Assembly: GCA_019058295.1 (NCBI GenBank)
Contig: JAHPZI010000019.1
Coordinates: 1-64,000, forward strand
Source: Promethearchaeota archaeon
Lineage (GTDB): Archaea; Asgardarchaeota; Lokiarchaeia; Sigyniarchaeales; SOKP01
DNA length: 64,000 nucleotides
Reading direction: 5' to 3'
Of this stretch, positions 1 through 64,000 are shown in pieces. How positions within the stretch are numbered: the first letter of the stretch is position 1; every line of letters begins with the position of its first letter. A program made the translations under genes and the position numbers. A model generated the notes under the pieces. That model was not told where the DNA came from. It ran no database searches and was given only the letters and a program-made list of their open reading frames with translations.

Positions 1-2
1 CC

Positions 3-428
3 CCTCAAGATAAAGAGCTTCTTATTTCTATTGGTTTACAATTAGGAATAGCGATCGATAAGATAAAAAATGAAGAAAATTTAAGACATAGTGAAACGAG
101 AAATAAATTTCTACTTAATAATATTCCTTTTTCTATTTTTAGAATGTCTAAGGAGGGGTTGATTGTTGAGGTTAAACTCTCTAAAGGTTTAATGAAAAAT
201 GTTATTCCAGAAGATTTTTTAGGTAAAAATTTACGGGAATTACTTCCGAGTTTTGCTGCTAAAGAAATAATTCATCAGATAGAAGAATCGATTATTTTAA
301 AAAAAATTCACAATATAAAATTAATTTTACAAATAAAAAATAAACCAACTATTTTTCAAGCCTTTATAGATTCAATTGGAGATAATGAAGTTCTTGTTTT
401 TCTTCAAAATGTTACCCGAAGTTGGTAG
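3..428 (+). CDS. 5'-truncated sensory protein: end of GAF-like domain followed by PAS-like domain
   Basis: The frame is open from the window edge (PQDKELLISIGLQLGIAIDKIK..., a typical GAF C-terminal helix). It continues LRHSETRNKFLLNNIPFSIFRMSKEG...FLGKNLRELLP...VFLQNVT (PAS pattern). The ORF track starts at an internal Met (144). Confidence 0.6.
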   Translation, partial: PQDKELLISIGLQLGIAIDKIKNEENLRHSETRNKFLLNNIPFSIFRMSKEGLIVEVKLSKGLMKNVIPEDFLGKNLRELLPSFAAKEIIHQIEESIILKKIHNIKLILQIKNKPTIFQAFIDSIGDNEVLVFLQNVTRSW

Positions 429-510
429 AGAATTGTTTTAGGATAATTATTACATTGTGAAATTATCTCTCATTTTATCAACAAATAAATAGTATGCCCC
501 CAATTAAAAA

Positions 511-1551
511 TTAAATATTCAGATTCTTCCTTATATACTCAGATTTCTCGTAAAATTCATTCGCAACAGAATCATCTCCTATTTCTATACAAAGCTCAGC
601 AATTTTTTCGAATAATATTATTGTTTGTTCAAAATTTTCTTGCTCCAAAGCATTTTGAACTTCTAAAATTAATTTATCTCTTTCATATAGAGGTTTTAAT
701 AAAGGTGATATGTCATTTTTTATATCCAAGATATCAGCAATGATTTGAATCATTTTAATTTTATTTTCTGGATCAATAGCAATCATTGAATATGCTTTTA
801 AACCCATTATTTTTTCGATTTTTTCAACACTTAAAGCATCTTCTATATCTTGTTTATTTGCTATAATAGCTGCATGAGCATATGGTGCTTGTTCATTTAT
901 TAAATTAACAAAGAATTTACTTTTTTCGATATTTTCTAAAGTTGAATTAGTAATTAAAAGAACGGCATCACTCCCTTTAATAAATTTATTCCAAAGAAAA
1001 TTAAATTGTTCTTGCCCAGCAAAATCCCATAGATTAAAAAATAATCTTCCAATCTTAATAACAGAAACTTCTCCTGTAATAGTAGGAACATGCATCATAG
1101 GAATTTCTTCCGATCTTATTAGTTTCGTAATAGTGGTTTTTCCTACTCCAGAAAATCCTATCAATGATATTTTAGGTTTTAAATTTTTATGAATATTATC
1201 AATAAAAGGATTTATCATCTCAAAATTTGTTTTATTTGTATAATCAATGTTAAGATTATCGAATACATCTAGGAATTCTCTCTTTAATTTGAATAACTCA
1301 AGCTTAATTTTATCGAAATCATCAGTTAAATCAGTTACGAAAATAAAAATTAGTTTTAAATCTTTTTCTACTATATAAGAGAGTTTAAATTTAAAATAAT
1401 TAAAATTGCCAAAATCAGTACTCAATTTAGAAATAATTTCTGCTTTTATATTTTTTAGAACATCCTTAAAAACTGATTTGTCTAAAGCTTGAGCATAAAA
1501 TCTATTATAAACAATCTCATCATTTATAATTATGTATACTTGTCTTAACAT
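511..1551 (-). CDS. Longin-like domain + Arf/Rab-superfamily small GTPase + C-terminal helical bundle
   Basis: G1 GFSGVGKTT, G2 PTIT, G3 WDFAGQE, G4 NKQD. The N-terminal ~120 aa has a beta-beta-alpha-beta-beta-beta-alpha longin-like pattern, and the tail is helical. Confidence 0.8.
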   Translation of the reverse strand: MLRQVYIIINDEIVYNRFYAQALDKSVFKDVLKNIKAEIISKLSTDFGNFNYFKFKLSYIVEKDLKLIFIFVTDLTDDFDKIKLELFKLKREFLDVFDNLNIDYTNKTNFEMINPFIDNIHKNLKPKISLIGFSGVGKTTITKLIRSEEIPMMHVPTITGEVSVIKIGRLFFNLWDFAGQEQFNFLWNKFIKGSDAVLLITNSTLENIEKSKFFVNLINEQAPYAHAAIIANKQDIEDALSVEKIEKIMGLKAYSMIAIDPENKIKMIQIIADILDIKNDISPLLKPLYERDKLILEVQNALEQENFEQTIILFEKIAELCIEIGDDSVANEFYEKSEYIRKNLNI

Positions 1552-1583
1552 TTCATTTATTTTGTCTTAATCAAGTTAATATT

Positions 1584-2483
1584 TTATTTTTTTTTCAATT
1601 CAACTTTAAATTTATCAATTAAATCCAATAAGTCATTTTTACCTAAAGTCTCAGAGATAAATATTACATTTTGAAAGTTAGGAGATAAATTGCTGATATT
1701 TTCCATCACCATATATAAAACTTTTGAATGCGAATCTATTAAGCTAAAATTGCTTTCTTTAGGAGTTTTACTTAAATTGTAAACTTTTTCATGTAAATTT
1801 GGAATCAAGGTATTATCAAAATCTTGAGTGTTTGCTTGAATTATGATGTTACTATTATTATCAGTAACAAAACATATTGTTCTAGATAAATTAGCGATTA
1901 TAAGATTAGTTAAATCCTTTAATTTTAAAGCATTTTCAGAGAAATTACTTATAATATCAGAAATAGCATTATAACTACTATAAATCAAATCTGGATACAA
2001 ACTTGTAAAATAAAAATTTAATTCTACTGGCAAATTTAATTGATTTATTACTTGCTCTTTAAGTAAATTAATCTTTCCTCTCATCTTTTGACTAATTAAA
2101 TCAATTTTGTGTAAAAATAAAAAAATCTTAGTTTTGTAATTTCTATTTTTAATGATCCTATATATTTTTCCGATATCATCAATAATTTCTTGAGATTGGC
2201 TAATCCAATTTTCGTAATCAAATATATATATGATTGCCTTTGAATTTTCGAAAAGCTGTATCTGTTTTTCCTCATCTTCTAATAAAATTGGTAAAGATTG
2301 TCCTGGTGTGTCAACTAAGCTTATTTTTACATCAATAAAATCATGGACTGAAAATTTTGTGCCTATAGTAGCTTCAAGGGGGAATAAAATTAATTTATTT
2401 GGATCTCCTCCCTCAAAAATAACTTTCTTAATTGTTGTTTTACCGACATTTGGCAAACCCACAAGCGTAATTTTTAAAACCAT
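1584..2483 (-). CDS. Rag/Gtr-like small GTPase with C-terminal roadblock-like domain
   Basis: GLPNVGKTT, ATIG, DTPGQ, HKID and TSL motifs match the Rag pattern (HKxD, TS-hydrophobic). The ~120 aa C-terminal domain sits where Rags carry a roadblock fold. Confidence 0.8.
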   Translation of the reverse strand: MVLKITLVGLPNVGKTTIKKVIFEGGDPNKLILFPLEATIGTKFSVHDFIDVKISLVDTPGQSLPILLEDEEKQIQLFENSKAIIYIFDYENWISQSQEIIDDIGKIYRIIKNRNYKTKIFLFLHKIDLISQKMRGKINLLKEQVINQLNLPVELNFYFTSLYPDLIYSSYNAISDIISNFSENALKLKDLTNLIIANLSRTICFVTDNNSNIIIQANTQDFDNTLIPNLHEKVYNLSKTPKESNFSLIDSHSKVLYMVMENISNLSPNFQNVIFISETLGKNDLLDLIDKFKVELKKK

Positions 2484-2673
2484 ATCAATAACTTTGTTAT
2501 TTTAATTTAATGCTATATTTCTATTCAAAAAATGAAAATATCATTCTATTACTACGCACATATAAAAATAATTTATACATTTAAACTTGAGTATAAAAAT
2601 ATCATCTTTTTCAAAAATTAAGCAATTGCACCAAATTATTAATAATAGATTTATAAAAAAATAAGATATATCA

Positions 2674-2982
2674 TTAATCCTTTTTTAAAATAAGTTTATT
2701 TATTGGTATATCTTGCCATTCTCCTGAAGGAAGTTCACGGCGTATAGTGAGCGGTAGGATTCCTTCTCTAAGTTCTAATTGAGCAATTCTAATAGGATCA
2801 ATCATATTTTTTGGCTTTTCAATTAATATTGGAGCCCCAAAACTTATCTGTAATGCACGTGCCCCTACTATTCGAGCTTTTTCATATCGGGTTAAAAAGA
2901 TTGTTCCAATCTTAATATATTTTTTTACTTCTTTATAGAGTTTCCTTAAGTTACGAGATTGTAAGAAACTTGATTCAGGCAC
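2674..2982 (-). CDS. rpo6: DNA-directed RNA polymerase subunit Rpo6 (K/omega)
   Basis: Signature LTRYEKARIVGARALQIS.GAP...LPLTIRRELP. Probable start is GTG at 2982; the longer ORF-track call runs into the tRNA. Confidence 0.93.
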   Translation of the reverse strand: MPESSFLQSRNLRKLYKEVKKYIKIGTIFLTRYEKARIVGARALQISFGAPILIEKPKNMIDPIRIAQLELREGILPLTIRRELPSGEWQDIPINKLILKKD

Positions 2983-3067
2983 GGTTAAAATAACCAAAAA
3001 TAAGTTATTACCCAATAACATATATGATATCATATAACTTTTTTGGTTTTTATTGACATAATAATAA

Positions 3068-3142
3068 TGCGCAAGGAGGGATTCGAACCCTCGCCCTACA
3101 CGGTGTGAGCGTGTCGTTATCGCCAAGCTAAACCACTCGCGC
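3068..3142 (-). tRNA. tRNA-Val(CAC), intronless, CCA not encoded
   Basis: The reverse complement folds into a cloverleaf: acceptor GCGCGAG/CTTGCGC + A, anticodon stem ACACG/CGTGT with loop CT-CAC-AC, T arm GAGGG-TTCGAAT-CCCTC. Confidence 0.95.
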
Positions 3143-3325
3143 AATTAAACAATTTAAAATAATGAGTATTAGGAATTAAAATTTTCACATTTAATATTAT
3201 AATTTATTCTTATGATACTAATTATCAATATGATATTAATTTATTTTAAGAGATCCTTCAGACTCTATTATTTTAAATAATTTCTTTAAATCATACTATT
3301 ATAAGCTACAAAGGAATTATGGTTA

Positions 3326-5674
3326 ATGGTGATTTCATTATCGAAAGCTAAAAAATTTATTACTCATCCGTTAATTAGGAAAGATTTAATTATAAGGCGA
3401 GCATATCAAGAAAAAATCTTTATTAAATGCTTAAATTGTAATTGTTTAGTCGTAATTCCTACGGGTTTGGGTAAAACCATCATAGCTCTTATGCTAGGTG
3501 TGCATAGATTAACAGAAAAATCAAATTCTAAAGTTGTTTTTTTAGCGCCAACAAAACCATTAGTAGAACAACATTATAAATCATTTTTAGAATTTACTCT
3601 ACTTCCACCAGAATCGTTAAAACCCATTACGGGATCAATAGTACCCGAAAAAAGGAAGAAAATATGGAAAAAGTTAGAAATTGCTTTTATGACACCTCAA
3701 GTGCTTCAAAACGATATTATTTCAAATCTATATTCAATTAAAGAGATATCATTAATTATTTTTGATGAATGTCATAGAGCAGTAGGGGATTATGCGTATT
3801 GTTTTATCGCCAAAAAATATTTAGAAGAATCAAATTTTCCCCAAATATTAGGTCTCACAGCAAGTCCTGGTTCCACGGAGGAGAAGATTAATGAGATTAA
3901 GACTAATCTATACATTGATCACGTAGAAGTTAGAACTGAAAAAGACTTGGATGTGAAACCATATATACATAATGTAGATAATGAATGGGTTAAAATCAAG
4001 CTTCCAAAAGAATTTTTAGATATAAAAAAAATACTGACAGAAAAATTAAAAGAAATTTACAAATGGTTAAGACAAAACGAATTATTAGAATCCTATGATA
4101 TCAATAAAATCACCAGAAAAGATTTGTTAAAGCTAAATAGAATAATTAACGGTAAGATTTCTGCGACACGGGATACCAATGAAAAATTCCAAATGTTTTA
4201 CGCTAAAAAATTGCAAGCAAATGCAATTAGAATATCCCATATGTTAGAACTAATTGAAACTCAAGGAATTAACGCATTAAAGGATTATATCGAAAAGAAT
4301 GAAGAAAAGATAAAGAAAAATACTGCCAACAAATCATTAAAAGAATTATTTTTCGATGAAGATTTCAAGCACGTAAAGCGGTTAACATATAAGTTCTTAA
4401 CTGAAGGCATTGTTCATCCAAAGTTAGAAAAATTAAAAGAGATATTGTCTAATCAATTAAATGAAAATAAAAAATCAAGAGTATTAGTCTTCTGTCATTT
4501 TAGAGATTCGGTAAACAATATAGTGCGTTTTTTTGAAAATGATACGCTAATTAGAGCTCATAAATTCGTTGGACAAGCAAATAAAGGTTCGGACAAAGGT
4601 TTAACCCAAAAGGAACAAATAAAATTGTTGGAAGAATTCAAAGAAGGTATCTATAATACATTGATAGGGACGAGCGTGGCTGAAGAAGGACTCGATATCG
4701 CAGAATGCGACTTAGTAGTTTTTTATGATGTTGTACCTAGTGCGATACGTTCCATACAACGCCGTGGTCGCACAGGAAGAAAGAAAGAAGGTAAAGTGTT
4801 CATATTGATGGCCAAAGATACAAGGGACGAAGGATATTATTGGGCTGAAAAAAGAAAAGAAAAAAATATGAATGAAAGTTTAAATAAAATGAAAGAATCT
4901 GAAAGCCAAACTAAATCGGGACAACCTAATCTTTTAAATTTTATTTCTAAAGAAAAAGAAAAGAAAAATGAAACAAAAGAAGAAAAAGAAAAAGAACACA
5001 TTTCAATAACAAGAATCGATAGTGCCGATGAATTTAGGATCGTATGTGACAACCGAGAAACTTCTTCCCCGGTTGTTCGAAATTTATCGTTAATTGGAAT
5101 AAATTTAAAATTAGAACAGTTAGCCGTAGCCGATTACATAATTTCGAATAGGGTTGGTATTGAAAGAAAAACATCTCAAGATTTTAATGATTCTTTAAAA
5201 GATGGAAGGTTATTTAACGAATTACTAGAATTAAAAAATAATTTTGAGAGACCAATTTTAATTTTAGAAGGAGATCCTTTTTTAAATTCAAACATTAACG
5301 AGAATGCTCTTTATGGAGCAATAACTTCAATTATCCTAAATTTAGGGATAATGATATATAAGACACAAAATTCAACGGAAACCGCCATGTTTTTATATCA
5401 GCTAGCTAAAAAAGAGCAATCTGTATCAAAAAGTAAAATTAAATTACGATTTGATAAAGCCCCTATTGAATTTTCTCATTTATTAGAATATATTGTTGCT
5501 GGAATTCCCGGTGTGAATTCTTTAAGAGCTAAAAATTTACTGCGCGATTTAAAAACTCTAAAAAATATAGTTAATTCCGACATTGGAGAATTAATGAAAG
5601 TTGAGAACATCGGTAAAAAAATTGCTCAAGATATCTATAAAATAGCAAGATGGAAATACCAAAATAAATCGTAA
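3326..5674 (+). CDS. hef: Hef (FANCM/Mph1-like DEAH helicase + ERCC4 nuclease + HhH)
   Basis: PTGLGKT, DECH, TASPG, EEGLD, QRRGRTGR helicase motifs; nuclease D.RE...ADY...ERKTSQDF; HhH IPGV...VENIG. Confidence 0.95.
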   Translation: MVISLSKAKKFITHPLIRKDLIIRRAYQEKIFIKCLNCNCLVVIPTGLGKTIIALMLGVHRLTEKSNSKVVFLAPTKPLVEQHYKSFLEFTLLPPESLKPITGSIVPEKRKKIWKKLEIAFMTPQVLQNDIISNLYSIKEISLIIFDECHRAVGDYAYCFIAKKYLEESNFPQILGLTASPGSTEEKINEIKTNLYIDHVEVRTEKDLDVKPYIHNVDNEWVKIKLPKEFLDIKKILTEKLKEIYKWLRQNELLESYDINKITRKDLLKLNRIINGKISATRDTNEKFQMFYAKKLQANAIRISHMLELIETQGINALKDYIEKNEEKIKKNTANKSLKELFFDEDFKHVKRLTYKFLTEGIVHPKLEKLKEILSNQLNENKKSRVLVFCHFRDSVNNIVRFFENDTLIRAHKFVGQANKGSDKGLTQKEQIKLLEEFKEGIYNTLIGTSVAEEGLDIAECDLVVFYDVVPSAIRSIQRRGRTGRKKEGKVFILMAKDTRDEGYYWAEKRKEKNMNESLNKMKESESQTKSGQPNLLNFISKEKEKKNETKEEKEKEHISITRIDSADEFRIVCDNRETSSPVVRNLSLIGINLKLEQLAVADYIISNRVGIERKTSQDFNDSLKDGRLFNELLELKNNFERPILILEGDPFLNSNINENALYGAITSIILNLGIMIYKTQNSTETAMFLYQLAKKEQSVSKSKIKLRFDKAPIEFSHLLEYIVAGIPGVNSLRAKNLLRDLKTLKNIVNSDIGELMKVENIGKKIAQDIYKIARWKYQNKS

Positions 5675-5864
5675 ATCAGTAAATATTATTAACCATCTTA
5701 ATTAATAATAATATAATTGAATTAGAATCAAATTAAATACATTAATACTTATATACTATTAAACTAATAATTGGATAAAAAATGAAGACCAGTTCACTCA
5801 TAACAATGAATTCTCGTAGTAAATCTTCCAATTATCTTATTCAGCCGACGAGGTGAAAAAATTT

Positions 5865-6470
5865 TTGATTAAGTTTAAGGTTGTCATTGCGGGAGCCAAA
5901 AATGCGGGAAAAACCTCCCTACTTCGGCGATACGCAACTGGTAAATTTGATACAAGTACCCTTAGTACTATTGGTGTGGATTTTGAAACCAAAAAAGTTG
6001 CTGTGAACACGGAGGATGGAAGTTCACTCGATATTCTTTTAAATTTATGGGATTTCGGGGGTGAAAAAAAGTTCCGTATTCTTTTTCCTTCTTATGTTTC
6101 TGGTGCATCCGGAGCTTTATTACTCTACGATATTACAAATAAAGATTCTTTGGCAGACCTTCACAATTGGATAAGTATCATAGATAATGTTCAAAATCCT
6201 CCAAGGACGAAAATATTATTAGAGCATAAAATAGATTTGGAAGACCAAAGGGAAGTTTCTAGAGATGATGCGATGGAGATCTTTAGACAATATAAGTTTG
6301 AAGGAGAAATCATAGGGACTTCGGCAAAAACTGGTGAAAATGTAGAACAGGCTTTTAAGATGTTAGGAGAACAGATTCTTAAAAATTCTCTAATAAAATG
6401 CTCCAATTGTGAGAAGCATTATCCAATTGAATTGAAATTTTGCCAATATTGTGGCTCAAAACGCTTTTAA
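5865..6470 (+). CDS. Rab-like small GTPase with C-terminal zinc ribbon
   Basis: GAKNAGKTS, TIGVDF, WDFGGE, YDIT, HKID, TSAKTG, then CSNC-x10-CQYC. Start placed at TTG behind SD GAGGTGA; the ORF track uses the GTG at 5853. Confidence 0.88.
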   Translation: MIKFKVVIAGAKNAGKTSLLRRYATGKFDTSTLSTIGVDFETKKVAVNTEDGSSLDILLNLWDFGGEKKFRILFPSYVSGASGALLLYDITNKDSLADLHNWISIIDNVQNPPRTKILLEHKIDLEDQREVSRDDAMEIFRQYKFEGEIIGTSAKTGENVEQAFKMLGEQILKNSLIKCSNCEKHYPIELKFCQYCGSKRF

Positions 6471-6618
6471 ATTTTTTAAAATGGTTTTTTCAAATATTTG
6501 CATCTTTTCCTAAGATAATTTTATTTCTAAAGATTCCTTTTTTTTAAAAAAGAATAAATCTTAAAGAAAATTTTACAAATAAAAATCATTAAAAAAACTT
6601 ATAATAGTCGTTGTTGAA

Positions 6619-7695
6619 ATGAGCTATAACATTAATGATGATATTCAAGAAATTATAAATAGAATTGAGAAAGATAATATCTCCTTTAAAAATAAAACAA
6701 TATTAGTGACAGGGGGAGCTGGATTTCTCGGCTCATGGGTTTGTGACGTTTTGGTTAAGCAAGGAGCGTATTGTATCTGTTTGGACAATTTATCATCTGG
6801 ACGCTATGAAAATATATCTCATTTAATGGAAGAAGAAAATTTTCGATTTCTAAATCACGATATTTCTAAGCCAATTTATTTTGGTTTGACTCATCATCCA
6901 CGTGGTGTTTGTATTGGAGATATTAAGAAAATTGATATCGTTATACATATGGCAAGCAGAGCATCGCCTTTTGAATTCAAACAATATCCAATATCTATTC
7001 TTAAAAGTAATACGCTTGGGACAATGATCGCATTAAATGTCGCTAAGAAACATAATTCTATATTCTTCTACACGAGTACATCAGAGATTTACGGAAATCC
7101 TCCAAAAGAAGCAGTTCCTACATCTGAAAGTTATTTTGGACATGTGAATCCTGTAGGTCCTCGCAGTTGTTATGATGAATCAAAAAGAGCTGGAGAAGCT
7201 TTTATAAAAGCTTACGAACTTGAACATAATTTAAGAACGAAAATTATTAGGATTTTTAACACATCTGGTCCACGCATTCGATATGGAGCTGAATTTGGTA
7301 GAGTTATTCCAAATTTTATACATCAGGCTTTACACGATGAAGATATCACTATATTTGGCGATGGGTCCCAGACACGTTCTTTTACTTATGTTGTGGATGA
7401 AATTGAGGGTATATTAAAGACAGTCCATAAGGATGAAGCAATTGGAGAGGTTATCAATCTTGGAAATGATAAAGAACTCACAATTCTTGAATTAGCAAAA
7501 TTAATAATTGATATAACAAATTCAAATTCGAAAATAACATATCATCCACTTCCTATTGATGATCCTGTTAGAAGATGTCCGGTTTTAGATAAGGCAAAAG
7601 ATATTATAAATTGGCAACCAACAACTTCAACAGAAGAGGGTTTAAAAAAAACCATTGCGTGGTTTAAGGATATTGAGCAAACCAAATACACGTAA
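6619..7695 (+). CDS. UDP-glucuronate decarboxylase (UXS)-like NAD-dependent epimerase/dehydratase
   Basis: TGGAGFLG, ASRASP, STSEIYG, GPRSCYDESKR, GDGSQTRSF and DDPVRRCP motifs. Confidence 0.88.
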   Translation: MSYNINDDIQEIINRIEKDNISFKNKTILVTGGAGFLGSWVCDVLVKQGAYCICLDNLSSGRYENISHLMEEENFRFLNHDISKPIYFGLTHHPRGVCIGDIKKIDIVIHMASRASPFEFKQYPISILKSNTLGTMIALNVAKKHNSIFFYTSTSEIYGNPPKEAVPTSESYFGHVNPVGPRSCYDESKRAGEAFIKAYELEHNLRTKIIRIFNTSGPRIRYGAEFGRVIPNFIHQALHDEDITIFGDGSQTRSFTYVVDEIEGILKTVHKDEAIGEVINLGNDKELTILELAKLIIDITNSNSKITYHPLPIDDPVRRCPVLDKAKDIINWQPTTSTEEGLKKTIAWFKDIEQTKYT

Positions 7696-8221
7696 AGAAC
7701 AAGAAAAAGCCGAATTACGGATTGAAAATATACGATTTCAAAAAATCCTTAAAGTTAGTTTATTAATGGGTATAGTAATTGTTTCGGGCTTTATTATTTA
7801 TTATATTTGGTATTTTAATTTCTCGCAAAAAGAGGACTATGTGGGTTTTGGAATTCTTAACAATCGTAAAGAAGCAGAAGACTATCCAACGGTTGCATAC
7901 GTTAACCAGGAAATCCCATTTTATGTTACTGTTGAATGGAAGGCAAGTGCATTAAGCGATGATTTCACTTTTAAAGTTAGAGTTTATAGAGGAGATAGTG
8001 AAACTGAACTAACATCAGATGGATCACAGAACGCAGAATATCTTTATTCAACAGATAAAGAAACTTTAAAACCAAACGAGGAATGGGAATCTGATGAATT
8101 AAGCGTTTCTTTTCCTGAAAATGGAACAGATAAAATTATAATTGTGGAATTATGGGAATATACTGACAGTGAGAGAGAATTCTACGATATCTTATGGTTG
8201 CATTTAACCATAATTTCTTAA
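7655..8221 (+). CDS. DUF1616-like membrane-anchored protein
   Basis: Single TM helix followed by GFGILN...AEDYP and a C-terminal beta-rich domain ending LWLHLTI. True start possibly TTG at 7673. Confidence 0.6.
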   Translation: MRGLRILSKPNTRKEQEKAELRIENIRFQKILKVSLLMGIVIVSGFIIYYIWYFNFSQKEDYVGFGILNNRKEAEDYPTVAYVNQEIPFYVTVEWKASALSDDFTFKVRVYRGDSETELTSDGSQNAEYLYSTDKETLKPNEEWESDELSVSFPENGTDKIIIVELWEYTDSEREFYDILWLHLTIIS

Positions 8222-8237
8222 TATCTTGGATCGTAGT

Positions 8238-9608
8238 TTAATTTGCTGACCCAATAATCCTTACTTCCTTGATTCTTACAAAAGGGGCTTGATACCCCCC
8301 ATAAATATTAAATTCTTTAGAAACAGCGTCAATATTTTTAAAAAGATCCAAAAGATTTATCCCGAACATAGTTTCATTTAACGATTCCTTTATTTCTCCG
8401 TTTTTAACTATATTGCCGTGAAGTATTAATCCTGAAAAATCTCCCGTAGCTATATTTGGCGAATCACCTGTATAATCTAAAATTATTCCCTCTTTAACGT
8501 CTTTTATGATCTCATCTTTAGTATAATCACCGTTTTTTAGAATAAAATTTGAAACGCCGATTGCAGGTAAAGAACTATACGAACTTCGAGAAGCATTGCC
8601 CGTACTTTCAATTCCTTCTTTTCCTGCTGTATAGCTATTATGAATTAATTGAAGAAATTTGCCGTTTTCTATAATTTTTTTGTTTTTACAAGGAACACCT
8701 TCACCATCAAATTGAGCTGAACCGGATAGTCCATCAATTAAGGCATTATCATCAATATTTAAATAATTTGACCCAATAATTTCATTTCTTTTGCCAACAA
8801 GAAAACTTCTCTTATATTGGAAAGTTTCTCCATTTACGGCTGAAGCAATTGGACTTAAAATAAATCTAATTGTACCTTTGGGTGTTAATATTAATGGAAC
8901 TTTCATGTTTTTTATTTTAATGCGATTTAGATTTCGTTTAGCATCTTCTAATGCATTTTTAGCAGTTTTTACGGAGTTAATTTCTTTTAAACTTCTTTTT
9001 GATTGCCAATCACTCCCAGATGATATTTCTTTCCTTATTTTATCCTTAACGATAATATTTGAAGAAATTGTACAACTTGTCTCATTACCATTAATTTCTA
9101 TACCATTTGTGTTAAAAATGTATTTTTCTGAATAGTTGGAAATAAAATTTGCTGATTGAGATATCGCCATCTCGTCTTCGTTGCATATTTTAATTAAATC
9201 TTTAGCATATTTTATAGAATCTTCAATCTGTAAATTTTTTAAGTTAGAATCAAATAACCCCTTCACACTTGGATATTTATTATATTTTTCTGGTAAATTC
9301 TTAAAATCTAAATCTTCCGTACCAGCCATCATCATTTTAATTGCTATTGTAATCATCTTTTCAATTGACTTTTTATCTAAGTTATTCGTAAACGCAAATC
9401 CGAGTGAACCCCGTTTGTCAATTACTCTTATTGAAACACCAAAATCGCTCCCAATTTCGCTATTTTTAATAGAGTTTTCCTCGATTTCAATATTTATATA
9501 TTTATTTTTACCAAAAAATATTTCTGCACATCTTAAATTAGAATTACTTCTCTCTGCCAAATTTAAACCGTATTTAGCTAAACTATAAACATCAACCTTA
9601 TTATCCAT
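8238..9608 (-). CDS. pmbA: PmbA/TldE family protein (non-catalytic partner)
   Basis: FDGEGVP, STGNASR, GDFSG motifs; no HExxH; abuts TldD. Confidence 0.9.
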   Translation of the reverse strand: MDNKVDVYSLAKYGLNLAERSNSNLRCAEIFFGKNKYINIEIEENSIKNSEIGSDFGVSIRVIDKRGSLGFAFTNNLDKKSIEKMITIAIKMMMAGTEDLDFKNLPEKYNKYPSVKGLFDSNLKNLQIEDSIKYAKDLIKICNEDEMAISQSANFISNYSEKYIFNTNGIEINGNETSCTISSNIIVKDKIRKEISSGSDWQSKRSLKEINSVKTAKNALEDAKRNLNRIKIKNMKVPLILTPKGTIRFILSPIASAVNGETFQYKRSFLVGKRNEIIGSNYLNIDDNALIDGLSGSAQFDGEGVPCKNKKIIENGKFLQLIHNSYTAGKEGIESTGNASRSSYSSLPAIGVSNFILKNGDYTKDEIIKDVKEGIILDYTGDSPNIATGDFSGLILHGNIVKNGEIKESLNETMFGINLLDLFKNIDAVSKEFNIYGGYQAPFVRIKEVRIIGSAN

Positions 9609-11051
9609 TTAATTCAAGCCTCCTACAGTTATATCTTCTGCGCGAATATATGGTCCTCCATCGCAAACTCGGACGCTTTGACCTCCTTTACCACACATTC
9701 CGTCACTATAGCTAATATCTTTTCCAATTGCAGAAATTCTATTTAGAACTTCTAAAGTCATACCAGAAAGCGAAACATCTCTCATCAATTCCTTCTTTTC
9801 TCCATTCTCAATTTTATAAGACATTTTACATTTGAATTGGAAGTTACCTGTAGATGGGTCACAATATCCATACTGAAAATCCTCGCAAAGTATTCCATTT
9901 TGAGTACTTTCAATCATTTCTTCCAAATTCCAATCCTTCGGTTCGAGGATCGTTATTCCCATACGAACTTGAGGTCTTGAACTATTTGAAGTAGCTCTAC
10001 CATGACCATTTGGAGGAAAATCCATTCTTGAAGAGGTTTCTATACTATGTAAATAGCTTTTCAAAATACCTTTTTCGATTATCACAGTCTTTTGGGAAGG
10101 GATCCCCTCGTCATCTATAAAATAACTTCCATATAATTCATATGGTATACTAAACTTTTTACCCTGTCCCATAGTTGGATTATCCAAAATGTTTATATCC
10201 TCACCAGCTACTTTTTCACCAAGCCGCCCCTCTAATATGCTTTCTTTATTTAAAACAATATCAGCTTCGCAAGCATGACCAAAAGCTTCGTGTATAAAAG
10301 TCCCCGTTAATTTTGGATCCATTATAACCGTAAATTTACCACCAACAGGAGATTTTGCATCTAATAATTGAATCGCTTCACTTGCTGTTTTATTACTTAA
10401 ATTATTAGCTTCTTCAGTATCAATAATTTCAAAACCACCAAGACCACCAATTGAATTGACAGCTCTTTGAAGAATTCCATTTTTTTGTGCAAATACTAAA
10501 TTAAATAATCTAATAACTGTTAAATCTTGATAAATTGAGCTCCCAAAGGAATTTAAAAATATATTATGTGATTGTCCATCAACGTAAAAAGTACGCGTGT
10601 TCTTTATATCTGAAGAATAATTAGACGCAATTTTTTCGTGAAATTTAACTCTCTCTATTTTTTCTTCAATACTAATATCTTCTAATTTCTTCTTGTTACT
10701 AATCTTGAATTTTTTAATGAGCGGATCTCTTTCTCTAATCTTAAATTTATCCTTACATAAAGATTCTGATAATTTGGCTAACTTAATTGCTTTTATAAAT
10801 CCATTTTTTATAGATTTTTTAGTGATTTCTTTGAGAACTGTGAATCCCCATCCTCCATTTACAAAAGTCCTTATTCCACACTCACTAATATTGAAAGAGG
10901 AGATTTCCTTGCTCTTCTGGTCTGTAAAATCCAAACTTGCCCCAGTACTAATGCCAGCTCTAATATCCCAATATTGGATTTTATCTTCTATTTGCCTTAA
11001 TTCCTTAATAAGGTTATCGTCAAATATTTTTAATTCATCAATACCTTCCAT
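9609..11051 (-). CDS. tldD: TldD family metalloprotease
   Basis: HEAFGHACEAD, IDDEG, NGHGR and GMCGKGGQ motifs. Confidence 0.92.
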   Translation of the reverse strand: MEGIDELKIFDDNLIKELRQIEDKIQYWDIRAGISTGASLDFTDQKSKEISSFNISECGIRTFVNGGWGFTVLKEITKKSIKNGFIKAIKLAKLSESLCKDKFKIRERDPLIKKFKISNKKKLEDISIEEKIERVKFHEKIASNYSSDIKNTRTFYVDGQSHNIFLNSFGSSIYQDLTVIRLFNLVFAQKNGILQRAVNSIGGLGGFEIIDTEEANNLSNKTASEAIQLLDAKSPVGGKFTVIMDPKLTGTFIHEAFGHACEADIVLNKESILEGRLGEKVAGEDINILDNPTMGQGKKFSIPYELYGSYFIDDEGIPSQKTVIIEKGILKSYLHSIETSSRMDFPPNGHGRATSNSSRPQVRMGITILEPKDWNLEEMIESTQNGILCEDFQYGYCDPSTGNFQFKCKMSYKIENGEKKELMRDVSLSGMTLEVLNRISAIGKDISYSDGMCGKGGQSVRVCDGGPYIRAEDITVGGLN

Positions 11052-11195
11052 ATTTATTGTCGTTTAGCATATTATAATATTTTATCTATTTAGTAGAAAA
11101 AAATAATACAAATTCAAGAATAAAGACTTCTCTTTGAACTTTTATAGAAAAAATAGTTTAAATATTTCTGGTTTTAGAAAATAATCTTCTAGTTA

Positions 11196-11435
11196 TTATA
11201 TTCTGTTCAGATTAACGTATTTTAAAAGATTCTCGTTCTCCCTTCTCTTCTTCAATTCTTTTATTATATCAATTGCATTACTTATCGAACATGTTTTTGA
11301 GAATTTAGTTGACTTTTGAAATTGGAATGAATGATGACACTTCCAACACTTCTTAGTTTTTATAATTTTATTTGTATAGTACCACTCGCCGCAACGGTAA
11401 CATCGAAAAAAATAATACTTTTGAATATTTTGCAT
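11196..11435 (-). CDS. Small zinc-ribbon protein (DUF1922-like)
   Basis: YYFFRCYRCG...KTKKCWKC. Start taken at ATG 11435. Confidence 0.6.
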   Translation of the reverse strand: MQNIQKYYFFRCYRCGEWYYTNKIIKTKKCWKCHHSFQFQKSTKFSKTCSISNAIDIIKELKKRRENENLLKYVNLNRI

Positions 11436-11518
11436 CTTTAGCAATTTATTACAAAGACACAAATTATAAAACTGAGAGTAGTAGAAAGATTTTCTGATTT
11501 TTTTAGGTTTTAGATTAG

Positions 11519-11779
11519 TTAAAGTGGGAAGTTTTTTTCAGCATCGATCTCGTCGAATTTCAACTCACGCAGTCGCATCCTGACTTCACGAGGGGGATTA
11601 GATTGCTTTAAAATCTTTATGATATTTTCGTTTAGAGCTTTTAAATTGTCAATGGCCGCTTCATAAAAAAAGTCCTTTTTACTGATTTTTATATTAATTA
11701 TTTCATGCAAACCTGTTATAGACTCTCTAACATTTTCATAACTTTTCATCGCGTCTTCCAGTTTTTTTATATCGACCAT
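11519..11779 (-). CDS. Hypothetical helical protein
   Basis: 86 aa ORF with ATG start and typical composition, co-oriented with its neighbours. Confidence 0.6.
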   Translation of the reverse strand: MVDIKKLEDAMKSYENVRESITGLHEIINIKISKKDFFYEAAIDNLKALNENIIKILKQSNPPREVRMRLRELKFDEIDAEKNFPL

Positions 11780-12276
11780 TTTTTAATAACTTCTAAATTT
11801 TTTAAAAATATTAATTCTTGTGATTAACATATAAAACACAATATTTAAAAACGATCATTTTATTATTGTTCTCGTCGTACGAACGCACAATCCCAGAATC
11901 ACAATGTTGGATCTCATACATCTTTCTTTAATATATAATTATTTTTGAACACATGTGAAGTCTTTTATGATTAAATTCATCAAAAATGTATCTTTATTAC
12001 TATAAAATAAATAAATAATTAGGATAACTATCACTTGAAGGCAAAATTTTTTTTAAAAACATAAAAAAAAAATCATAAAATAACCAATAGAATTAGAGCA
12101 GAGGAGTGCCACGGTTTAATTTCTTTAAATTCTAATGCTATTTATTTTTGGAGAATTAATTGAACCAATCTAATATCTTTTACATATAGTATTTGATATC
12201 ACCTTTTTAATAAAAAGTATAATATTAAATCTTTAATTATTTTCAATTAGGAAGAGACGAAAAAGTGAAATAAGAA

Positions 12277-13629
12277 ATGGATCATAAATTTATAAGTCCA
12301 ATTGAAACGCGTTATAGAACTGAAATAGCTGAATTATTTGCAGAAGAGGAAAAATTAAAAAATTGGATGAAGGTTGAAACTGTTTTAGCAAAAGTTCACG
12401 AAAAATTAGGAAACATTCCTAAAGGAGCGGCTCAAAAAATAGATGAAGCAAGAGTAAAAGTAAAATTAGAGAGGGTAAAAGAAATTGACAAAGAAATTCA
12501 TCATGATTTAATGGCAATGGTAAAAGCTTTAGCAGAGCAATGTGAAGGAGATGCTGGTAAATACATTCATTTAGGGGCAACTAGTTATGATATTGAGGAT
12601 ACAGCCATTGCTTTACAATTAAAGGAAGCATTAAATTATGTCAATAATTCGCTGAAAATCTTATTAAAAGAGTTAGTTCGATTAATGGAAGATAAAAAAG
12701 AACTTGTTTGCATTGGACGTACACATGGACAACACGCAATTCCAACAACATATGGGATGCGATTTGGAGTATGGGCTTATGAGATCGACAGACATATAGA
12801 TCGTATTTCCGAAACTTTGGAGCGAATTTCATATGGAAAAATGTCTGGTGCTGTTGGAACTATGGCTAGTTTTGGTGTAAAGGGCATTGAACTACAAAAC
12901 GAAGTCATGAAAGAATTAAATCTAAATCCTGAAATGATTGCAAATCAAGTTGTTCAAAGGGATCGTCATGCGGAAGTAATCTTATTGACAGCTTTAATTG
13001 GACAAACATTAGCTAAAATCGCAAGAGAGATCCGTGTATTACAAAGAAATGAAATAGCAGAAATATTTGAACCATTTAAGAAAGGACAAGTAGGAAGTTC
13101 GACAATGCCTCATAAAAGAAACCCTCACAAATCGGAACGAATTTGTAGTTTAGCAAGAGTGGTAAAATCTAACATAATTCCCGCGTTAGATAATATGGTT
13201 TTAGAGGATGAACGTGATTTAACAAATTCAGCCTCAGAGAGAGTCATATTTGCCGAAAATTTCGTATTTTTAGATTTTATGATAAACGAATTAACGAAAA
13301 TTCTTCAAGGTCTCGAATTTGACGAAGAAAAAATAGAGGAAAACCTCAATCTTACAAAAGGCGCTTGCTTGGCTGAAAAAATTATGGTGGAATTAGTTAA
13401 TAAAGGACTTGGGAGACAAGAAGGGCATGAAATTTTAAGGCAAGCGGCAATAAAGGCCCGAAATGAGAACTTATATATGAAAGATATTTTAATAGAAGAT
13501 AAAAAAATTAAGAATTTATTTTCAAAAGAAGAATTAGATGAAATATTAGACCCTCATAAATATATTGGGAAAGCAATTGAACAAACAGAAAATTTAATAA
13601 AATTTCTGAAAAATAAATATAAAGATTAA
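12277..13629 (+). CDS. purB: Adenylosuccinate lyase
   Basis: HLGATSYD, GRTHGQHA and GSSTMPHKRNP signatures. Confidence 0.96.
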   Translation: MDHKFISPIETRYRTEIAELFAEEEKLKNWMKVETVLAKVHEKLGNIPKGAAQKIDEARVKVKLERVKEIDKEIHHDLMAMVKALAEQCEGDAGKYIHLGATSYDIEDTAIALQLKEALNYVNNSLKILLKELVRLMEDKKELVCIGRTHGQHAIPTTYGMRFGVWAYEIDRHIDRISETLERISYGKMSGAVGTMASFGVKGIELQNEVMKELNLNPEMIANQVVQRDRHAEVILLTALIGQTLAKIAREIRVLQRNEIAEIFEPFKKGQVGSSTMPHKRNPHKSERICSLARVVKSNIIPALDNMVLEDERDLTNSASERVIFAENFVFLDFMINELTKILQGLEFDEEKIEENLNLTKGACLAEKIMVELVNKGLGRQEGHEILRQAAIKARNENLYMKDILIEDKKIKNLFSKEELDEILDPHKYIGKAIEQTENLIKFLKNKYKD

Positions 13630-13630
13630 G

Positions 13631-14815
13631 ATGCCTGATAATAATAATCTTTATTCTAAATTAGGCGTGTCATCTAAAAAAGAGGATGTTCATAAAGCAA
13701 TTGAAAAGTTAGATAAAGGGCTATTCCCTGGTGCTTTTTGTAAAATAATGCCTTTTGATATTTCTGGAAGACCAGAATTTTGTTCAATATTTCATGCAGA
13801 TGGAGCCGGAACAAAATCCAGTTTAGCATACATGTATTACAAAGAAACAGGAGATATATCTGTGTTTAAAGGTATCGTCAGAGATGCTATGGTAATGAAT
13901 ATTGACGATTTATTATGTGTAGGTGCTACAGGAAATATTTACTTCTCAAATAACCTTGGAAGAAATAGGAACTTTATAAAAGGAGATATAGTTGCAACAA
14001 TTATACAAGAGTACTATGCGTATAGTGAAAAATTAACCTCGCTTGGATTACCAGTAACGATTTGCGGAGGGGAAACTGCTGATATTGGAGATTTAGTTAA
14101 AACCCTTGTTGTTGACGCATCAGCATTCACATTTATGAAAAAAGAAAATGTAATTGACGCAAGTAATATTAGGGCTGACGATGTTGTTGTGGGTTTAGCT
14201 AGTTTTGGAAAAGCTTCATATGAAGAAGAATACAATAGCGGGATTGGAAGTAATGGATTGACATTAGCGCGACACGGCACACTCTCTCATGAGTATAATG
14301 AAAAGTATCCAGAATGTTATGATCAGAATCTTGACGAGAAATATGTTTTTTATGGCAAACATAAGTTAACAGATATGATTGATGAGATTAATTTAAGCAT
14401 AGGAAAAGCTTTATTATCGCCGACAAGAACATATACTCCAGTGATCATAGATATTTTAAAGAATTACAGAAAAGAAATTCACGGAATAATTCATAACACT
14501 GGTGGAGGCCAAACTAAAATATTAAACTTTGGACATGGTATAAAATATATCAAAAATAATCTTTTTATGATTCCGAAAATATTTGAAATTATTCAGAAAT
14601 CGTCTGAAATCAATTGGAAAGAGATGTATAGCGTATTTAATATGGGTCATAGAATGGAACTCTTATGCAACGAATCAATAGCACAAGAGATTATTCAAAT
14701 TGCGAAAAAATTTAATATTGACTCTAAAATTATAGGACATTGTGAAAAATCCCCTACAAAAGGTAAAAATGTTTTAGAAATAAAGTCTGAATTTGGTACT
14801 TATAATTATGATTAG
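13631..14815 (+). CDS. purM: Phosphoribosylformylglycinamidine cyclo-ligase (AIR synthetase), long type
   Basis: HADGAGTK, MNIDDL, GGETAD, SNGLTLARH, HNTGGG, VFNMG. Confidence 0.9.
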   Translation: MPDNNNLYSKLGVSSKKEDVHKAIEKLDKGLFPGAFCKIMPFDISGRPEFCSIFHADGAGTKSSLAYMYYKETGDISVFKGIVRDAMVMNIDDLLCVGATGNIYFSNNLGRNRNFIKGDIVATIIQEYYAYSEKLTSLGLPVTICGGETADIGDLVKTLVVDASAFTFMKKENVIDASNIRADDVVVGLASFGKASYEEEYNSGIGSNGLTLARHGTLSHEYNEKYPECYDQNLDEKYVFYGKHKLTDMIDEINLSIGKALLSPTRTYTPVIIDILKNYRKEIHGIIHNTGGGQTKILNFGHGIKYIKNNLFMIPKIFEIIQKSSEINWKEMYSVFNMGHRMELLCNESIAQEIIQIAKKFNIDSKIIGHCEKSPTKGKNVLEIKSEFGTYNYD

Positions 14816-14829
14816 GGGATTAAAAAGTT

Positions 14830-15783
14830 ATGAAAGATTTAGATGTTATTTGTATAGGTGCGGCTCTCGTTGACATGGTCGCCAAAGTAGAGAGGCATCC
14901 TCTAAATGATGATGAAGTTTTTGTATCAGATTTAAAGTTATTATCAGGAGGAGCCGCTGCTAATACTGCCTATGCCTGTGCTAAATTAGGATTAAAAACC
15001 GCATTCATCGGAAAATTAGGACCTCATGATGGATTTAGCGATAAAATCATCAACGATTTTAAAGATGTGTCTTTAGATACTTCGTTAATAAAATATTCCA
15101 GTGAACAGGGGACAGGTTCAGCATATGTAGCTTTAAATCCTCAGGGTGATCGGAGAATTTATGCTCATAGTGGTGCGGCAAATTTCCTTTCTAAGGAAGA
15201 TATTGTATTAAAAGAGATAACAAGAGCTAAGATAATTTATTTAAGTAGTTTAAAAAATTTGGAACCCTTAATTAAAGCTGCTGAAATTGCTAGAAAAAGC
15301 GATATTACTGTTATTTTAAATCCAGGTATGTTGATAATTGACCAAGAACTCGATAATATAAAACCATTACTCGAAAAAATTGATATACTCATATTGTCCC
15401 AAACAGAGTATATATCGCTATTGAACATTCAAGAACCAGAATTGAATGAGAAAATCATTTTAGAATCCTCAAATACTCTTTCAAAGTTAGGCATCAAAGT
15501 AATTATTATTACAATGGGTAGTAAAGGAGCCTTCCTAATGAATAGAAAAGAATCAACAATAATTTCAGCAAGTAAAATTGGAGATGTAGTTGATACTACC
15601 GGGGCAGGCGATGCTTTTTCAGCAGGTTTTATTTACAAATTCGTTCAAGATTTAAGTTATGACTTTGAGCAACTTAAATTCAATGTGGAATTTGGCAATC
15701 TTATTGCTGGAAAGTGTATCCAAAAGTTAGGTGCCAGAAACGGAATTCCTACAAATAAAGAACTAATAGGTTTTCTTGATTAA
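14830..15783 (+). CDS. PfkB-family carbohydrate/nucleoside kinase
   Basis: GGAAANTA and DTTGAGDAF motifs. Confidence 0.92.
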   Translation: MKDLDVICIGAALVDMVAKVERHPLNDDEVFVSDLKLLSGGAAANTAYACAKLGLKTAFIGKLGPHDGFSDKIINDFKDVSLDTSLIKYSSEQGTGSAYVALNPQGDRRIYAHSGAANFLSKEDIVLKEITRAKIIYLSSLKNLEPLIKAAEIARKSDITVILNPGMLIIDQELDNIKPLLEKIDILILSQTEYISLLNIQEPELNEKIILESSNTLSKLGIKVIIITMGSKGAFLMNRKESTIISASKIGDVVDTTGAGDAFSAGFIYKFVQDLSYDFEQLKFNVEFGNLIAGKCIQKLGARNGIPTNKELIGFLD

Positions 15784-15860
15784 AATCAAATAAAAAAGTT
15801 TATAATTTCTTAAATTAATAATTCTTTATTTAGAATAATTGCGTTTGAATTAAAGCTACA

Positions 15861-16925
15861 ATGGAGACAAGTAATAATACAAAGAAAAAAATTGTGGTTG
15901 ATAGGGGGAGATTCGTTCTTGAAGTCATGATAGTTTTTTTCGGAATCTGTCTGTTTATGATTATTCCTTTCTTTATCTTACCCTCGCTTATTGATAAAAA
16001 ATCTATTTTATATGGTCCGTTATATTATTTATTAAGAGCACTGGGGATTTTAATTGCGATTCCTATATTGTTGTTTCTTCTAAATAAAATTATAGATTCA
16101 CAGAAAAATAACGTTATTGTGGAGGATGACTCGAGCCCTGTTTCAAGGTTTTTAAACCTTTACTCTGTTACTGGAGGAGACTTTAAAGAACAATTGTTAT
16201 ATGGGATTTTAATTTTATTTATAGTTTTCATACCATTAGATTTTCTTACTTATTTTTTAATTCCTGAAATGCTTGAATTCACAGGCAACGTCTTATCAAC
16301 ACAAGCAACAGATGCTTACTTATTACGGGGGTATTTTGTTTTTCTCTTTTCAGTTATAATAATTCAAATTAGTGTTGCGATATACGAAGAATCTCTCACA
16401 AGAGGATTTTTAACAATGAGAGGTGGTGAATATTTTCATAAAATATCCGCTGTAATTATATCCTCTTTATACTTTGGTCTAATGCACTTCCTCTATTTCT
16501 TTCATCCCATCAGTAGAAATTATCCTGTTTGGTTCCCGCTTATATGGTTTCTACAGACTTTTATTGTTGGAATAATGTTATCTATTTTAATTGTAAAAAA
16601 GAAAAGAATTTGGCCGGTAATTCTTGCTCATGCATTAAACAATATAATATCTGCACACGCCGTATGGAATTATCTTCAAGGTAACGATTTTAGTTTAGTA
16701 GCAATTTACCTCTATCTTCCATTATTAATAATCAGTGCGGTTTTGTTTATAATTTATCTTCCAAGGATTAAGCAAGGAATATCAACGGGATTTAAAGAGT
16801 TTAAAACATACTTCAAAAAAGACGGACTCATTGGAGAGTCAAAAAGCGATTTTTATTTTCGCGTTTTTTTTGATTTTTTAATAGGGTTATTGATTTTAAT
16901 TATAGGGCTTTTTTTTCTGATATAA
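15861..16925 (+). CDS. CPBP (CAAX/Abi-type) intramembrane glutamic protease
   Basis: Multi-TM protein with EESLTRG (EExxxR), FGLMH (FxxxH) and HALNN (HxxxN). Confidence 0.85.
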   Translation: METSNNTKKKIVVDRGRFVLEVMIVFFGICLFMIIPFFILPSLIDKKSILYGPLYYLLRALGILIAIPILLFLLNKIIDSQKNNVIVEDDSSPVSRFLNLYSVTGGDFKEQLLYGILILFIVFIPLDFLTYFLIPEMLEFTGNVLSTQATDAYLLRGYFVFLFSVIIIQISVAIYEESLTRGFLTMRGGEYFHKISAVIISSLYFGLMHFLYFFHPISRNYPVWFPLIWFLQTFIVGIMLSILIVKKKRIWPVILAHALNNIISAHAVWNYLQGNDFSLVAIYLYLPLLIISAVLFIIYLPRIKQGISTGFKEFKTYFKKDGLIGESKSDFYFRVFFDFLIGLLILIIGLFFLI

Positions 16926-16939
16926 AGGAGGTATAATTA

Positions 16940-17467
16940 ATGGTTAAATTTGGCATCATTTCTGACACACACATTAAAAAAAACGATGAACCTGAAAAAA
17001 TTTTGGCTTTATTAGAACAATTACGACTAGCTTTTAAAGATGTTGACGAAATAATTCACGCAGGTGATGTATGCGACGAAATTTTTTTAGAAAAATTAAA
17101 TGAAATAGCTCCTACAAAATGCGTAAAAGGAAACATGGATAAAATTAAACATCTAGAAGATTTCATTAGATTTTCCGTTGGTAGATATAACATTGGTGTT
17201 ATTCATGAATTGCCTGAAAATGTTGAAAATTTTTGTAAAGAAAATAATATTAACATACTGATTCATGCACATACCCATATCTGTAAGATAGAAGGGACTA
17301 AATTTAATACTTTAATTTTAAATCCCGGTTCTCCAACAAAACCAAAACCTCCCCCTCAGAAAAGAGGATTTGAAAAGCCCCTAGCAAGACCTAGCGTAAT
17401 TCTCTTAGAGATTGATGAAAATGACATTCTAAAAACATTTGTAGTTAACCTTAATTTAAAGATTTAA
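16940..17467 (+). CDS. YfcE/Vps29-like metallophosphoesterase
   Basis: SDTH, HAGD, GNMD, HTH, LNPGS; SD GGAGGT upstream. Confidence 0.88.
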   Translation: MVKFGIISDTHIKKNDEPEKILALLEQLRLAFKDVDEIIHAGDVCDEIFLEKLNEIAPTKCVKGNMDKIKHLEDFIRFSVGRYNIGVIHELPENVENFCKENNINILIHAHTHICKIEGTKFNTLILNPGSPTKPKPPPQKRGFEKPLARPSVILLEIDENDILKTFVVNLNLKI

Positions 17468-17673
17468 TCTATAAATCCGGCAGCCATTTCTGGACATTAT
17501 TATATCCTTGTTCAATCTTTTGGTAAATTAAAAGCGATGGAATAACCGGAGATTATGGTACTTTCGAAATGCTTTGTAAAATTTAATAATTAAATATATA
17601 GAAAAAATAAGTTAATATTAAATATAGTTAATTTCTTATTATACTAAGAAAATAAAAGCGAGGTATTCAAAAT

Positions 17674-18069
17674 ATGGTTTCAAGATTAGAAATGGTTCTC
17701 AAAGAATTAAACGAAAATGGAAATTTTCGAGCATCCCTCTTTTCTACCTCGACAGGACTTGTCTTAGCATCACAGAAAGATGAAGATGTTGACGAAAGAG
17801 TAGTCGCAGCAATGGGATCACTGTTAAGTGATGCTGCTATAAAGGCCGCAGAAGAAATGGATTTGAGTGAGCCCACAGTTATGAAAATCTTCTATAAGAA
17901 GGATTTTATTATATGTAAAAATATTGCAATTAATAGTGATACATCATTTTTATTGGCAGTTCTTTCAAAATTACCTGATTCCGATGAAGTGGAAAAATAT
18001 ATAGACCAATTGCTTCAATGGGCCATGGATAACAGTCTAGATGATTTAAAAAAACTTTCAAGTATCTAA
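17674..18069 (+). CDS. Roadblock/LC7 domain protein
   Basis: Helix, ASLFSTSTGLVLAS, then VAAMGSLLSDAA..AAEEM: the roadblock pattern. Confidence 0.8.
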   Translation: MVSRLEMVLKELNENGNFRASLFSTSTGLVLASQKDEDVDERVVAAMGSLLSDAAIKAAEEMDLSEPTVMKIFYKKDFIICKNIAINSDTSFLLAVLSKLPDSDEVEKYIDQLLQWAMDNSLDDLKKLSSI

Positions 18070-18184
18070 TATCTTAATAATTTTTACGTGTCTATTTATT
18101 CCTAATAATTATTTTTCCATATTCTAATTCCTTTTATATTTCATAACTATAACTTATAAAAGTAATAGTTTCGTTTGAAGAATT

Positions 18185-19222
18185 ATGAAGGCTGCTTTTA
18201 TAAATAACCATGGAGATTTGGAACAAATTCAATTTGGAGAACTTGATATTCCTAAGATAGGTCCAAATGAAGTTCTAATTGAGAGTAAATTTAGTGCATT
18301 AAACCACTTAGATATATTTGTTGTAAGGGGATGGCCGGGATTAAAGCTGACTATGCCTCATGTAATCGGAGCTGATGGGTGTGGAGTCATAAAGGAAGTC
18401 GGATCCGCAGTTACAGATGTATCTGAAGGTGATAGAATTACAATTAATCCTGGTATCAGCTGTGGAAAATGTGAAATGTGTCTTTCCGGACAACAAGTGT
18501 TTTGTAGATCATTTTCTATTAAAGGAGAGCATCAATGGGGTACTTTCGCAGAATATTTTAAAATGCCTGAAATTAATGTTTTAAAAATACCCGACGCATA
18601 TCCTTTCGATAAAGCAGCTGCTGCACCATTAACTTTTTTGACTGCATGGAGAATGCTTAGAACACAAGCGAACGTGAAACCTGATGAATTTGTATTTATC
18701 CATGGAGCGGGAGGAGGTGTAGCCACAGCAGCTATACAAATTGCTAAATATTTAGGAGCAAAAGTGATCACAACAACAAGTACATCTGAAAAGATCGAGA
18801 AAGCAAAAGAATTGGGAGCAGATCATGTTATCAATTATAAAGAAATGAAAGATTATAGTAAATATGTTTTTATTGATTTAACAAAAAGACGAGGAATTGA
18901 TGTTGTTATAGATAATGTTGGACAAACTACTTTTCCAACAAGTGTACGCTTATTAAGACCTGGTGGTCGTTTGGTTACATGCGGAGCAACAACAGGACCT
19001 AAAGCAGAAATTATGATCAATCAAATATTTTGGAAACAACTCGAAATAAAAGGGTCAACTATGGCAAATCAAGGTGAATTCCGTGAAGTAATGAAGCTGG
19101 TTTTAGATGGAAAGATAACTCCTATTATTGATAAAATTTTTCCATTAGAACAAGCGAGAGATGCTGAAAAGTATTTAAATGACGCAAACAAGTTTGGAAA
19201 GGTATTATTAAAAATTGATTAA
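18185..19222 (+). CDS. Zinc-binding alcohol dehydrogenase/quinone oxidoreductase (MDR family)
   Basis: Structural Zn site CGKCEMC...C, HGAGGGVA, GRLVTCGATTG. Confidence 0.9.
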   Translation: MKAAFINNHGDLEQIQFGELDIPKIGPNEVLIESKFSALNHLDIFVVRGWPGLKLTMPHVIGADGCGVIKEVGSAVTDVSEGDRITINPGISCGKCEMCLSGQQVFCRSFSIKGEHQWGTFAEYFKMPEINVLKIPDAYPFDKAAAAPLTFLTAWRMLRTQANVKPDEFVFIHGAGGGVATAAIQIAKYLGAKVITTTSTSEKIEKAKELGADHVINYKEMKDYSKYVFIDLTKRRGIDVVIDNVGQTTFPTSVRLLRPGGRLVTCGATTGPKAEIMINQIFWKQLEIKGSTMANQGEFREVMKLVLDGKITPIIDKIFPLEQARDAEKYLNDANKFGKVLLKID

Positions 19223-19228
19223 AATCTT

Positions 19229-19864
19229 TTATAATATTGATTTGAAAAAGTTAAATACTTCAAATGCCACCTCGTCTTCATGTCCCCAATAAAAATGATC
19301 CGCTCCATTAATAATTCTATATTCCTTAGGATCCTGATATGTATCATAGTGAGTTTTAAATTTATCATATCGAGCAATGTCGTCCCTATCACCTTGTAAA
19401 AATAACTTAGGTTTATCAGATTGGGATAGTTTCTTATATTTATGACCCATGAAATCCCATGGAAACGAGATTGCAGCAAATCCAACAATTTTTTCAGAAT
19501 AATTTACAGCTGAACAACCCATTGCTGCTCCATATGAATATCCGCAGATAAAGATTTTCTCAATCTTTTTTTCATTAATTAAAAAATCGACACAAGCTTT
19601 TACATCGCTTATTTCCCCTCTTCCACTTGAGTGTTCTCCGCTTGATTCTCCAACAGCCCTAAAGTTAAATCTTAAACTTGAAATATTATTTTTAATAAAA
19701 ATATTAAAGACTCCTGTAACTACGTTGTTCCACATATTTCCTCCAAACTGCGGATGTGGATGACAGATAATTATTGCTGAATCTTCTACTGTTTTTGATG
19801 GGTAATATTCTGCCTCAAGTTTAATATTTTCATTAATTATAAATATTTTTTCTGTTCCTACCAT
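19229..19864 (-). CDS. Alpha/beta hydrolase
   Basis: CHPHPQFGG, GYSYG nucleophile elbow, GDRD, GADHF. Confidence 0.88.
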   Translation of the reverse strand: MVGTEKIFIINENIKLEAEYYPSKTVEDSAIIICHPHPQFGGNMWNNVVTGVFNIFIKNNISSLRFNFRAVGESSGEHSSGRGEISDVKACVDFLINEKKIEKIFICGYSYGAAMGCSAVNYSEKIVGFAAISFPWDFMGHKYKKLSQSDKPKLFLQGDRDDIARYDKFKTHYDTYQDPKEYRIINGADHFYWGHEDEVAFEVFNFFKSIL

Positions 19865-19921
19865 AATTTTATTTATTTGTTGATCTTATTAAAATTAAGG
19901 CATAAAAGAGTGTTGGGAAGA

Positions 19922-20776
19922 ATGAGCTATAATAGATTCATATTAGAGAAGAAATTAAAGGAATATTTAGAAGAAGATTGTCAATTTCAAGACGTAAGTT
20001 CAAGTTTTATACCGGAAGATGCTGAAAGTTCGGCGAAAATTAAAGCAAAAAGTAATGGATATATTTCCGGACTGGAGGAATTAGAAATTTTATTCGAACT
20101 ATTGGAAATTACCATAGATCTCAAGAAAAAAGATGGAGACGAAATTAAAAAAGGCGATATAATAGCAGAATTAAAAGGAAATGCAAAAAAAATATTAATC
20201 GGAGAGAGAGTTGGGCTTAACCTCCTAACACATATGAGCGCAATTACGACAACTACACGAAAATTTGTAAATATTATTGAAGAGACGGGAAAAAACGTGA
20301 GGATAGCAGCAACAAGAAAAACTATTCCAGGTCTTCGAATTTTTGAAAAGCGAGCTGTTGATTTAGGTGGCGGAGATACACACCGTTTCTCTCTAGATGA
20401 TATGATACTTTTAAAAGACACTCATTTAAGATATTATACAGGAGATGTCGCAGATCTTTTAAAGGATGTAAAAAAGAAGGCAAGCTTTTCTAAAAAAATA
20501 GAAATTGAAATTGAAAAAGTAGAAGATGCTATAGTTGCGGCAAAAAATGGCGCAGACATTATAATGCTAGATAATATGAGTCCTATTAAGGTAGAAGACG
20601 CAATAAATTCACTAAAAAATAACAAATTAAGGGATAAAGTAATTATTGAAGTTTCAGGAAGTATAAAATCAGAAAATCTCATCGACTATCTACATTCAGA
20701 GCCAGACGTAATAAGTACTAGTGAATTGACATTATTCCCCTCTGAACACGTAGATTTTTCGCTTCGGTTTGATTAA
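19922..20776 (+). CDS. nadC: Nicotinate-nucleotide diphosphorylase (quinolinate phosphoribosyltransferase)
   Basis: ATRKTIPG, HRFSLDD, LKDTH, IMLDNM. Start at ATG 19922. Confidence 0.94.
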   Translation: MSYNRFILEKKLKEYLEEDCQFQDVSSSFIPEDAESSAKIKAKSNGYISGLEELEILFELLEITIDLKKKDGDEIKKGDIIAELKGNAKKILIGERVGLNLLTHMSAITTTTRKFVNIIEETGKNVRIAATRKTIPGLRIFEKRAVDLGGGDTHRFSLDDMILLKDTHLRYYTGDVADLLKDVKKKASFSKKIEIEIEKVEDAIVAAKNGADIIMLDNMSPIKVEDAINSLKNNKLRDKVIIEVSGSIKSENLIDYLHSEPDVISTSELTLFPSEHVDFSLRFD

Positions 20777-20787
20777 ATTTATTAAAT

Positions 20788-21180
20788 TCATTCAATGACT
20801 AATTCGTGAATAGAACAAATAACATCTTTTATTTTAGCTAGTGAATTCTTTAAATCCTTTATAAGACCAAATTCTCCCACAGCTAAGATGACTTCAATTT
20901 TCTTCTCAGCGATGCGCCAATCTGTCGCTGTTTTTATTATTTGGCGAAATTTAGAATAAATTTCAGATATTTGATCAATAATCACTTCTTTGAACGGATA
21001 GACTAAACTAATAGTCGTTATTTTATATCCTTCTTTCTTATCGAATTTTTCTTGGTTTTCAATGAAATTAACGATAGCACCTCTTAGAGCTTCACTTTTA
21101 GAGTTAAAACCACTTAAAGTGCGAATTTTTTCGAATCTTTCTAATAACTCGTCACTCACTTGCAATGATATTATCGGCAT
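20788..21180 (-). CDS. NikR-like ribbon-helix-helix regulator lacking nickel ligands
   Basis: N-terminal IISLQVSDELL...GFNSKSEALRGAI RHH plus an ACT-like C-domain without the His/Cys set. Confidence 0.75.
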   Translation of the reverse strand: MPIISLQVSDELLERFEKIRTLSGFNSKSEALRGAIVNFIENQEKFDKKEGYKITTISLVYPFKEVIIDQISEIYSKFRQIIKTATDWRIAEKKIEVILAVGEFGLIKDLKNSLAKIKDVICSIHELVIE

Positions 21181-21243
21181 TATAAACTCATTAAGGAAAT
21201 GCTTGTAAATAAGTTTTATTCTGAATTTATTATAAAAAAAATT

Positions 21244-22323
21244 TTATTTTGGTTCTTTTCTTGGTATTCTTTCATCAATAGGCAACAGAGGAGTAAATTT
21301 TTTATGTGGTTCTAATTGATACCAATATGCTGTTGATGAATAGTCATCCGAACGCTGATTAGCATGGCCATGTTCGATTTTAACTTTAATATTTTTATGG
21401 AAGTAGATGGGATCTTCTATATGATATCTGTAATAAGACATGTACCTCCATTGTTTTTTACCGGATAATATGATACCAAAATATGGAGAACAATAATACT
21501 GTGTGGGACACCATGCTGTACAGAAATAATCTTCTGTACCAGTGCCATAAATCTTTATTTCTCCATCATCTATCTCTATGTAATCATCGCCCTCTCCAGG
21601 CCAATTGATCCTAGCCACCAGTTTCTTCTTATCATGTTTCTTCGTATCAAATAAATTATGTATGTCTAAATGACATCCTACATAATGACCTTCTCCCTCA
21701 GCCTCTAATATTAAATAATCATTCTCATGTGTCGGATTCTTTTTATGATGTTTCTGGATTCTACGAGCCGTTTCGTAATTATCTCCTGGACATTCTTTTA
21801 CTCTGTTCCAAAATACATGAAACCTTCCATAATTATCATCTAATTCAGGATATTCTTCATAATCAATATAAAAATAGCAGATTAGATGCGCATCTGTTTC
21901 ATTGTCAACTTCAATTCTTGCATTGTCTGAAAATGGCATTGGAAAAAAACAATTGAAACTTTTACCATCTTGAGGTGCCATAGCAAGTGGTAAACTCCAA
22001 AAATTTTTAGTTTTACCATGCCCCATTCCAAAAAAATCTCCAATGGGGCACTCCACAGAGGGGTTCTCTTCGTTATCCCACCACATCCGAATTACAATTT
22101 TTCTTAAGTAATCGCGATCTCTCGAGGCGAGTGTCATCCATATATGCTTTATGCATCCAGCTCCACTAATATTACATATTTCATGTTTTTGCATTGCTTC
22201 TATCAAGTGAAAATCTACATTTGCTCCAGTTTTATCATAACTCGAAATTCGCTTTCTTTTAAAATTTTTTCTTATTCTTGCTAAATTTGCCAATGAATTT
22301 GGACCAATATTCATGTTAATCAA
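21244..22323 (-). CDS. DUF2961 / GH172 family glycoside hydrolase
   Basis: SSYDKTGAN, GCIKHIWMT, PIGDFFG, GEGD, GTGTEDYF, EHGHAN motifs. Confidence 0.88.
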   Translation of the reverse strand: MINMNIGPNSLANLARIRKNFKRKRISSYDKTGANVDFHLIEAMQKHEICNISGAGCIKHIWMTLASRDRDYLRKIVIRMWWDNEENPSVECPIGDFFGMGHGKTKNFWSLPLAMAPQDGKSFNCFFPMPFSDNARIEVDNETDAHLICYFYIDYEEYPELDDNYGRFHVFWNRVKECPGDNYETARRIQKHHKKNPTHENDYLILEAEGEGHYVGCHLDIHNLFDTKKHDKKKLVARINWPGEGDDYIEIDDGEIKIYGTGTEDYFCTAWCPTQYYCSPYFGIILSGKKQWRYMSYYRYHIEDPIYFHKNIKVKIEHGHANQRSDDYSSTAYWYQLEPHKKFTPLLPIDERIPRKEPK

Positions 22324-22418
22324 ATTATTTATTTTGTTGTAGAATGATTATAATTTATCTGTAATAATACTATCCATTCCATCAAGTGGATAATATTATG
22401 AAAAAAATAAAAAGGAAT

Positions 22419-22464
22419 TATTTTTTTCTCATTCCTCTATTAACATTAGCCTTTCAAATTGTTC
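22419..22464 (+). repeat. Direct repeat copy A1: orphan copy of the sulfatase 3' end
   Basis: tatttttttctcattcctctattaacattagcctttcaaattgttc matches 23370-23415 with 2 mismatches in 46 bp. Confidence 0.85.
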
Positions 22465-22544
22465 GGCATCATCTTAAAAAGACTAAATTCAAATGATTTC
22501 TATTGAATAAAAACTTAAATATCAGATAAATTTAATAAATATTC

Positions 22545-23294
22545 ATGGATCTAAATTTTTTTCAAACTGTTCAAGGAATATGTGCTTTAATCTTTGTTAT
22601 TTTCACTTTTATTTTAGCATTAATAATTATTATAAAATATTTTGAATTTAAAGATTTTAAACTTCTTCTCGTAGGAACCGCGATTATTGGGTTATCGATG
22701 CCCTATGTTCCGGATTCAATAATGTTTTTCATTATAGTTTCCACACAAGGTAATCTTTCTGATGCTTACTATCTTGAAACCCTTATTATTTTAGTTGCTG
22801 TAACTACATTTATCTCCTCGATAAGTGTCTTCTGTTGGGTATACGCCATCGCAGAATTTATTGGATTAGACAAAACAAAACAGAAAAAAGTTCTTTTACT
22901 ATACACTGTGGCGATGATCGTTTTCTTTGTCCTCTATTTTACATTTTTAATAATTGATATCAGAGTCGTTACTTATTTCCACGGACCCTTTGATTATCAA
23001 TGGGGGTTGTTAGCGATAATTTATTTTATTACAGTATTATTTATATTACTCATAGGGGCTTTAATCTTTGTAGGAATAGCAATTAAGACGCAAAATCCCG
23101 AAGCAAAATTAAAAGCAAAATTTTTACTAATTGGATCTGTATCCTATATCATTGCGACCATTCTCCCATTTTTCGTATATACCATAGAAATGTTAATTAT
23201 ATCAAGAATAATTCTAATTATTTGCTCAATTTTAATTTATATAGGATTTATCCTTCCAGATTCATTGAAAAAGAGATGGCTTAAACAAACTTAA
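22545..23294 (+). CDS. Stand-alone 7-TM membrane protein
   Basis: Seven hydrophobic segments and no soluble output domain. Confidence 0.75.
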   Translation: MDLNFFQTVQGICALIFVIFTFILALIIIIKYFEFKDFKLLLVGTAIIGLSMPYVPDSIMFFIIVSTQGNLSDAYYLETLIILVAVTTFISSISVFCWVYAIAEFIGLDKTKQKKVLLLYTVAMIVFFVLYFTFLIIDIRVVTYFHGPFDYQWGLLAIIYFITVLFILLIGALIFVGIAIKTQNPEAKLKAKFLLIGSVSYIIATILPFFVYTIEMLIISRIILIICSILIYIGFILPDSLKKRWLKQT

Positions 23295-23344
23295 TTGTTT
23301 TTCTAATTATAATCTTGTTACATCATAGATCAATTAGTTCATCA

Positions 23345-23364
23345 TAAATAAATAAATAAATAAA
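23345..23364 (+). repeat. (TAAA)5 microsatellite
   Basis: taaataaataaataaataaa between convergent genes. Confidence 0.6.
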
Positions 23365-23369
23365 AGATC

Positions 23370-23415
23370 TATTTTTTTCTCATTTCTCTATTAACATTAA
23401 CCTTTCAAATTGTTC
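23370..23415 (+). repeat. Direct repeat copy A2 (live sulfatase 3' end and stop)
   Basis: Matches 22419-22464. Confidence 0.85.
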
Positions 23416-24999
23416 AGGGGGACAGCCTTCCTTCTTTAATATATCTCTCATTTTTTGAATCATATTCTGTTCCAGTTCTTTATAATCTTCGTTATCTGCA
23501 AGATTATTCTGGAAATTAGGATCTTCTTTGCGATTGAATAAGTAATTTTGTTTTTGCCCCTTACTATCTACCATTGAAGATAAAAAAACTGATGGGATAG
23601 GGATCTTCCATTGGGGGAAAACCACACCTGGAATGAAAAATCCAGTATCAACTTGTTTTGCTAATTGGGCAACCATATTTTCTGCCACTTCATATTTGAT
23701 CTTAACTCCAAGAACTTCACCTAAATTACTTATAACGCTAGGAGACATGAACATAGAAAAGCTTGAAGAATACCAATGAAGAGGTTTTTTAGCATTAAAA
23801 CCACGGATATAAGTTGTATCCCATGTAGTTAGATGACAGCCAGTTCCGAATATTCCATATAATATATAATCTCTAATTGATTTCTCATCTCCACTCAAAA
23901 CAGGTAATAAAGATTTTCCATCAACCATAGCAGAATCGTCTTTTTCCGCACCTAAGGCATGTAAAATAGTAGCTCGAAGGTCCACAATTGTAGAAAAAGT
24001 TGATGATATTCTTTTCTTTCCATCCATTTCAGGATGATAAATAATTAAAGGAATATTACCTACATCTTCAAAAATGGGATGACCTTTTGCAAATTGTTTG
24101 ATCTTTTTCTCTGGCTCAGCAAGTGCATGTCCATGATCAGCTGTAAGTATTACCATTGTATTTTCCCAGAGATTATATTGATCCATTTTATCCCATAAGT
24201 TACCTAACCATCTATCTACCATGGTAACTTTTCCTTTATATTGGTTCCTTATAAAATCTAATTCTTCGTTTGAAGTATTCTTCATAAATTTAGTTAAAGT
24301 TTTTCTGTCTTGGTAAGGAGGCCAGCAAGTGAAATCTTCATTATATGGACCATACATAGATCGATATGGCTCAGGAACATAGAAAGGCTCGTGAGGATCA
24401 AAACTTTCGATATGAAGAAAGAATTTTTCATGAGAATGATTTTTATCCAACCAATCACAAGCAGATTGCATTATTTTCGGTCCATGAAAGTCTTCTTCCC
24501 CCTTATAATGTTTTACATTTCTATAATACTGGAGAGCTCCTGTTTTTGAAGACCTCCATTTTAATATAGATTTTACCCAACCGGGGTAATTTACTTCATC
24601 TTCTAAAGGTTCAGTACTTGCTGTGTCCATCTCATGTCCTCTAATGAGATCAGTATACATATAATTCTCATGATATCCATGAACTAAGCCTGCTTGTTCC
24701 CAATAATGGTAGTGATCAGTAATTAAAGCCGTTACAGCTCCTAGCTTTCTTGCTTCTAAGGGTAATGGGCGATCAAAGGGCTCCATACTTCCCCAAAACC
24801 TCCAGAGAAATTCATTTTTCCTTCCAGAAAAAAGCTCTCTACGGGCAGGCATGCAGGGTGCGGAGCATAGAAAATGATTCTCAAATACCACCCCTTTATC
24901 AGCAAGTTTTTGCATATTTTTAGTATCCACTTGCTGATTGCCATAAGGCTCAATATAAGACTTGTTTAAACTATCAAAAAGAATAAAAATAACATTCAT
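23380..24999 (-). CDS. Cys-type formylglycine-dependent sulfatase
   Basis: ILFDS, CMPAR (CxPxR), DPHEP, TADHG. Confidence 0.9.
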   Translation of the reverse strand: MNVIFILFDSLNKSYIEPYGNQQVDTKNMQKLADKGVVFENHFLCSAPCMPARRELFSGRKNEFLWRFWGSMEPFDRPLPLEARKLGAVTALITDHYHYWEQAGLVHGYHENYMYTDLIRGHEMDTASTEPLEDEVNYPGWVKSILKWRSSKTGALQYYRNVKHYKGEEDFHGPKIMQSACDWLDKNHSHEKFFLHIESFDPHEPFYVPEPYRSMYGPYNEDFTCWPPYQDRKTLTKFMKNTSNEELDFIRNQYKGKVTMVDRWLGNLWDKMDQYNLWENTMVILTADHGHALAEPEKKIKQFAKGHPIFEDVGNIPLIIYHPEMDGKKRISSTFSTIVDLRATILHALGAEKDDSAMVDGKSLLPVLSGDEKSIRDYILYGIFGTGCHLTTWDTTYIRGFNAKKPLHWYSSSFSMFMSPSVISNLGEVLGVKIKYEVAENMVAQLAKQVDTGFFIPGVVFPQWKIPIPSVFLSSMVDSKGQKQNYLFNRKEDPNFQNNLADNEDYKELEQNMIQKMRDILKKEGCPPEQFERLMLIEK

Positions 25000-25102
25000 A
25001 GTTATATCTGATATTTTGAATTATTTAAGTCTTTAAAATTACTTAGAAAATATATTTATTACATTTATTTAAATTAAGAAGAACTCCTTTTTTTTCATTT
25101 AT

Positions 25103-25948
25103 TTATAAGAATTTTTGGATAAATTCTATACTTTGTGTCAAATCTTCAGCAGAAGATAGTTCCACGATTAATGGGCCTTTATAGTTGTACTCCTTTACTA
25201 TCTTAAATATTTCGTCAAAATTAATTTCTCCTGAGCCTAAAGCAGGATGACTATCCTTTTCTTTATCATTATTATCGACTAAATGAATATTTTTGATGAT
25301 TTTACTGAGTTTCTCCCATAGATAACTAACATCCAAATCGTTTGTCCATCCGTGTGAAGTGTCATAACATAAGAAAAGATCGTTTCTATTTACAGCAGAA
25401 AAGAATTTTTCAATTTCTTTTTCTTTTAATAACATTAAGACATTTTTAGGCATATTTTCCATACAAACCATAACATCTAAATCAGTTACAGCATCTAGAA
25501 GTTTATTTACTGCTTTTATTAATTGGTTTGTATTGGAATTCTTAATAGAATTTATTAGGAAGTTGGCGACTCCTGGATGAATAACCATGATTTGAGCATC
25601 AATTTCTTGGCATATTTCTGCGGTTTCTATATAAAATTCTACGGACGCTTGAGAGATTTTATTGTTGTGAGAACACATACCCATATCTATAAAAGGTCCG
25701 TGCACTTGTTTTTTAATATTTGAAAATGAATTACACATGTCGATAAACTTTTGTCTTTTTTCACTCGTTAAAATTTCTGGAGGATCTAAGACAATTTCAC
25801 ATATCTTATTATCGTTTTCTTCAGCAAATTTAAAACAGGATTCAGTAGCATCAAACAGTAAATTATATAAATTTTTAAATTTTCCTGACAACCCCAGATC
25901 TACAAGAAAACCAAGAGAACTGATACCTAATTCCATTAATATCAACAC
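25103..25948 (-). CDS. Sugar phosphate isomerase/epimerase (AP endonuclease 2 TIM barrel)
   Basis: VHGPF, VIHPG, MENMP, DTSH, IHLVDN, H..LG.G, IVE. Confidence 0.85.
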   Translation of the reverse strand: MLILMELGISSLGFLVDLGLSGKFKNLYNLLFDATESCFKFAEENDNKICEIVLDPPEILTSEKRQKFIDMCNSFSNIKKQVHGPFIDMGMCSHNNKISQASVEFYIETAEICQEIDAQIMVIHPGVANFLINSIKNSNTNQLIKAVNKLLDAVTDLDVMVCMENMPKNVLMLLKEKEIEKFFSAVNRNDLFLCYDTSHGWTNDLDVSYLWEKLSKIIKNIHLVDNNDKEKDSHPALGSGEINFDEIFKIVKEYNYKGPLIVELSSAEDLTQSIEFIQKFL

Positions 25949-25956
25949 GTATTTTT

Positions 25957-26628
25957 TTATTTCAGCATTTTCCGTGGATAATTCGCAAAAAGGCTATTAA
26001 ATAATTTCTTAAATCTATCACATTGATCTTCTGGAATAATTTTTGGGTCCCCAACTTGTAAAGCTCCCCAATACACTTTTGCAAGTTTTTCAATTAATTC
26101 CGCAAATTTGACAGCATGTTCCACTGACTTTCCGCAAACAATTACTCCATGATTCGCTATAAGAGCGCCATTTTTTATTCCCAATGCTTTAAGTGCTGAT
26201 TGACCAATCTTTTCTGTATGCGCTTCCCCTGGAGGAGATATATCAACGGCCCCACCTAGGAATGCCACTTGTTCTTCCATTATTATAGGAATACTCATTT
26301 GATTAACTGAAAGCATTGTAGCATAGGTTGAATGAGTATGTATGACTGAGTGAACCTTTGGACGCGATTCGTAAATCATTGTATGCATTATTGCCTCTGT
26401 AGATGGCAACTTACCTTTACTTAAAGGAGTTCCATCAAATTTCATGTGGACAACTTGATCTTCTGTTAAAATTTCGTAATTATTAAACGAAGGAGTTATA
26501 AAGAACTCTTCTTTTTTTCCGTTTCTTACACTTACATTCCCTTCTCCAAAATCAACTAATCCTTTATTAAAGATGGCTTTAGCTCCTTTAACAACTTCAG
26601 CCCGATATAGTACTTCTTTTTCTGCCAT
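25957..26628 (-). CDS. Class II aldolase/adducin family (fuculose-1-phosphate aldolase-like)
   Basis: GNVSVR, ITPS, PSTE..MH, HTHS, ANHG. Confidence 0.9.
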   Translation of the reverse strand: MAEKEVLYRAEVVKGAKAIFNKGLVDFGEGNVSVRNGKKEEFFITPSFNNYEILTEDQVVHMKFDGTPLSKGKLPSTEAIMHTMIYESRPKVHSVIHTHSTYATMLSVNQMSIPIIMEEQVAFLGGAVDISPPGEAHTEKIGQSALKALGIKNGALIANHGVIVCGKSVEHAVKFAELIEKLAKVYWGALQVGDPKIIPEDQCDRFKKLFNSLFANYPRKMLK

Positions 26629-26719
26629 AAGATAATAAATTAAGAATTCGTTAAAAAGATAAGTAGGCTCGTTTAAATTTTAATGGTACATAAAAAATTT
26701 AATATTTACTATATAGAAA

Positions 26720-27646
26720 TTATATTGAAAAGAAATTAATTCTGATAAAATCTGCTACTTCATCGTGGAGTAGCCCATTTGTACCAATGATGCCAGGGGA
26801 TCTTAAAATACATTTGTTATCTTTAAATGTTAAGCGTTCCTCGTCAAGATCCGTCACTATTCCACCAGCTTCTCGTACTAATAAATCTCCTGGGGAATAA
26901 TCCCATGAAGATGCCTCATATCCCATAATTGGTTTAACATATATATCACAGCTTCCATCTGCTACCATACAAAATTTTGCCATGCTATCTAACTGAATCC
27001 GGTCTTTTATACCTATTTTTTCTGCAAATTGCACAACCCAAGGCATATCATAATGCAATGAATGACACATACGTGCTTTTTTAATATCTTTTTGAGTACT
27101 TACATGAATAGGCTTAAAATCAGCTCCTCCATAGGAAGCCTTTGCTCCGTGAAGTAATTCAGCACTAAAGATTGCTAAACCTCTGTCATCATAATCAGGA
27201 ACAGCTATGGCACAGATTTTTGGTATTGATTTTTCCATTAAACAAATCCCCAAAGCATATGATAGACCTTCTTGAAAACCTCGGGTTCCATCGATTGGAT
27301 CAATAGTCCAAATGCGATTACTACTTTTTCCCCGATAATTTAAAATTTCTTTCACTTCTGCTACATTATGAATATTTAAATCACGAAAACAATCTCTAAT
27401 AACTTTTATTCCTTTATCATCAATTAAAGAGATAGCGTCTTCTTCTGCAATAATTTGATCCTTTGGGTATAATTCTTTTAATTTTGTTATTATATAGATT
27501 TGTGAGGCAAAATCGGCAATGGTTACAGGACTTGAGTCGTTTTTCTCAAAGATTTCAAACCCAGTTTTTCTAAACCATTCTGTGATTTCAGATGCTTTTT
27601 TTATTATCTCTGTTCCTAATTCTAAATCCTTTTTATAATCTGACAT
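26720..27646 (-). CDS. 3'(2'),5'-bisphosphate nucleotidase / inositol monophosphatase family (HAL2-like)
   Basis: KNDSSPVTIADFASQ, AEED, DPIDGT.GF, DSMAK, WD..PG. Confidence 0.85.
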   Translation of the reverse strand: MSDYKKDLELGTEIIKKASEITEWFRKTGFEIFEKNDSSPVTIADFASQIYIITKLKELYPKDQIIAEEDAISLIDDKGIKVIRDCFRDLNIHNVAEVKEILNYRGKSSNRIWTIDPIDGTRGFQEGLSYALGICLMEKSIPKICAIAVPDYDDRGLAIFSAELLHGAKASYGGADFKPIHVSTQKDIKKARMCHSLHYDMPWVVQFAEKIGIKDRIQLDSMAKFCMVADGSCDIYVKPIMGYEASSWDYSPGDLLVREAGGIVTDLDEERLTFKDNKCILRSPGIIGTNGLLHDEVADFIRINFFSI

Positions 27647-27709
27647 TCACAAATATTCCTAATATTTTCAATATAAAATATAAATCATTAAAAGAATTTA
27701 ATTATAATT

Positions 27710-28285
27710 ATGATTTCAAGAATTGATCATATATCCTTAGCAGTTAGAGATTTTGATAAAGCCTATAAATTTTTTACCAAGATTTTAGGCGCCACTAAAG
27801 CGTCGCATGCACGTGATAAGTATTTAAAATATTACTGGGAGATTTTAAGATTGGGAGATCTTTCAAGAATTGAACTATTAAAACCTCTTGGTGAAGGTAG
27901 CTTTCTAAGTAATTTTTTAAAGAAAAGAGAGGGAGTACATCATATAAACCTAGAGACTCCCGATATCGAGAGGACAAGAAAAATGCTAGAGGATAATAAA
28001 GTTCCATATTTTGGTTTTAAAAATTATGGTGAAGCTTGGAAAGAGCTTTTTATCCATCCCAGAGACGCATTTGGTGTATTAATCCAAATCGCAGAATTTA
28101 GGCCTGATGATTGGCTTGCTCCTGCAGACATAATGGAGAAAGGGAGAAAATGGATGGTATCTAAAAAAGATAATAAATATGAACTTTCTTTTAAACATCC
28201 AGGAGGAGGAAAGGTAAATTTTGATATGGATAAAGAAGAGATTAACAAGTTAATTAATGATCTTAAAAATTTAATTGATGTCTAA
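27710..28285 (+). CDS. VOC family protein, methylmalonyl-CoA epimerase-like, with C-terminal extension
   Basis: RIDHISLAV, RIELLKP, EGVHHI, FIHPRDAFGVLIQ. Confidence 0.8.
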   Translation: MISRIDHISLAVRDFDKAYKFFTKILGATKASHARDKYLKYYWEILRLGDLSRIELLKPLGEGSFLSNFLKKREGVHHINLETPDIERTRKMLEDNKVPYFGFKNYGEAWKELFIHPRDAFGVLIQIAEFRPDDWLAPADIMEKGRKWMVSKKDNKYELSFKHPGGGKVNFDMDKEEINKLINDLKNLIDV

Positions 28286-30274
28286 AATTTTTTTTATTTC
28301 AAACAAATAAGGTTTAAATTTGGTATCCTCAGAGTTGTAAACCTTTAAAAGCCATAAAAGGGTATAAATTTCAATTTTTTTCTCAAATTTTTTATCTATT
28401 GTATGGTTCCAATATCGAGCATAGCTATCGAAAAATGCTTCCTTTAACTTTATTTCTCCCAATGGCTTTAAAGTTTGAAGATTAAATTTTACAAAATCCA
28501 GAGCACGTACCCCAATCCGCCAATCATCGAAATCTATTAATCCATTTATTCGAATAATTCCTGCTTCATCTTTTACGATTATGTTTTGGGATTGATAATC
28601 GTTATGTACTACCACAGCTTCGGTTTCCTCTTCAATTAGCGCCATATTATCCATAAAATAATCGTCAATTTCTTTAATATTTTCCAATTTACTCTTTTTC
28701 GCCTCTTGAATCTCATATTCTAATTCTGCGTTAATTATCTCAAACCAAGTTTTTTTTCTTTTAGATCCTATATCAATAATTTTTTCATAGAACGAATCGA
28801 ATTTAATTTCGTGTAATTTAGCTAAAATTTCGCCTAAATTACTAAATAAATTTAAAAATTTTGTGGTTGTTAAGCTGTGATTTTCTTCTAAATATTGCTT
28901 TATTATCTGATTCATTGGTTTTCCATGTATATAATCAATTATCGTGAATATATAAGGGATATTTTGTTTAGTTTCATCATAGTAAATCAAATTGCCTATA
29001 GGAACTTTAGGTGGTTTTTGTTTATTAAAAATATAACTTCCTTTTCGTGATTTTATAATTTCATCAATTTTTTTGAAAAAGCTAGGATTAAGATCTCCTA
29101 AAAAGGGAAATAATAGTTTTTCCTTTACTATATTCTCATACGGGAATGATTCTGAAGTACGAAATCTGAAAATAAATTGTGAATCTTCGAAATTTACTCT
29201 ATAATTTGTATTAAAAGTACCATGAAGTGGACCTGTAATCTTTTTAATTTTACCCTGTTCATTTAAAATTGGAATATCTGAAAATAGTTTAATAACTTCG
29301 TCTAATCTATAGATTTCTTCTTTATTTATAGAAATTAATTGATATATATACTTTTGATTTATCAAATAATTGACAGTTGCTTCAATTACATCTTTACTTG
29401 TTTTATCAAGGTCAATTTGGAAATTGGTTAAATTAATGGATAGTAAATCCCTATATAAATAAAGAAAAGCGTATTTTAATCCAAGAAATCTTTGTCCTTT
29501 TTCAAATTTAAAATAAATTTTATCTCTAATATCATCTAATATCTCTTGTATTTGAATTATTTCTAAAACATTATCCTCGAGTGCCGCTTTAAATAATTTT
29601 GAACATAAATTTACTAAATTGCTTACACTAGATACAATCCCAGAATATTTTCGCTTACCTTTTGGAATTAATTGAAGAAATGTAGAAAATTTAGTAGGAT
29701 TACTGCATAAAACTGAAAAATTATCATTTAAAAGATTAATATTAGCTTTATAAAAATTAATTTTATCAGACGCATCAATTATGCCTTTAAGATTTGGAAA
29801 TTTTACTAAATCACTCAATACCTCGGGTTCAATTTCGTTGCCAGCAAACTGAACGGGATTATTATATAAAAAAATAGGATTATCAAGTGTTAAAGAACTT
29901 AAAATATTTTCAAAATATGATTTTAACTCACTGGATAATTTTTTTTCTGAGAATTGTGGTGCTATGATAAAATTAAGGTTATTGAATTTCCCTCCTAAAT
30001 CTTCAATTTGATCAATAATATCTTCTAATTTACTTCCGCTAACAGCAAATATGACCGGAATTTTTTCATCTGTAATTTTATATGCTTTCTTAATGAGGTT
30101 TTTTTGTTTATCAATATTATCTACAAAATTCTCCTCCATATTAAAAATTAAGATAGCATTGGCTCCATTTAAGAACTGGTGCTGAAATAAAAATGATGTT
30201 AGTTGAATATCTATTTGTGAGTTTTCATCAAAGAATATGATTGAAGGGACAATAACACCATTTATCTGTGACAT
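28271..30274 (-). CDS. Fusion: degenerate DapA-like barrel + aminoglycoside/choline phosphotransferase-like kinase
   Basis: N-terminus has GVIVPSII.FDE, LYNNP, PNLKGIIDAS (DapA fold). C-terminus has HNDYQSQN and LIDFDD (APH catalytic motifs). Confidence 0.8.
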   Translation of the reverse strand: MSQINGVIVPSIIFFDENSQIDIQLTSFLFQHQFLNGANAILIFNMEENFVDNIDKQKNLIKKAYKITDEKIPVIFAVSGSKLEDIIDQIEDLGGKFNNLNFIIAPQFSEKKLSSELKSYFENILSSLTLDNPIFLYNNPVQFAGNEIEPEVLSDLVKFPNLKGIIDASDKINFYKANINLLNDNFSVLCSNPTKFSTFLQLIPKGKRKYSGIVSSVSNLVNLCSKLFKAALEDNVLEIIQIQEILDDIRDKIYFKFEKGQRFLGLKYAFLYLYRDLLSINLTNFQIDLDKTSKDVIEATVNYLINQKYIYQLISINKEEIYRLDEVIKLFSDIPILNEQGKIKKITGPLHGTFNTNYRVNFEDSQFIFRFRTSESFPYENIVKEKLLFPFLGDLNPSFFKKIDEIIKSRKGSYIFNKQKPPKVPIGNLIYYDETKQNIPYIFTIIDYIHGKPMNQIIKQYLEENHSLTTTKFLNLFSNLGEILAKLHEIKFDSFYEKIIDIGSKRKKTWFEIINAELEYEIQEAKKSKLENIKEIDDYFMDNMALIEEETEAVVVHNDYQSQNIIVKDEAGIIRINGLIDFDDWRIGVRALDFVKFNLQTLKPLGEIKLKEAFFDSYARYWNHTIDKKFEKKIEIYTLLWLLKVYNSEDTKFKPYLFEIKKILDIN

Positions 30275-30489
30275 ATTAGTTTACTTCGTTATTTATAATA
30301 ATAAAAAGTTAAATTAGATTTCTAATAAAATAGTAAGAATGAGATTTTATTTTCTGTGTAGTATTTTAGAATATTTTTAAATATTAATATTTTATTTTAA
30401 GACAATTAACTATATAAACAAAATATTTGAATGTTTTATTAATAGAAATTAATTTAGATTGGATTAAATTTATATGAGGTGTATATTGA

Positions 30490-31206
30490 ATTTTTTGTAA
30501 AATTGAAGGAGTTGATATTCCTCTTGTTTCTACAGGAACTTCTCCTTTTCTGGGGGCTGGTCAGTTTGGAACTAATGCGCGCATTTACCGTAAGAAATTT
30601 ATGAACCATGTGGATGCTGTGTTAGAAATTTTAGAAGCGAGCTACAAAGCAGGAGGGCGAGGAATCGAAATTATAACTGCAGGTAAAATAAGTGAAGCTG
30701 CCAAAATAATGAAAGAAACGCATACTGATTTTGTAATTACAGGATCTACATTTCCTGGACCTGATCCAATGATAGAAAAACTAATTGAACTTGACACAAA
30801 AATAATTTTTATCCATGGTATGGTGTCAGATAAAAAAGATACTAAACTTATGAAACTTGTTGAAGATGTTTCATCTCGAGGAGTCATACCGGGTATTGCT
30901 GCTCATAATCCTGTTTCTACTTTAGAATATGCTCTTGAGAATTTACCAGATGTAAAGGTTTTTCTAATTCCATTTAATAAAAGAGGAATGTTAATGGGCA
31001 ATAAAAGGAAATTAGAAGAGATTGTTGACAATGCTAAAAATTGCTCGTTTGTAGGTATGAAAACTCTCGCTGCAGGGAAATTGGATCCAAAAAAAGCATA
31101 CGAATACATCTCAAAACATAATATTTGTGCTGTTGCTATCGGAATGGTTGCAACAGAAGAAGCCGAGATATCAACAAAAGTAGCTTTGGAAGCATTAAGT
31201 AAATAA
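30490..31206 (+). CDS. Conserved hypothetical TIM-barrel protein (aldo/keto reductase-like fold)
   Basis: The frame is open from 30490 (GVDIPLVSTGTSPFLGAGQFG...) through PGIAAH, LIPFNKRG and GMKTLAAG. The ORF-track start at 30601 truncates it. Confidence 0.7.
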   Translation: MFCKIEGVDIPLVSTGTSPFLGAGQFGTNARIYRKKFMNHVDAVLEILEASYKAGGRGIEIITAGKISEAAKIMKETHTDFVITGSTFPGPDPMIEKLIELDTKIIFIHGMVSDKKDTKLMKLVEDVSSRGVIPGIAAHNPVSTLEYALENLPDVKVFLIPFNKRGMLMGNKRKLEEIVDNAKNCSFVGMKTLAAGKLDPKKAYEYISKHNICAVAIGMVATEEAEISTKVALEALSK

Positions 31207-31309
31207 CCAAATTTATCTTAATAAAAATAAAAACATAAAATAGTGATTTTATAGAAAAGAAGAAAATTAGGAGTTCCCCCTTACCTGATACTGGTGCCTA
31301 ATGTTATAG
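31114..31309 (+). repeat. Direct repeat copy B1: live 3' end of TIM-barrel gene + spacer + dead 5' end of flavin reductase
   Basis: Aligns by eye to 32961-33155 at roughly 80-85% identity. Confidence 0.9.
31251..31309 (+). pseudogene. Decayed 5' fragment of the flavin reductase gene
   Basis: ATG has become ATA, plus a 1-nt indel relative to 33098-33155. Confidence 0.7.
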
Positions 31310-31348
31310 ATTTCGAAAATCCAAAGTCAGTTTCAATTGGAGTTAAGA

Positions 31349-32821
31349 TTAAGGATTACAGTGAATCGAAGGTTTTCGATCAATCCAGGGTCTTTCTTGC
31401 TCTAATTGAGCTGCTAAACGGAAAAGAGTGGCTTCATTACCAAAACGAGCTGCGAATTGAAGGCCTATTGGTAAATTATCAGCATTCCAATATAATGGAA
31501 CGGACATGGCTGGTTGACCTGTTACATTAAAGATACTAGTAAAAGCACTCATTTGACTCATTAATTGGAAAGATTTACCTACATTCTCTGCTGTAAAAGA
31601 TCCAATCTTTACTGGAGGAATGGACATTGTCGGAGTAAGTAGTAAATCATATCCACCTTTATGAAACCATTGTGCTATTTGCCGTGAAAAGAGTTGGCAT
31701 TCTTCTAATGCAAGTATATAATCAGAAGCAGTTCGTCTTACCGCATTTTTATAAAATAACCAAGTCAAAGGTTCCATTTGGTCTTCTGTAATCTTGGTCC
31801 CTAATTCTTTTTCTATATATGTTAAACTCGAACCAGTAATGGAAATATACATAACACTAAAAGCCGTGAAAAGATTTGCATAACTTAATTCCTCTGGATT
31901 TACATCTACAACATTATGTCCTAAACTTTCACATAGTTGAGCAACATCTTTTACTGCTTTCTCGCAATCTGGATGAACTTTAGTATTAGAACTCCACCCC
32001 TTAGGAACGGAAGTTAAATATCCAATTTTTAAACGCCCCACTTCATGATGAATTTCTTCTAAATAAGGGCGTTTTTTTGGTGGAGCATAATAAGGATCTC
32101 CTATGTCTGGTCCTGATGTTGCATCCAATAATGCTGCTGAATCTCTTACTGTGCGAGTAAGTGCGTGTTCTGAAACTATTCCGCTACCAATATCACCATA
32201 ACGTGGGCCGAGAGGATTTCGAGCGCGAGTAGGTTTCAGACCAAAAACTCCACAACAAGAAGCGGGGATACGAATTGAGCCCCCTCCATCGTTTCCATGA
32301 GCAATTGGGACGATTCCAGCGGCTACAGCTGCAGCTGAACCACCACTCGAGCCTCCTGGTGTTATATTTAGATCCCAAGGGTTTCTTGTAGGTCCAAATA
32401 AGACAGGTTCTGTAGTGGGAAGAATACCAAATTCAGGAGTATTAGTTTTACCAACAACAATTAATCCAGCAGCTTTATGACGTTTCACTAGCTCTGTATC
32501 CCATTTTGAAACATTTCCTTTGAGGAGTTTAGCGCCTGAATAGTAAGGTGTTCCTTCATATTCCGCACAAATATCTTTTAAAAGGAATGGTATACCACTA
32601 AAAAGAGCATCAATTTTTTTACCTGTACTAATTTCCTTATCCCAATTTTCTGCATTTTTACGTGCCTCATCATACATTTTATAAATCACAGTATTGATTT
32701 TAGGATTAACTCGCTCAATTCGCTCGATAGTCATCTCTACTAATTCGGATGGCTTAATTTCTCGTTCTCGGACCATTTCTCCTAAACGAATAGCGTCATA
32801 TTCAATTAATTCAGCTTTCAA
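31349..32821 (-). CDS. Amidase signature family enzyme (6-aminohexanoate-cyclic-dimer hydrolase-like)
   Basis: [20 protein letters not shown] and [12 protein letters not shown] (Ser-cisSer-Lys triad). Confidence 0.92.
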
Positions 32822-32960
32822 ATTTTTTCACTTCTTTATTTTTAATTTTTAGTTGGATTAAATTTTTAATTGAATATTTAGAAAATAAGATATTAATACA
32901 TATATAAGCTTCTAATGAGAATAGTTCTATAGGTTTCTAATCAGAATATTATGTTTTGAT

Positions 32961-33155
32961 AAATATAATATTTTTGCTGTAATTATAGGAATAGTTGTAA
33001 CAGAAGAAGCAGAAATATCAATAAAAATAGCTTTAAAAGCAATAAGTAAATAACTAATTTTATCTTAATAAAAATAAAAACAAAAAATAGTGATATTATG
33101 GAAAAAAAAAAAATTAAGGCTACCTGCTACCTGTTTCCGATGCCTACTGTTATAG
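32961..33155 (+). repeat. Direct repeat copy B2: dead 3' end of TIM-barrel gene + spacer + live 5' end of flavin reductase
   Basis: 32961-33053 translates KYNIFAVIIGIVVTEEAEISIKIALKAISK* versus the live KHNICAVAIGMVATEEAEISTKVALEALSK*. Confidence 0.9.
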
Positions 33156-33667
33156 CAGGTGCGAATGTGAATGGTAAACCAAATTTTGTAACAATTGCAT
33201 TTTGTGGTAGTCTTCAATATAAACCCCCAATGTTAGTAATTTCTTCTGGTAAAAACCATTATACAAATATAGGCATAAGAGAAAATAATACTTTCAGTGT
33301 AAATATACCTTCTATAGAGATGGTTAAAGTTACTGATTATATAGGGACAATCTCTGGTAAACAAATAGACAAGTCAGTTTTATTTGATATTTTTTATGGA
33401 GAATTAGAGAGCGCACCTATGATAAGCGAAGCACCAGTCAATTATGAGTGTAAGGTGGCAAAAATTATTAATCTTAATGGTACTAATGATATTATTATTG
33501 GAGAAATTGTACAAACCTACGTTAATGAAGATTGTACTACTAAAGGAAAACCAGATATTCAAAAAATACAACCAATTGTATTTTCTGGTTTTGATTCTAA
33601 TTATATGAAGGTTGGAGATGTTCTAGCTCAAGCATATAAAATTGGTCGAGACTATAAAAAAGAGTAA
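33098..33667 (+). CDS. Flavin reductase / flavoredoxin family protein
   Basis: LFPMP, GKPN, HYTNIGIREN.TFSVNIP, APMISEAPVNYECK. Confidence 0.9.
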   Translation: MEKKKIKATCYLFPMPTVIAGANVNGKPNFVTIAFCGSLQYKPPMLVISSGKNHYTNIGIRENNTFSVNIPSIEMVKVTDYIGTISGKQIDKSVLFDIFYGELESAPMISEAPVNYECKVAKIINLNGTNDIIIGEIVQTYVNEDCTTKGKPDIQKIQPIVFSGFDSNYMKVGDVLAQAYKIGRDYKKE

Positions 33668-33681
33668 TTCAATTAATTTTT

Positions 33682-34311
33682 TTATATATATTTTCTTACA
33701 ACTTCGCCTCTTGGGGTTTTTTCTTCAAATAAAATAGCTTGAAATGAATAAATTTTAGTACTTAGATCTTTCCAAGCATCTGTGGGAAGCCATGCTTTTT
33801 GACAAGTATGGGAGAGAAAGGTTTCCACATCCCAGTTCCGATCATGATCCACCGGAACTTGAGGGAGTAATAATCCTCTTCGCGCCCCTAATTCTGCGAT
33901 TAATCCATCCCTTCCAATAACGATTTTTTCGAGATACTCTTTAGGATCGTTTACTTCAATTTGTTTAGGTGGAGTTAATATAGATATTTCGATTACGATA
34001 TCGTCCATTTCTTCTAATCTAACTGAACGGAAACGAGGATCTTCTATAGCTGAACTAATTGAAACTCTATGAACCACCTCATATAAAGGATAAGTAGGTT
34101 CTATATAACCTATGCACCCTCTCAAAGGATTGCCTCCTACATTGAATTTATTTAAAGTAACGAATGCTCCATAATTGTTTGCGAACTTTTGTTTAATTTC
34201 TTCGGGAACACCTATTCTTTTATTATTTTTTAGATAATGCTCGATGTTTTCCCTTGCAAAATTGATAAGCATCTTTCCCTCTTCTACACTAAATTTCTCC
34301 TCGTTTGACAT
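33682..34311 (-). CDS. AMMECR1 domain protein
   Basis: GAFVTL, LRGCIG, DPRF, EISILT, GLLLPQV. Confidence 0.93.
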   Translation of the reverse strand: MSNEEKFSVEEGKMLINFARENIEHYLKNNKRIGVPEEIKQKFANNYGAFVTLNKFNVGGNPLRGCIGYIEPTYPLYEVVHRVSISSAIEDPRFRSVRLEEMDDIVIEISILTPPKQIEVNDPKEYLEKIVIGRDGLIAELGARRGLLLPQVPVDHDRNWDVETFLSHTCQKAWLPTDAWKDLSTKIYSFQAILFEEKTPRGEVVRKYI

Positions 34312-34374
34312 AATATTAACCTAAAAATTTTCTTATATGTATAAATAAAATTAAGTTACTTGATATTTTATATT

Positions 34375-35766
34375 TTATAGGAATTTTATTATCGAGCCCA
34401 TTGGTGTAGAATTTTCAATATTAATTTCTACTCCTCTTAAAAAGACTTTCCAAATTTGGATGTTTGTTTCAAAGTTTTCGAATGGTGAAAATTTTGCCTT
34501 TGTTTTAAAATTTTGAGAATTAATTTTATATTGTGGAATTTTATCAATAATCATTAAATCAGCAACATAGCCTACTTTTATAAATCCTTTATTTTTTAAT
34601 TTAAATTGTTTTGCTGGTTGTTCTGACGCTGCCTTTACAAAATTTTCTAATGATAATTCATAATGGCATACTTTATTAAGTAATAAAAGTGGATAGGTTT
34701 CAAATCCTGGAAATCCTGAAGGTGCATCAGAATATTCTCCTGATTTTTCTTTTAGTGTATGTGGGGCGTGATCAGTTCCGATTAATTGTATTTTTCCATC
34801 TAATAATTCATTTAATAAGAACTGTGAATGATTCTCATCTCTTAAAGGAGGCAAAACTTTACCATAATTATCATTACTTAGTATAACCTTATTTGACAAA
34901 ATTAGGTGATGAGGTGTAATTTCAAATGTTATTTTTAAATTTTTATAAGTATTTATTGCTTTTTTTATTAAAGAATAACTGTCTATACAACTTATATGAC
35001 AGAAATGAATAATCGGATAATTTTTGGACTCTAAATCATTATCAGTAATAATTTTATAATAATTTTCAAGAATAAAATTCACATATTTCGCTTCCATTTG
35101 ACACGGATAAAGCATATTATGTAATTCTAGCGCATTATAATTTTCTAATGTGTTTTCTTGAAGAATATCCTCTTTTTTATCCTCAGTTATCGCCCAATCG
35201 GGGTGAATAAAAATAGGAATTTGGTATTTTGATGAGATAAGAAGAATCTTTTGAATATTTAACCAGTCAGTCCAATCAACTTCATTCAAAGAACTAAGTG
35301 GGTATATTTTAAACCCAATTACACCTAAATCTATAATTTTAATAATTTCTTCAAAATTGATTCCTTTAGGGACTCCTGCAATAAATCCGACATCTACATG
35401 AATATTTTTTTGAGCCTTATCCATCCATTTCTTAACTTGTTTGGCGGAAATTGCGGGAGGTTTTGTATTAGGCATATTAAAAACAGTTGTTATTCCGGAA
35501 AACGCAGCTGCTTTCGTTCCTGTTAGAAATGTTTCTTTTTCGGATTGATCCATATCACGTAAATGAGAATGAATATCGATAATTCCCGGGATAATTAATT
35601 TATTTTCGCAATTAATTTCTTTTCCATCATCATTATTTTGAGTGATAAAATTATAATCTTCTACAGAAGGATCAAAACAAATTGATTGAATAATTCCCTT
35701 GTTGATAAGAAGTGCGCCTTTACGTACTATGCCTTCTGAATAAATCTTAGCATTCTGTAAAATCAT
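34375..35766 (-). CDS. pyrC: Dihydroorotase (type I amidohydrolase)
   Basis: DIHSHLR, MPNTKP, HFCHIS, PHHL, PPLR, TDHAPH. Confidence 0.85.
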   Translation of the reverse strand: MILQNAKIYSEGIVRKGALLINKGIIQSICFDPSVEDYNFITQNNDDGKEINCENKLIIPGIIDIHSHLRDMDQSEKETFLTGTKAAAFSGITTVFNMPNTKPPAISAKQVKKWMDKAQKNIHVDVGFIAGVPKGINFEEIIKIIDLGVIGFKIYPLSSLNEVDWTDWLNIQKILLISSKYQIPIFIHPDWAITEDKKEDILQENTLENYNALELHNMLYPCQMEAKYVNFILENYYKIITDNDLESKNYPIIHFCHISCIDSYSLIKKAINTYKNLKITFEITPHHLILSNKVILSNDNYGKVLPPLRDENHSQFLLNELLDGKIQLIGTDHAPHTLKEKSGEYSDAPSGFPGFETYPLLLLNKVCHYELSLENFVKAASEQPAKQFKLKNKGFIKVGYVADLMIIDKIPQYKINSQNFKTKAKFSPFENFETNIQIWKVFLRGVEINIENSTPMGSIIKFL

Positions 35767-36427
35767 ATTTATCTTGTTTTTTCAATAAATCTACTCGAAA
35801 ATTAACATACAAAAATTTATCTTCTATACTATTAATTTTTGAAAGCGTTAAAAATTTTATATCTTTCAAATCTTTAAACAGTTGAAAAAAGTTGGAATCT
35901 TCAATTATTGTATTGTATGCGGGAATAATGTAGAAAAAGTCAGATATAGGATTTAAAGTTTCAAATTCATTAACTGTAAGATATGAGTTTACTTTTCCTA
36001 CATCGTCATCATTAATTATAAAAATGGGTTTGAAAGATGGAAAAGATTTAAAATACTTAATAAACGATTCGTTATTGGAAAATTTCCTTATATGAATACC
36101 GGGGGTTGATCTTCTCCAATCTTCAATATCTGAAGAATTAAATAGGTTTATTTTGTCTATGGCTTTTTTTAATAACAAAGCTTGCGAACGCTCGTCCGGA
36201 CCTAAATATTTTAATCTATTCCCTTCAAATTTAATTAATACCCCTTCATTTTGAAAATATAATAACAAATTATTCTCTTTTCTGATTGCATAGGAAAGAC
36301 AGAAAGTCTCACGAATACAAGAACAAATTATGTAAATTTCAAAAGGAGTTTTTCCTACATCAATATCCTTTTTATTATAGTTAGTGAGATTTTTAACTAA
36401 TAATAAGAAATTTACCAATCTAATCAA
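35747..36427 (-). CDS. Divergent TrmY-like SPOUT protein (tRNA pseudouridine-54 N1-methyltransferase family)
   Basis: FCLSYAIRK, LKYLGPDERS and STPGI motifs; located beside SRP54. Confidence 0.6.
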   Translation of the reverse strand: MIRLVNFLLLVKNLTNYNKKDIDVGKTPFEIYIICSCIRETFCLSYAIRKENNLLLYFQNEGVLIKFEGNRLKYLGPDERSQALLLKKAIDKINLFNSSDIEDWRRSTPGIHIRKFSNNESFIKYFKSFPSFKPIFIINDDDVGKVNSYLTVNEFETLNPISDFFYIIPAYNTIIEDSNFFQLFKDLKDIKFLTLSKINSIEDKFLYVNFRVDLLKKQDKYDFTEC

Positions 36428-36442
36428 GAAAAGTAAGAATAT

Positions 36443-37819
36443 CTAAAATTTAAAATTTTTACTTAATTTATCCATAAATGCTGCAGCACCTTTTCCCATT
36501 CCCGGCATTCCCGGCATTCCTTTTCCCTTTTTGCGAGCTTGTAAAAATCGTTTCATCATTTTCTTCATTTGGTTATATTGATCTAACATTTTATTAATTA
36601 CAGCATATTCTGTACCCGAACCGATTGCAATTCGTCTTTTCCTTGTCTTTTTAATAATTTTTGGAGTTTCTTTCTCTTCCTGCGTCATAGAATCTAAAAC
36701 TACTCTCCATTTCTCAATATTTCTTTCTGCATCATCTTTTAGGGCGTCGGGAATGTTCCCTCCCCCCATCATTGCAAGAATTTCCCGCATTTTACCGACT
36801 TTTTTTATATTTTTAATCTGCATATAGAGATCTTCTAATGTGAATCTCCCTTTCATCATACGTTTGACCGCCTCAGGATCGGGCATAACTTCTGCTTCTT
36901 GAACTCTTTGTACAAGGGCTTCGAGATTTGGAATACCTAAAAGGGTACCTACAAAACTAGTCGCTTCGAATTCTTCAAAGGCATCTATTTTTTCACCAAT
37001 CCCAATAAATCGAATGGGAACATTGGTAGCAGCACAAGCAGATAAGGCACCTCCTCCTTTTGCTGTACCGTCTAATTTAGTAACTATAATGCTTCCAAGA
37101 TTTGTTGCTTTGCCAAATTCTTCAGCTTGAGGGTAAGCTTGTTGCCCAAGTGTTCCGTCAATCACCAGTATAGTTTCGTTTGGCTTTAAAACACTTTCAA
37201 TCTTCTGCATTTCTGTCATTAATTCTTTTTCCTCTTTGTGTCTTCCTGCTGTATCGACAATAATTATGTCATGTCCATCTGCCAATGCCCTTTTAGTTTC
37301 TTTAACGGCGATTTTTAAAGCATTCTTTTCGTTCGGATTCCCATAACATTTTACAGGAATTTGTTTAGTTAATTGAACAAGTTGTTCGTAAGCTCCAGGC
37401 CGATAAGTGTCCGTCGTAATTGTAGCAACTTTATAGCCCTTGCTATTGTAAAATTTAGCCAATTTTCCAATCGTTGTGGTTTTACCTGAACCTTGGATTC
37501 CTACAAGTAGAATAACATTTTTTTTCCCCGGTTTTATCCTTATGGGGGCTTGTTTTCCTCCTAAAACATGCACTAATTCATCGTGGATTAATGAAATAAC
37601 GAAATCTTTTCTTTTTGCTTTCTGAAGTTTAGTATTCATTGCCTCTTTTTTAATATTTTCTGTCATTTCAAACACTAATTCGACTTTTACATCTGCACTT
37701 AGAAGTGCTCGTTGTAAATCTTGAATTAGAGCATTAATGGCATCTTTATCTACTCTGGGAAGACGACGTAATTTTCTAATAGCGTTATCCAAATTGCGAC
37801 CGAGATTTTCTAAAACCAT
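36443..37819 (-). CDS. srp54: Signal recognition particle GTPase SRP54
   Basis: [20 protein letters not shown]; M domain SMT..E...RRIA.GSG; GMPGMPGMG tail. Confidence 0.96.
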
Positions 37820-37952
37820 AAGTCAAGTAATCTCTAATTTTATTACCTATTTGATTTAATATTCAAAACCTAATATTTTTTTTTAATAAAAATATTAATA
37901 AATTAAAAAGAATGAAATGTCAAAAATAAAAATATTCATAAATTAATTAAGA

Positions 37953-38393
37953 TTGGTGTTTACAATTAGCATACGTCGAACTGAAATCCAGAAGCTTAAG
38001 ACTGGAAATTTTATCATGGTTGATGATGAACCTTGCGTTATAAAAAGTACTGAACGTTCGAAGAGCGGCAAACATGGCCATGCGAAGGTCCGGGTGTCTT
38101 GTATTGGAATGTTTGATAATAACAAGAGATCTTTAACTTTTCCGAGTGGTCAAATGGTGGAGGTTCCAGAAATTATAAAAGGCAATGCCCAGATTAACTA
38201 TATTGAGGATACACTCATTAATGTCATGGATTTAGAAAGTTACGAGTCCGTGGATATAGATTGGCCCAGAGATGAAGATTTAATAAAAAAATTAAAAGAA
38301 CTACAAGCCGATCCTAGTAAAATGTCGTCCTCACAAGTAGATTATTGGCAATTAGCTGGAAAAATGCTTATCAATAGAGTGTTTACCACATAA
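37953..38393 (+). CDS. eif5a: Translation factor aIF5A
   Basis: Hypusine loop SKSGKHGHAK. Start may be ATT at 37965. Confidence 0.95.
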   Translation: MVFTISIRRTEIQKLKTGNFIMVDDEPCVIKSTERSKSGKHGHAKVRVSCIGMFDNNKRSLTFPSGQMVEVPEIIKGNAQINYIEDTLINVMDLESYESVDIDWPRDEDLIKKLKELQADPSKMSSSQVDYWQLAGKMLINRVFTT

Positions 38394-38492
38394 CTTCTTT
38401 CACATAAATTAATTCAATCTTTCTTAATTAATTGTTTTCTTAAAATCAGCTTTAAAAACTTATTAATTCCAATTAAGAGATTTTGTGTTATT

Positions 38493-39401
38493 ATGGAGAA
38501 AAAAGCGATTGCAATAGCTTGCCGAATGGATTCGGAAAGAGCAATTAAGTTAGCTAAAAGGATTTTTGAATTTTTAATCAAGAAGGGTGAAGTTGTTTAC
38601 CCAGAAACTAGAATAGCGCCAAAAATTCTTCCCCATAGTGGTAAAGATTTAAATGAAATGAATTCTAACGATATAAAGTTTTTAATTTCGATTGGTGGTG
38701 ATGGAACCCTTCTCAGAGTAGCAAATTGTTTACCACAAAATGATGCCCCTCCAATATTCGGCGTAAACATTGGATCTATAGGATTTTTAGACGAATCTAA
38801 TGAAAGAATTGTATTTAACGATTTAAACCCTTTATTAAATGGAGAATTTATAATCGAAAAATGTTCTAAAATTACTCCCTACATAGTTAAAGATAATGAA
38901 GAAATTAAACTCAACAATGCGTTAAACGAGATACTAATTGTTTCCTCCAAACATTCAAAAGTCTTACAAGTGTCATTAAGAATTAATGGGATTTTCCTCA
39001 ATCGAAGCTATTTAGACGGAGTAATTATCTCGACTTCAACTGGGTCCACGGCTTATAACCTAAGTGCTGGGGGGTCAATAATTACACCAAACACAGAAAT
39101 TATGCAAATAACTCCCCTAAATAGTTTTGCTCGTTCTGGATTAAGACCTATGGTTCTTCCTATTGAATCAGAAATAGAGATTGAGCTTTTAAGACCTCGA
39201 TTGAATGCTAAGATTGTGGTAGATGGTCAACAAGTAATAAAAGATATTCAGCCGAATACATTAATAAGAGTTCGGAAAGCAAATTCTGAAATTTATCTTA
39301 TCCGTTTATCTAAAAATCTTTACGAGAATTATTTTAAAAGATTAAGAAAAAAAATTATTGGTACAGTAAGGGTTCCATTAGATGACTCTCCAGAAGAGTA
39401 A
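38493..39401 (+). CDS. nadK: NAD(+)/NADH kinase
   Basis: GGDGT, GSIGFL, ALNE, DG..ISTSTGSTAYNLSAGG. Confidence 0.94.
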   Translation: MEKKAIAIACRMDSERAIKLAKRIFEFLIKKGEVVYPETRIAPKILPHSGKDLNEMNSNDIKFLISIGGDGTLLRVANCLPQNDAPPIFGVNIGSIGFLDESNERIVFNDLNPLLNGEFIIEKCSKITPYIVKDNEEIKLNNALNEILIVSSKHSKVLQVSLRINGIFLNRSYLDGVIISTSTGSTAYNLSAGGSIITPNTEIMQITPLNSFARSGLRPMVLPIESEIEIELLRPRLNAKIVVDGQQVIKDIQPNTLIRVRKANSEIYLIRLSKNLYENYFKRLRKKIIGTVRVPLDDSPEE

Positions 39402-39936
39402 TAAGAAGAATAATGAAATTTTAATTTTTGATACCAATATTTTCCTAATGGGTGTTGATTTCAATTTATTAGAGGGAATTATTTACACTACCGATAATAT
39501 CATTGAAGAGGTTAAAGTAGAAAGATATCTTAATAAAAATAGAAACATAATCAATAGAATTCAGGCAGCAATAGATAGTGGTAAGTTAAAAGTAAGAACA
39601 CCCTTAAAAACATATGTTTCTAAGATTGATAAATCATCCAAAATAACTGGTGATTATAATGCTCTTTCTAATCCTGATAAAGAATTAATAGATTTAGCTT
39701 TAGAGTTAAAATTTACACGCAATAAGAACATACTTGTATATACTAATGATTATTCTATGCAAAATGTATGCTCTGAGATGCAGATTCCATTTTCACCATT
39801 AATTAGAAAAGGAATTAAATCAAAAATACTCTGGGAAGTATACTGTCCTCATTGTGAGGATATTCACAATGTAGAAGAATTAAATAAACCTTGTGAAAAA
39901 TGTGGATTAAAATTAAAGCGACGACCAAAAAAATAA
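39382..39936 (+). CDS. nob1: Nob1 rRNA maturation endonuclease (PIN + zinc ribbon)
   Basis: FDTN, LSNPD, TNDYSMQN, CPHC...CEKCG. Confidence 0.88.
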   Translation: MTLQKSNKKNNEILIFDTNIFLMGVDFNLLEGIIYTTDNIIEEVKVERYLNKNRNIINRIQAAIDSGKLKVRTPLKTYVSKIDKSSKITGDYNALSNPDKELIDLALELKFTRNKNILVYTNDYSMQNVCSEMQIPFSPLIRKGIKSKILWEVYCPHCEDIHNVEELNKPCEKCGLKLKRRPKK

Positions 39937-40014
39937 AATAAGGATATAGTGGAAATTATATATAAGAATATCCAATTATAATTAGATAAAGACAAAGTGC
40001 GAAGAGAAATTATA

Positions 40015-41055
40015 ATGGGAATAAAAATAAATGAATTAGTGGGAGAAGTAAAGAGATCAATCACATTCGAGAACTTATTCTCAAAAAAAATTGCTATTGA
40101 TGCGTTCAATACTATTTATCAATTCTTAGCAATCATTCGTCAGAGAGATGGAACGCCACTGAAAGATTACGAGGGTAACGTTACCTCGCATCTTTCAGGA
40201 TTATTTTATAGAACAATAAATTTCATAGAACATAATATTAAACCTATTTATGTTTTTGATGGAAAACCATCTGAATTAAAGTTAAAGACAATTTCAGAAA
40301 GAAGGAAGATAAAAGAAGAAGCTAAAGTCAAAATGGTTGAGGCGCAAGAAAAAGAGGATTTTAAAGAAGCGAAAAAATTTGCTCAAATGACATCCAAACT
40401 CGATTCTGATATGATTGAAGAGAGCAAAAAATTAATTTCATTTATGGGCATTCCACTCGTTGAGGCTAGCTCAGAAGGGGAATCTCAATCTGCATATATG
40501 GTAGAAAATGGGGATGCTTGGGCTTGTGCTTCTCAGGATTATGATACTTTATTGTTTGGAGGAGAAAGATTAATAAGAAATTTTGCGGTGAGTCGAAGTA
40601 AAAAGGTTAAGGACACCGCAATCACACTAGATATTGAGTATGTTTCACTATCAAAATTCCTAGACAATTTTGGGATAACCAGAGAACAACTAATAGATAT
40701 GGGAATCTTAATCGGAACTGATTTTTTTCCAGGTATAAAAGGAATTGGACAACATAAAGCATTGGAATTAATAAAAGAACATAAATCAATAGAAAATATT
40801 ATAAAAAATAAGATAAAAGAAATTGAACTAGATTTAGATGTGGTTAATCAAATAAAAGATATTTTTTTAAATCCTGATATTAAAAAAGAATACCCAAAAT
40901 TAATCTGGAACAAAATAGATTACGAAAAAATCGAAGAGCTGATGATTGAGCAACATAATTTTTCAGATTCTAGAATTAAAAACGCTTTAGAACGTTTAAG
41001 GAAAAATGATTCTTCTAAAACTCAAGTTTCGCTTGATAGATATTTTAAAAAATAA
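40015..41055 (+). CDS. fen: Flap endonuclease 1
   Basis: MGI start, IDAFN, TSHLSGLFYR, EGESQ, SQDYD, GTDF; C-terminal PIP box QVSLDRYF. Confidence 0.96.
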   Translation: MGIKINELVGEVKRSITFENLFSKKIAIDAFNTIYQFLAIIRQRDGTPLKDYEGNVTSHLSGLFYRTINFIEHNIKPIYVFDGKPSELKLKTISERRKIKEEAKVKMVEAQEKEDFKEAKKFAQMTSKLDSDMIEESKKLISFMGIPLVEASSEGESQSAYMVENGDAWACASQDYDTLLFGGERLIRNFAVSRSKKVKDTAITLDIEYVSLSKFLDNFGITREQLIDMGILIGTDFFPGIKGIGQHKALELIKEHKSIENIIKNKIKEIELDLDVVNQIKDIFLNPDIKKEYPKLIWNKIDYEKIEELMIEQHNFSDSRIKNALERLRKNDSSKTQVSLDRYFKK

Positions 41056-41148
41056 TAATTTCATTTATATTTCAAAAAGCAAAAATTTTTACAGAATTTA
41101 ATTATTTAATATACATATCATACAAATTCTAATAATAATTGAATAATT

Positions 41149-43377
41149 ATGACCGAAGGAGATAAAGCCGATGATACCGATGTTTCGTCCCCAAGATTTA
41201 CACTCAGAGTGCAAAAGGCCAAGAAACGTGATATTGGAAGGAATATTATTCGAATAGACCCTGAAACAATGGAAAAACTAGAGATTCAGACAGGGGATGT
41301 TATTGCGTTAAATGGCAAAAAAGAAAGTGCCGGTATTGCGTGGCCTAGTTATCCTCAAGATAATGGTTTGGGAATTGTTCGAATCGATTCTAGATTAAGG
41401 AAAAATACCGGTACTAGTATTGATGATTCTATTGAGATTAGGAAAATAGATGCAAAAGTTGCACAAAATATCGTAATTGCTCCCGCCAGTGTTAAAATTA
41501 GAACAAATCCTAGGTTTGAATCTTTTGTAAAAAGAAAATTAAATAATTATCCAGTTACGATTGATGATATTATTCTAATTTCAATAGGGATAAGTAGAGA
41601 AATAACTTTTAAAGTTATTAGCTTGAGACCAAAGGGAATATGTGTTATAAAACCTGAGTCGTCTTTGCATATCAGCGAACATGTAACAGAAGACGAAGAA
41701 AGGGGTACTAATTATATCACGTATGAAGATGTTGGCGGTTTAGATAGAGAGATACAACGAGTGCGAGAAATGGTTGAATTGCCTTTACGTCATCCTTCTT
41801 TATTTAAGCGCTTAGGTATAGATCCTCCAAAAGGGGTATTATTAAGAGGACCACCAGGTTGTGGAAAAACTTTATTAGCTAGAGCAGTTGCTAATGAAAG
41901 TGAAGCTCATTTTATATCTATAAATGGACCAGAGATTATGAGTAAATTTTATGGAGAATCTGAAAAAAAACTGCGAAAACTTTTTATCGAAGCGGAAGAA
42001 AAAAGTCCTTCAATAATTTTTATTGACGAAATTGATGCTATTGCTCCTAAAAGAGAGACTGTTACAGGAGAAGTTGAGCGAAGAGTAGTAGCACAATTAT
42101 TAGCTTTAATGGATGGATTACATAGTAGAGGAAAAACTATTGTTATAGGTGCTACGAATAGACCTAACAGCTTAGATGAAGCTTTACGCCGTCCTGGACG
42201 GTTCGATCGTGAAATTGAAATAAAAGTTCCTAACGAAAAAGGTCGTCGAGAAATCTTTCAGATACACACTAGAAATATGCCGCTGGATAAAAGATTTTCA
42301 ATAAAAGATTACTCTCAAATAACCCATGGGTTTGTAGGGGCTGATATTTCAGCAGTATGCCGAGAGGCGGCTATGTCAGCTCTAAGAAGATATTTACCAA
42401 AAATAGACTTAGAATCAGAATATATTGATCCCGAATTATTAGAGCAAATTCAAGTAACTAAAAACGATTTTAACCAAGCGTTAAAGGAAGTAATGCCTTC
42501 TGGAATAAGAGAAGTATTTGTAGAGGTACCGAATGTAACTTGGGAACAAATAGGTGGATTAGATGATTTGAAGCAATTATTAGTAGAAGCGGTAGATTGG
42601 CCCTTATCTCATCCAAAAATATTTAAGAGGATGGGTATTACTCCTCCAAAAGGAATTTTACTTTATGGACCTCCCGGATGCGGAAAAACTTTATTAGCAA
42701 GAGCGGTCGCGACGGAAAGCAAAGCAAATTTTATCTCTATTAAAGGGCCAGAATTATTGTCAAAATGGGTTGGAGAAAGTGAAAAAGCAATAAGAGAAGT
42801 TTTTAGAAAAGCTAAAATGGCAGCACCCTGCATTATCTTTTTTGATGAATTTGATTCTATTGCTCCCTCTCGAGGTCGACACACATCAGATTCAGGTGTG
42901 TCTGAAAAAGTTTTATCTCAATTTCTTACTGAATTAGACGGATTGGAAGTAAATAAAGATATTGTAGTTATAGCAGCATCAAATCGTCCCGATATATTAG
43001 ACCCTGCTCTGATTAGACCGGGAAGAATTGACCGAATTTTATTAGTTCCAGCCCCAAACGAGAAAGGAACGTTAGAAATCTTGAAAATTTATACTAAGGA
43101 TATGCCCTTAGCAAGCAATTTAAAACTTACTAATCTAAATCAAATGGTTAAAGGTTTTTCTGGTGCCGATATAGAAACTTTTTGTCGTGAAGCTGCTATG
43201 ATCGCTCTAAGGGAAAATATTCGAGCGCGAAAAATCTCTGAAGATCATTTTAGGGAGGCAAGAAAATTAGTTAATCCAAGCATTACTCAAGAGATAATTG
43301 ATTGGTACACAAATTTCGGAGAACGATTAAAAAGACGGCAATTAGATCAATCAAAAGAAGATAGATTATTTGTATAA
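41149..43377 (+). CDS. cdc48: CDC48/VCP-family AAA+ ATPase
   Basis: N domain plus two AAA modules (GPPGCGKT twice, FIDEID/FFDEFD, RPGR). Confidence 0.96.
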   Translation: MTEGDKADDTDVSSPRFTLRVQKAKKRDIGRNIIRIDPETMEKLEIQTGDVIALNGKKESAGIAWPSYPQDNGLGIVRIDSRLRKNTGTSIDDSIEIRKIDAKVAQNIVIAPASVKIRTNPRFESFVKRKLNNYPVTIDDIILISIGISREITFKVISLRPKGICVIKPESSLHISEHVTEDEERGTNYITYEDVGGLDREIQRVREMVELPLRHPSLFKRLGIDPPKGVLLRGPPGCGKTLLARAVANESEAHFISINGPEIMSKFYGESEKKLRKLFIEAEEKSPSIIFIDEIDAIAPKRETVTGEVERRVVAQLLALMDGLHSRGKTIVIGATNRPNSLDEALRRPGRFDREIEIKVPNEKGRREIFQIHTRNMPLDKRFSIKDYSQITHGFVGADISAVCREAAMSALRRYLPKIDLESEYIDPELLEQIQVTKNDFNQALKEVMPSGIREVFVEVPNVTWEQIGGLDDLKQLLVEAVDWPLSHPKIFKRMGITPPKGILLYGPPGCGKTLLARAVATESKANFISIKGPELLSKWVGESEKAIREVFRKAKMAAPCIIFFDEFDSIAPSRGRHTSDSGVSEKVLSQFLTELDGLEVNKDIVVIAASNRPDILDPALIRPGRIDRILLVPAPNEKGTLEILKIYTKDMPLASNLKLTNLNQMVKGFSGADIETFCREAAMIALRENIRARKISEDHFREARKLVNPSITQEIIDWYTNFGERLKRRQLDQSKEDRLFV

Positions 43378-43492
43378 AATTAAAAAATTTAATTAAAAAG
43401 CTATTATTTTTAAATTTATTACTTAAATCTATTCCTAAATTTCTTATATTTTCTAAATAGATCTAAAAATTAAACACCTATGGTGAAATTTT

Positions 43493-43765
43493 ATCGAATC
43501 ATATCGTTGGAACCAAAAACCAATTTTGAATATAATTATTGAGTTGCTTCTAAAAAATAAAGGAGAGATGTTAGATAAAAGAATGGAAGAATTACTTAAA
43601 AAAGAATTCCCATTCATTAACACATTAGTCTTAGAAGAAATCTTCATGAAGCTGGAAACCATGAACATAATAAATGTTTTCCGAGTCTCAAAAACGAAAA
43701 AAATGATTGTTCTCAATAAAAATAACGAAAAAATAAACGAGCCCTTGATGCGCGAACTGCTTTAA
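43493..43765 (+). CDS. Small winged-helix-like protein downstream of CDC48
   Basis: PILNIIIELL...FMKLETMNIINVFRVSKTKKMI pattern. The frame is open from 43487; the ORF track starts at TTG 43526, and a candidate ATC start lies at 43493. Confidence 0.55.
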   Translation: MESYRWNQKPILNIIIELLLKNKGEMLDKRMEELLKKEFPFINTLVLEEIFMKLETMNIINVFRVSKTKKMIVLNKNNEKINEPLMRELL

Positions 43766-45292
43766 CTAATTGGCTTGTTTATTTTGCCAATTTAAACAGA
43801 CTTGAGACAATGAAACATCCTCAATTTTCGATTTATATTCTCTTTCTCTTATATCAATAAAAATCGGATAATTAACAGCATTTCCCGTTAATAACATTTC
43901 CCCGACTCCTAAACTAGAGATCATATCAGCATATCCTTTAGAAATTGCTTCTGAACTGTCCATAAGATGTTTTAAATCGTAAGGATTTTTTATATTTAAT
44001 ATCATTTTTGAATTTAATTGAGAAAGGGCAGTAGAGCTCAATCTTTTAGGTCTCTGACTTATGAGGCATAAGCATGCCATAAACTTTCTACCTTCTCGCG
44101 CGATGGTTTCTATTATTGATTTTGATATAGCTCTTGAATGTGCAGCCTCAGGACAAAATTGATGAGCTTCTTCTATAATTAATAAGAATGGAGGTATTTT
44201 ATTGAGTCTTCTAAGATAAAATAATCTTTTGCATAAATAATCAACAATTATTTGTTTTTTTCTAATATTGGTTTCATTGGCTAAATTAAAAATGGATAAT
44301 TCTCCTTGTTTTACAATGTTATTGATTATAGGATTCTCTTTAGGGCCGAATAAATTTAACCGATTTAATTCTGTTAACCATCCTATTAATGCTTGTTTTG
44401 TATTTTTACCTACTTGTGTATCACTATCAATAATATCAATTAAATCATGTAAAGTGAACCCTCCTTTTTTCTTATTATCACTTTTTAGTTTTTGAATATA
44501 ATTAGAGAGTTCGCGAATTTGAACATTAGAAATTTGTTCTTGATATTTCTTAAATGACCAAGCGTTTAATTTTGGGACTCCAATCTGCATGTATGAAATA
44601 TTTTGTATTTTAACTTTATCTTTTAATTCATTTATTTCATTCAGATATGTGTATTCTCCATGTACATCAATAAGAATTATTGCCGGTGTACCCATTTTTC
44701 CATTTCGATTTAATAATTCCTCAATTATTACTGATATTAAATAACTTTTTCCACCTCCAGAAATAGAAAGAACTGCAAAGTGTTTATTAAATAGACGATT
44801 CATATTGATTTTAGCTTCGAAATTTGAAGTTTTAAATTTTCCTATATTCAATCCCCTATCAATATCAAATCCAACGAAAATATTTAAGATATCTTCCTCT
44901 ACTCTATGTACTTCCGCTCCTGGACTTGCTGGAAAGGTCATTCTTTGAATCCTTTTAATCTTTTTCTGCTGCTCATTTTCGAATTCAATAATACCTAAAC
45001 ATTTAACAATAGCAATCGCAAACTCAAAATCTTCACTGGGAAAAAGTCCTTTCAAAATATTTGGATTATTATTGCTATTATAGGCTTTTATTGTTAACGC
45101 ATCGGAAAAATATTCGTTCAGTAGTATAATTTTTTCAATTATGCCAACCAAAAAACCTTCAACTGAACGAGTGTAAACAAATAATCCTTTCTTTACAACC
45201 ATTCCATCTCTTCTTTTATTTATGACAAAAGGGAATTTGGAAACATCTGGTAATTGGAGATAATTAAAAACAATTCCAACTTTGAATGACAT
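43766..45292 (-). CDS. HerA/FtsK-superfamily ATPase (DUF87)
   Basis: HFAVLSISGGGKS, IDVHGEY, IIEEAH, REGRK, SQRP; N-terminal HAS-barrel-like region. Confidence 0.88.
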   Translation of the reverse strand: MSFKVGIVFNYLQLPDVSKFPFVINKRRDGMVVKKGLFVYTRSVEGFLVGIIEKIILLNEYFSDALTIKAYNSNNNPNILKGLFPSEDFEFAIAIVKCLGIIEFENEQQKKIKRIQRMTFPASPGAEVHRVEEDILNIFVGFDIDRGLNIGKFKTSNFEAKINMNRLFNKHFAVLSISGGGKSYLISVIIEELLNRNGKMGTPAIILIDVHGEYTYLNEINELKDKVKIQNISYMQIGVPKLNAWSFKKYQEQISNVQIRELSNYIQKLKSDNKKKGGFTLHDLIDIIDSDTQVGKNTKQALIGWLTELNRLNLFGPKENPIINNIVKQGELSIFNLANETNIRKKQIIVDYLCKRLFYLRRLNKIPPFLLIIEEAHQFCPEAAHSRAISKSIIETIAREGRKFMACLCLISQRPKRLSSTALSQLNSKMILNIKNPYDLKHLMDSSEAISKGYADMISSLGVGEMLLTGNAVNYPIFIDIREREYKSKIEDVSLSQVCLNWQNKQAN

Positions 45293-45509
45293 TATTTTTT
45301 TAGGAAAGAAATTTAAGTTATTTTATGTACTTGACTTTAATTATAAAGACGATTGAATTTAAAGAAAATAAGAGTAGTAATTTTCTGACTTTTACTTGAA
45401 ATTAAAAAAGAGTAAAAAATTTATGATTCTAGTTTTCTTCTTCTTTTGGAGATTTTTCTAACGGGAAAAAAAAGGAAAAAATAAAATATTTCTTCTATTT
45501 TTGAATGGC

Positions 45510-46106
45510 TTATATTGTTTTGAATGAATCTTCTTCTTCTTCATCTTCAAGCGTATATATCAGTCTAATGATGAGAGCGTAGCCATTGAACCAAAAATAG
45601 AAGAATCCAACAACTAATCCAAAAACCATGAATATAAGAAGTGCTACAAATAACAGGATTTGCCCATCTGAAAAATCTTGTAAGAAAGTAAAAGAAACTT
45701 CGATAAAGAGTTCATAAAAGAAGGCAACAACTATACCAATAATAATAGCAAATATACTTACCAACAATGAAATGGTAAAAATTTGTACACTACGGTTATT
45801 TTTATATTTAGAGTGTAATTTACGCTCCCGAAAAAGTGTTCTTAAAAAAAATGATCTCCCTTTTGTACTCATTCCAATACCAAACACTATTAAAATAAAT
45901 AACCCAGCAAATAATGCGCCAATTATTGCGATCTGAATTCCTAGATTTTGTTCTTGAAATAATTCCAACTTTCCTTCTGCCATAATTAGGTCTGCAATTG
46001 TATAAACCACTCCACCAATGGTTATAATGCTTATAATAACTATACATATATAAAATATAGTTGCGATGAGTTTCTGAGTTTTTGAATATGTAACTGTCTC
46101 ATTCAT
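45510..46106 (-). CDS. 4-TM membrane protein, paralog B
   Basis: Four TM segments; clearly homologous to 46151-46753. Confidence 0.8.
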   Translation of the reverse strand: MNETVTYSKTQKLIATIFYICIVIISIITIGGVVYTIADLIMAEGKLELFQEQNLGIQIAIIGALFAGLFILIVFGIGMSTKGRSFFLRTLFRERKLHSKYKNNRSVQIFTISLLVSIFAIIIGIVVAFFYELFIEVSFTFLQDFSDGQILLFVALLIFMVFGLVVGFFYFWFNGYALIIRLIYTLEDEEEEDSFKTI

Positions 46107-46150
46107 TTAATTTACCCTTTATAATATCATTTATATTTAATATTATTCCT

Positions 46151-46753
46151 TTAATCTTCTTCTTCAAGCGTATATAACAATCTAATGATAAGACCATAGC
46201 CGTTGAACCACATATAGAGGAGTGCAAGTGCTAATATAGTAATTATCAAATATAAGATACTGATTATCAAAGCTATTTGTCCTCCGCTTAGATTTTCAGT
46301 AAGACCTGCTATGGAAAATTCCTGACCACCGACAAGTGACCGAAATACCTCATAAATAATAGATATTACAATTCCTATTATTATAGCAAATAAACTTATC
46401 ATTAAAGCTCCAGCTGCAATTTTTACAGTTTTTCTATTCTTAAATTTATCCTCTAGCTCTATTGGTCTAAAAATTATATTTAATATTACGGTAGTACCTT
46501 TTTTAAACAAACCATAAAATAAAATCAATAGGAAAAAGAGTGCTGCTAAAATTCCCCCAATAATCGCTATTTGCAACCCAAGACTAAGCCTTAGGAAAAG
46601 CTCCGTTTTACCCTGTGCCATAATAATATCTAGTAAAGTCCATATTGTTGATCCTATAATCATAATAAATGCTATTACAAAGCTTACATAGAAAATTGTT
46701 CCTATTATTTTTTGTCTTCCCGTGTATTGTTTTATATCAGTCATAATTTTCAA
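46151..46753 (-). CDS. 4-TM membrane protein, paralog A
   Basis: Shares QKIIGTIFY, IMA.GK.ELF, LG.QIAIIG and WFNGY.LIIRL.YTLE with 45510-46106. Confidence 0.8.
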   Translation of the reverse strand: MKIMTDIKQYTGRQKIIGTIFYVSFVIAFIMIIGSTIWTLLDIIMAQGKTELFLRLSLGLQIAIIGGILAALFFLLILFYGLFKKGTTVILNIIFRPIELEDKFKNRKTVKIAAGALMISLFAIIIGIVISIIYEVFRSLVGGQEFSIAGLTENLSGGQIALIISILYLIITILALALLYMWFNGYGLIIRLLYTLEEED

Positions 46754-46835
46754 ACTAAAATATTATTTTATTATTGAAAAATTACCTTTTAAGATATTTA
46801 AAATTGTTGTATAATTTTGAAAAAAAATGAAGCTA

Positions 46836-48371
46836 TTAATCAGAATCTATAATCTTGGTTAAATCATCAAAACTTTTATACAAATTATGGCTTTTTAATA
46901 AGTCATAAAAATCACACGAAAAATTATAAATCTTATTATAATAAGCGTGTCTATTTTCATTGGGAAGCCATTTTTTATCAACTTTACATAAACTTTCTGC
47001 TGCTTTTGATATATCAGGAAATAATCCTGCTCCAGAAGCCGCTAATATAGCAGCTCCCAAGGAAGTTGCTTCCTCAATTATATTTCTTACACAAGTAATT
47101 CCTAATACATCAGCGTAAATCTGATTCCAGATATCTGAACGAGCTCCTCCACCAGTAAGCAGCAATTCCCTAGGTTCAATTCCTAATTCTTTAAAAACTT
47201 CAACATTTTTCTTTAATTCATATGCCACGCCTTCAAATACAGCCCTATAAAGATCCTTCCTTTCATGTCCTAACGATAACCCAAATAGAATTCCCTTAGC
47301 ATAAGGATTCCAGTGCGGGGCCCCAGCACCAACTAAATGTGGAATAAATAGAAGACCATTTGCTCCCATTGGAGATTTTTGGACTTCAATATCTATTAAC
47401 TCATAAGGATCTTGTCCTTCTTCAGCGTTCATAATTTCTGCATGTCCAATTTTATCTCTAAACCACCGAAGGCTTGCCCCTGAGGTAAATATACTGGCTT
47501 CTTGAACCCAAGCACCAGGAATAGCATGGCAACTACATAGAACCCTTTTTTTAGGATCTAAATTAGGTTCCTTTAAATAAGCAAGAATAAAACTACCTGT
47601 GCCTGTTGTACATTTAATTTCACCAGGAGAAACTACACCTACACCTAAAGCAGCTGATTGTTGATCTCCTGCGCCTGTTATGACCAAGGTTTTTTTATCA
47701 AAATCAGTTTCATCAGAGATAATTTCACCAATATCAACACCACTTTCAAATGCTTCTGGCATTTTATCAATATCTAACTCTAATTCAGAGGCTATGAATT
47801 CAGAATATTTTAAGTTATTAATATCAAATAACATAGTCCTACTCGCATTTGAATGATCAGTGACGAATTTTCCTGTTAACTTATAAATAATATAATCAGC
47901 TACAAGAAGAAATTTATGAGCTTTATTATAGATCTCGGGCTTTTTTTCCTTAAACCACATGATTTTTGAAATACTGAAATATGGATCAATAGTAAGACCT
48001 GTAGTTTCATAGATTTTCTCAATCCCAATCTTTTCCTTGATTTGATTACATTGTTCTGTGGTACGTCGGTCTTGCCAAACTAAGGCATTATGAAGCGGAA
48101 TACCCTCTTTATCAACCGGTACAATGGTCTCCCGTTGATTAGTTACTGAAACACTCACAATTTCGGTTTTATCGATTCCACTTTTCCGTATCGCAGCCTC
48201 AATCGTTTTTTTAATCGAATTCCACCATGCATTGGCATCCTGCTCCACATAAGAAGGTGTAGGATAAAAACTCTCCCATTCTTGATAATCACTTGCTATT
48301 ATGGTTCCGGCAAGATCAAAAATATAAGTTCGACATCCAGTAGTTCCTAAATCTAAGCTCGCAACAAACAT
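46836..48371 (-). CDS. FGGY-family carbohydrate kinase (xylulo-/glycerol kinase-like)
   Basis: DLGTTG, TNQRET, WQDRR, SNASRT, GDQ, GGGARS. Confidence 0.92.
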   Translation of the reverse strand: MFVASLDLGTTGCRTYIFDLAGTIIASDYQEWESFYPTPSYVEQDANAWWNSIKKTIEAAIRKSGIDKTEIVSVSVTNQRETIVPVDKEGIPLHNALVWQDRRTTEQCNQIKEKIGIEKIYETTGLTIDPYFSISKIMWFKEKKPEIYNKAHKFLLVADYIIYKLTGKFVTDHSNASRTMLFDINNLKYSEFIASELELDIDKMPEAFESGVDIGEIISDETDFDKKTLVITGAGDQQSAALGVGVVSPGEIKCTTGTGSFILAYLKEPNLDPKKRVLCSCHAIPGAWVQEASIFTSGASLRWFRDKIGHAEIMNAEEGQDPYELIDIEVQKSPMGANGLLFIPHLVGAGAPHWNPYAKGILFGLSLGHERKDLYRAVFEGVAYELKKNVEVFKELGIEPRELLLTGGGARSDIWNQIYADVLGITCVRNIIEEATSLGAAILAASGAGLFPDISKAAESLCKVDKKWLPNENRHAYYNKIYNFSCDFYDLLKSHNLYKSFDDLTKIIDSD

Positions 48372-48465
48372 AACACTAATCCTAATTATTTTTAAATTAT
48401 AAAATTAATAAAAAGCTATTGTTTTTAAATCTCTTTTATTGTTAAATAACATTTGGGTAGAATTC

Positions 48466-49851
48466 CTACTTTTCAGATCTTACATTTTCTAGTTTTTTTG
48501 GATGTAGCTCTTTAAGATCCCTTTTAATCTGTTGAACTCTCTCTTTGGTATATGGATAGAAATATAGACATATAAGCATCCCAATAAGTGCTAGAGCAGG
48601 GAAGAAGACCATTATTAATTTTATTCCAAAAATAACATCTGCGTCAGGATTAGGTGTATAAGTCCCCCAACCAGTTGTAGTGAAGACCATCGCCACGGTT
48701 ACAACAGCTAAGATCATTGCGAGTCTCATAAAAAAGGTTGTTATCCCAAAAAAAGTACCTTCACGTCTGACTCCTGTTTTGAGCTCGTCTTCATCAACCA
48801 CATCCGCTATGATTAGATAAATGAAATAAAGGATACCCCCAAATGTAAAACCAATAAAGATGAAATTGATCAAAGCGGCCTCATAACTCGAAATTAAAAG
48901 GATTGGAATTGAAGCAAATAAGAAAGCTATCAATGAAACCGCAAAAGCTTTTCTACTTCCTAATTTTAAGTCTAATTTATACCAAAATGCTACACTTATG
49001 ATTCCAACTAGAAAAAGCAAAGCCATTAGCATCGAAATTCGAAAAGCATCTCTTACTCCCAGTATATGGTAAGCATAAAGTGGTATAATCACTCCAAAAG
49101 TCAAAAGGATATACTCGAATAGAAAGTACATTATAGTATAAAGAACAAAACCCCTATTCTTTAAAGTATATCTCATCCCTTCAATGAAACCAAAACTATG
49201 TTGATGATCTAGTCGAAATTCTTCCCTTTCTTTTACACCATAAATAAGAGAGAAAATAAAAGTTGCTCCGATAATTATTGAAGTTACAATACCATTAAGC
49301 AAATATCCCTCTCTCTCTGAAATATCTCCAATAAAAAGTCCAGGGATTATAAAAGCCATTATCAATCCAACTGTACTGAGTATCTGCTTAATTGTATTTA
49401 CTTCTGCTCTATCTTCTTCGGTACTATATAATTCTGGGAATAAAGCATCATAGGGAAGCGCAACCATCGAGTAAAAAGTATCATACAAGATGAGAATTAA
49501 AAGTAAATAAAGAAAAGTACTAAAGTCATCACCCGCAGGTGGTATCCAAACAATGATTTCAATAATGATTACGGGTATAAATCCTATCATAATATATGGT
49601 TTTCTGCGCCCCCATCGAGTGTGAGTACGATCCGAGAGATATCCTACTAAAGGATCATTAAATGCGTTCCAAAAGCTCCATATAAACACTGCTAAAAAAA
49701 TATATGAGATTGGAAGCCTTACTACTACAAAATAATAAGTAAAAATCCATGTACTAAATGCACTGTTGATGAACCAAACCGCAAAACTACCCAATCCAAA
49801 ACTCCATTTTTGAAGTTTTCCAAATTCCTGTATTTCTGTATGTTTTTCCAT
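48466..49851 (-). CDS. MFS glycoside-pentoside-hexuronide (MelB-like) transporter
   Basis: NDPLVGYLSDRTHTRWGRRKPY, ADVVDEDELKTGVRREG; about 12 TM. Confidence 0.92.
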   Translation of the reverse strand: MEKHTEIQEFGKLQKWSFGLGSFAVWFINSAFSTWIFTYYFVVVRLPISYIFLAVFIWSFWNAFNDPLVGYLSDRTHTRWGRRKPYIMIGFIPVIIIEIIVWIPPAGDDFSTFLYLLLILILYDTFYSMVALPYDALFPELYSTEEDRAEVNTIKQILSTVGLIMAFIIPGLFIGDISEREGYLLNGIVTSIIIGATFIFSLIYGVKEREEFRLDHQHSFGFIEGMRYTLKNRGFVLYTIMYFLFEYILLTFGVIIPLYAYHILGVRDAFRISMLMALLFLVGIISVAFWYKLDLKLGSRKAFAVSLIAFLFASIPILLISSYEAALINFIFIGFTFGGILYFIYLIIADVVDEDELKTGVRREGTFFGITTFFMRLAMILAVVTVAMVFTTTGWGTYTPNPDADVIFGIKLIMVFFPALALIGMLICLYFYPYTKERVQQIKRDLKELHPKKLENVRSEK

Positions 49852-49863
49852 GATGATAATCTC

Positions 49864-52425
49864 CTATAAGATTAATTGTTTAATTGGATAAATATCTGCC
49901 ATAAGATAAGCGATAAATTGTTTATTTTTAAGTTTCTTAGATTTCGGGATTGAGAGTATAATACGTTTTTTACCCTCCCCAATTGTTTCTTTTTTTAATG
50001 CAGTTGTATAATTAATAGGAATTGGCAATCCTTTTGATTTCTCCACGATGAGAATGCTTATCGGTATTTCCCACTCATCAAATTTATTAGGGATATTAAT
50101 TTCAGCTATAATTTGATTTTTTATAGGGTCTTTCTCAAATTTAACGATATGAACTTTCTCCTTTATGGATTCTTTTTCATTCTTAATTGGTTCTAATCTA
50201 TAGGTTCCAACACCAGTTAATTTATTATTCTGGTTTAAAATGCCCCAAGACTGCCAGGTTCCTCTGAAAAGCTGTCTTAGAAGCGCTGGAAAGAAAGTTA
50301 ATCCAGCTTTAAAAAATTGTTTAAGCCCTCCTGATTTTAAATGACTTAATAACATCGATATGCTCACAGGGCTATTTTTCCCTAAATCTCTCATAAGATT
50401 GAATAAATTTCCATGCCAATCCTTTTCTATTAATAAATTACTACCCCTTGCAACAGTACCATCTTTCCGTAAAAATCCAGAGATACGAAAAATATCCAGA
50501 GGAATTGTAAAGGATGTTATCTCAAATTCACAATTTCGGCAATCCATCTGAAAATAATCATCCTTAACTTTCCCTGAAAATGCATAAAGGCTTATTCGCT
50601 TTTGAGGGACACCCACTTCACCAAATTTCTGAACCGCAAACGCAGAAAATGTCTTATTTTCATAATCAGAGGTTACTACAGAGAAGGGTATTGTTAAGCT
50701 AGCAAGTCCAATTTGATCGAGACTTGGTACAATGCTCGGTTGCGGCACTGCCATATGAACAATCTTAAAAGTCTTATTTTCAGATGATAATATTGAAGCC
50801 ATCTGAGGTGGATTACGAGTTTTAAATCTTAATTTGCTACTAATAGATTTTGTCTGGGAAAGTGGATCTACAAATTTACCTTTAATATTAAGTATATATT
50901 CTGTGTTTGTCTCCAAGATTCTTTTTGATATTATGTTCATTGTAACTAAATCACTCTGGATTTCAATTCTGTGCTTAAAATTAGGTTGAGCTTCAATCTT
51001 TATTGATTTTGATATTAAATTTACTGGAACAAGCCCCATCTTCTCATGTAAGATTAGTCTTAAAGTAATAATGTTGGTAGGATCAATATCTTGAACTCCA
51101 TCTTTTAATGGTGTTTTTTGTAAGCTACCTCCAGGAGTAACATAATGCCAAAAAGTTCCCACTTCTTCAGTCTGTTTTTCAGTACTAACTTCAAAACCAG
51201 CAGCACCTTCTTTTTGGTATGTATCATAAGGAATATACACTACGTCTCCCGTAGAACATGCAACACATAGGCCATAATGACCTAAGGCAACAGAAGCATT
51301 AATATTAGGATAATCTGTATTACTTGCCAATAATAATGTATCATAAATCCATCTAGGATTCCCATTTGGCTCAAGAGCATAAACTTTACCATCCCCACCT
51401 CCAAAATAAATGAGGTATGGGACTTTTGCTTCAGGATCAGGTCCAATTGATGCAGATGCTCGAATAGGATCTCCAATATAATATGTCCATTTTATTTTAC
51501 CAGTTTTGCCATTTAACGCATAAAAAATACCATTTGTGGAACCAAAATATACAGTATTATCTAAAGCAATTGCGGCTGAAGCATACACATGACTGCCAGT
51601 TTTATATTCCCATATTTTCGCTCCATTTTGACAATTTAGGGCATAAATACTACCATTAAATGAGGTCTGATATAGTATCCCTGTTTCACTAATAGCTGGG
51701 GAACCGACAAGTGCTCCATGTAAATCTTTCTTCCACTTTATTTTTCCTGAATTCATTTCGAGAGCATATAAAATATGATCAAATCCCGCTGAATAAACCG
51801 TTCCATCTTTCCAAAATGAAGGTGCACTCCATACCATGAAACCCGTGCGATACCCCCATATGATTTTTCCATCTGTAGTCATTTTATATAGAAAAAAATC
51901 GTCGTTTGCTACATATATTGCCCCATCCCCTGGTCCAAGGACGATATTTGCTTCAAACCAAAAGTTGGAGCTAAATGTAAATTGTTCTTTCCTTCTATTA
52001 ACTAAATTATCATAAGTCCATTTTTCTTTTCCTTCTGGCGTAAAAGCGTGAATCTTTGAGCACCCCGTAGCAATATAAACAGTATTATCTTTATCTATAC
52101 AACCAGCGCAATCGATTATTTCTCCCGCATCATATTTCCATAATTCACGCCCTTTATGAGGATCAAATGCATAAAAATAGTGATCTGCACTTCCTACATA
52201 AATTCTCTCTTTCGCATCAATAATTGGAGTGGAAAAAATAGCATTTCCAGTATGAAAATGAATCACTTCTGAAGCTATATCAGACTTCCCCTTCCATTTT
52301 AAATCAGCCAACCTTCCAGAATTTTTCATATCTCCTCTCATGGTTGGCCAAGGAGCATTAACCTGATAGGGATTTTTAAAACTACTATATTTGTATTCTC
52401 GAATGTTTTTATTAATAAATGTCAT
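49864..52425 (-). CDS. PQQ-like (BamB-type) beta-propeller protein with large C-terminal extension
   Basis: WPTMRGD..NSG leader and repeated SP.I..DG.VY.GS..G..YAL...G...W blades. Confidence 0.8.
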   Translation of the reverse strand: MTFINKNIREYKYSSFKNPYQVNAPWPTMRGDMKNSGRLADLKWKGKSDIASEVIHFHTGNAIFSTPIIDAKERIYVGSADHYFYAFDPHKGRELWKYDAGEIIDCAGCIDKDNTVYIATGCSKIHAFTPEGKEKWTYDNLVNRRKEQFTFSSNFWFEANIVLGPGDGAIYVANDDFFLYKMTTDGKIIWGYRTGFMVWSAPSFWKDGTVYSAGFDHILYALEMNSGKIKWKKDLHGALVGSPAISETGILYQTSFNGSIYALNCQNGAKIWEYKTGSHVYASAAIALDNTVYFGSTNGIFYALNGKTGKIKWTYYIGDPIRASASIGPDPEAKVPYLIYFGGGDGKVYALEPNGNPRWIYDTLLLASNTDYPNINASVALGHYGLCVACSTGDVVYIPYDTYQKEGAAGFEVSTEKQTEEVGTFWHYVTPGGSLQKTPLKDGVQDIDPTNIITLRLILHEKMGLVPVNLISKSIKIEAQPNFKHRIEIQSDLVTMNIISKRILETNTEYILNIKGKFVDPLSQTKSISSKLRFKTRNPPQMASILSSENKTFKIVHMAVPQPSIVPSLDQIGLASLTIPFSVVTSDYENKTFSAFAVQKFGEVGVPQKRISLYAFSGKVKDDYFQMDCRNCEFEITSFTIPLDIFRISGFLRKDGTVARGSNLLIEKDWHGNLFNLMRDLGKNSPVSISMLLSHLKSGGLKQFFKAGLTFFPALLRQLFRGTWQSWGILNQNNKLTGVGTYRLEPIKNEKESIKEKVHIVKFEKDPIKNQIIAEINIPNKFDEWEIPISILIVEKSKGLPIPINYTTALKKETIGEGKKRIILSIPKSKKLKNKQFIAYLMADIYPIKQLIL

Positions 52426-52532
52426 TTAATGATCTTATTACTTTTATATTCTCATAGTTAAATTATTTTATTAAATTATTAAATTATTATCTTTGTAAAT
52501 ATTTATTAGAATATTTTATTCGTACCATATTC

Positions 52533-53438
52533 ATGCTTCCATTTATAGAACAAGTTTCAGACGAATTAAAAGAGTTTCTCTTCATCAGAGGAAAGGAAGA
52601 ATCCGCTTATTATACATGCAACGCTCTTCTAATTAATGATATTCTTATAGATACAGGAGTCTCTACTACATATTTAAATAAACTTTTAGAAAATTATCAG
52701 ATTAAAAGAGTAATTCTTACTCATTGGCACGAAGATCACATATCAGGAAGCAATTTATTACAAAACTGTAGCTTTATGTGCCATAGCAATGATAAATCCC
52801 CTATTGAAGATAATAAAGTAATGTATAAACTATATGGCTATTCTCATCAGAATCCGCCAAACGAATTGATAAGATACTTAGAAAAGTATAATCTGAAAAA
52901 TATTGTAATATCTCAAACTATCACAGACGGAGATATTATAACTGTTAATGATAACTATAATCTACGAGTGATTCACACACCAGGTCATACTTCTGGACAT
53001 TGCTGTTTTTACGAAAAAGATTCAAAGTTTGCCTTTTTAAGTGATATAAACATGCCGGGAGTTGGTCCATGGTACGGAGGCATTGACAGTAGTCTTTTAG
53101 ATTATGAAGAATCATTAAAAAAAATAAAAAACCTCGATATAAGAATTGCGGTTTTTAGTCATTATGGATTGATTACAGATGCAAATGAAATAAGCGATAT
53201 TTTAATTGATGCTCTAACAATTATTCAAGGAAGAGATGAGGTTTTATTAAGCCTTTTATCTGAAAAGAAAGCCTTTACAGCTAAAGAATTATCTAATAAA
53301 CAACTTATGGTAAAAAACATTGAAGTGTATGAAGAAGCCCTACCTTTATCTGAGGAAATAATGATTGAAAAGCATTTTGAGAAATTTCTTAAACAACAAT
53401 TAATTGAACGCAAAGATGATGGTTATATTTTAAGTTAA
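52533..53438 (+). CDS. MBL-fold metallo-hydrolase with C-terminal winged helix
   Basis: THWHEDH, HTPGHT, SD, SH motifs. Confidence 0.88.
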   Translation: MLPFIEQVSDELKEFLFIRGKEESAYYTCNALLINDILIDTGVSTTYLNKLLENYQIKRVILTHWHEDHISGSNLLQNCSFMCHSNDKSPIEDNKVMYKLYGYSHQNPPNELIRYLEKYNLKNIVISQTITDGDIITVNDNYNLRVIHTPGHTSGHCCFYEKDSKFAFLSDINMPGVGPWYGGIDSSLLDYEESLKKIKNLDIRIAVFSHYGLITDANEISDILIDALTIIQGRDEVLLSLLSEKKAFTAKELSNKQLMVKNIEVYEEALPLSEEIMIEKHFEKFLKQQLIERKDDGYILS

Positions 53439-53472
53439 AAATTTTTAAATTAAATAAACGGTATCCATAAAT

Positions 53473-54933
53473 ATGAAGCTCAATCGTATAGAAGTCTTGA
53501 GTGAAGATGAAATTCAAACTATCCACGATGCCACTATGGATTTAATGTCATCAACAGGAGTTAGAATTGAATCTGAGAAAGCAAGAGCTCTTTTAAAGGA
53601 AAATGGAGCTGAGATTGAGGAATCTTCACACTTTGTTAAATTTTCAGAATCACTTATAGATGAATTTATTAAAAAAGCGCCAGAATGCTTCTCAGTTTAT
53701 GGTCCAGATGGAAATTTCAAGATTGACATCAGCACCAACTCAACTGTCTTTGCAACCGTAGGATCTCCAACTAAAATATATAATGAAAAGGATCCCGATC
53801 ATTCGCGAGATGCGCTAATGGACGATACAATTAAACATTTTAAATTGGTTGATCAGCTACGATATATTAATAGCTCTCATCTTGATGTTTGGCCAACTGA
53901 TGTGCCTTATATTTCTCTTCATTGCCATGTTCTCAGAGAATGGGCTAGAAATAGTAGAAAACCTTTTGGGAATGGATGTAGAGGGGAATTAATGTGTCAA
54001 GATATGATGAATTTAATTTCTATTATTGTTGGAAGCGATAAAGAGCTAATTGAGAAACCAAGAATTATTGCATTCTTTAATCCAATTAGTCCCCTTCTCT
54101 TACCTGAGATTTTATTAGACGGACTTTTTGTTTTTGCCAAATATTTACAACCTGTAATAGTTGCTCCAGCAGCCATAGGAGGACTTACAGCACCCATTAC
54201 GATTGGAGGATTATTGACACAAACTAATGCTGAGGTACTTGCAACTATCGTTTTGGCTGAAATGATCAATCCCGGAGTTCCAGTTTTTTATGGGGCTGTA
54301 AATAGTCCAATGGATCCCCTTACAGGAATTCCCGCATGGGGGGCTATTGAAATGGGGCTAATGACTACAGGTGCTGCACAGCTAGCGCGATTTTATAATA
54401 TTCCTTCGAGAGCTTCTGGTAGTATGACTAATTCAATTCAATTTGATTTACAGTGTGGTGCTGAAAGAATGGCATCCCTATTAAATACCACTTATGCCGG
54501 AATAAATTATATAACCTGTGCGGGACTCTATGAGTATGGGCTTACGGAAAGTCTCGAATTATTAGTTATTGATGATGAATTGGCAGGAATCGTAAGTAGA
54601 GCTCAGGAAGGAGTCAATATCAATGAAAACACTATTGCTCTCAATGAAATAAAATCTGTTGTTGATGAAGGTATTGGATTTATGCGAATAAAACATACTT
54701 CAAAAAATATAAGAAAAGAATTATTTGTTCCAGAATTAGCCAAAAGACTTTCCAGAAGTACATGGCTTAAAGAAGGAAAACCAGACCTTATTTCAAGATC
54801 GCGAATAAAAATTCAAGCACTTTTAGAGAAACATGAAGGCCCATATACAGCACCTAATATTGAAGAGCAATTAGAATCCTATCTCAAAGAAGTAGAAACC
54901 CGTAATATTGATGAATATAAGATCTCTCATTAA
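53473..54933 (+). CDS. mttB: MttB-superfamily methyltransferase (non-pyrrolysine)
   Basis: LSEDEIQTIHDAT...GV, NPISPL, APIT..GLL.Q.NAE.L, PG.PV.YG, DLQCG.E; no in-frame TAG. Confidence 0.88.
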   Translation: MKLNRIEVLSEDEIQTIHDATMDLMSSTGVRIESEKARALLKENGAEIEESSHFVKFSESLIDEFIKKAPECFSVYGPDGNFKIDISTNSTVFATVGSPTKIYNEKDPDHSRDALMDDTIKHFKLVDQLRYINSSHLDVWPTDVPYISLHCHVLREWARNSRKPFGNGCRGELMCQDMMNLISIIVGSDKELIEKPRIIAFFNPISPLLLPEILLDGLFVFAKYLQPVIVAPAAIGGLTAPITIGGLLTQTNAEVLATIVLAEMINPGVPVFYGAVNSPMDPLTGIPAWGAIEMGLMTTGAAQLARFYNIPSRASGSMTNSIQFDLQCGAERMASLLNTTYAGINYITCAGLYEYGLTESLELLVIDDELAGIVSRAQEGVNINENTIALNEIKSVVDEGIGFMRIKHTSKNIRKELFVPELAKRLSRSTWLKEGKPDLISRSRIKIQALLEKHEGPYTAPNIEEQLESYLKEVETRNIDEYKISH

Positions 54934-54956
54934 TAAAATACTAAGGTTAAATTATT

Positions 54957-55610
54957 ATGTCTCATGAAGAATTTTTTGAAGAAATTAGTAAAGCAATTAT
55001 AGATCTAGAAGAAGAAAAAGCCATGGAGCTTGCCAAAAAAGCTATTGATAATAAGATGAATGTTCTCGAAGTTATCGAGAAAGGATTTGGAATTGCCATA
55101 CGTCGACTGGGTGAATTATGGGATGCAGGAGAGTATTTCTTACCCGAATTAATGATGGGGGGGCTAATTGTTAAAAAGTCTATAGATCTACTATTACCTC
55201 ATCTTGATAAAGAAAAAGATAAGTTTCAATTAGGAAAAGCAGTAGTAGCTACAATTGAAGGGGATGTTCATTCGATCGGAAAAACAATTGTAGCAACAAT
55301 GTTAAGCGCCTTTGGTTTTCAAGTCTATGATTTAGGAGAGGACGTCCCTCCAGATAAGATAATTGAAGAAGCATTGGAAAAAGAAGTGGATATCATTGGA
55401 GTATCTTCGTTATTAACAACCACAATGATGGGGCAGAAAAAGCTTATTGAACTTTTAAAGGAGAGAGGAATTCGAGATAAATTCAAAGTTATTCTTGGAG
55501 GCGCTCCCATTACAAAGAATTGGGCTGATGAATGTGGTGCAGATGGCTATGCTCCAACTGCTATGGAAGCAGTTGATTTAGCAAAATCATTGATCGGAAA
55601 AGGTGAATAA
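54957..55610 (+). CDS. Methyltransferase cognate corrinoid protein
   Basis: Cap domain GEYFLPEL; B12-binding GDVHSIG, SSLLTTT, GGAP, GADGY. Confidence 0.93.
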   Translation: MSHEEFFEEISKAIIDLEEEKAMELAKKAIDNKMNVLEVIEKGFGIAIRRLGELWDAGEYFLPELMMGGLIVKKSIDLLLPHLDKEKDKFQLGKAVVATIEGDVHSIGKTIVATMLSAFGFQVYDLGEDVPPDKIIEEALEKEVDIIGVSSLLTTTMMGQKKLIELLKERGIRDKFKVILGGAPITKNWADECGADGYAPTAMEAVDLAKSLIGKGE

Positions 55611-57068
55611 TTGATGGAAAATGAGTGTAAACCCTCTTATAGATTAATCTCTGATGATCAAATTCAGAGAATTCATAAAGCGACGCTAGAAATATTAGAA
55701 AACATTGGAGTAAAGATATCCAATGATGAAGGACTAGAACTTTTTAGAGTTTATGGATGTAAAATTGAAAATGAAAATATAGTAAAAATACCTGCTTCAT
55801 TAGTCGAGGATTCCATTGAGAAAGTACCCAAGAGTATTGATATCTTTAGTAGGAATGGAGATCTAGCTATGACTCTTGAGAATCGGAATAGTTACTATGG
55901 ATTGGGGACGGACCTTGTCTACACATATGATTTAGAAACAGGAAAAACACGAGAGTCGGTTTTACAAGATGTTATAAATGCAACAATTATAGCAGATTAT
56001 TGTGAAAACATAGACTTCTTAGCTTCTTACGCTTTACCACATGATGTTCCCACTAATACCATGTATATTGAATGCTTTAAAGCTGAGGTCGAAAATTCTC
56101 CCAAGCCGATCTTCTTTACAGCTGCAGGTAAAGAAGATTTATCCTATATTATCAAGATGGCGGAGACAGTTGTAGGAGATGAAGAGCAATTAAAGGAAAA
56201 ACCTTTCCTTATTCATTATTCTGAACCTTTGGCACCATTAACTCATTCATATGGGGCTATAAATAAATTACTTCTCTGTGCAGAAAAACAAATTCCGATA
56301 TGTTATATTCCAACTGTACTATTAGGAGCAAGTGGACCTGTTACATTAGTAGGTGGGATTACACAAGCAAACGCAGAAGCACTCAGTGGTATTGTATTAC
56401 ATCAGTTGAAATCTAAAGGTGCTCCAATCATATCAGGTTGGGGTGTTGTTCCACTGGATATGAAAGCCACAACTTATTGTTATGGTTCACCCGAATTGCG
56501 TTTGACAAATACAGCTTTTGCTGATATCTACCATTATTACAAGATACCAATTTGGTCGATTGTAGGAACTGATGCTCATGTTCTTGACCAGCAAGCAGCT
56601 ATGGAACATGCATTTGGGACTTTATTAGCTGCCTTGGACGGTGCCAATTTAATTCATGATATTGGTTACTTAGGTCAAGGCTTATTAGGAAATCCAGCAG
56701 CAATAGTTATGTGTGACGAAATCATCAGTTATGTTAAAAGAATTATGAGAGGGTTTGAAATTAATGAAGAAACACTTGGTTTAGACATAATTAAAAAAGT
56801 AGGTCCGGGAGGAAACTTTTTGGCAGAACCACACACATTAAAACACTTTAGAAAAGAATTATGGATGCCAAAATATGCAAATCGTGAAAATCCTGATTCA
56901 TGGAAAGATAAAGGGAGTATAATATATGAAGAAAAAGTTATCAAAAAAGCAAAAGAGATCCTACAACAACATAAACCATTACCTTTATCAAAAGATATTA
57001 TTAATAAATTGCGTGATTTAGCACAAGAGGCTGAAAATAAGCTATTGAATTTTAAATTTTCTGCTTGA
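55611..57068 (+). CDS. mttB: MttB-superfamily methyltransferase (non-pyrrolysine), second paralog
   Basis: IH.ATLEILE.IGV, EPLAPL, GPVTL.G.I.QANAEAL, YGSPE, DQQAAME, GPGGNFL; no in-frame TAG. Confidence 0.88.
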   Translation: MMENECKPSYRLISDDQIQRIHKATLEILENIGVKISNDEGLELFRVYGCKIENENIVKIPASLVEDSIEKVPKSIDIFSRNGDLAMTLENRNSYYGLGTDLVYTYDLETGKTRESVLQDVINATIIADYCENIDFLASYALPHDVPTNTMYIECFKAEVENSPKPIFFTAAGKEDLSYIIKMAETVVGDEEQLKEKPFLIHYSEPLAPLTHSYGAINKLLLCAEKQIPICYIPTVLLGASGPVTLVGGITQANAEALSGIVLHQLKSKGAPIISGWGVVPLDMKATTYCYGSPELRLTNTAFADIYHYYKIPIWSIVGTDAHVLDQQAAMEHAFGTLLAALDGANLIHDIGYLGQGLLGNPAAIVMCDEIISYVKRIMRGFEINEETLGLDIIKKVGPGGNFLAEPHTLKHFRKELWMPKYANRENPDSWKDKGSIIYEEKVIKKAKEILQQHKPLPLSKDIINKLRDLAQEAENKLLNFKFSA

Positions 57069-57072
57069 AATA

Positions 57073-57522
57073 TTAAATTATATCTCTGAAAAAATCTGTT
57101 ATTCTAATTAACTTATTCTCCTTTAAGTCCATAATTAAACGAACTATTACTCCCTTAACCAATAAAGTATCTTTTGATTTTGTGTTTTTGTAACAATCCA
57201 TCGCAAGTGTCATAGATGTATTTCCAACATTAATCACGCGTGTATGAATTAAAATATTATCCCCAAATGTAGCAGAATTAATATATTCTACTTCTATTTT
57301 TCTTACAGGAAATACGATTCCCTGTTTATAGAGAGCTCCACAATCTTTTCCCATCTTTGAGGTAAAACTTATAAATCCATCGTCAAAATAGTTTAGATAT
57401 TTATTTGCATGGACAATGCTCATTAAATCAGTATCATCAACTCGAACCGATAACTCGTGAAAATCTTCGATACCCATTAATTTTTCAATTATTAATTTTT
57501 CATTCTCTTCCTTGGATGTCAT
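57073..57522 (-). CDS. Acyl-CoA thioesterase (hotdog, YbgC/4HBT-like)
   Basis: VRVDDTD..SIVHANKYLNYFD, EY...ATFGD. Start taken at ATG 57522. Confidence 0.82.
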   Translation of the reverse strand: MTSKEENEKLIIEKLMGIEDFHELSVRVDDTDLMSIVHANKYLNYFDDGFISFTSKMGKDCGALYKQGIVFPVRKIEVEYINSATFGDNILIHTRVINVGNTSMTLAMDCYKNTKSKDTLLVKGVIVRLIMDLKENKLIRITDFFRDII

Positions 57523-57544
57523 GATATCTTCATAAATTATATAA

Positions 57545-58267
57545 TTAACATTCCTTTTTTTTGAAACCACATTTAGGACAGATTAATTTCCTAAGACCCA
57601 CTTTATATCCATTTAAATCCATCATATAAGTATTACACACTGGACAGCGTGGTTGATAACTGGGGTACCATTCTCCCTTGATATTGGGCATATTTTCTAA
57701 TTTATTCATAAATTTAAATTTTCCCATATTTTCTTTATAATACTGGATTGTTTGCTGCTCTTGAGCTAAGGATTTTCCCTTATGAATTAGAATCATTAAA
57801 AATTTAATTTTTGAAGGTTTATTTAAGAGAGAAAAAATACGGTGAATAACTTCTTCCTTATATTCAGAAAATAATTTTCCCAGTTCTGGGGGTGCTAGTG
57901 CAACTAAAATTGATTGAAAATTATCCTTTTTCTTCATATTTTGAAATAAAAATTGATACATACGGGATTGCTCGTCTAATGACCAAATAAAGTTAAAACT
58001 TGAAATATCGTAATCTTCATTATTTGGTCCAACAATCCTTCTAATAGATGGAGTAATTGTATAGTGAAAGTTATCATTAATTTTTGATTTTAAATCGTCG
58101 AAAAAATCTTTTTCTATTACCGGGAAACTTTTAAGAATACTTTTTAATGATAATAATCTAACTTGAGACAACTCGTTTGTTTTAAGGCCATCCCAAGGGG
58201 TATATGTATATAGTGTAAAAAATTGACTCATTAATGTGATTAATGTTTTTAATAAAAATAAATCCAT
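57545..58267 (-). CDS. Hypothetical protein with C-terminal zinc ribbon
   Basis: CPVC...CPKCG. True start possibly ATG at 58231. Confidence 0.65.
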   Translation of the reverse strand: MDLFLLKTLITLMSQFFTLYTYTPWDGLKTNELSQVRLLSLKSILKSFPVIEKDFFDDLKSKINDNFHYTITPSIRRIVGPNNEDYDISSFNFIWSLDEQSRMYQFLFQNMKKKDNFQSILVALAPPELGKLFSEYKEEVIHRIFSLLNKPSKIKFLMILIHKGKSLAQEQQTIQYYKENMGKFKFMNKLENMPNIKGEWYPSYQPRCPVCNTYMMDLNGYKVGLRKLICPKCGFKKKEC

Positions 58268-58339
58268 TGTATATCTTCGAAAATAAAGCTAATTTTAAAG
58301 AATAAATAATTTATTATTGGATTCTATTTTTAATACATC

Positions 58340-58966
58340 ATGGTTACATCAAATACAAAGCAAGCATTAGCAATTCTTAGAGATTTTTCTAATTTTCAAT
58401 GGTATATTATTGCAATTTTCCTAATTGTCTTCTATATTTATGCTACAGAATATAAAAAGCAGAATTGGGATGGAATCGCTGCTGGGTTAACTTATTTGAT
58501 GTTAAATACATTTGCTGAAATTATTAATTCTATATTCTTTGTCGTAACACAGCATGCTCCTCTCTGGGCGGCACCTGGTGGAACAGCATATTTGTTCCTC
58601 ATCGGGCTAAATATTGAGTTACTATTTATGTTTTGTCTAATTGGACTTGCGACATCGAAGTTTCTTCCCGAGGATAAAGAGAAAAAATATTTCGGTGTAA
58701 ATAATCGAATCCTTATGGCGGGAATCTTTGCAGTAGTAAGTTTGATTTTTGAAATTTGTCTAAATTTTATTGGAGCTTTAACATGGGACTATTGGTGGTG
58801 GAGTGCGAGTTGTCCATTAGTCATCTTTGGTTATTTTAGCTTTTTTCTAATAGCATTCTGGGTATATGATATTGAAGATATAAATAAAAAAAGGAAAGTT
58901 GTATTGTTCCTTGCTATGATTACTCTAATACCTTTATTTCTACTTATTGGATTAGGAATTATCTAA
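58340..58966 (+). CDS. Conserved multi-TM membrane protein
   Basis: About 6 TM segments; EIINS, APLWAAPG.TAY...IGLNIE. Confidence 0.75.
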   Translation: MVTSNTKQALAILRDFSNFQWYIIAIFLIVFYIYATEYKKQNWDGIAAGLTYLMLNTFAEIINSIFFVVTQHAPLWAAPGGTAYLFLIGLNIELLFMFCLIGLATSKFLPEDKEKKYFGVNNRILMAGIFAVVSLIFEICLNFIGALTWDYWWWSASCPLVIFGYFSFFLIAFWVYDIEDINKKRKVVLFLAMITLIPLFLLIGLGII

Positions 58967-58982
58967 AGTATGGTTTTTTCTC

Positions 58983-59477
58983 ATGTTTGATAATAGTGTA
59001 AGTGACGATACTAAAAAATTTTCAATGGACAATATTAATTTAAGGTATCAAACAATAGTTTCTGCTCCTATAGAGGAAGTATGGGAATGGATTACATCCT
59101 TAGAGGGAATACAAAAAGAAATGAAGCCCTATTTCAAAATGACTGCTCCTAAAGGTATTAAAAATATTAATGATATCAAAATTGAGTTAGGGAAACCTTT
59201 ATTTCGTAGTCATATTTATTTATTTTGTTTTCTACCAATTGGCCATGATGACATGACACTGATTAAATATACAGAAGGTAAAGGCTTTATAGAACAATCC
59301 CCTATGAGTTCAATGGAACTATGGCGACATGAGAGAGGCTTAGAAAAAGTTGAGCTAGGCACAATGATTACCGATCAATTAACATTCAAACCTCGACATG
59401 CTCCAAAGCTTATGAATAAGTTCTTACAGCGTGTATTTCGTCATCGTCATAAAGTTCTTAAACAAAGATTTGGTTAA
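58983..59477 (+). CDS. SRPBCC/START-like ligand-binding protein
   Basis: APIEEVWEW, WRHER, ITDQL.F, FRHRH..L pattern. Confidence 0.72.
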   Translation: MFDNSVSDDTKKFSMDNINLRYQTIVSAPIEEVWEWITSLEGIQKEMKPYFKMTAPKGIKNINDIKIELGKPLFRSHIYLFCFLPIGHDDMTLIKYTEGKGFIEQSPMSSMELWRHERGLEKVELGTMITDQLTFKPRHAPKLMNKFLQRVFRHRHKVLKQRFG

Positions 59478-59644
59478 AAAGATGCATTGGACAGCTATGC
59501 TGAAGAAGAGAAACATTTTGGATAAATATATAATTTATCTTTAAGTTTTTTTGTAAGGTGCGTTAGACTTAAATATTTTTTTAATATAGTTCTATTATAA
59601 TTAAAATTAAAAATAAAATTAATAGAAAGAAAAGAGGAGAAAAA

Positions 59645-59944
59645 TTGGCAAAATTTATTCAGGACCCTAATATAAGCCTTGATCGCAATTTTAGGAAGGA
59701 TTATGTTCTGGTACAAGGAATTGCTCCTATAAAATTTAAGGAAGATGAATTAGGATCCAAATGGGAATTTAGAGTTGACATTATGGATGATAACGTGCTC
59801 ATAGCATCAGTAACGAAAGTTTTTAAACCTAAGAAACTAGAAGTGAACGAAAAATTTAAAGAGAAAGTAGATGGAGCAAAATTTAAGAAAAGATTTATGG
59901 ACATGAATCTTGAGTACAAGTATTTTATTAATCATCTTGATTAG
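59645..59944 (+). CDS. Hypothetical protein
   Basis: 99 aa ORF with TTG start behind SD GAGGAG. Confidence 0.6.
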   Translation: MAKFIQDPNISLDRNFRKDYVLVQGIAPIKFKEDELGSKWEFRVDIMDDNVLIASVTKVFKPKKLEVNEKFKEKVDGAKFKKRFMDMNLEYKYFINHLD

Positions 59945-60062
59945 CGGGGCGGCAAATATAAAGGCAAATATAGAAGATCCTGAGTTCTGGGAAAGATAAG
60001 CTATAATTCGGGAAAGATTTAGGAATAAAATACTAAAAGAGAGAAAATATGGAATCAAAAAA

Positions 60063-61391
60063 ATGAATACCCGTAAGGAATTTAAAATGGACCTCACATT
60101 TGAAAGATCGTTCCTTCCAACGAGGTCTTCCAACATTAAGCTTATCGCTTATGTAAAAGGAGAAATAAATGAAGATTTATTTCGAGACGCAGTTAGTAAA
60201 CTGGCAACTAAACACCCATATCTCAGATCCAAGGTTGTTATAAGAGGGGATGGTTCAGCATATCTTACTACTGAAGGAGGAAAAGAACCAAAAGTTATTA
60301 TAATCCAAGATAATGAGGATGTACTCGATGCGATTTATCAAGAAGATACACAACCTTCAAACTGGGAAACAGATCCCACAAGTCGGTTTATACTTATAAA
60401 AGATGCAAATGGTTCTGATGTAATTGTTGCATATGTTCAGCATATAATCGCAGATGGACGCTCTGTTGTTTTTGTTATGAAACACCTTTTAGAAATAATT
60501 GCCGATCCTACAAAAAAAATCGAGGAATTAACCCCAATTTCATTAGTAGAAAACGCTCCTGCAGATGTTATAATTCCAGATGTAAAGAAATCTTATGCGG
60601 AAAACATCAATAAAGCCTGGGCTAAAGAAAAAATAACATTTAGTGTTGAAGACTTTATTAGGGTAGCAAAACGGAAATATGAATCCGGACCTGATGTATT
60701 TGTTGATCATGCTTTAACTCAAGATGAAACAACTGCGTTACGAGATAAATCAAGAGAACAAGAAGTTTCCTTAAATGCAGCCCTATTAGCAGCTATTCTT
60801 CTCGCAAAAAATTTAGAGGAAACGGAACCATCACCCAACAAATTAGGTCTTGCTGTTGATGTGAGGAAATTTTTAACCAAAGATGCTGGTGAGGCTTGCA
60901 ATTTACTAGCTTCTGGTACAATGGTAGATCCAGAATACAAAGAAGGTATGGAATTTTGGAACCTTGCAAAAGATATCCACGCAAAGACTCTAACAGCTTT
61001 AGGTTCAAACCAAAATCTCTTTGCGACACGAATGATGACTAAATATATGGACCCTACTTTCAATGATGCCATGTATATGTTCCAGCAAGGTGGTTGGGAA
61101 GGGACACCTATGATAAAGAAGATGGGTGGTCAAAGAGCTCCTGTTGGAGCAGTTCTTACAAATTTAGGGGGATTGCAATTACCACCAGAATATAAGAGTA
61201 AGAATCCAATTAATTTGACTGATGCTATTTTCTACCCTCCAATAGGTATTGAAACAGTAATTGAACTGGGAGTCAGTAGTTTATTAGGAAAACTTCATAT
61301 AGTTACTTTATCCCCACAAAATGCTGCCAATAGGGATTTAAAAGAAAGAGTAATTCCAAAAATCATAGAGATTTTGCGAAAAAATCTGTAA
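60063..61391 (+). CDS. Stand-alone condensation-domain acyltransferase (PapA5/alcohol acetyltransferase-like)
   Basis: KHPYLRS, active-site HIIADG (HxxxDG), VDVR, LTNLG. Confidence 0.8.
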   Translation: MNTRKEFKMDLTFERSFLPTRSSNIKLIAYVKGEINEDLFRDAVSKLATKHPYLRSKVVIRGDGSAYLTTEGGKEPKVIIIQDNEDVLDAIYQEDTQPSNWETDPTSRFILIKDANGSDVIVAYVQHIIADGRSVVFVMKHLLEIIADPTKKIEELTPISLVENAPADVIIPDVKKSYAENINKAWAKEKITFSVEDFIRVAKRKYESGPDVFVDHALTQDETTALRDKSREQEVSLNAALLAAILLAKNLEETEPSPNKLGLAVDVRKFLTKDAGEACNLLASGTMVDPEYKEGMEFWNLAKDIHAKTLTALGSNQNLFATRMMTKYMDPTFNDAMYMFQQGGWEGTPMIKKMGGQRAPVGAVLTNLGGLQLPPEYKSKNPINLTDAIFYPPIGIETVIELGVSSLLGKLHIVTLSPQNAANRDLKERVIPKIIEILRKNL

Positions 61392-61407
61392 ATTCATTTA
61401 TTTCTTT

Positions 61408-61932
61408 TTAGTTTTGGTTCTTTATTATGAATCTTAAAATACATTCATTATCGCCATCGGGAAATCTTTTTACAGCAATTTCCTCCCCCTCAATACCCAA
61501 AGCGTCTAACCACCCAAGGTGTCGCTGCATACAGGCACAAATATATTCATTTTCCTTTTTAGATTTTTTAACTTCTTCCCAAATGAAGCACTTTTTAACA
61601 ACACCGTCCCCTTCTTTATCAGAATGAACCACGAACTTAAATTTCATGATTTTCGGGATGATGACATCCATAAAGGTATTTATTATTTTAAAAAGTTCAG
61701 GGATTGTTTTTATTGTTCCTTTTTTAACGCCTAGAGCGTTCATGATATGTTTTGCTTCGATTTTTCCCATAGAAAAAATAACTTTTTGGTTTAATCCATT
61801 AGCTCTCTCAATCCCTAATTCTCGTTTCGACTTCAAGAACCATTGTCCATCGTGTTGAGCCCAGCACATCTGCAGGATGAACTTTTGGGTTGCTAAATTT
61901 ATGTCATACTTATCTTTTATTATTTGCGTCAT
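61408..61932 (-). CDS. DUF6125-like protein (V4R-like fold)
   Basis: WAQHDGQWF motif and Cys set KCF...ICAC...EC. Confidence 0.62.
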   Translation of the reverse strand: MTQIIKDKYDINLATQKFILQMCWAQHDGQWFLKSKRELGIERANGLNQKVIFSMGKIEAKHIMNALGVKKGTIKTIPELFKIINTFMDVIIPKIMKFKFVVHSDKEGDGVVKKCFIWEEVKKSKKENEYICACMQRHLGWLDALGIEGEEIAVKRFPDGDNECILRFIIKNQN

Positions 61933-62008
61933 TAAATTTCACTTAATTTTTAATCTGTGTTGTTACAAAAAACAATAACTAACCTCCAATGAGGATTTAT
62001 GAATATAT

Positions 62009-62308
62009 TCAAAAACTCATTGTATCATAGGGAATATCATTTTTTTCTAACCATTCCTTAAACTCAACATCTGATTTAAACTGTTGTTTAATCAAATTTA
62101 ATAAAATGATGGAGACATCTTCAGCTTTAATAGTTAACCAATATTCATTATCAAAATCTCCATATAGATCTTTAAGATATTCGCCGCAGTCATAACCGCT
62201 TAAAACTAGGTCCCCCTTCTCATTTATTTCTGCGGTTAAAGTATGGTGTTCATCTTTTCCCCTTCTATAATCATAAATAGTTATCTTTTTCATAGCAAAA
62301 ATTTTCAA
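62009..62308 (-). CDS. Hypothetical protein
   Basis: GDLVLSGYDCG...GDFDNEYW; protein-like composition. Confidence 0.65.
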   Translation of the reverse strand: MKIFAMKKITIYDYRRGKDEHHTLTAEINEKGDLVLSGYDCGEYLKDLYGDFDNEYWLTIKAEDVSIILLNLIKQQFKSDVEFKEWLEKNDIPYDTMSF

Positions 62309-62370
62309 TTATTAAAGTTTCTCTAAAGATTTTATGTTAATAAAAAATAAAAAAAAAAAAGATATTAATA

Positions 62371-62940
62371 TTAAGGTTTTTTTAACCAATATCTAAGATA
62401 TATTAAAACAATCACTACCATTGGAATGCCCACTATTATCACCAACCACCCTAGCGTTAGGAGATATGCGTATACCCAGTAGCTGTAAGGTTTATTGCCA
62501 AAAGGAGTAAAATAATTTCCATCAATTGCTATATAAATGCAATAGGCGATAAACATAAATATTCCACAGCCACTACCTCCTATTGCTTTTTTCTTTTTTG
62601 AATTCTCGTCTTTGAACTTAGTTCGTTCATTAGTAGGTAATTTTTGCCACCAGAGATACCCTCCTAAGCCAAAAATTAATGCCGCGGGTATTCCAACAAA
62701 TAATAGTTCCCATAAAATCAGGATAATGATGAAACTTACTACCCAATTCAAACTCCATTCATCAAAAGTCGCTGTTCCGTAATTTCCAATGGGAGACGTT
62801 TGAATATGCCAAATTAGGACGATCACTGCAATTATACAAAGAATTACAATTGCTATTACAAAAAAGAATAGAGCTTTCCAATGTTTTTTAATCATATCTT
62901 TCCAAAATTGTTCATCAGTCATTTTCTGCTCGTTTTCCAT
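62371..62940 (-). CDS. Hypothetical 4-TM membrane protein
   Basis: Four hydrophobic segments; ATG start. Confidence 0.72.
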   Translation of the reverse strand: MENEQKMTDEQFWKDMIKKHWKALFFFVIAIVILCIIAVIVLIWHIQTSPIGNYGTATFDEWSLNWVVSFIIILILWELLFVGIPAALIFGLGGYLWWQKLPTNERTKFKDENSKKKKAIGGSGCGIFMFIAYCIYIAIDGNYFTPFGNKPYSYWVYAYLLTLGWLVIIVGIPMVVIVLIYLRYWLKKP

Positions 62941-63075
62941 ATTAATCTTTTATTACTTTCTTATTTTTTTGGTATTTTTTTTTACTTTTATCCTTATTAT
63001 TTATATTTTAAAAATAGTTTGACAGAAATTATACCATCGAATTACGATGCTTTTAAGGGAGAATACTAAGATTTA

Positions 63076-63831
63076 TTATATCAGATCTTTTAATGCAAGA
63101 ATCAAAACCATCGTAAAAATACCAGCAACTATTAAAATCAATTGTCTGATACTATATTTTGCCCCCAATTTCCGATGTAGTTCAGGAGTTAAATCAGATA
63201 ATGCTATATACAAAAAACTTGCTGCCGAAATTGCTAGTACATAAGGGATGACAAGAGATATCTCATCTAAAATAAAATAACTTATAATCGCAGCAGGAAT
63301 CGTAGTTGATCCTGATAAACTATTGTAAATAAAGGCTTTTTTCTTTGAATAGTTTTTATCAATTAAGATTCCAAGATCTCCTACTTCTTGTGGAATTTCG
63401 TGTACAATTACAGAAAGACTAACGGCGATTCCAATTGTAAAATCAATTAGAAATGCAGCGGCTATCACAATCCCATCAACAAGATTGTGAAACGCATCTC
63501 CAAAAATAATGATTGGTCCCGCTGCAGATTCTGTGACTTCACATTCAACTTGATGGCAATGACGCCAGATTATTAGTTTTTCTAAGATGAAAAAAAACAT
63601 TAATCCAATTAGGATCATCGGTAAAACTAAATTAAGGTTATATCCTGACCGTATAATCGCTGTGGGGATCATTCCTAAAAATGCTGCTGCTAATAACGTC
63701 CCTGTCGCATATGCTACTAAACATGGAATAAGTTTTTCCTGATGAGCTTTTCCTAACTGAATAAAACCCATTGCTATGATTATTGCTCCAATACTGCCTA
63801 AAATGCTAAAAAATATTATCCAGAAGAGAAT
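63076..63831 (-). CDS. ZIP-family zinc transporter
   Basis: GDAFHNLVDG, HEIPQE, FLYIALSDL.PELH. A hydrophobic TM1 is encoded in frame upstream of the ORF-track ATG (63771), so the start is extended to ATT 63831. Confidence 0.88.
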   Translation of the reverse strand: MLFWIIFFSILGSIGAIIIAMGFIQLGKAHQEKLIPCLVAYATGTLLAAAFLGMIPTAIIRSGYNLNLVLPMILIGLMFFFILEKLIIWRHCHQVECEVTESAAGPIIIFGDAFHNLVDGIVIAAAFLIDFTIGIAVSLSVIVHEIPQEVGDLGILIDKNYSKKKAFIYNSLSGSTTIPAAIISYFILDEISLVIPYVLAISAASFLYIALSDLTPELHRKLGAKYSIRQLILIVAGIFTMVLILALKDLI

Positions 63832-64000
63832 ATTGAACCAACTCTTGGATTTTTATTAGATAGATTAATTTTATAACAACTAATTTATATTAAAATATAT
63901 TAACTATAAAACATATATCAACTATAAAATATAAATTAACTAGTATAAAGAAGAGAAGTAACTATACAATTGGAAAGCTGATATAAATGAATGAAGTCAA

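Follow-up and report, generated by a model that had tools for sequence, protein, structure and literature searches.

Insertion of an amidase gene with a long target duplication at a gene junction of a Promethearchaeota genome

Introduction

Campbell-type integration by a single crossover, as in archaeal 'pop-in' genetics, leaves the insert flanked by homologous direct duplications and does not require a dedicated recombinase. In eukaryotic break repair, filler DNA can arise with snap-back synthesis during alternative end joining, and P-nucleotide-like palindromes can be left after hairpin opening. Integron gene cassettes carry attC sites and depend on the integrase IntI and an attI platform; such cassettes reportedly occur also in Archaea.

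Insertion with long target duplication was described in bacteria (Nobusato et al. 2000, Gene 259:99; Furuta, Abe & Kobayashi 2010, NAR, PMC2853133). The flanking direct repeats are longer than 30 bp, with 46-423 bp given in the tables, and their length varies from case to case (PMC2853133). These cases came from a screening of restriction-modification systems, which no archaeal case survived, and DNA cutting by the cargo itself was proposed as the driver (PMC2853133). A literature search, which covered papers on Asgard mobile elements in part, found no Asgard-specific account of such insertions.

Here, we analyzed a window of 64,000 nucleotides (contig JAHPZI010000019.1, positions 1 to 64,000) from a Promethearchaeota MAG, termed G000, which is 79% complete with 3.6% contamination. 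The route by which an amidase gene was acquired in this window is not new in kind: the locus is an insertion with long target duplication. As in the bacterial rearrangement, an indel with both flanks aligned is accompanied by a single-copy empty site and by a duplication that is longer than 30 bp and varies between cases; the insert (1651 bp) is smaller than 20 kb, and no mobility gene is found in it or beside it. The cargo is an amidase-signature hydrolase and not a restriction-modification system, which was a criterion of the published screen and not of the rearrangement.

Results

Organization of the locus

The insert separates two genes of the forward strand, gene X on the left and the flavin reductase gene R on the right.

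30490-31206, forward strand: gene X, uncharacterised archaeal family, about 238 aa
31310-32960: inserted DNA, 1651 bp, one complete transcription unit
31349-32821, reverse strand: amidase-signature enzyme gene, 490 aa, TTG start (PF01425, E = 1e-106)
32822-32906, reverse strand: upstream (promoter) region of the amidase gene, which came with the gene
33098-33667, forward strand: flavin reductase gene R, intact (PF01613, E = 9e-24)

Gene X was delimited by tblastn with its 243-aa orthologue from the congener G006, which aligned in frame to 30490-31203. The conserved N-terminus starts from an ATT at 30490 immediately after a TGA, and the first canonical start codon is located at 30601. No Pfam family matched X; the nearest named ESM Atlas cluster is an aldo/keto reductase, with a score of 0.76 that serves as a lead only. 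PDB matches to pentatricopeptide repeat proteins were treated as spurious, as no stretch passed alone. R shares 86% amino acid identity with the G006 orthologue at the syntenic site.

The insert has a G+C content of 0.34-0.48, as compared to 0.23-0.30 in the AT-poorest flank stretches. Its gene covers profile positions 1-444 of 445 of PF01425 and encodes the motif GGSSGGS; hence the product is assigned by sequence to the amidase signature family. The closest solved relative is the 6-aminohexanoate-cyclic-dimer hydrolase NylA (PDB 3a2p, E = 1e-99). Values of dN/dS of 0.21-0.23 against the congeners G007 and G005 and of 0.19 against the congener G003, i.e. about 0.2, indicate that the amidase is under purifying selection.

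Pfam annotation of 17 neighbouring genes revealed no integrase or transposase within about 10 kb. There is no tRNA at the insertion site, the sole tRNA of the window being located at 3067-3143, and terminal inverted repeats are missing from the insert ends.

Repeat copies and their decay

The insert is bracketed by direct repeats.

31114-31309: target duplication, left copy, with the live 3' end of X (31114-31206), spacer (31207-31250) and dead reductase 5' end (31251-31309)
31251-31309, forward strand: dead flavin reductase 5' remnant, ATG>ATA at 31251-31253, 1-base indel
32961-33155: target duplication, right copy, with the dead 3' remnant of X (32961-33053), spacer (33054-33097) and live reductase start (33098-33155)

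A repeat search in the window yielded a gap-free core of 86% identity (31114-31269 versus 32961-33116), which BLAST lengthened to 31114-31309 versus 32961-33155 with E-values of about 1e-49 to 1e-51. Counting by columns gave 162 identical positions out of 195, with 33 differences and one 1-base indel. BLAST against the 3.2-Mb genome of G000 found these two copies only.

The stop codon of X (31204-31206) lies inside the left copy, whereas the start codon of R is an ATG at 33098 in the right copy and an ATA in the left one. The dead X remnant is still 70% identical over 30 amino acids. Changes in the copies were polarised on G006, the relative with the empty site. Of the 15 differences in the X part, 10 arose in the dead right copy, nine of these being GC>AT, and in the R part the dead left copy acquired 9 of 14. 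The original prediction had described direct repeats of about 195 bp with about 33 differences, each comprising the X 3' end, the spacer and the reductase 5' end, with reciprocal decay mostly by GC-to-AT changes, around one opposite-strand amidase gene and without a local transposase or integrase. The counts, coordinates and annotations given above agree with this description in every part; the label of X as a TIM-barrel gene, which the prediction also used, is putative, given the lack of a Pfam match.

Empty site and order of events

An empty allele, as anticipated for related genomes, was found in G006. Its contig C5 carries X, spacer and R with a single junction copy and aligns to window positions 28487-31271 and 32965-45488, with the insert missing; the two flanks are colinear over more than 40 kb. 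The single-copy sequence of G006 (L025 10451-10603) aligned to both repeat copies in three-way and five-way alignments. The left and right copies are identical at 162 of 195 positions (83%), as compared to 149 and 150 of 194 (77% each) between either copy and G006. The duplication is therefore younger than the split from G006.

The closer congeners G007 and G005 show the same left junction, with an identical boundary between reductase 5' end and insert, and have the ATG>ATA lesion in common with G000. These shared features argue for a single event before G000, G007 and G005 separated. In G007 and G005, the dead reductase remnant has suffered further deletions of 33 and 28 bp, and one additional segment is missing.

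32852-33681: segment of about 0.83 kb missing in G007 and G005, comprising the far part of the region upstream of the amidase, the right copy of the repeat and all of R

Both ends of this deletion fall in a common TTAATTTTT motif. Since 32852-32906 is homologous to the upstream region of the G003 amidase, it belonged to the original insert. The arrangement in G000 is thus ancestral to the trio G000/G007/G005, with the loss of R in G007 and G005 being later.

Divergence values were compared for dating. On one branch, 0.11-0.16 changes per site have accumulated in the dead halves. For the amidase, dS over the two branches between G000 and G007 amounts to 0.11, and the flank dS between G000 and G006 is 0.45-1.4. 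The estimates from decay, amidase and flanks agree with an insertion after the split from G006.

Contigs from runs of three separate studies span 31309/31310, 32960/32961 and 33155/33156. Because these contigs bridge both junctions and the left junction recurs in the assemblies of G007 and G005, the locus is not a chimera. One weak 'skip' joint in run X3 (32851>33075, side 21) was left out as evidence.

Source of the amidase gene

The closest relative of the amidase was found in the congener G003, where the gene adjoins an Fe-alcohol dehydrogenase (Fe-ADH) gene; the amidase of G004 also lies next to Fe-ADH. The Fe-ADH partner was not found in G000, which in a MAG of 79% completeness does not mean that it is absent. 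By BLAST, window positions 31344-32906 aligned to G003 contig L044 (1902-341) at 85%, a stretch that includes the upstream region. The amidase dS between G000 and G003 is 0.46 (85% nucleotide identity), whereas R is 69% identical between these genomes with saturated dS, and other flanks are about 70% identical. The amidase is thus far less diverged from G003 than the flanking genes are, which points to transfer within the genus. In the amidase tree, G003_C315 groups with the trio, outside the 100/100-supported clade of other Promethearchaeota amidases, with the fork that would make it the sister of the trio unresolved.

An amidase phylogeny had been proposed as the way to a donor. In it, the relative from G003 groups with the trio; a donor with the exact breakpoints was not found, and no match was obtained for the outermost 34 and 54 bp of the insert. 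Short-word BLAST of the insert tails 31310-31343 and 32907-32944 against the genome gave chance-level hits only, and their alignment to the G003 and G004 flanks was weak.

An intragenomic paralogue was rejected as the source, since distant amidase paralogues in G000 are only 67-74% identical over about 200 bp. As no close copy of the insert exists in G000, it is unlikely that the insert arose by copy-paste template switching within the genome. An RNA (retro-copy) intermediate is disfavoured by the joint transfer of about 85 bp of conserved upstream region with the gene, an argument by inference only.

Fold-back at the right junction

At the right junction of the insert, a short inverted match was detected.

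32945-32959: 15-nt fold-back, perfect reverse complement of 31111-31125, with the target start in its ancestral state

In 4000 trials with randomly chosen genome positions, a single one gave an inverted match of at least 15 nt across the position. The other 23 repeat-bracketed candidates described below have no fold-back, so that it was seen at one of 48 junctions examined.

Second case and genome-wide survey

A second insertion is located in the same window.

22403-22464: left copy of a target duplication of about 62 bp, dead 3' end of a sulfatase-family gene and spacer
22465-23353: insert, 889 bp, with one 249-aa gene (22545-23294, forward strand) without a Pfam family
23354-23415: right copy, live 3' end (stop codon 23380-23382) of the sulfatase-family gene (23380-24999, reverse strand)

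This insert is missing from G007 (contig C115) and G005 (contig C303), which hold one repeat copy each at a flank identity of 94-96%. Genome-wide, G000 contains 108 direct but only one inverted repeat pair within the size and spacing range, and about 24 of the 108 direct pairs bracket whole genes. Clean empty sites were found at four of seven repeat-bracketed loci tested; the comparisons for C9, C21 and C30 were complex or uninformative, and C2 has an odd permuted structure. Duplication length ranges from 35 to 303 bp among the candidates, with 195 bp at the amidase locus and 62 bp in the second case. No end motif common to the 24 inserts was seen.

A 98-kb syntenic stretch of G006 contains no insert bracketed by direct repeats, yet it has three G006-specific segments, and in the window only two of about five G000-specific segments have direct repeats. 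Hence, the route explains part of the gene turnover and not all of it. The original prediction had cited the second case and suggested a search by genome-wide self-alignment for repeats at gene ends. The empty alleles in G007 and G005 confirm the former and the 24 gene-bracketing pairs bear out the recurrence, so that its interpretation is supported overall.

Discussion

The comparisons show the following course of events. In the common ancestor of G000, G005 and G007, after the split from G006, a segment of 1.65 kb was joined into the junction between X and R. This segment was a whole transcription unit, consisting of the amidase gene, the region upstream of it and a short tail, and was presumably derived from a congener lineage in which the gene adjoins Fe-alcohol dehydrogenase. 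About 195 bp of target were left on either side. Thus, on the left, X remained complete up to its 3' end and terminator, and on the right, promoter and 5' end of R stayed intact. The redundant halves then decayed neutrally, chiefly by GC>AT changes, while purifying selection kept the amidase, and the G007/G005 sub-lineage later deleted the right copy along with R. That an insertion with long target duplication took place in this order is very probable.

The joining itself may have been an illegitimate break repair without the action of a recombinase. A foreign fragment would then have been captured by end joining between two chromosome ends with an overlap of about 195-199 bp; the overlap could stem from staggered breaks, from sister-copy synthesis extending the ends, or from breakage of two genome copies at separate positions. 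The right end might have passed through a fold-back or hairpin state, leaving the 15-nt inverted copy of the first bases of the target. We regard capture during break repair as a tentative proposal that could well be correct; event, order and capture taken together form an explanation that is rather likely.

The same topology would be produced exactly by a single RadA-type homologous crossover with a small circle on which the amidase lies together with a single X|R junction. States derived relative to G006 are common to both copies, which means that the junction of such a circle would have come from the same lineage, and homologous recombination can act on repeats of 35-300 bp, although some are only 35-37 bp long. 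In case C25, the 68-bp repeats are 100% identical though the insert is common to G007. This observation speaks against one old capture and suggests ongoing homologous exchange; C25 is better explained if such cassettes undergo homologous recombination or gene conversion. However, the circle presupposes a molecule joining the amidase to the X|R junction, which only moves the problem of origin back, and the other amidase contexts found adjoin Fe-ADH, never X or R. The fold-back at the repeat boundary marks illegitimate end joining and, of the two mechanisms named in the original prediction, leans the choice toward break repair over clean Campbell recombination, though it could also date from the closing of a circular intermediate. 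Integration of a circle is therefore unlikely at the amidase locus but deserves serious consideration. A two-step pathway leads to the identical end product, either by a tandem junction duplication followed by landing of the amidase between the copies or by duplication in a donor followed by homologous replacement; donor tandem duplication with homologous replacement was drawn for rRNA operons as an alternative to insertion with long target duplication (PMC3457768). It would require that two rare events, independent of each other, struck one and the same base pair, again at each of roughly 24 loci, and a tandem junction without insert was seen in no relative, which makes it improbable.

Single-gene units with their own promoter look like cassettes, and a recombinase or transposase acting in trans on a non-autonomous cassette of the integron, IS or casposon type might be encoded in the missing part of a 79%-complete MAG. 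The 24 inserts lack terminal inverted repeats, attC-like sites and common end motifs, their duplications of 35 to about 300 bp are far beyond any known fixed stagger, and neither an integrase or transposase within about 10 kb nor a tRNA target accompanies the amidase, so that such an enzyme is very improbable. Two further explanations had been named at the outset as grounds for rejecting an insertion. If the amidase were ancestral at the site, recombination between the direct repeats could have restored a seemingly pristine junction in G006. The copies are nevertheless closer to each other (83%) than to G006 (77%), though half of each is a neutral pseudogene, and the amidase dS to G003 (0.46) is far below that of the neighbouring gene, which is saturated. 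Without strong gene conversion between the copies this explanation fails, and we consider it highly improbable. A chimera of two strains is conceivable in a metagenome bin of 79% completeness and 3.6% contamination; since two independently assembled congeners contain the left junction and contigs of three studies bridge the joints, its probability is negligible.

The locus offers a fully resolved example: it is known in an empty and a filled form and in a later derivative, there is a likely donor context, and the reciprocal decay provides an internal clock. With roughly two dozen scars in one genome the process becomes countable, which allows its rates, the distribution of its repeat lengths and the chemistry of its junctions to be determined for Asgard genomes in comparison to other archaea and bacteria. 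We suggest, with more doubt than confidence, that Loki-type Asgard archaea frequently capture single foreign transcription units at broken gene junctions, between overlapping chromosome ends and without a recombinase or a cargo nuclease. The long target duplications left behind would protect the neighbouring genes, and the process might account for a sizeable share of rapid gene turnover. If this holds true, the scars are datable, and rates, donors and repair chemistry can be read from them.

Among known systems, site-specific integration by an integrase at att sites does not describe the locus, which has no integrase and no tRNA but repeats that are local, unique and case-specific. DNA transposons, IS elements and MITEs do not fit either, given the missing terminal inverted repeats, the duplication of 195 bp and the range of 35-303 bp. 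Integron cassettes likewise add single genes one at a time at intergenic positions; here, attC-like structures, integrase and array are missing, and the flanking repeat duplicates the local target sequence. Campbell-type integration needs a circle that already carries the target segment, whereas the analysis found neither such a molecule nor such a donor arrangement, and the amidase junction has a fold-back. Eukaryotic filler events resemble the locus in that foreign DNA lies between two ends and a short inverted copy of the adjacent end marks the joint; those events usually come with short duplications or deletions, and here a single junction carries the mark.

The closest likeness is to the bacterial insertions with long target duplication (PMC2853133). 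In both, a unit present in one genome is missing in a close relative, the repeats match one sequence at the empty site and often overlap the ends of neighbouring genes, and no transposase or integrase is found. In contrast to the bacterial cases, the insertion occurred in an Asgard archaeon, and its cargo is an ordinary metabolic enzyme without a nuclease. The idea that DNA cleavage by the cargo drives the insertion is therefore inapplicable here, which points to a host repair pathway. Furthermore, about two dozen such scars with unrelated cargos occur in one genome, and the amidase scar, unlike the bacterial ones, is old enough for reciprocal pseudogene decay.

Structure of the duplicated junction

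Gene X, which belongs to an uncharacterized archaeal family, and the flavin reductase gene R are separated in the window, contig 19 of a 79%-complete MAG (genome G000), by an amidase insert (31310-32960) flanked by two direct-repeat copies of the X/R junction. The features are:

Gene X: ends at 31206, + strand, open reading frame
Left repeat copy: 31114-31309, live X 3' end, spacer, dead R start (BLAST, gapped alignment)
Amidase, 490 aa: 31349-32821, - strand (PF01425, E = 1e-106)
Right repeat copy: 32961-33155, dead X 3' end, spacer, live R start (BLAST, gapped alignment)
Flavin reductase R: 33098-33667, + strand (PF01613)

A repeat search returned 31114-31269 and 32961-33116 as the sole long direct pair (86% identity, ungapped), which gapped alignment and BLAST extended to the full copies (E ~1e-49 to 1e-51). 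The sequence is present only at these two sites of the 3.2-Mb G000 genome. A column count gave 162 identical positions among 195 aligned and one single-base indel. In the left copy, the dead R start has ATA for ATG at 31251 and one indel; in the right copy, the dead X 3' end is still 70% identical across 30 residues. The original prediction of direct repeats with about 33 differences, of reciprocal decay and of a single opposite-strand amidase gene between the copies is confirmed as a real observation.

A single transcription unit makes up the 1651-bp insert, with 139 bp in front of the gene and 39 bp behind it. The amidase has the GGSSGGS signature and is closest, among proteins of solved structure, to 6-aminohexanoate-cyclic-dimer hydrolase; a dN/dS of ~0.2 indicates purifying selection. 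Its start is TTG (32819-32821) in G000 and in the congeners G007 and G005, and ATG at the same position in the congener G003. Additionally, X has no ATG, GTG or TTG upstream of 30601 (window 30487-30603). The 37 residues from ATT 30490, immediately 3' of a TGA, are conserved in G007 with one difference and also align to the orthologue in the congener G006, whose start is GTG; X in G000 and G007 may use a non-canonical ATT start or may be truncated N-terminally.

Alleles in related genomes and order of events

Three alleles were found among relatives: empty in G006, filled in the window, and filled with a later loss in G007 and G005, the closer congeners (91-96% nucleotide identity). Related MAGs were searched for an empty site, and G006 provided it. 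This genome is colinear with the window across >40 kb, yet lacks window 31272-32964; X (243 aa), a 43-bp spacer and R follow each other, and the single junction sequence matches each of the two window copies.

G007 and G005 keep X, the left copy and the amidase; the boundary between R remnant and insert and the ATG>ATA change are identical to the window, and the dead R remnant shows additional 33- and 28-bp deletions. Both genomes lack ~0.83 kb (window 32852-33681, compared with contig G007:C40, L042 ~9250-9330, and with G005:C113, L043), comprising the right copy, the entire R and the amidase upstream region except for ~30 bp. Neither genome yielded another close orthologue of the reductase (best E ~1e-7), and the amidase remains intact in both. 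The first 55 bases of the gap (32852-32906) are homologous to the upstream region of the G003 amidase and therefore belonged to the original insert; furthermore, both ends of the gap lie within a shared TTAATTTTT motif. Hence, the gap is a later deletion, which makes the window arrangement ancestral to G000, G005 and G007.

An assembly chimera of two strains is excluded, because the two independent assemblies of G007 and G005 share the left junction and sediment metagenome contigs from runs of three studies span the left boundary, the boundary between insert and right copy and that between right copy and R. Although one half of either copy is a pseudogene, the two window copies are 83% identical to each other and 77% each to the single G006 copy, which places the duplication after the G006 split. 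By the same comparison, a secondary deletion in G006 is ruled out, as is an ancestral amidase within an eroded tandem duplication.

Differences were polarized on G006. In the X part, 10 of 15 arose in the dead right copy, nine of these being GC>AT, in line with the predicted predominance of such changes; in the R part, the dead left copy accounts for nine of 14. On one branch the dead halves accumulated 0.11-0.16 changes per site, which falls between half of the amidase dS of G000 and G007 (0.11, two branches) and the flank dS of G000 and G006 (0.45-1.4). The insertion is therefore dated after the G006 split and before the split of G000 from G007/G005. The G006 split was thus followed by insertion, by the split of G000 from G007/G005 and by deletion of R in the latter; we hold the event and its order to be highly probable.

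Origin of the amidase

Amidase orthologues in G003 (85% aa identity) and in the congener G004 (69%) adjoin an Fe-containing alcohol dehydrogenase, whose orthologue was not found in G000 (genome 79% complete). Gene context suggests this locus as the older home of the amidase. Between G000 and G003, the amidase shows 85% DNA identity and a dS of 0.46; in contrast, R is 69% identical with saturated dS, and other flanks are ~70% identical. A donor had been sought by phylogeny: in a maximum-likelihood tree the G003 copy groups with G000, G005 and G007, apart from a 100/100-supported clade of other Promethearchaeota amidases, although the fork making G003 the sister lacks resolution. Because of these identities and this placement, the amidase appears to have moved between congeneric lineages after their divergence. 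G003 carries two diverged amidase copies.

In the same tree, the archaeal clade is nested among Chloroflexota and other bacterial sequences. Identity of the Promethearchaeota clade to Chloroflexota, Dehalococcoidia and a deltaproteobacterium is 50-53% (loci L073-L102); an older transfer from bacteria to the archaeal group is possible.

Repeat-bracketed inserts elsewhere in the genome

The second case that had been claimed, at 22419-23415, was found again with slightly shifted borders: 62-nt repeats at 22403-22464 and 23354-23415 (87-89% identical) flank an insert of 889 bp that holds a single 249-aa gene. The site is empty in G007 and G005, with a single repeat copy and flanks 94-96% identical.

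G000 was compared with itself for repeat pairs of 35-400 bp, ≥75% identity and 200-6000 bp spacing, which yielded 108 direct pairs and one inverted pair. Very large repetitive genes contain many of the direct pairs; a 14,474-aa ORF on contig C21 is one such gene. After removal of within-gene and tandem-paralogue repeats, ~24 pairs were left. Each encloses between one and seven complete genes, and its copies lie in spacers or at the ends of genes. Their inserts mostly lack a close paralogue in G000 and have no shared end motif. Seven loci were tested against congeners; four showed a clean empty site with a single repeat copy, and the remaining three proved complex or uninformative.

Inserts with a clean empty site in a congener
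Amidase insert, window: empty in G006
249-aa gene insert, window: empty in G007 and G005
C25 15702-16576, G000: empty in G006
C22 92653-94084, G000: empty in G007

At C25 (15634-16644, L062), a 277-aa gene lies inside 68-bp repeats that are 100% identical; G007 shares the insert. About seven neutral differences would be expected and none was observed, pointing to gene conversion, to constraint or to homologous recombination that recently re-integrated the insert. Contig C2 (58200-65800, L067) carries a permuted scar of two units in a row, each opening with repeat 1 and closing with repeat 2; the first encloses two genes and the second one gene. In G007 and G005 the first 74 bp of repeat 1 are joined almost directly to repeat 2, and the 3.4 kb between are absent. 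The internal joint of repeat 2 to repeat 1 looks like the junction of a circle or that of a tandem unit with differing cargo.

A general mechanism of gene gain had been proposed. The pattern recurs across the genome; only two of ~5 G000-specific segments in the window and none of three G006-specific segments have such repeats. Repeat-bracketed insertion is one route among others.

Comparison of the window with G006:C5:144790-194111 revealed gene-level presence/absence differences every few kb. Examples found only in G000 are a Zn-alcohol dehydrogenase (18185-19222) and ~9 kb at 48404-57558; three segments (3.9, 0.9 and 1.25 kb) are in turn peculiar to G006, and replacements occur at 22333-25103 and 27647-28487. 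A 1.2-kb region between divergent genes (11052-12276) has no ORF >88 aa and no Rfam match at gathering score; G006 has ~128 bp opposite, with window 11426-12243 extra.

Mechanism of insertion

As predicted, no integrase or transposase was found among the 17 genes within ~10 kb on each side of the insert, all metabolic or housekeeping (SRP54, aIF5A, NAD kinase, AMMECR1, amidohydrolase, DHDPS-kinase fusion, glyoxalase, aldolase and others). The fusion (667 aa, 28271-30274, - strand) joins a DHDPS-family aldolase domain to an APH-type kinase domain and is kept in G006 (688 aa). The insert has no terminal inverted repeats, and the sole tRNA in the window sits 28 kb away. Two-step or enzyme-driven routes are, taken jointly, improbable.

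The final 15 insert bases (32945-32959) are a perfect reverse complement of 31111-31125, i.e. the first 12 bases of the target and the three preceding it, in an ancestral state kept in the left copy and in relatives and since lost in the right copy. The original joint was therefore a palindrome of ~30 nt. Inverted matches this long occurred at random genome positions in one of 4000 trials, and the remaining 47 junctions that were inspected showed no such fold-back. A free DNA end that forms a hairpin or undergoes snap-back priming would leave this mark, which points to a former broken end, joined illegitimately, at the left edge of the right copy. We therefore tentatively favor, at slightly under even odds, break-repair capture, in which a foreign fragment would be joined between overlapping chromosome ends. 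Illegitimate joining of a broken end speaks against Campbell integration of a circle; however, the fold-back is insufficient for a one-step model, as a circular intermediate could also leave it on closing. We regard Campbell integration as unlikely, though clearly ahead of the two-step and enzyme-driven routes together. The interpretation in the original prediction, gene acquisition by circle integration or duplication-associated repair, is supported.

Relation to known insertions

The amidase locus belongs to a known class, insertion with long target duplication. Nobusato et al. (2000) defined this class by comparing Helicobacter pylori genomes, and Furuta et al. (PMC2853133) extended it. In the literature searched, we found no account of Asgard archaea using such a route, nor one that treats it as generally available to ordinary genes. 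The cases of Furuta et al. are bacterial restriction-modification systems, with no archaeal case surviving their screen, and DNA breakage by the cargo was proposed as the common cause; here, in contrast, the host is an Asgard archaeon and the cargo an amidase without nuclease. To this class the locus adds the host domain and a cargo without nuclease; in addition, such insertions recur in a single genome, and the locus itself preserves a history of three alleles with reciprocal decay.
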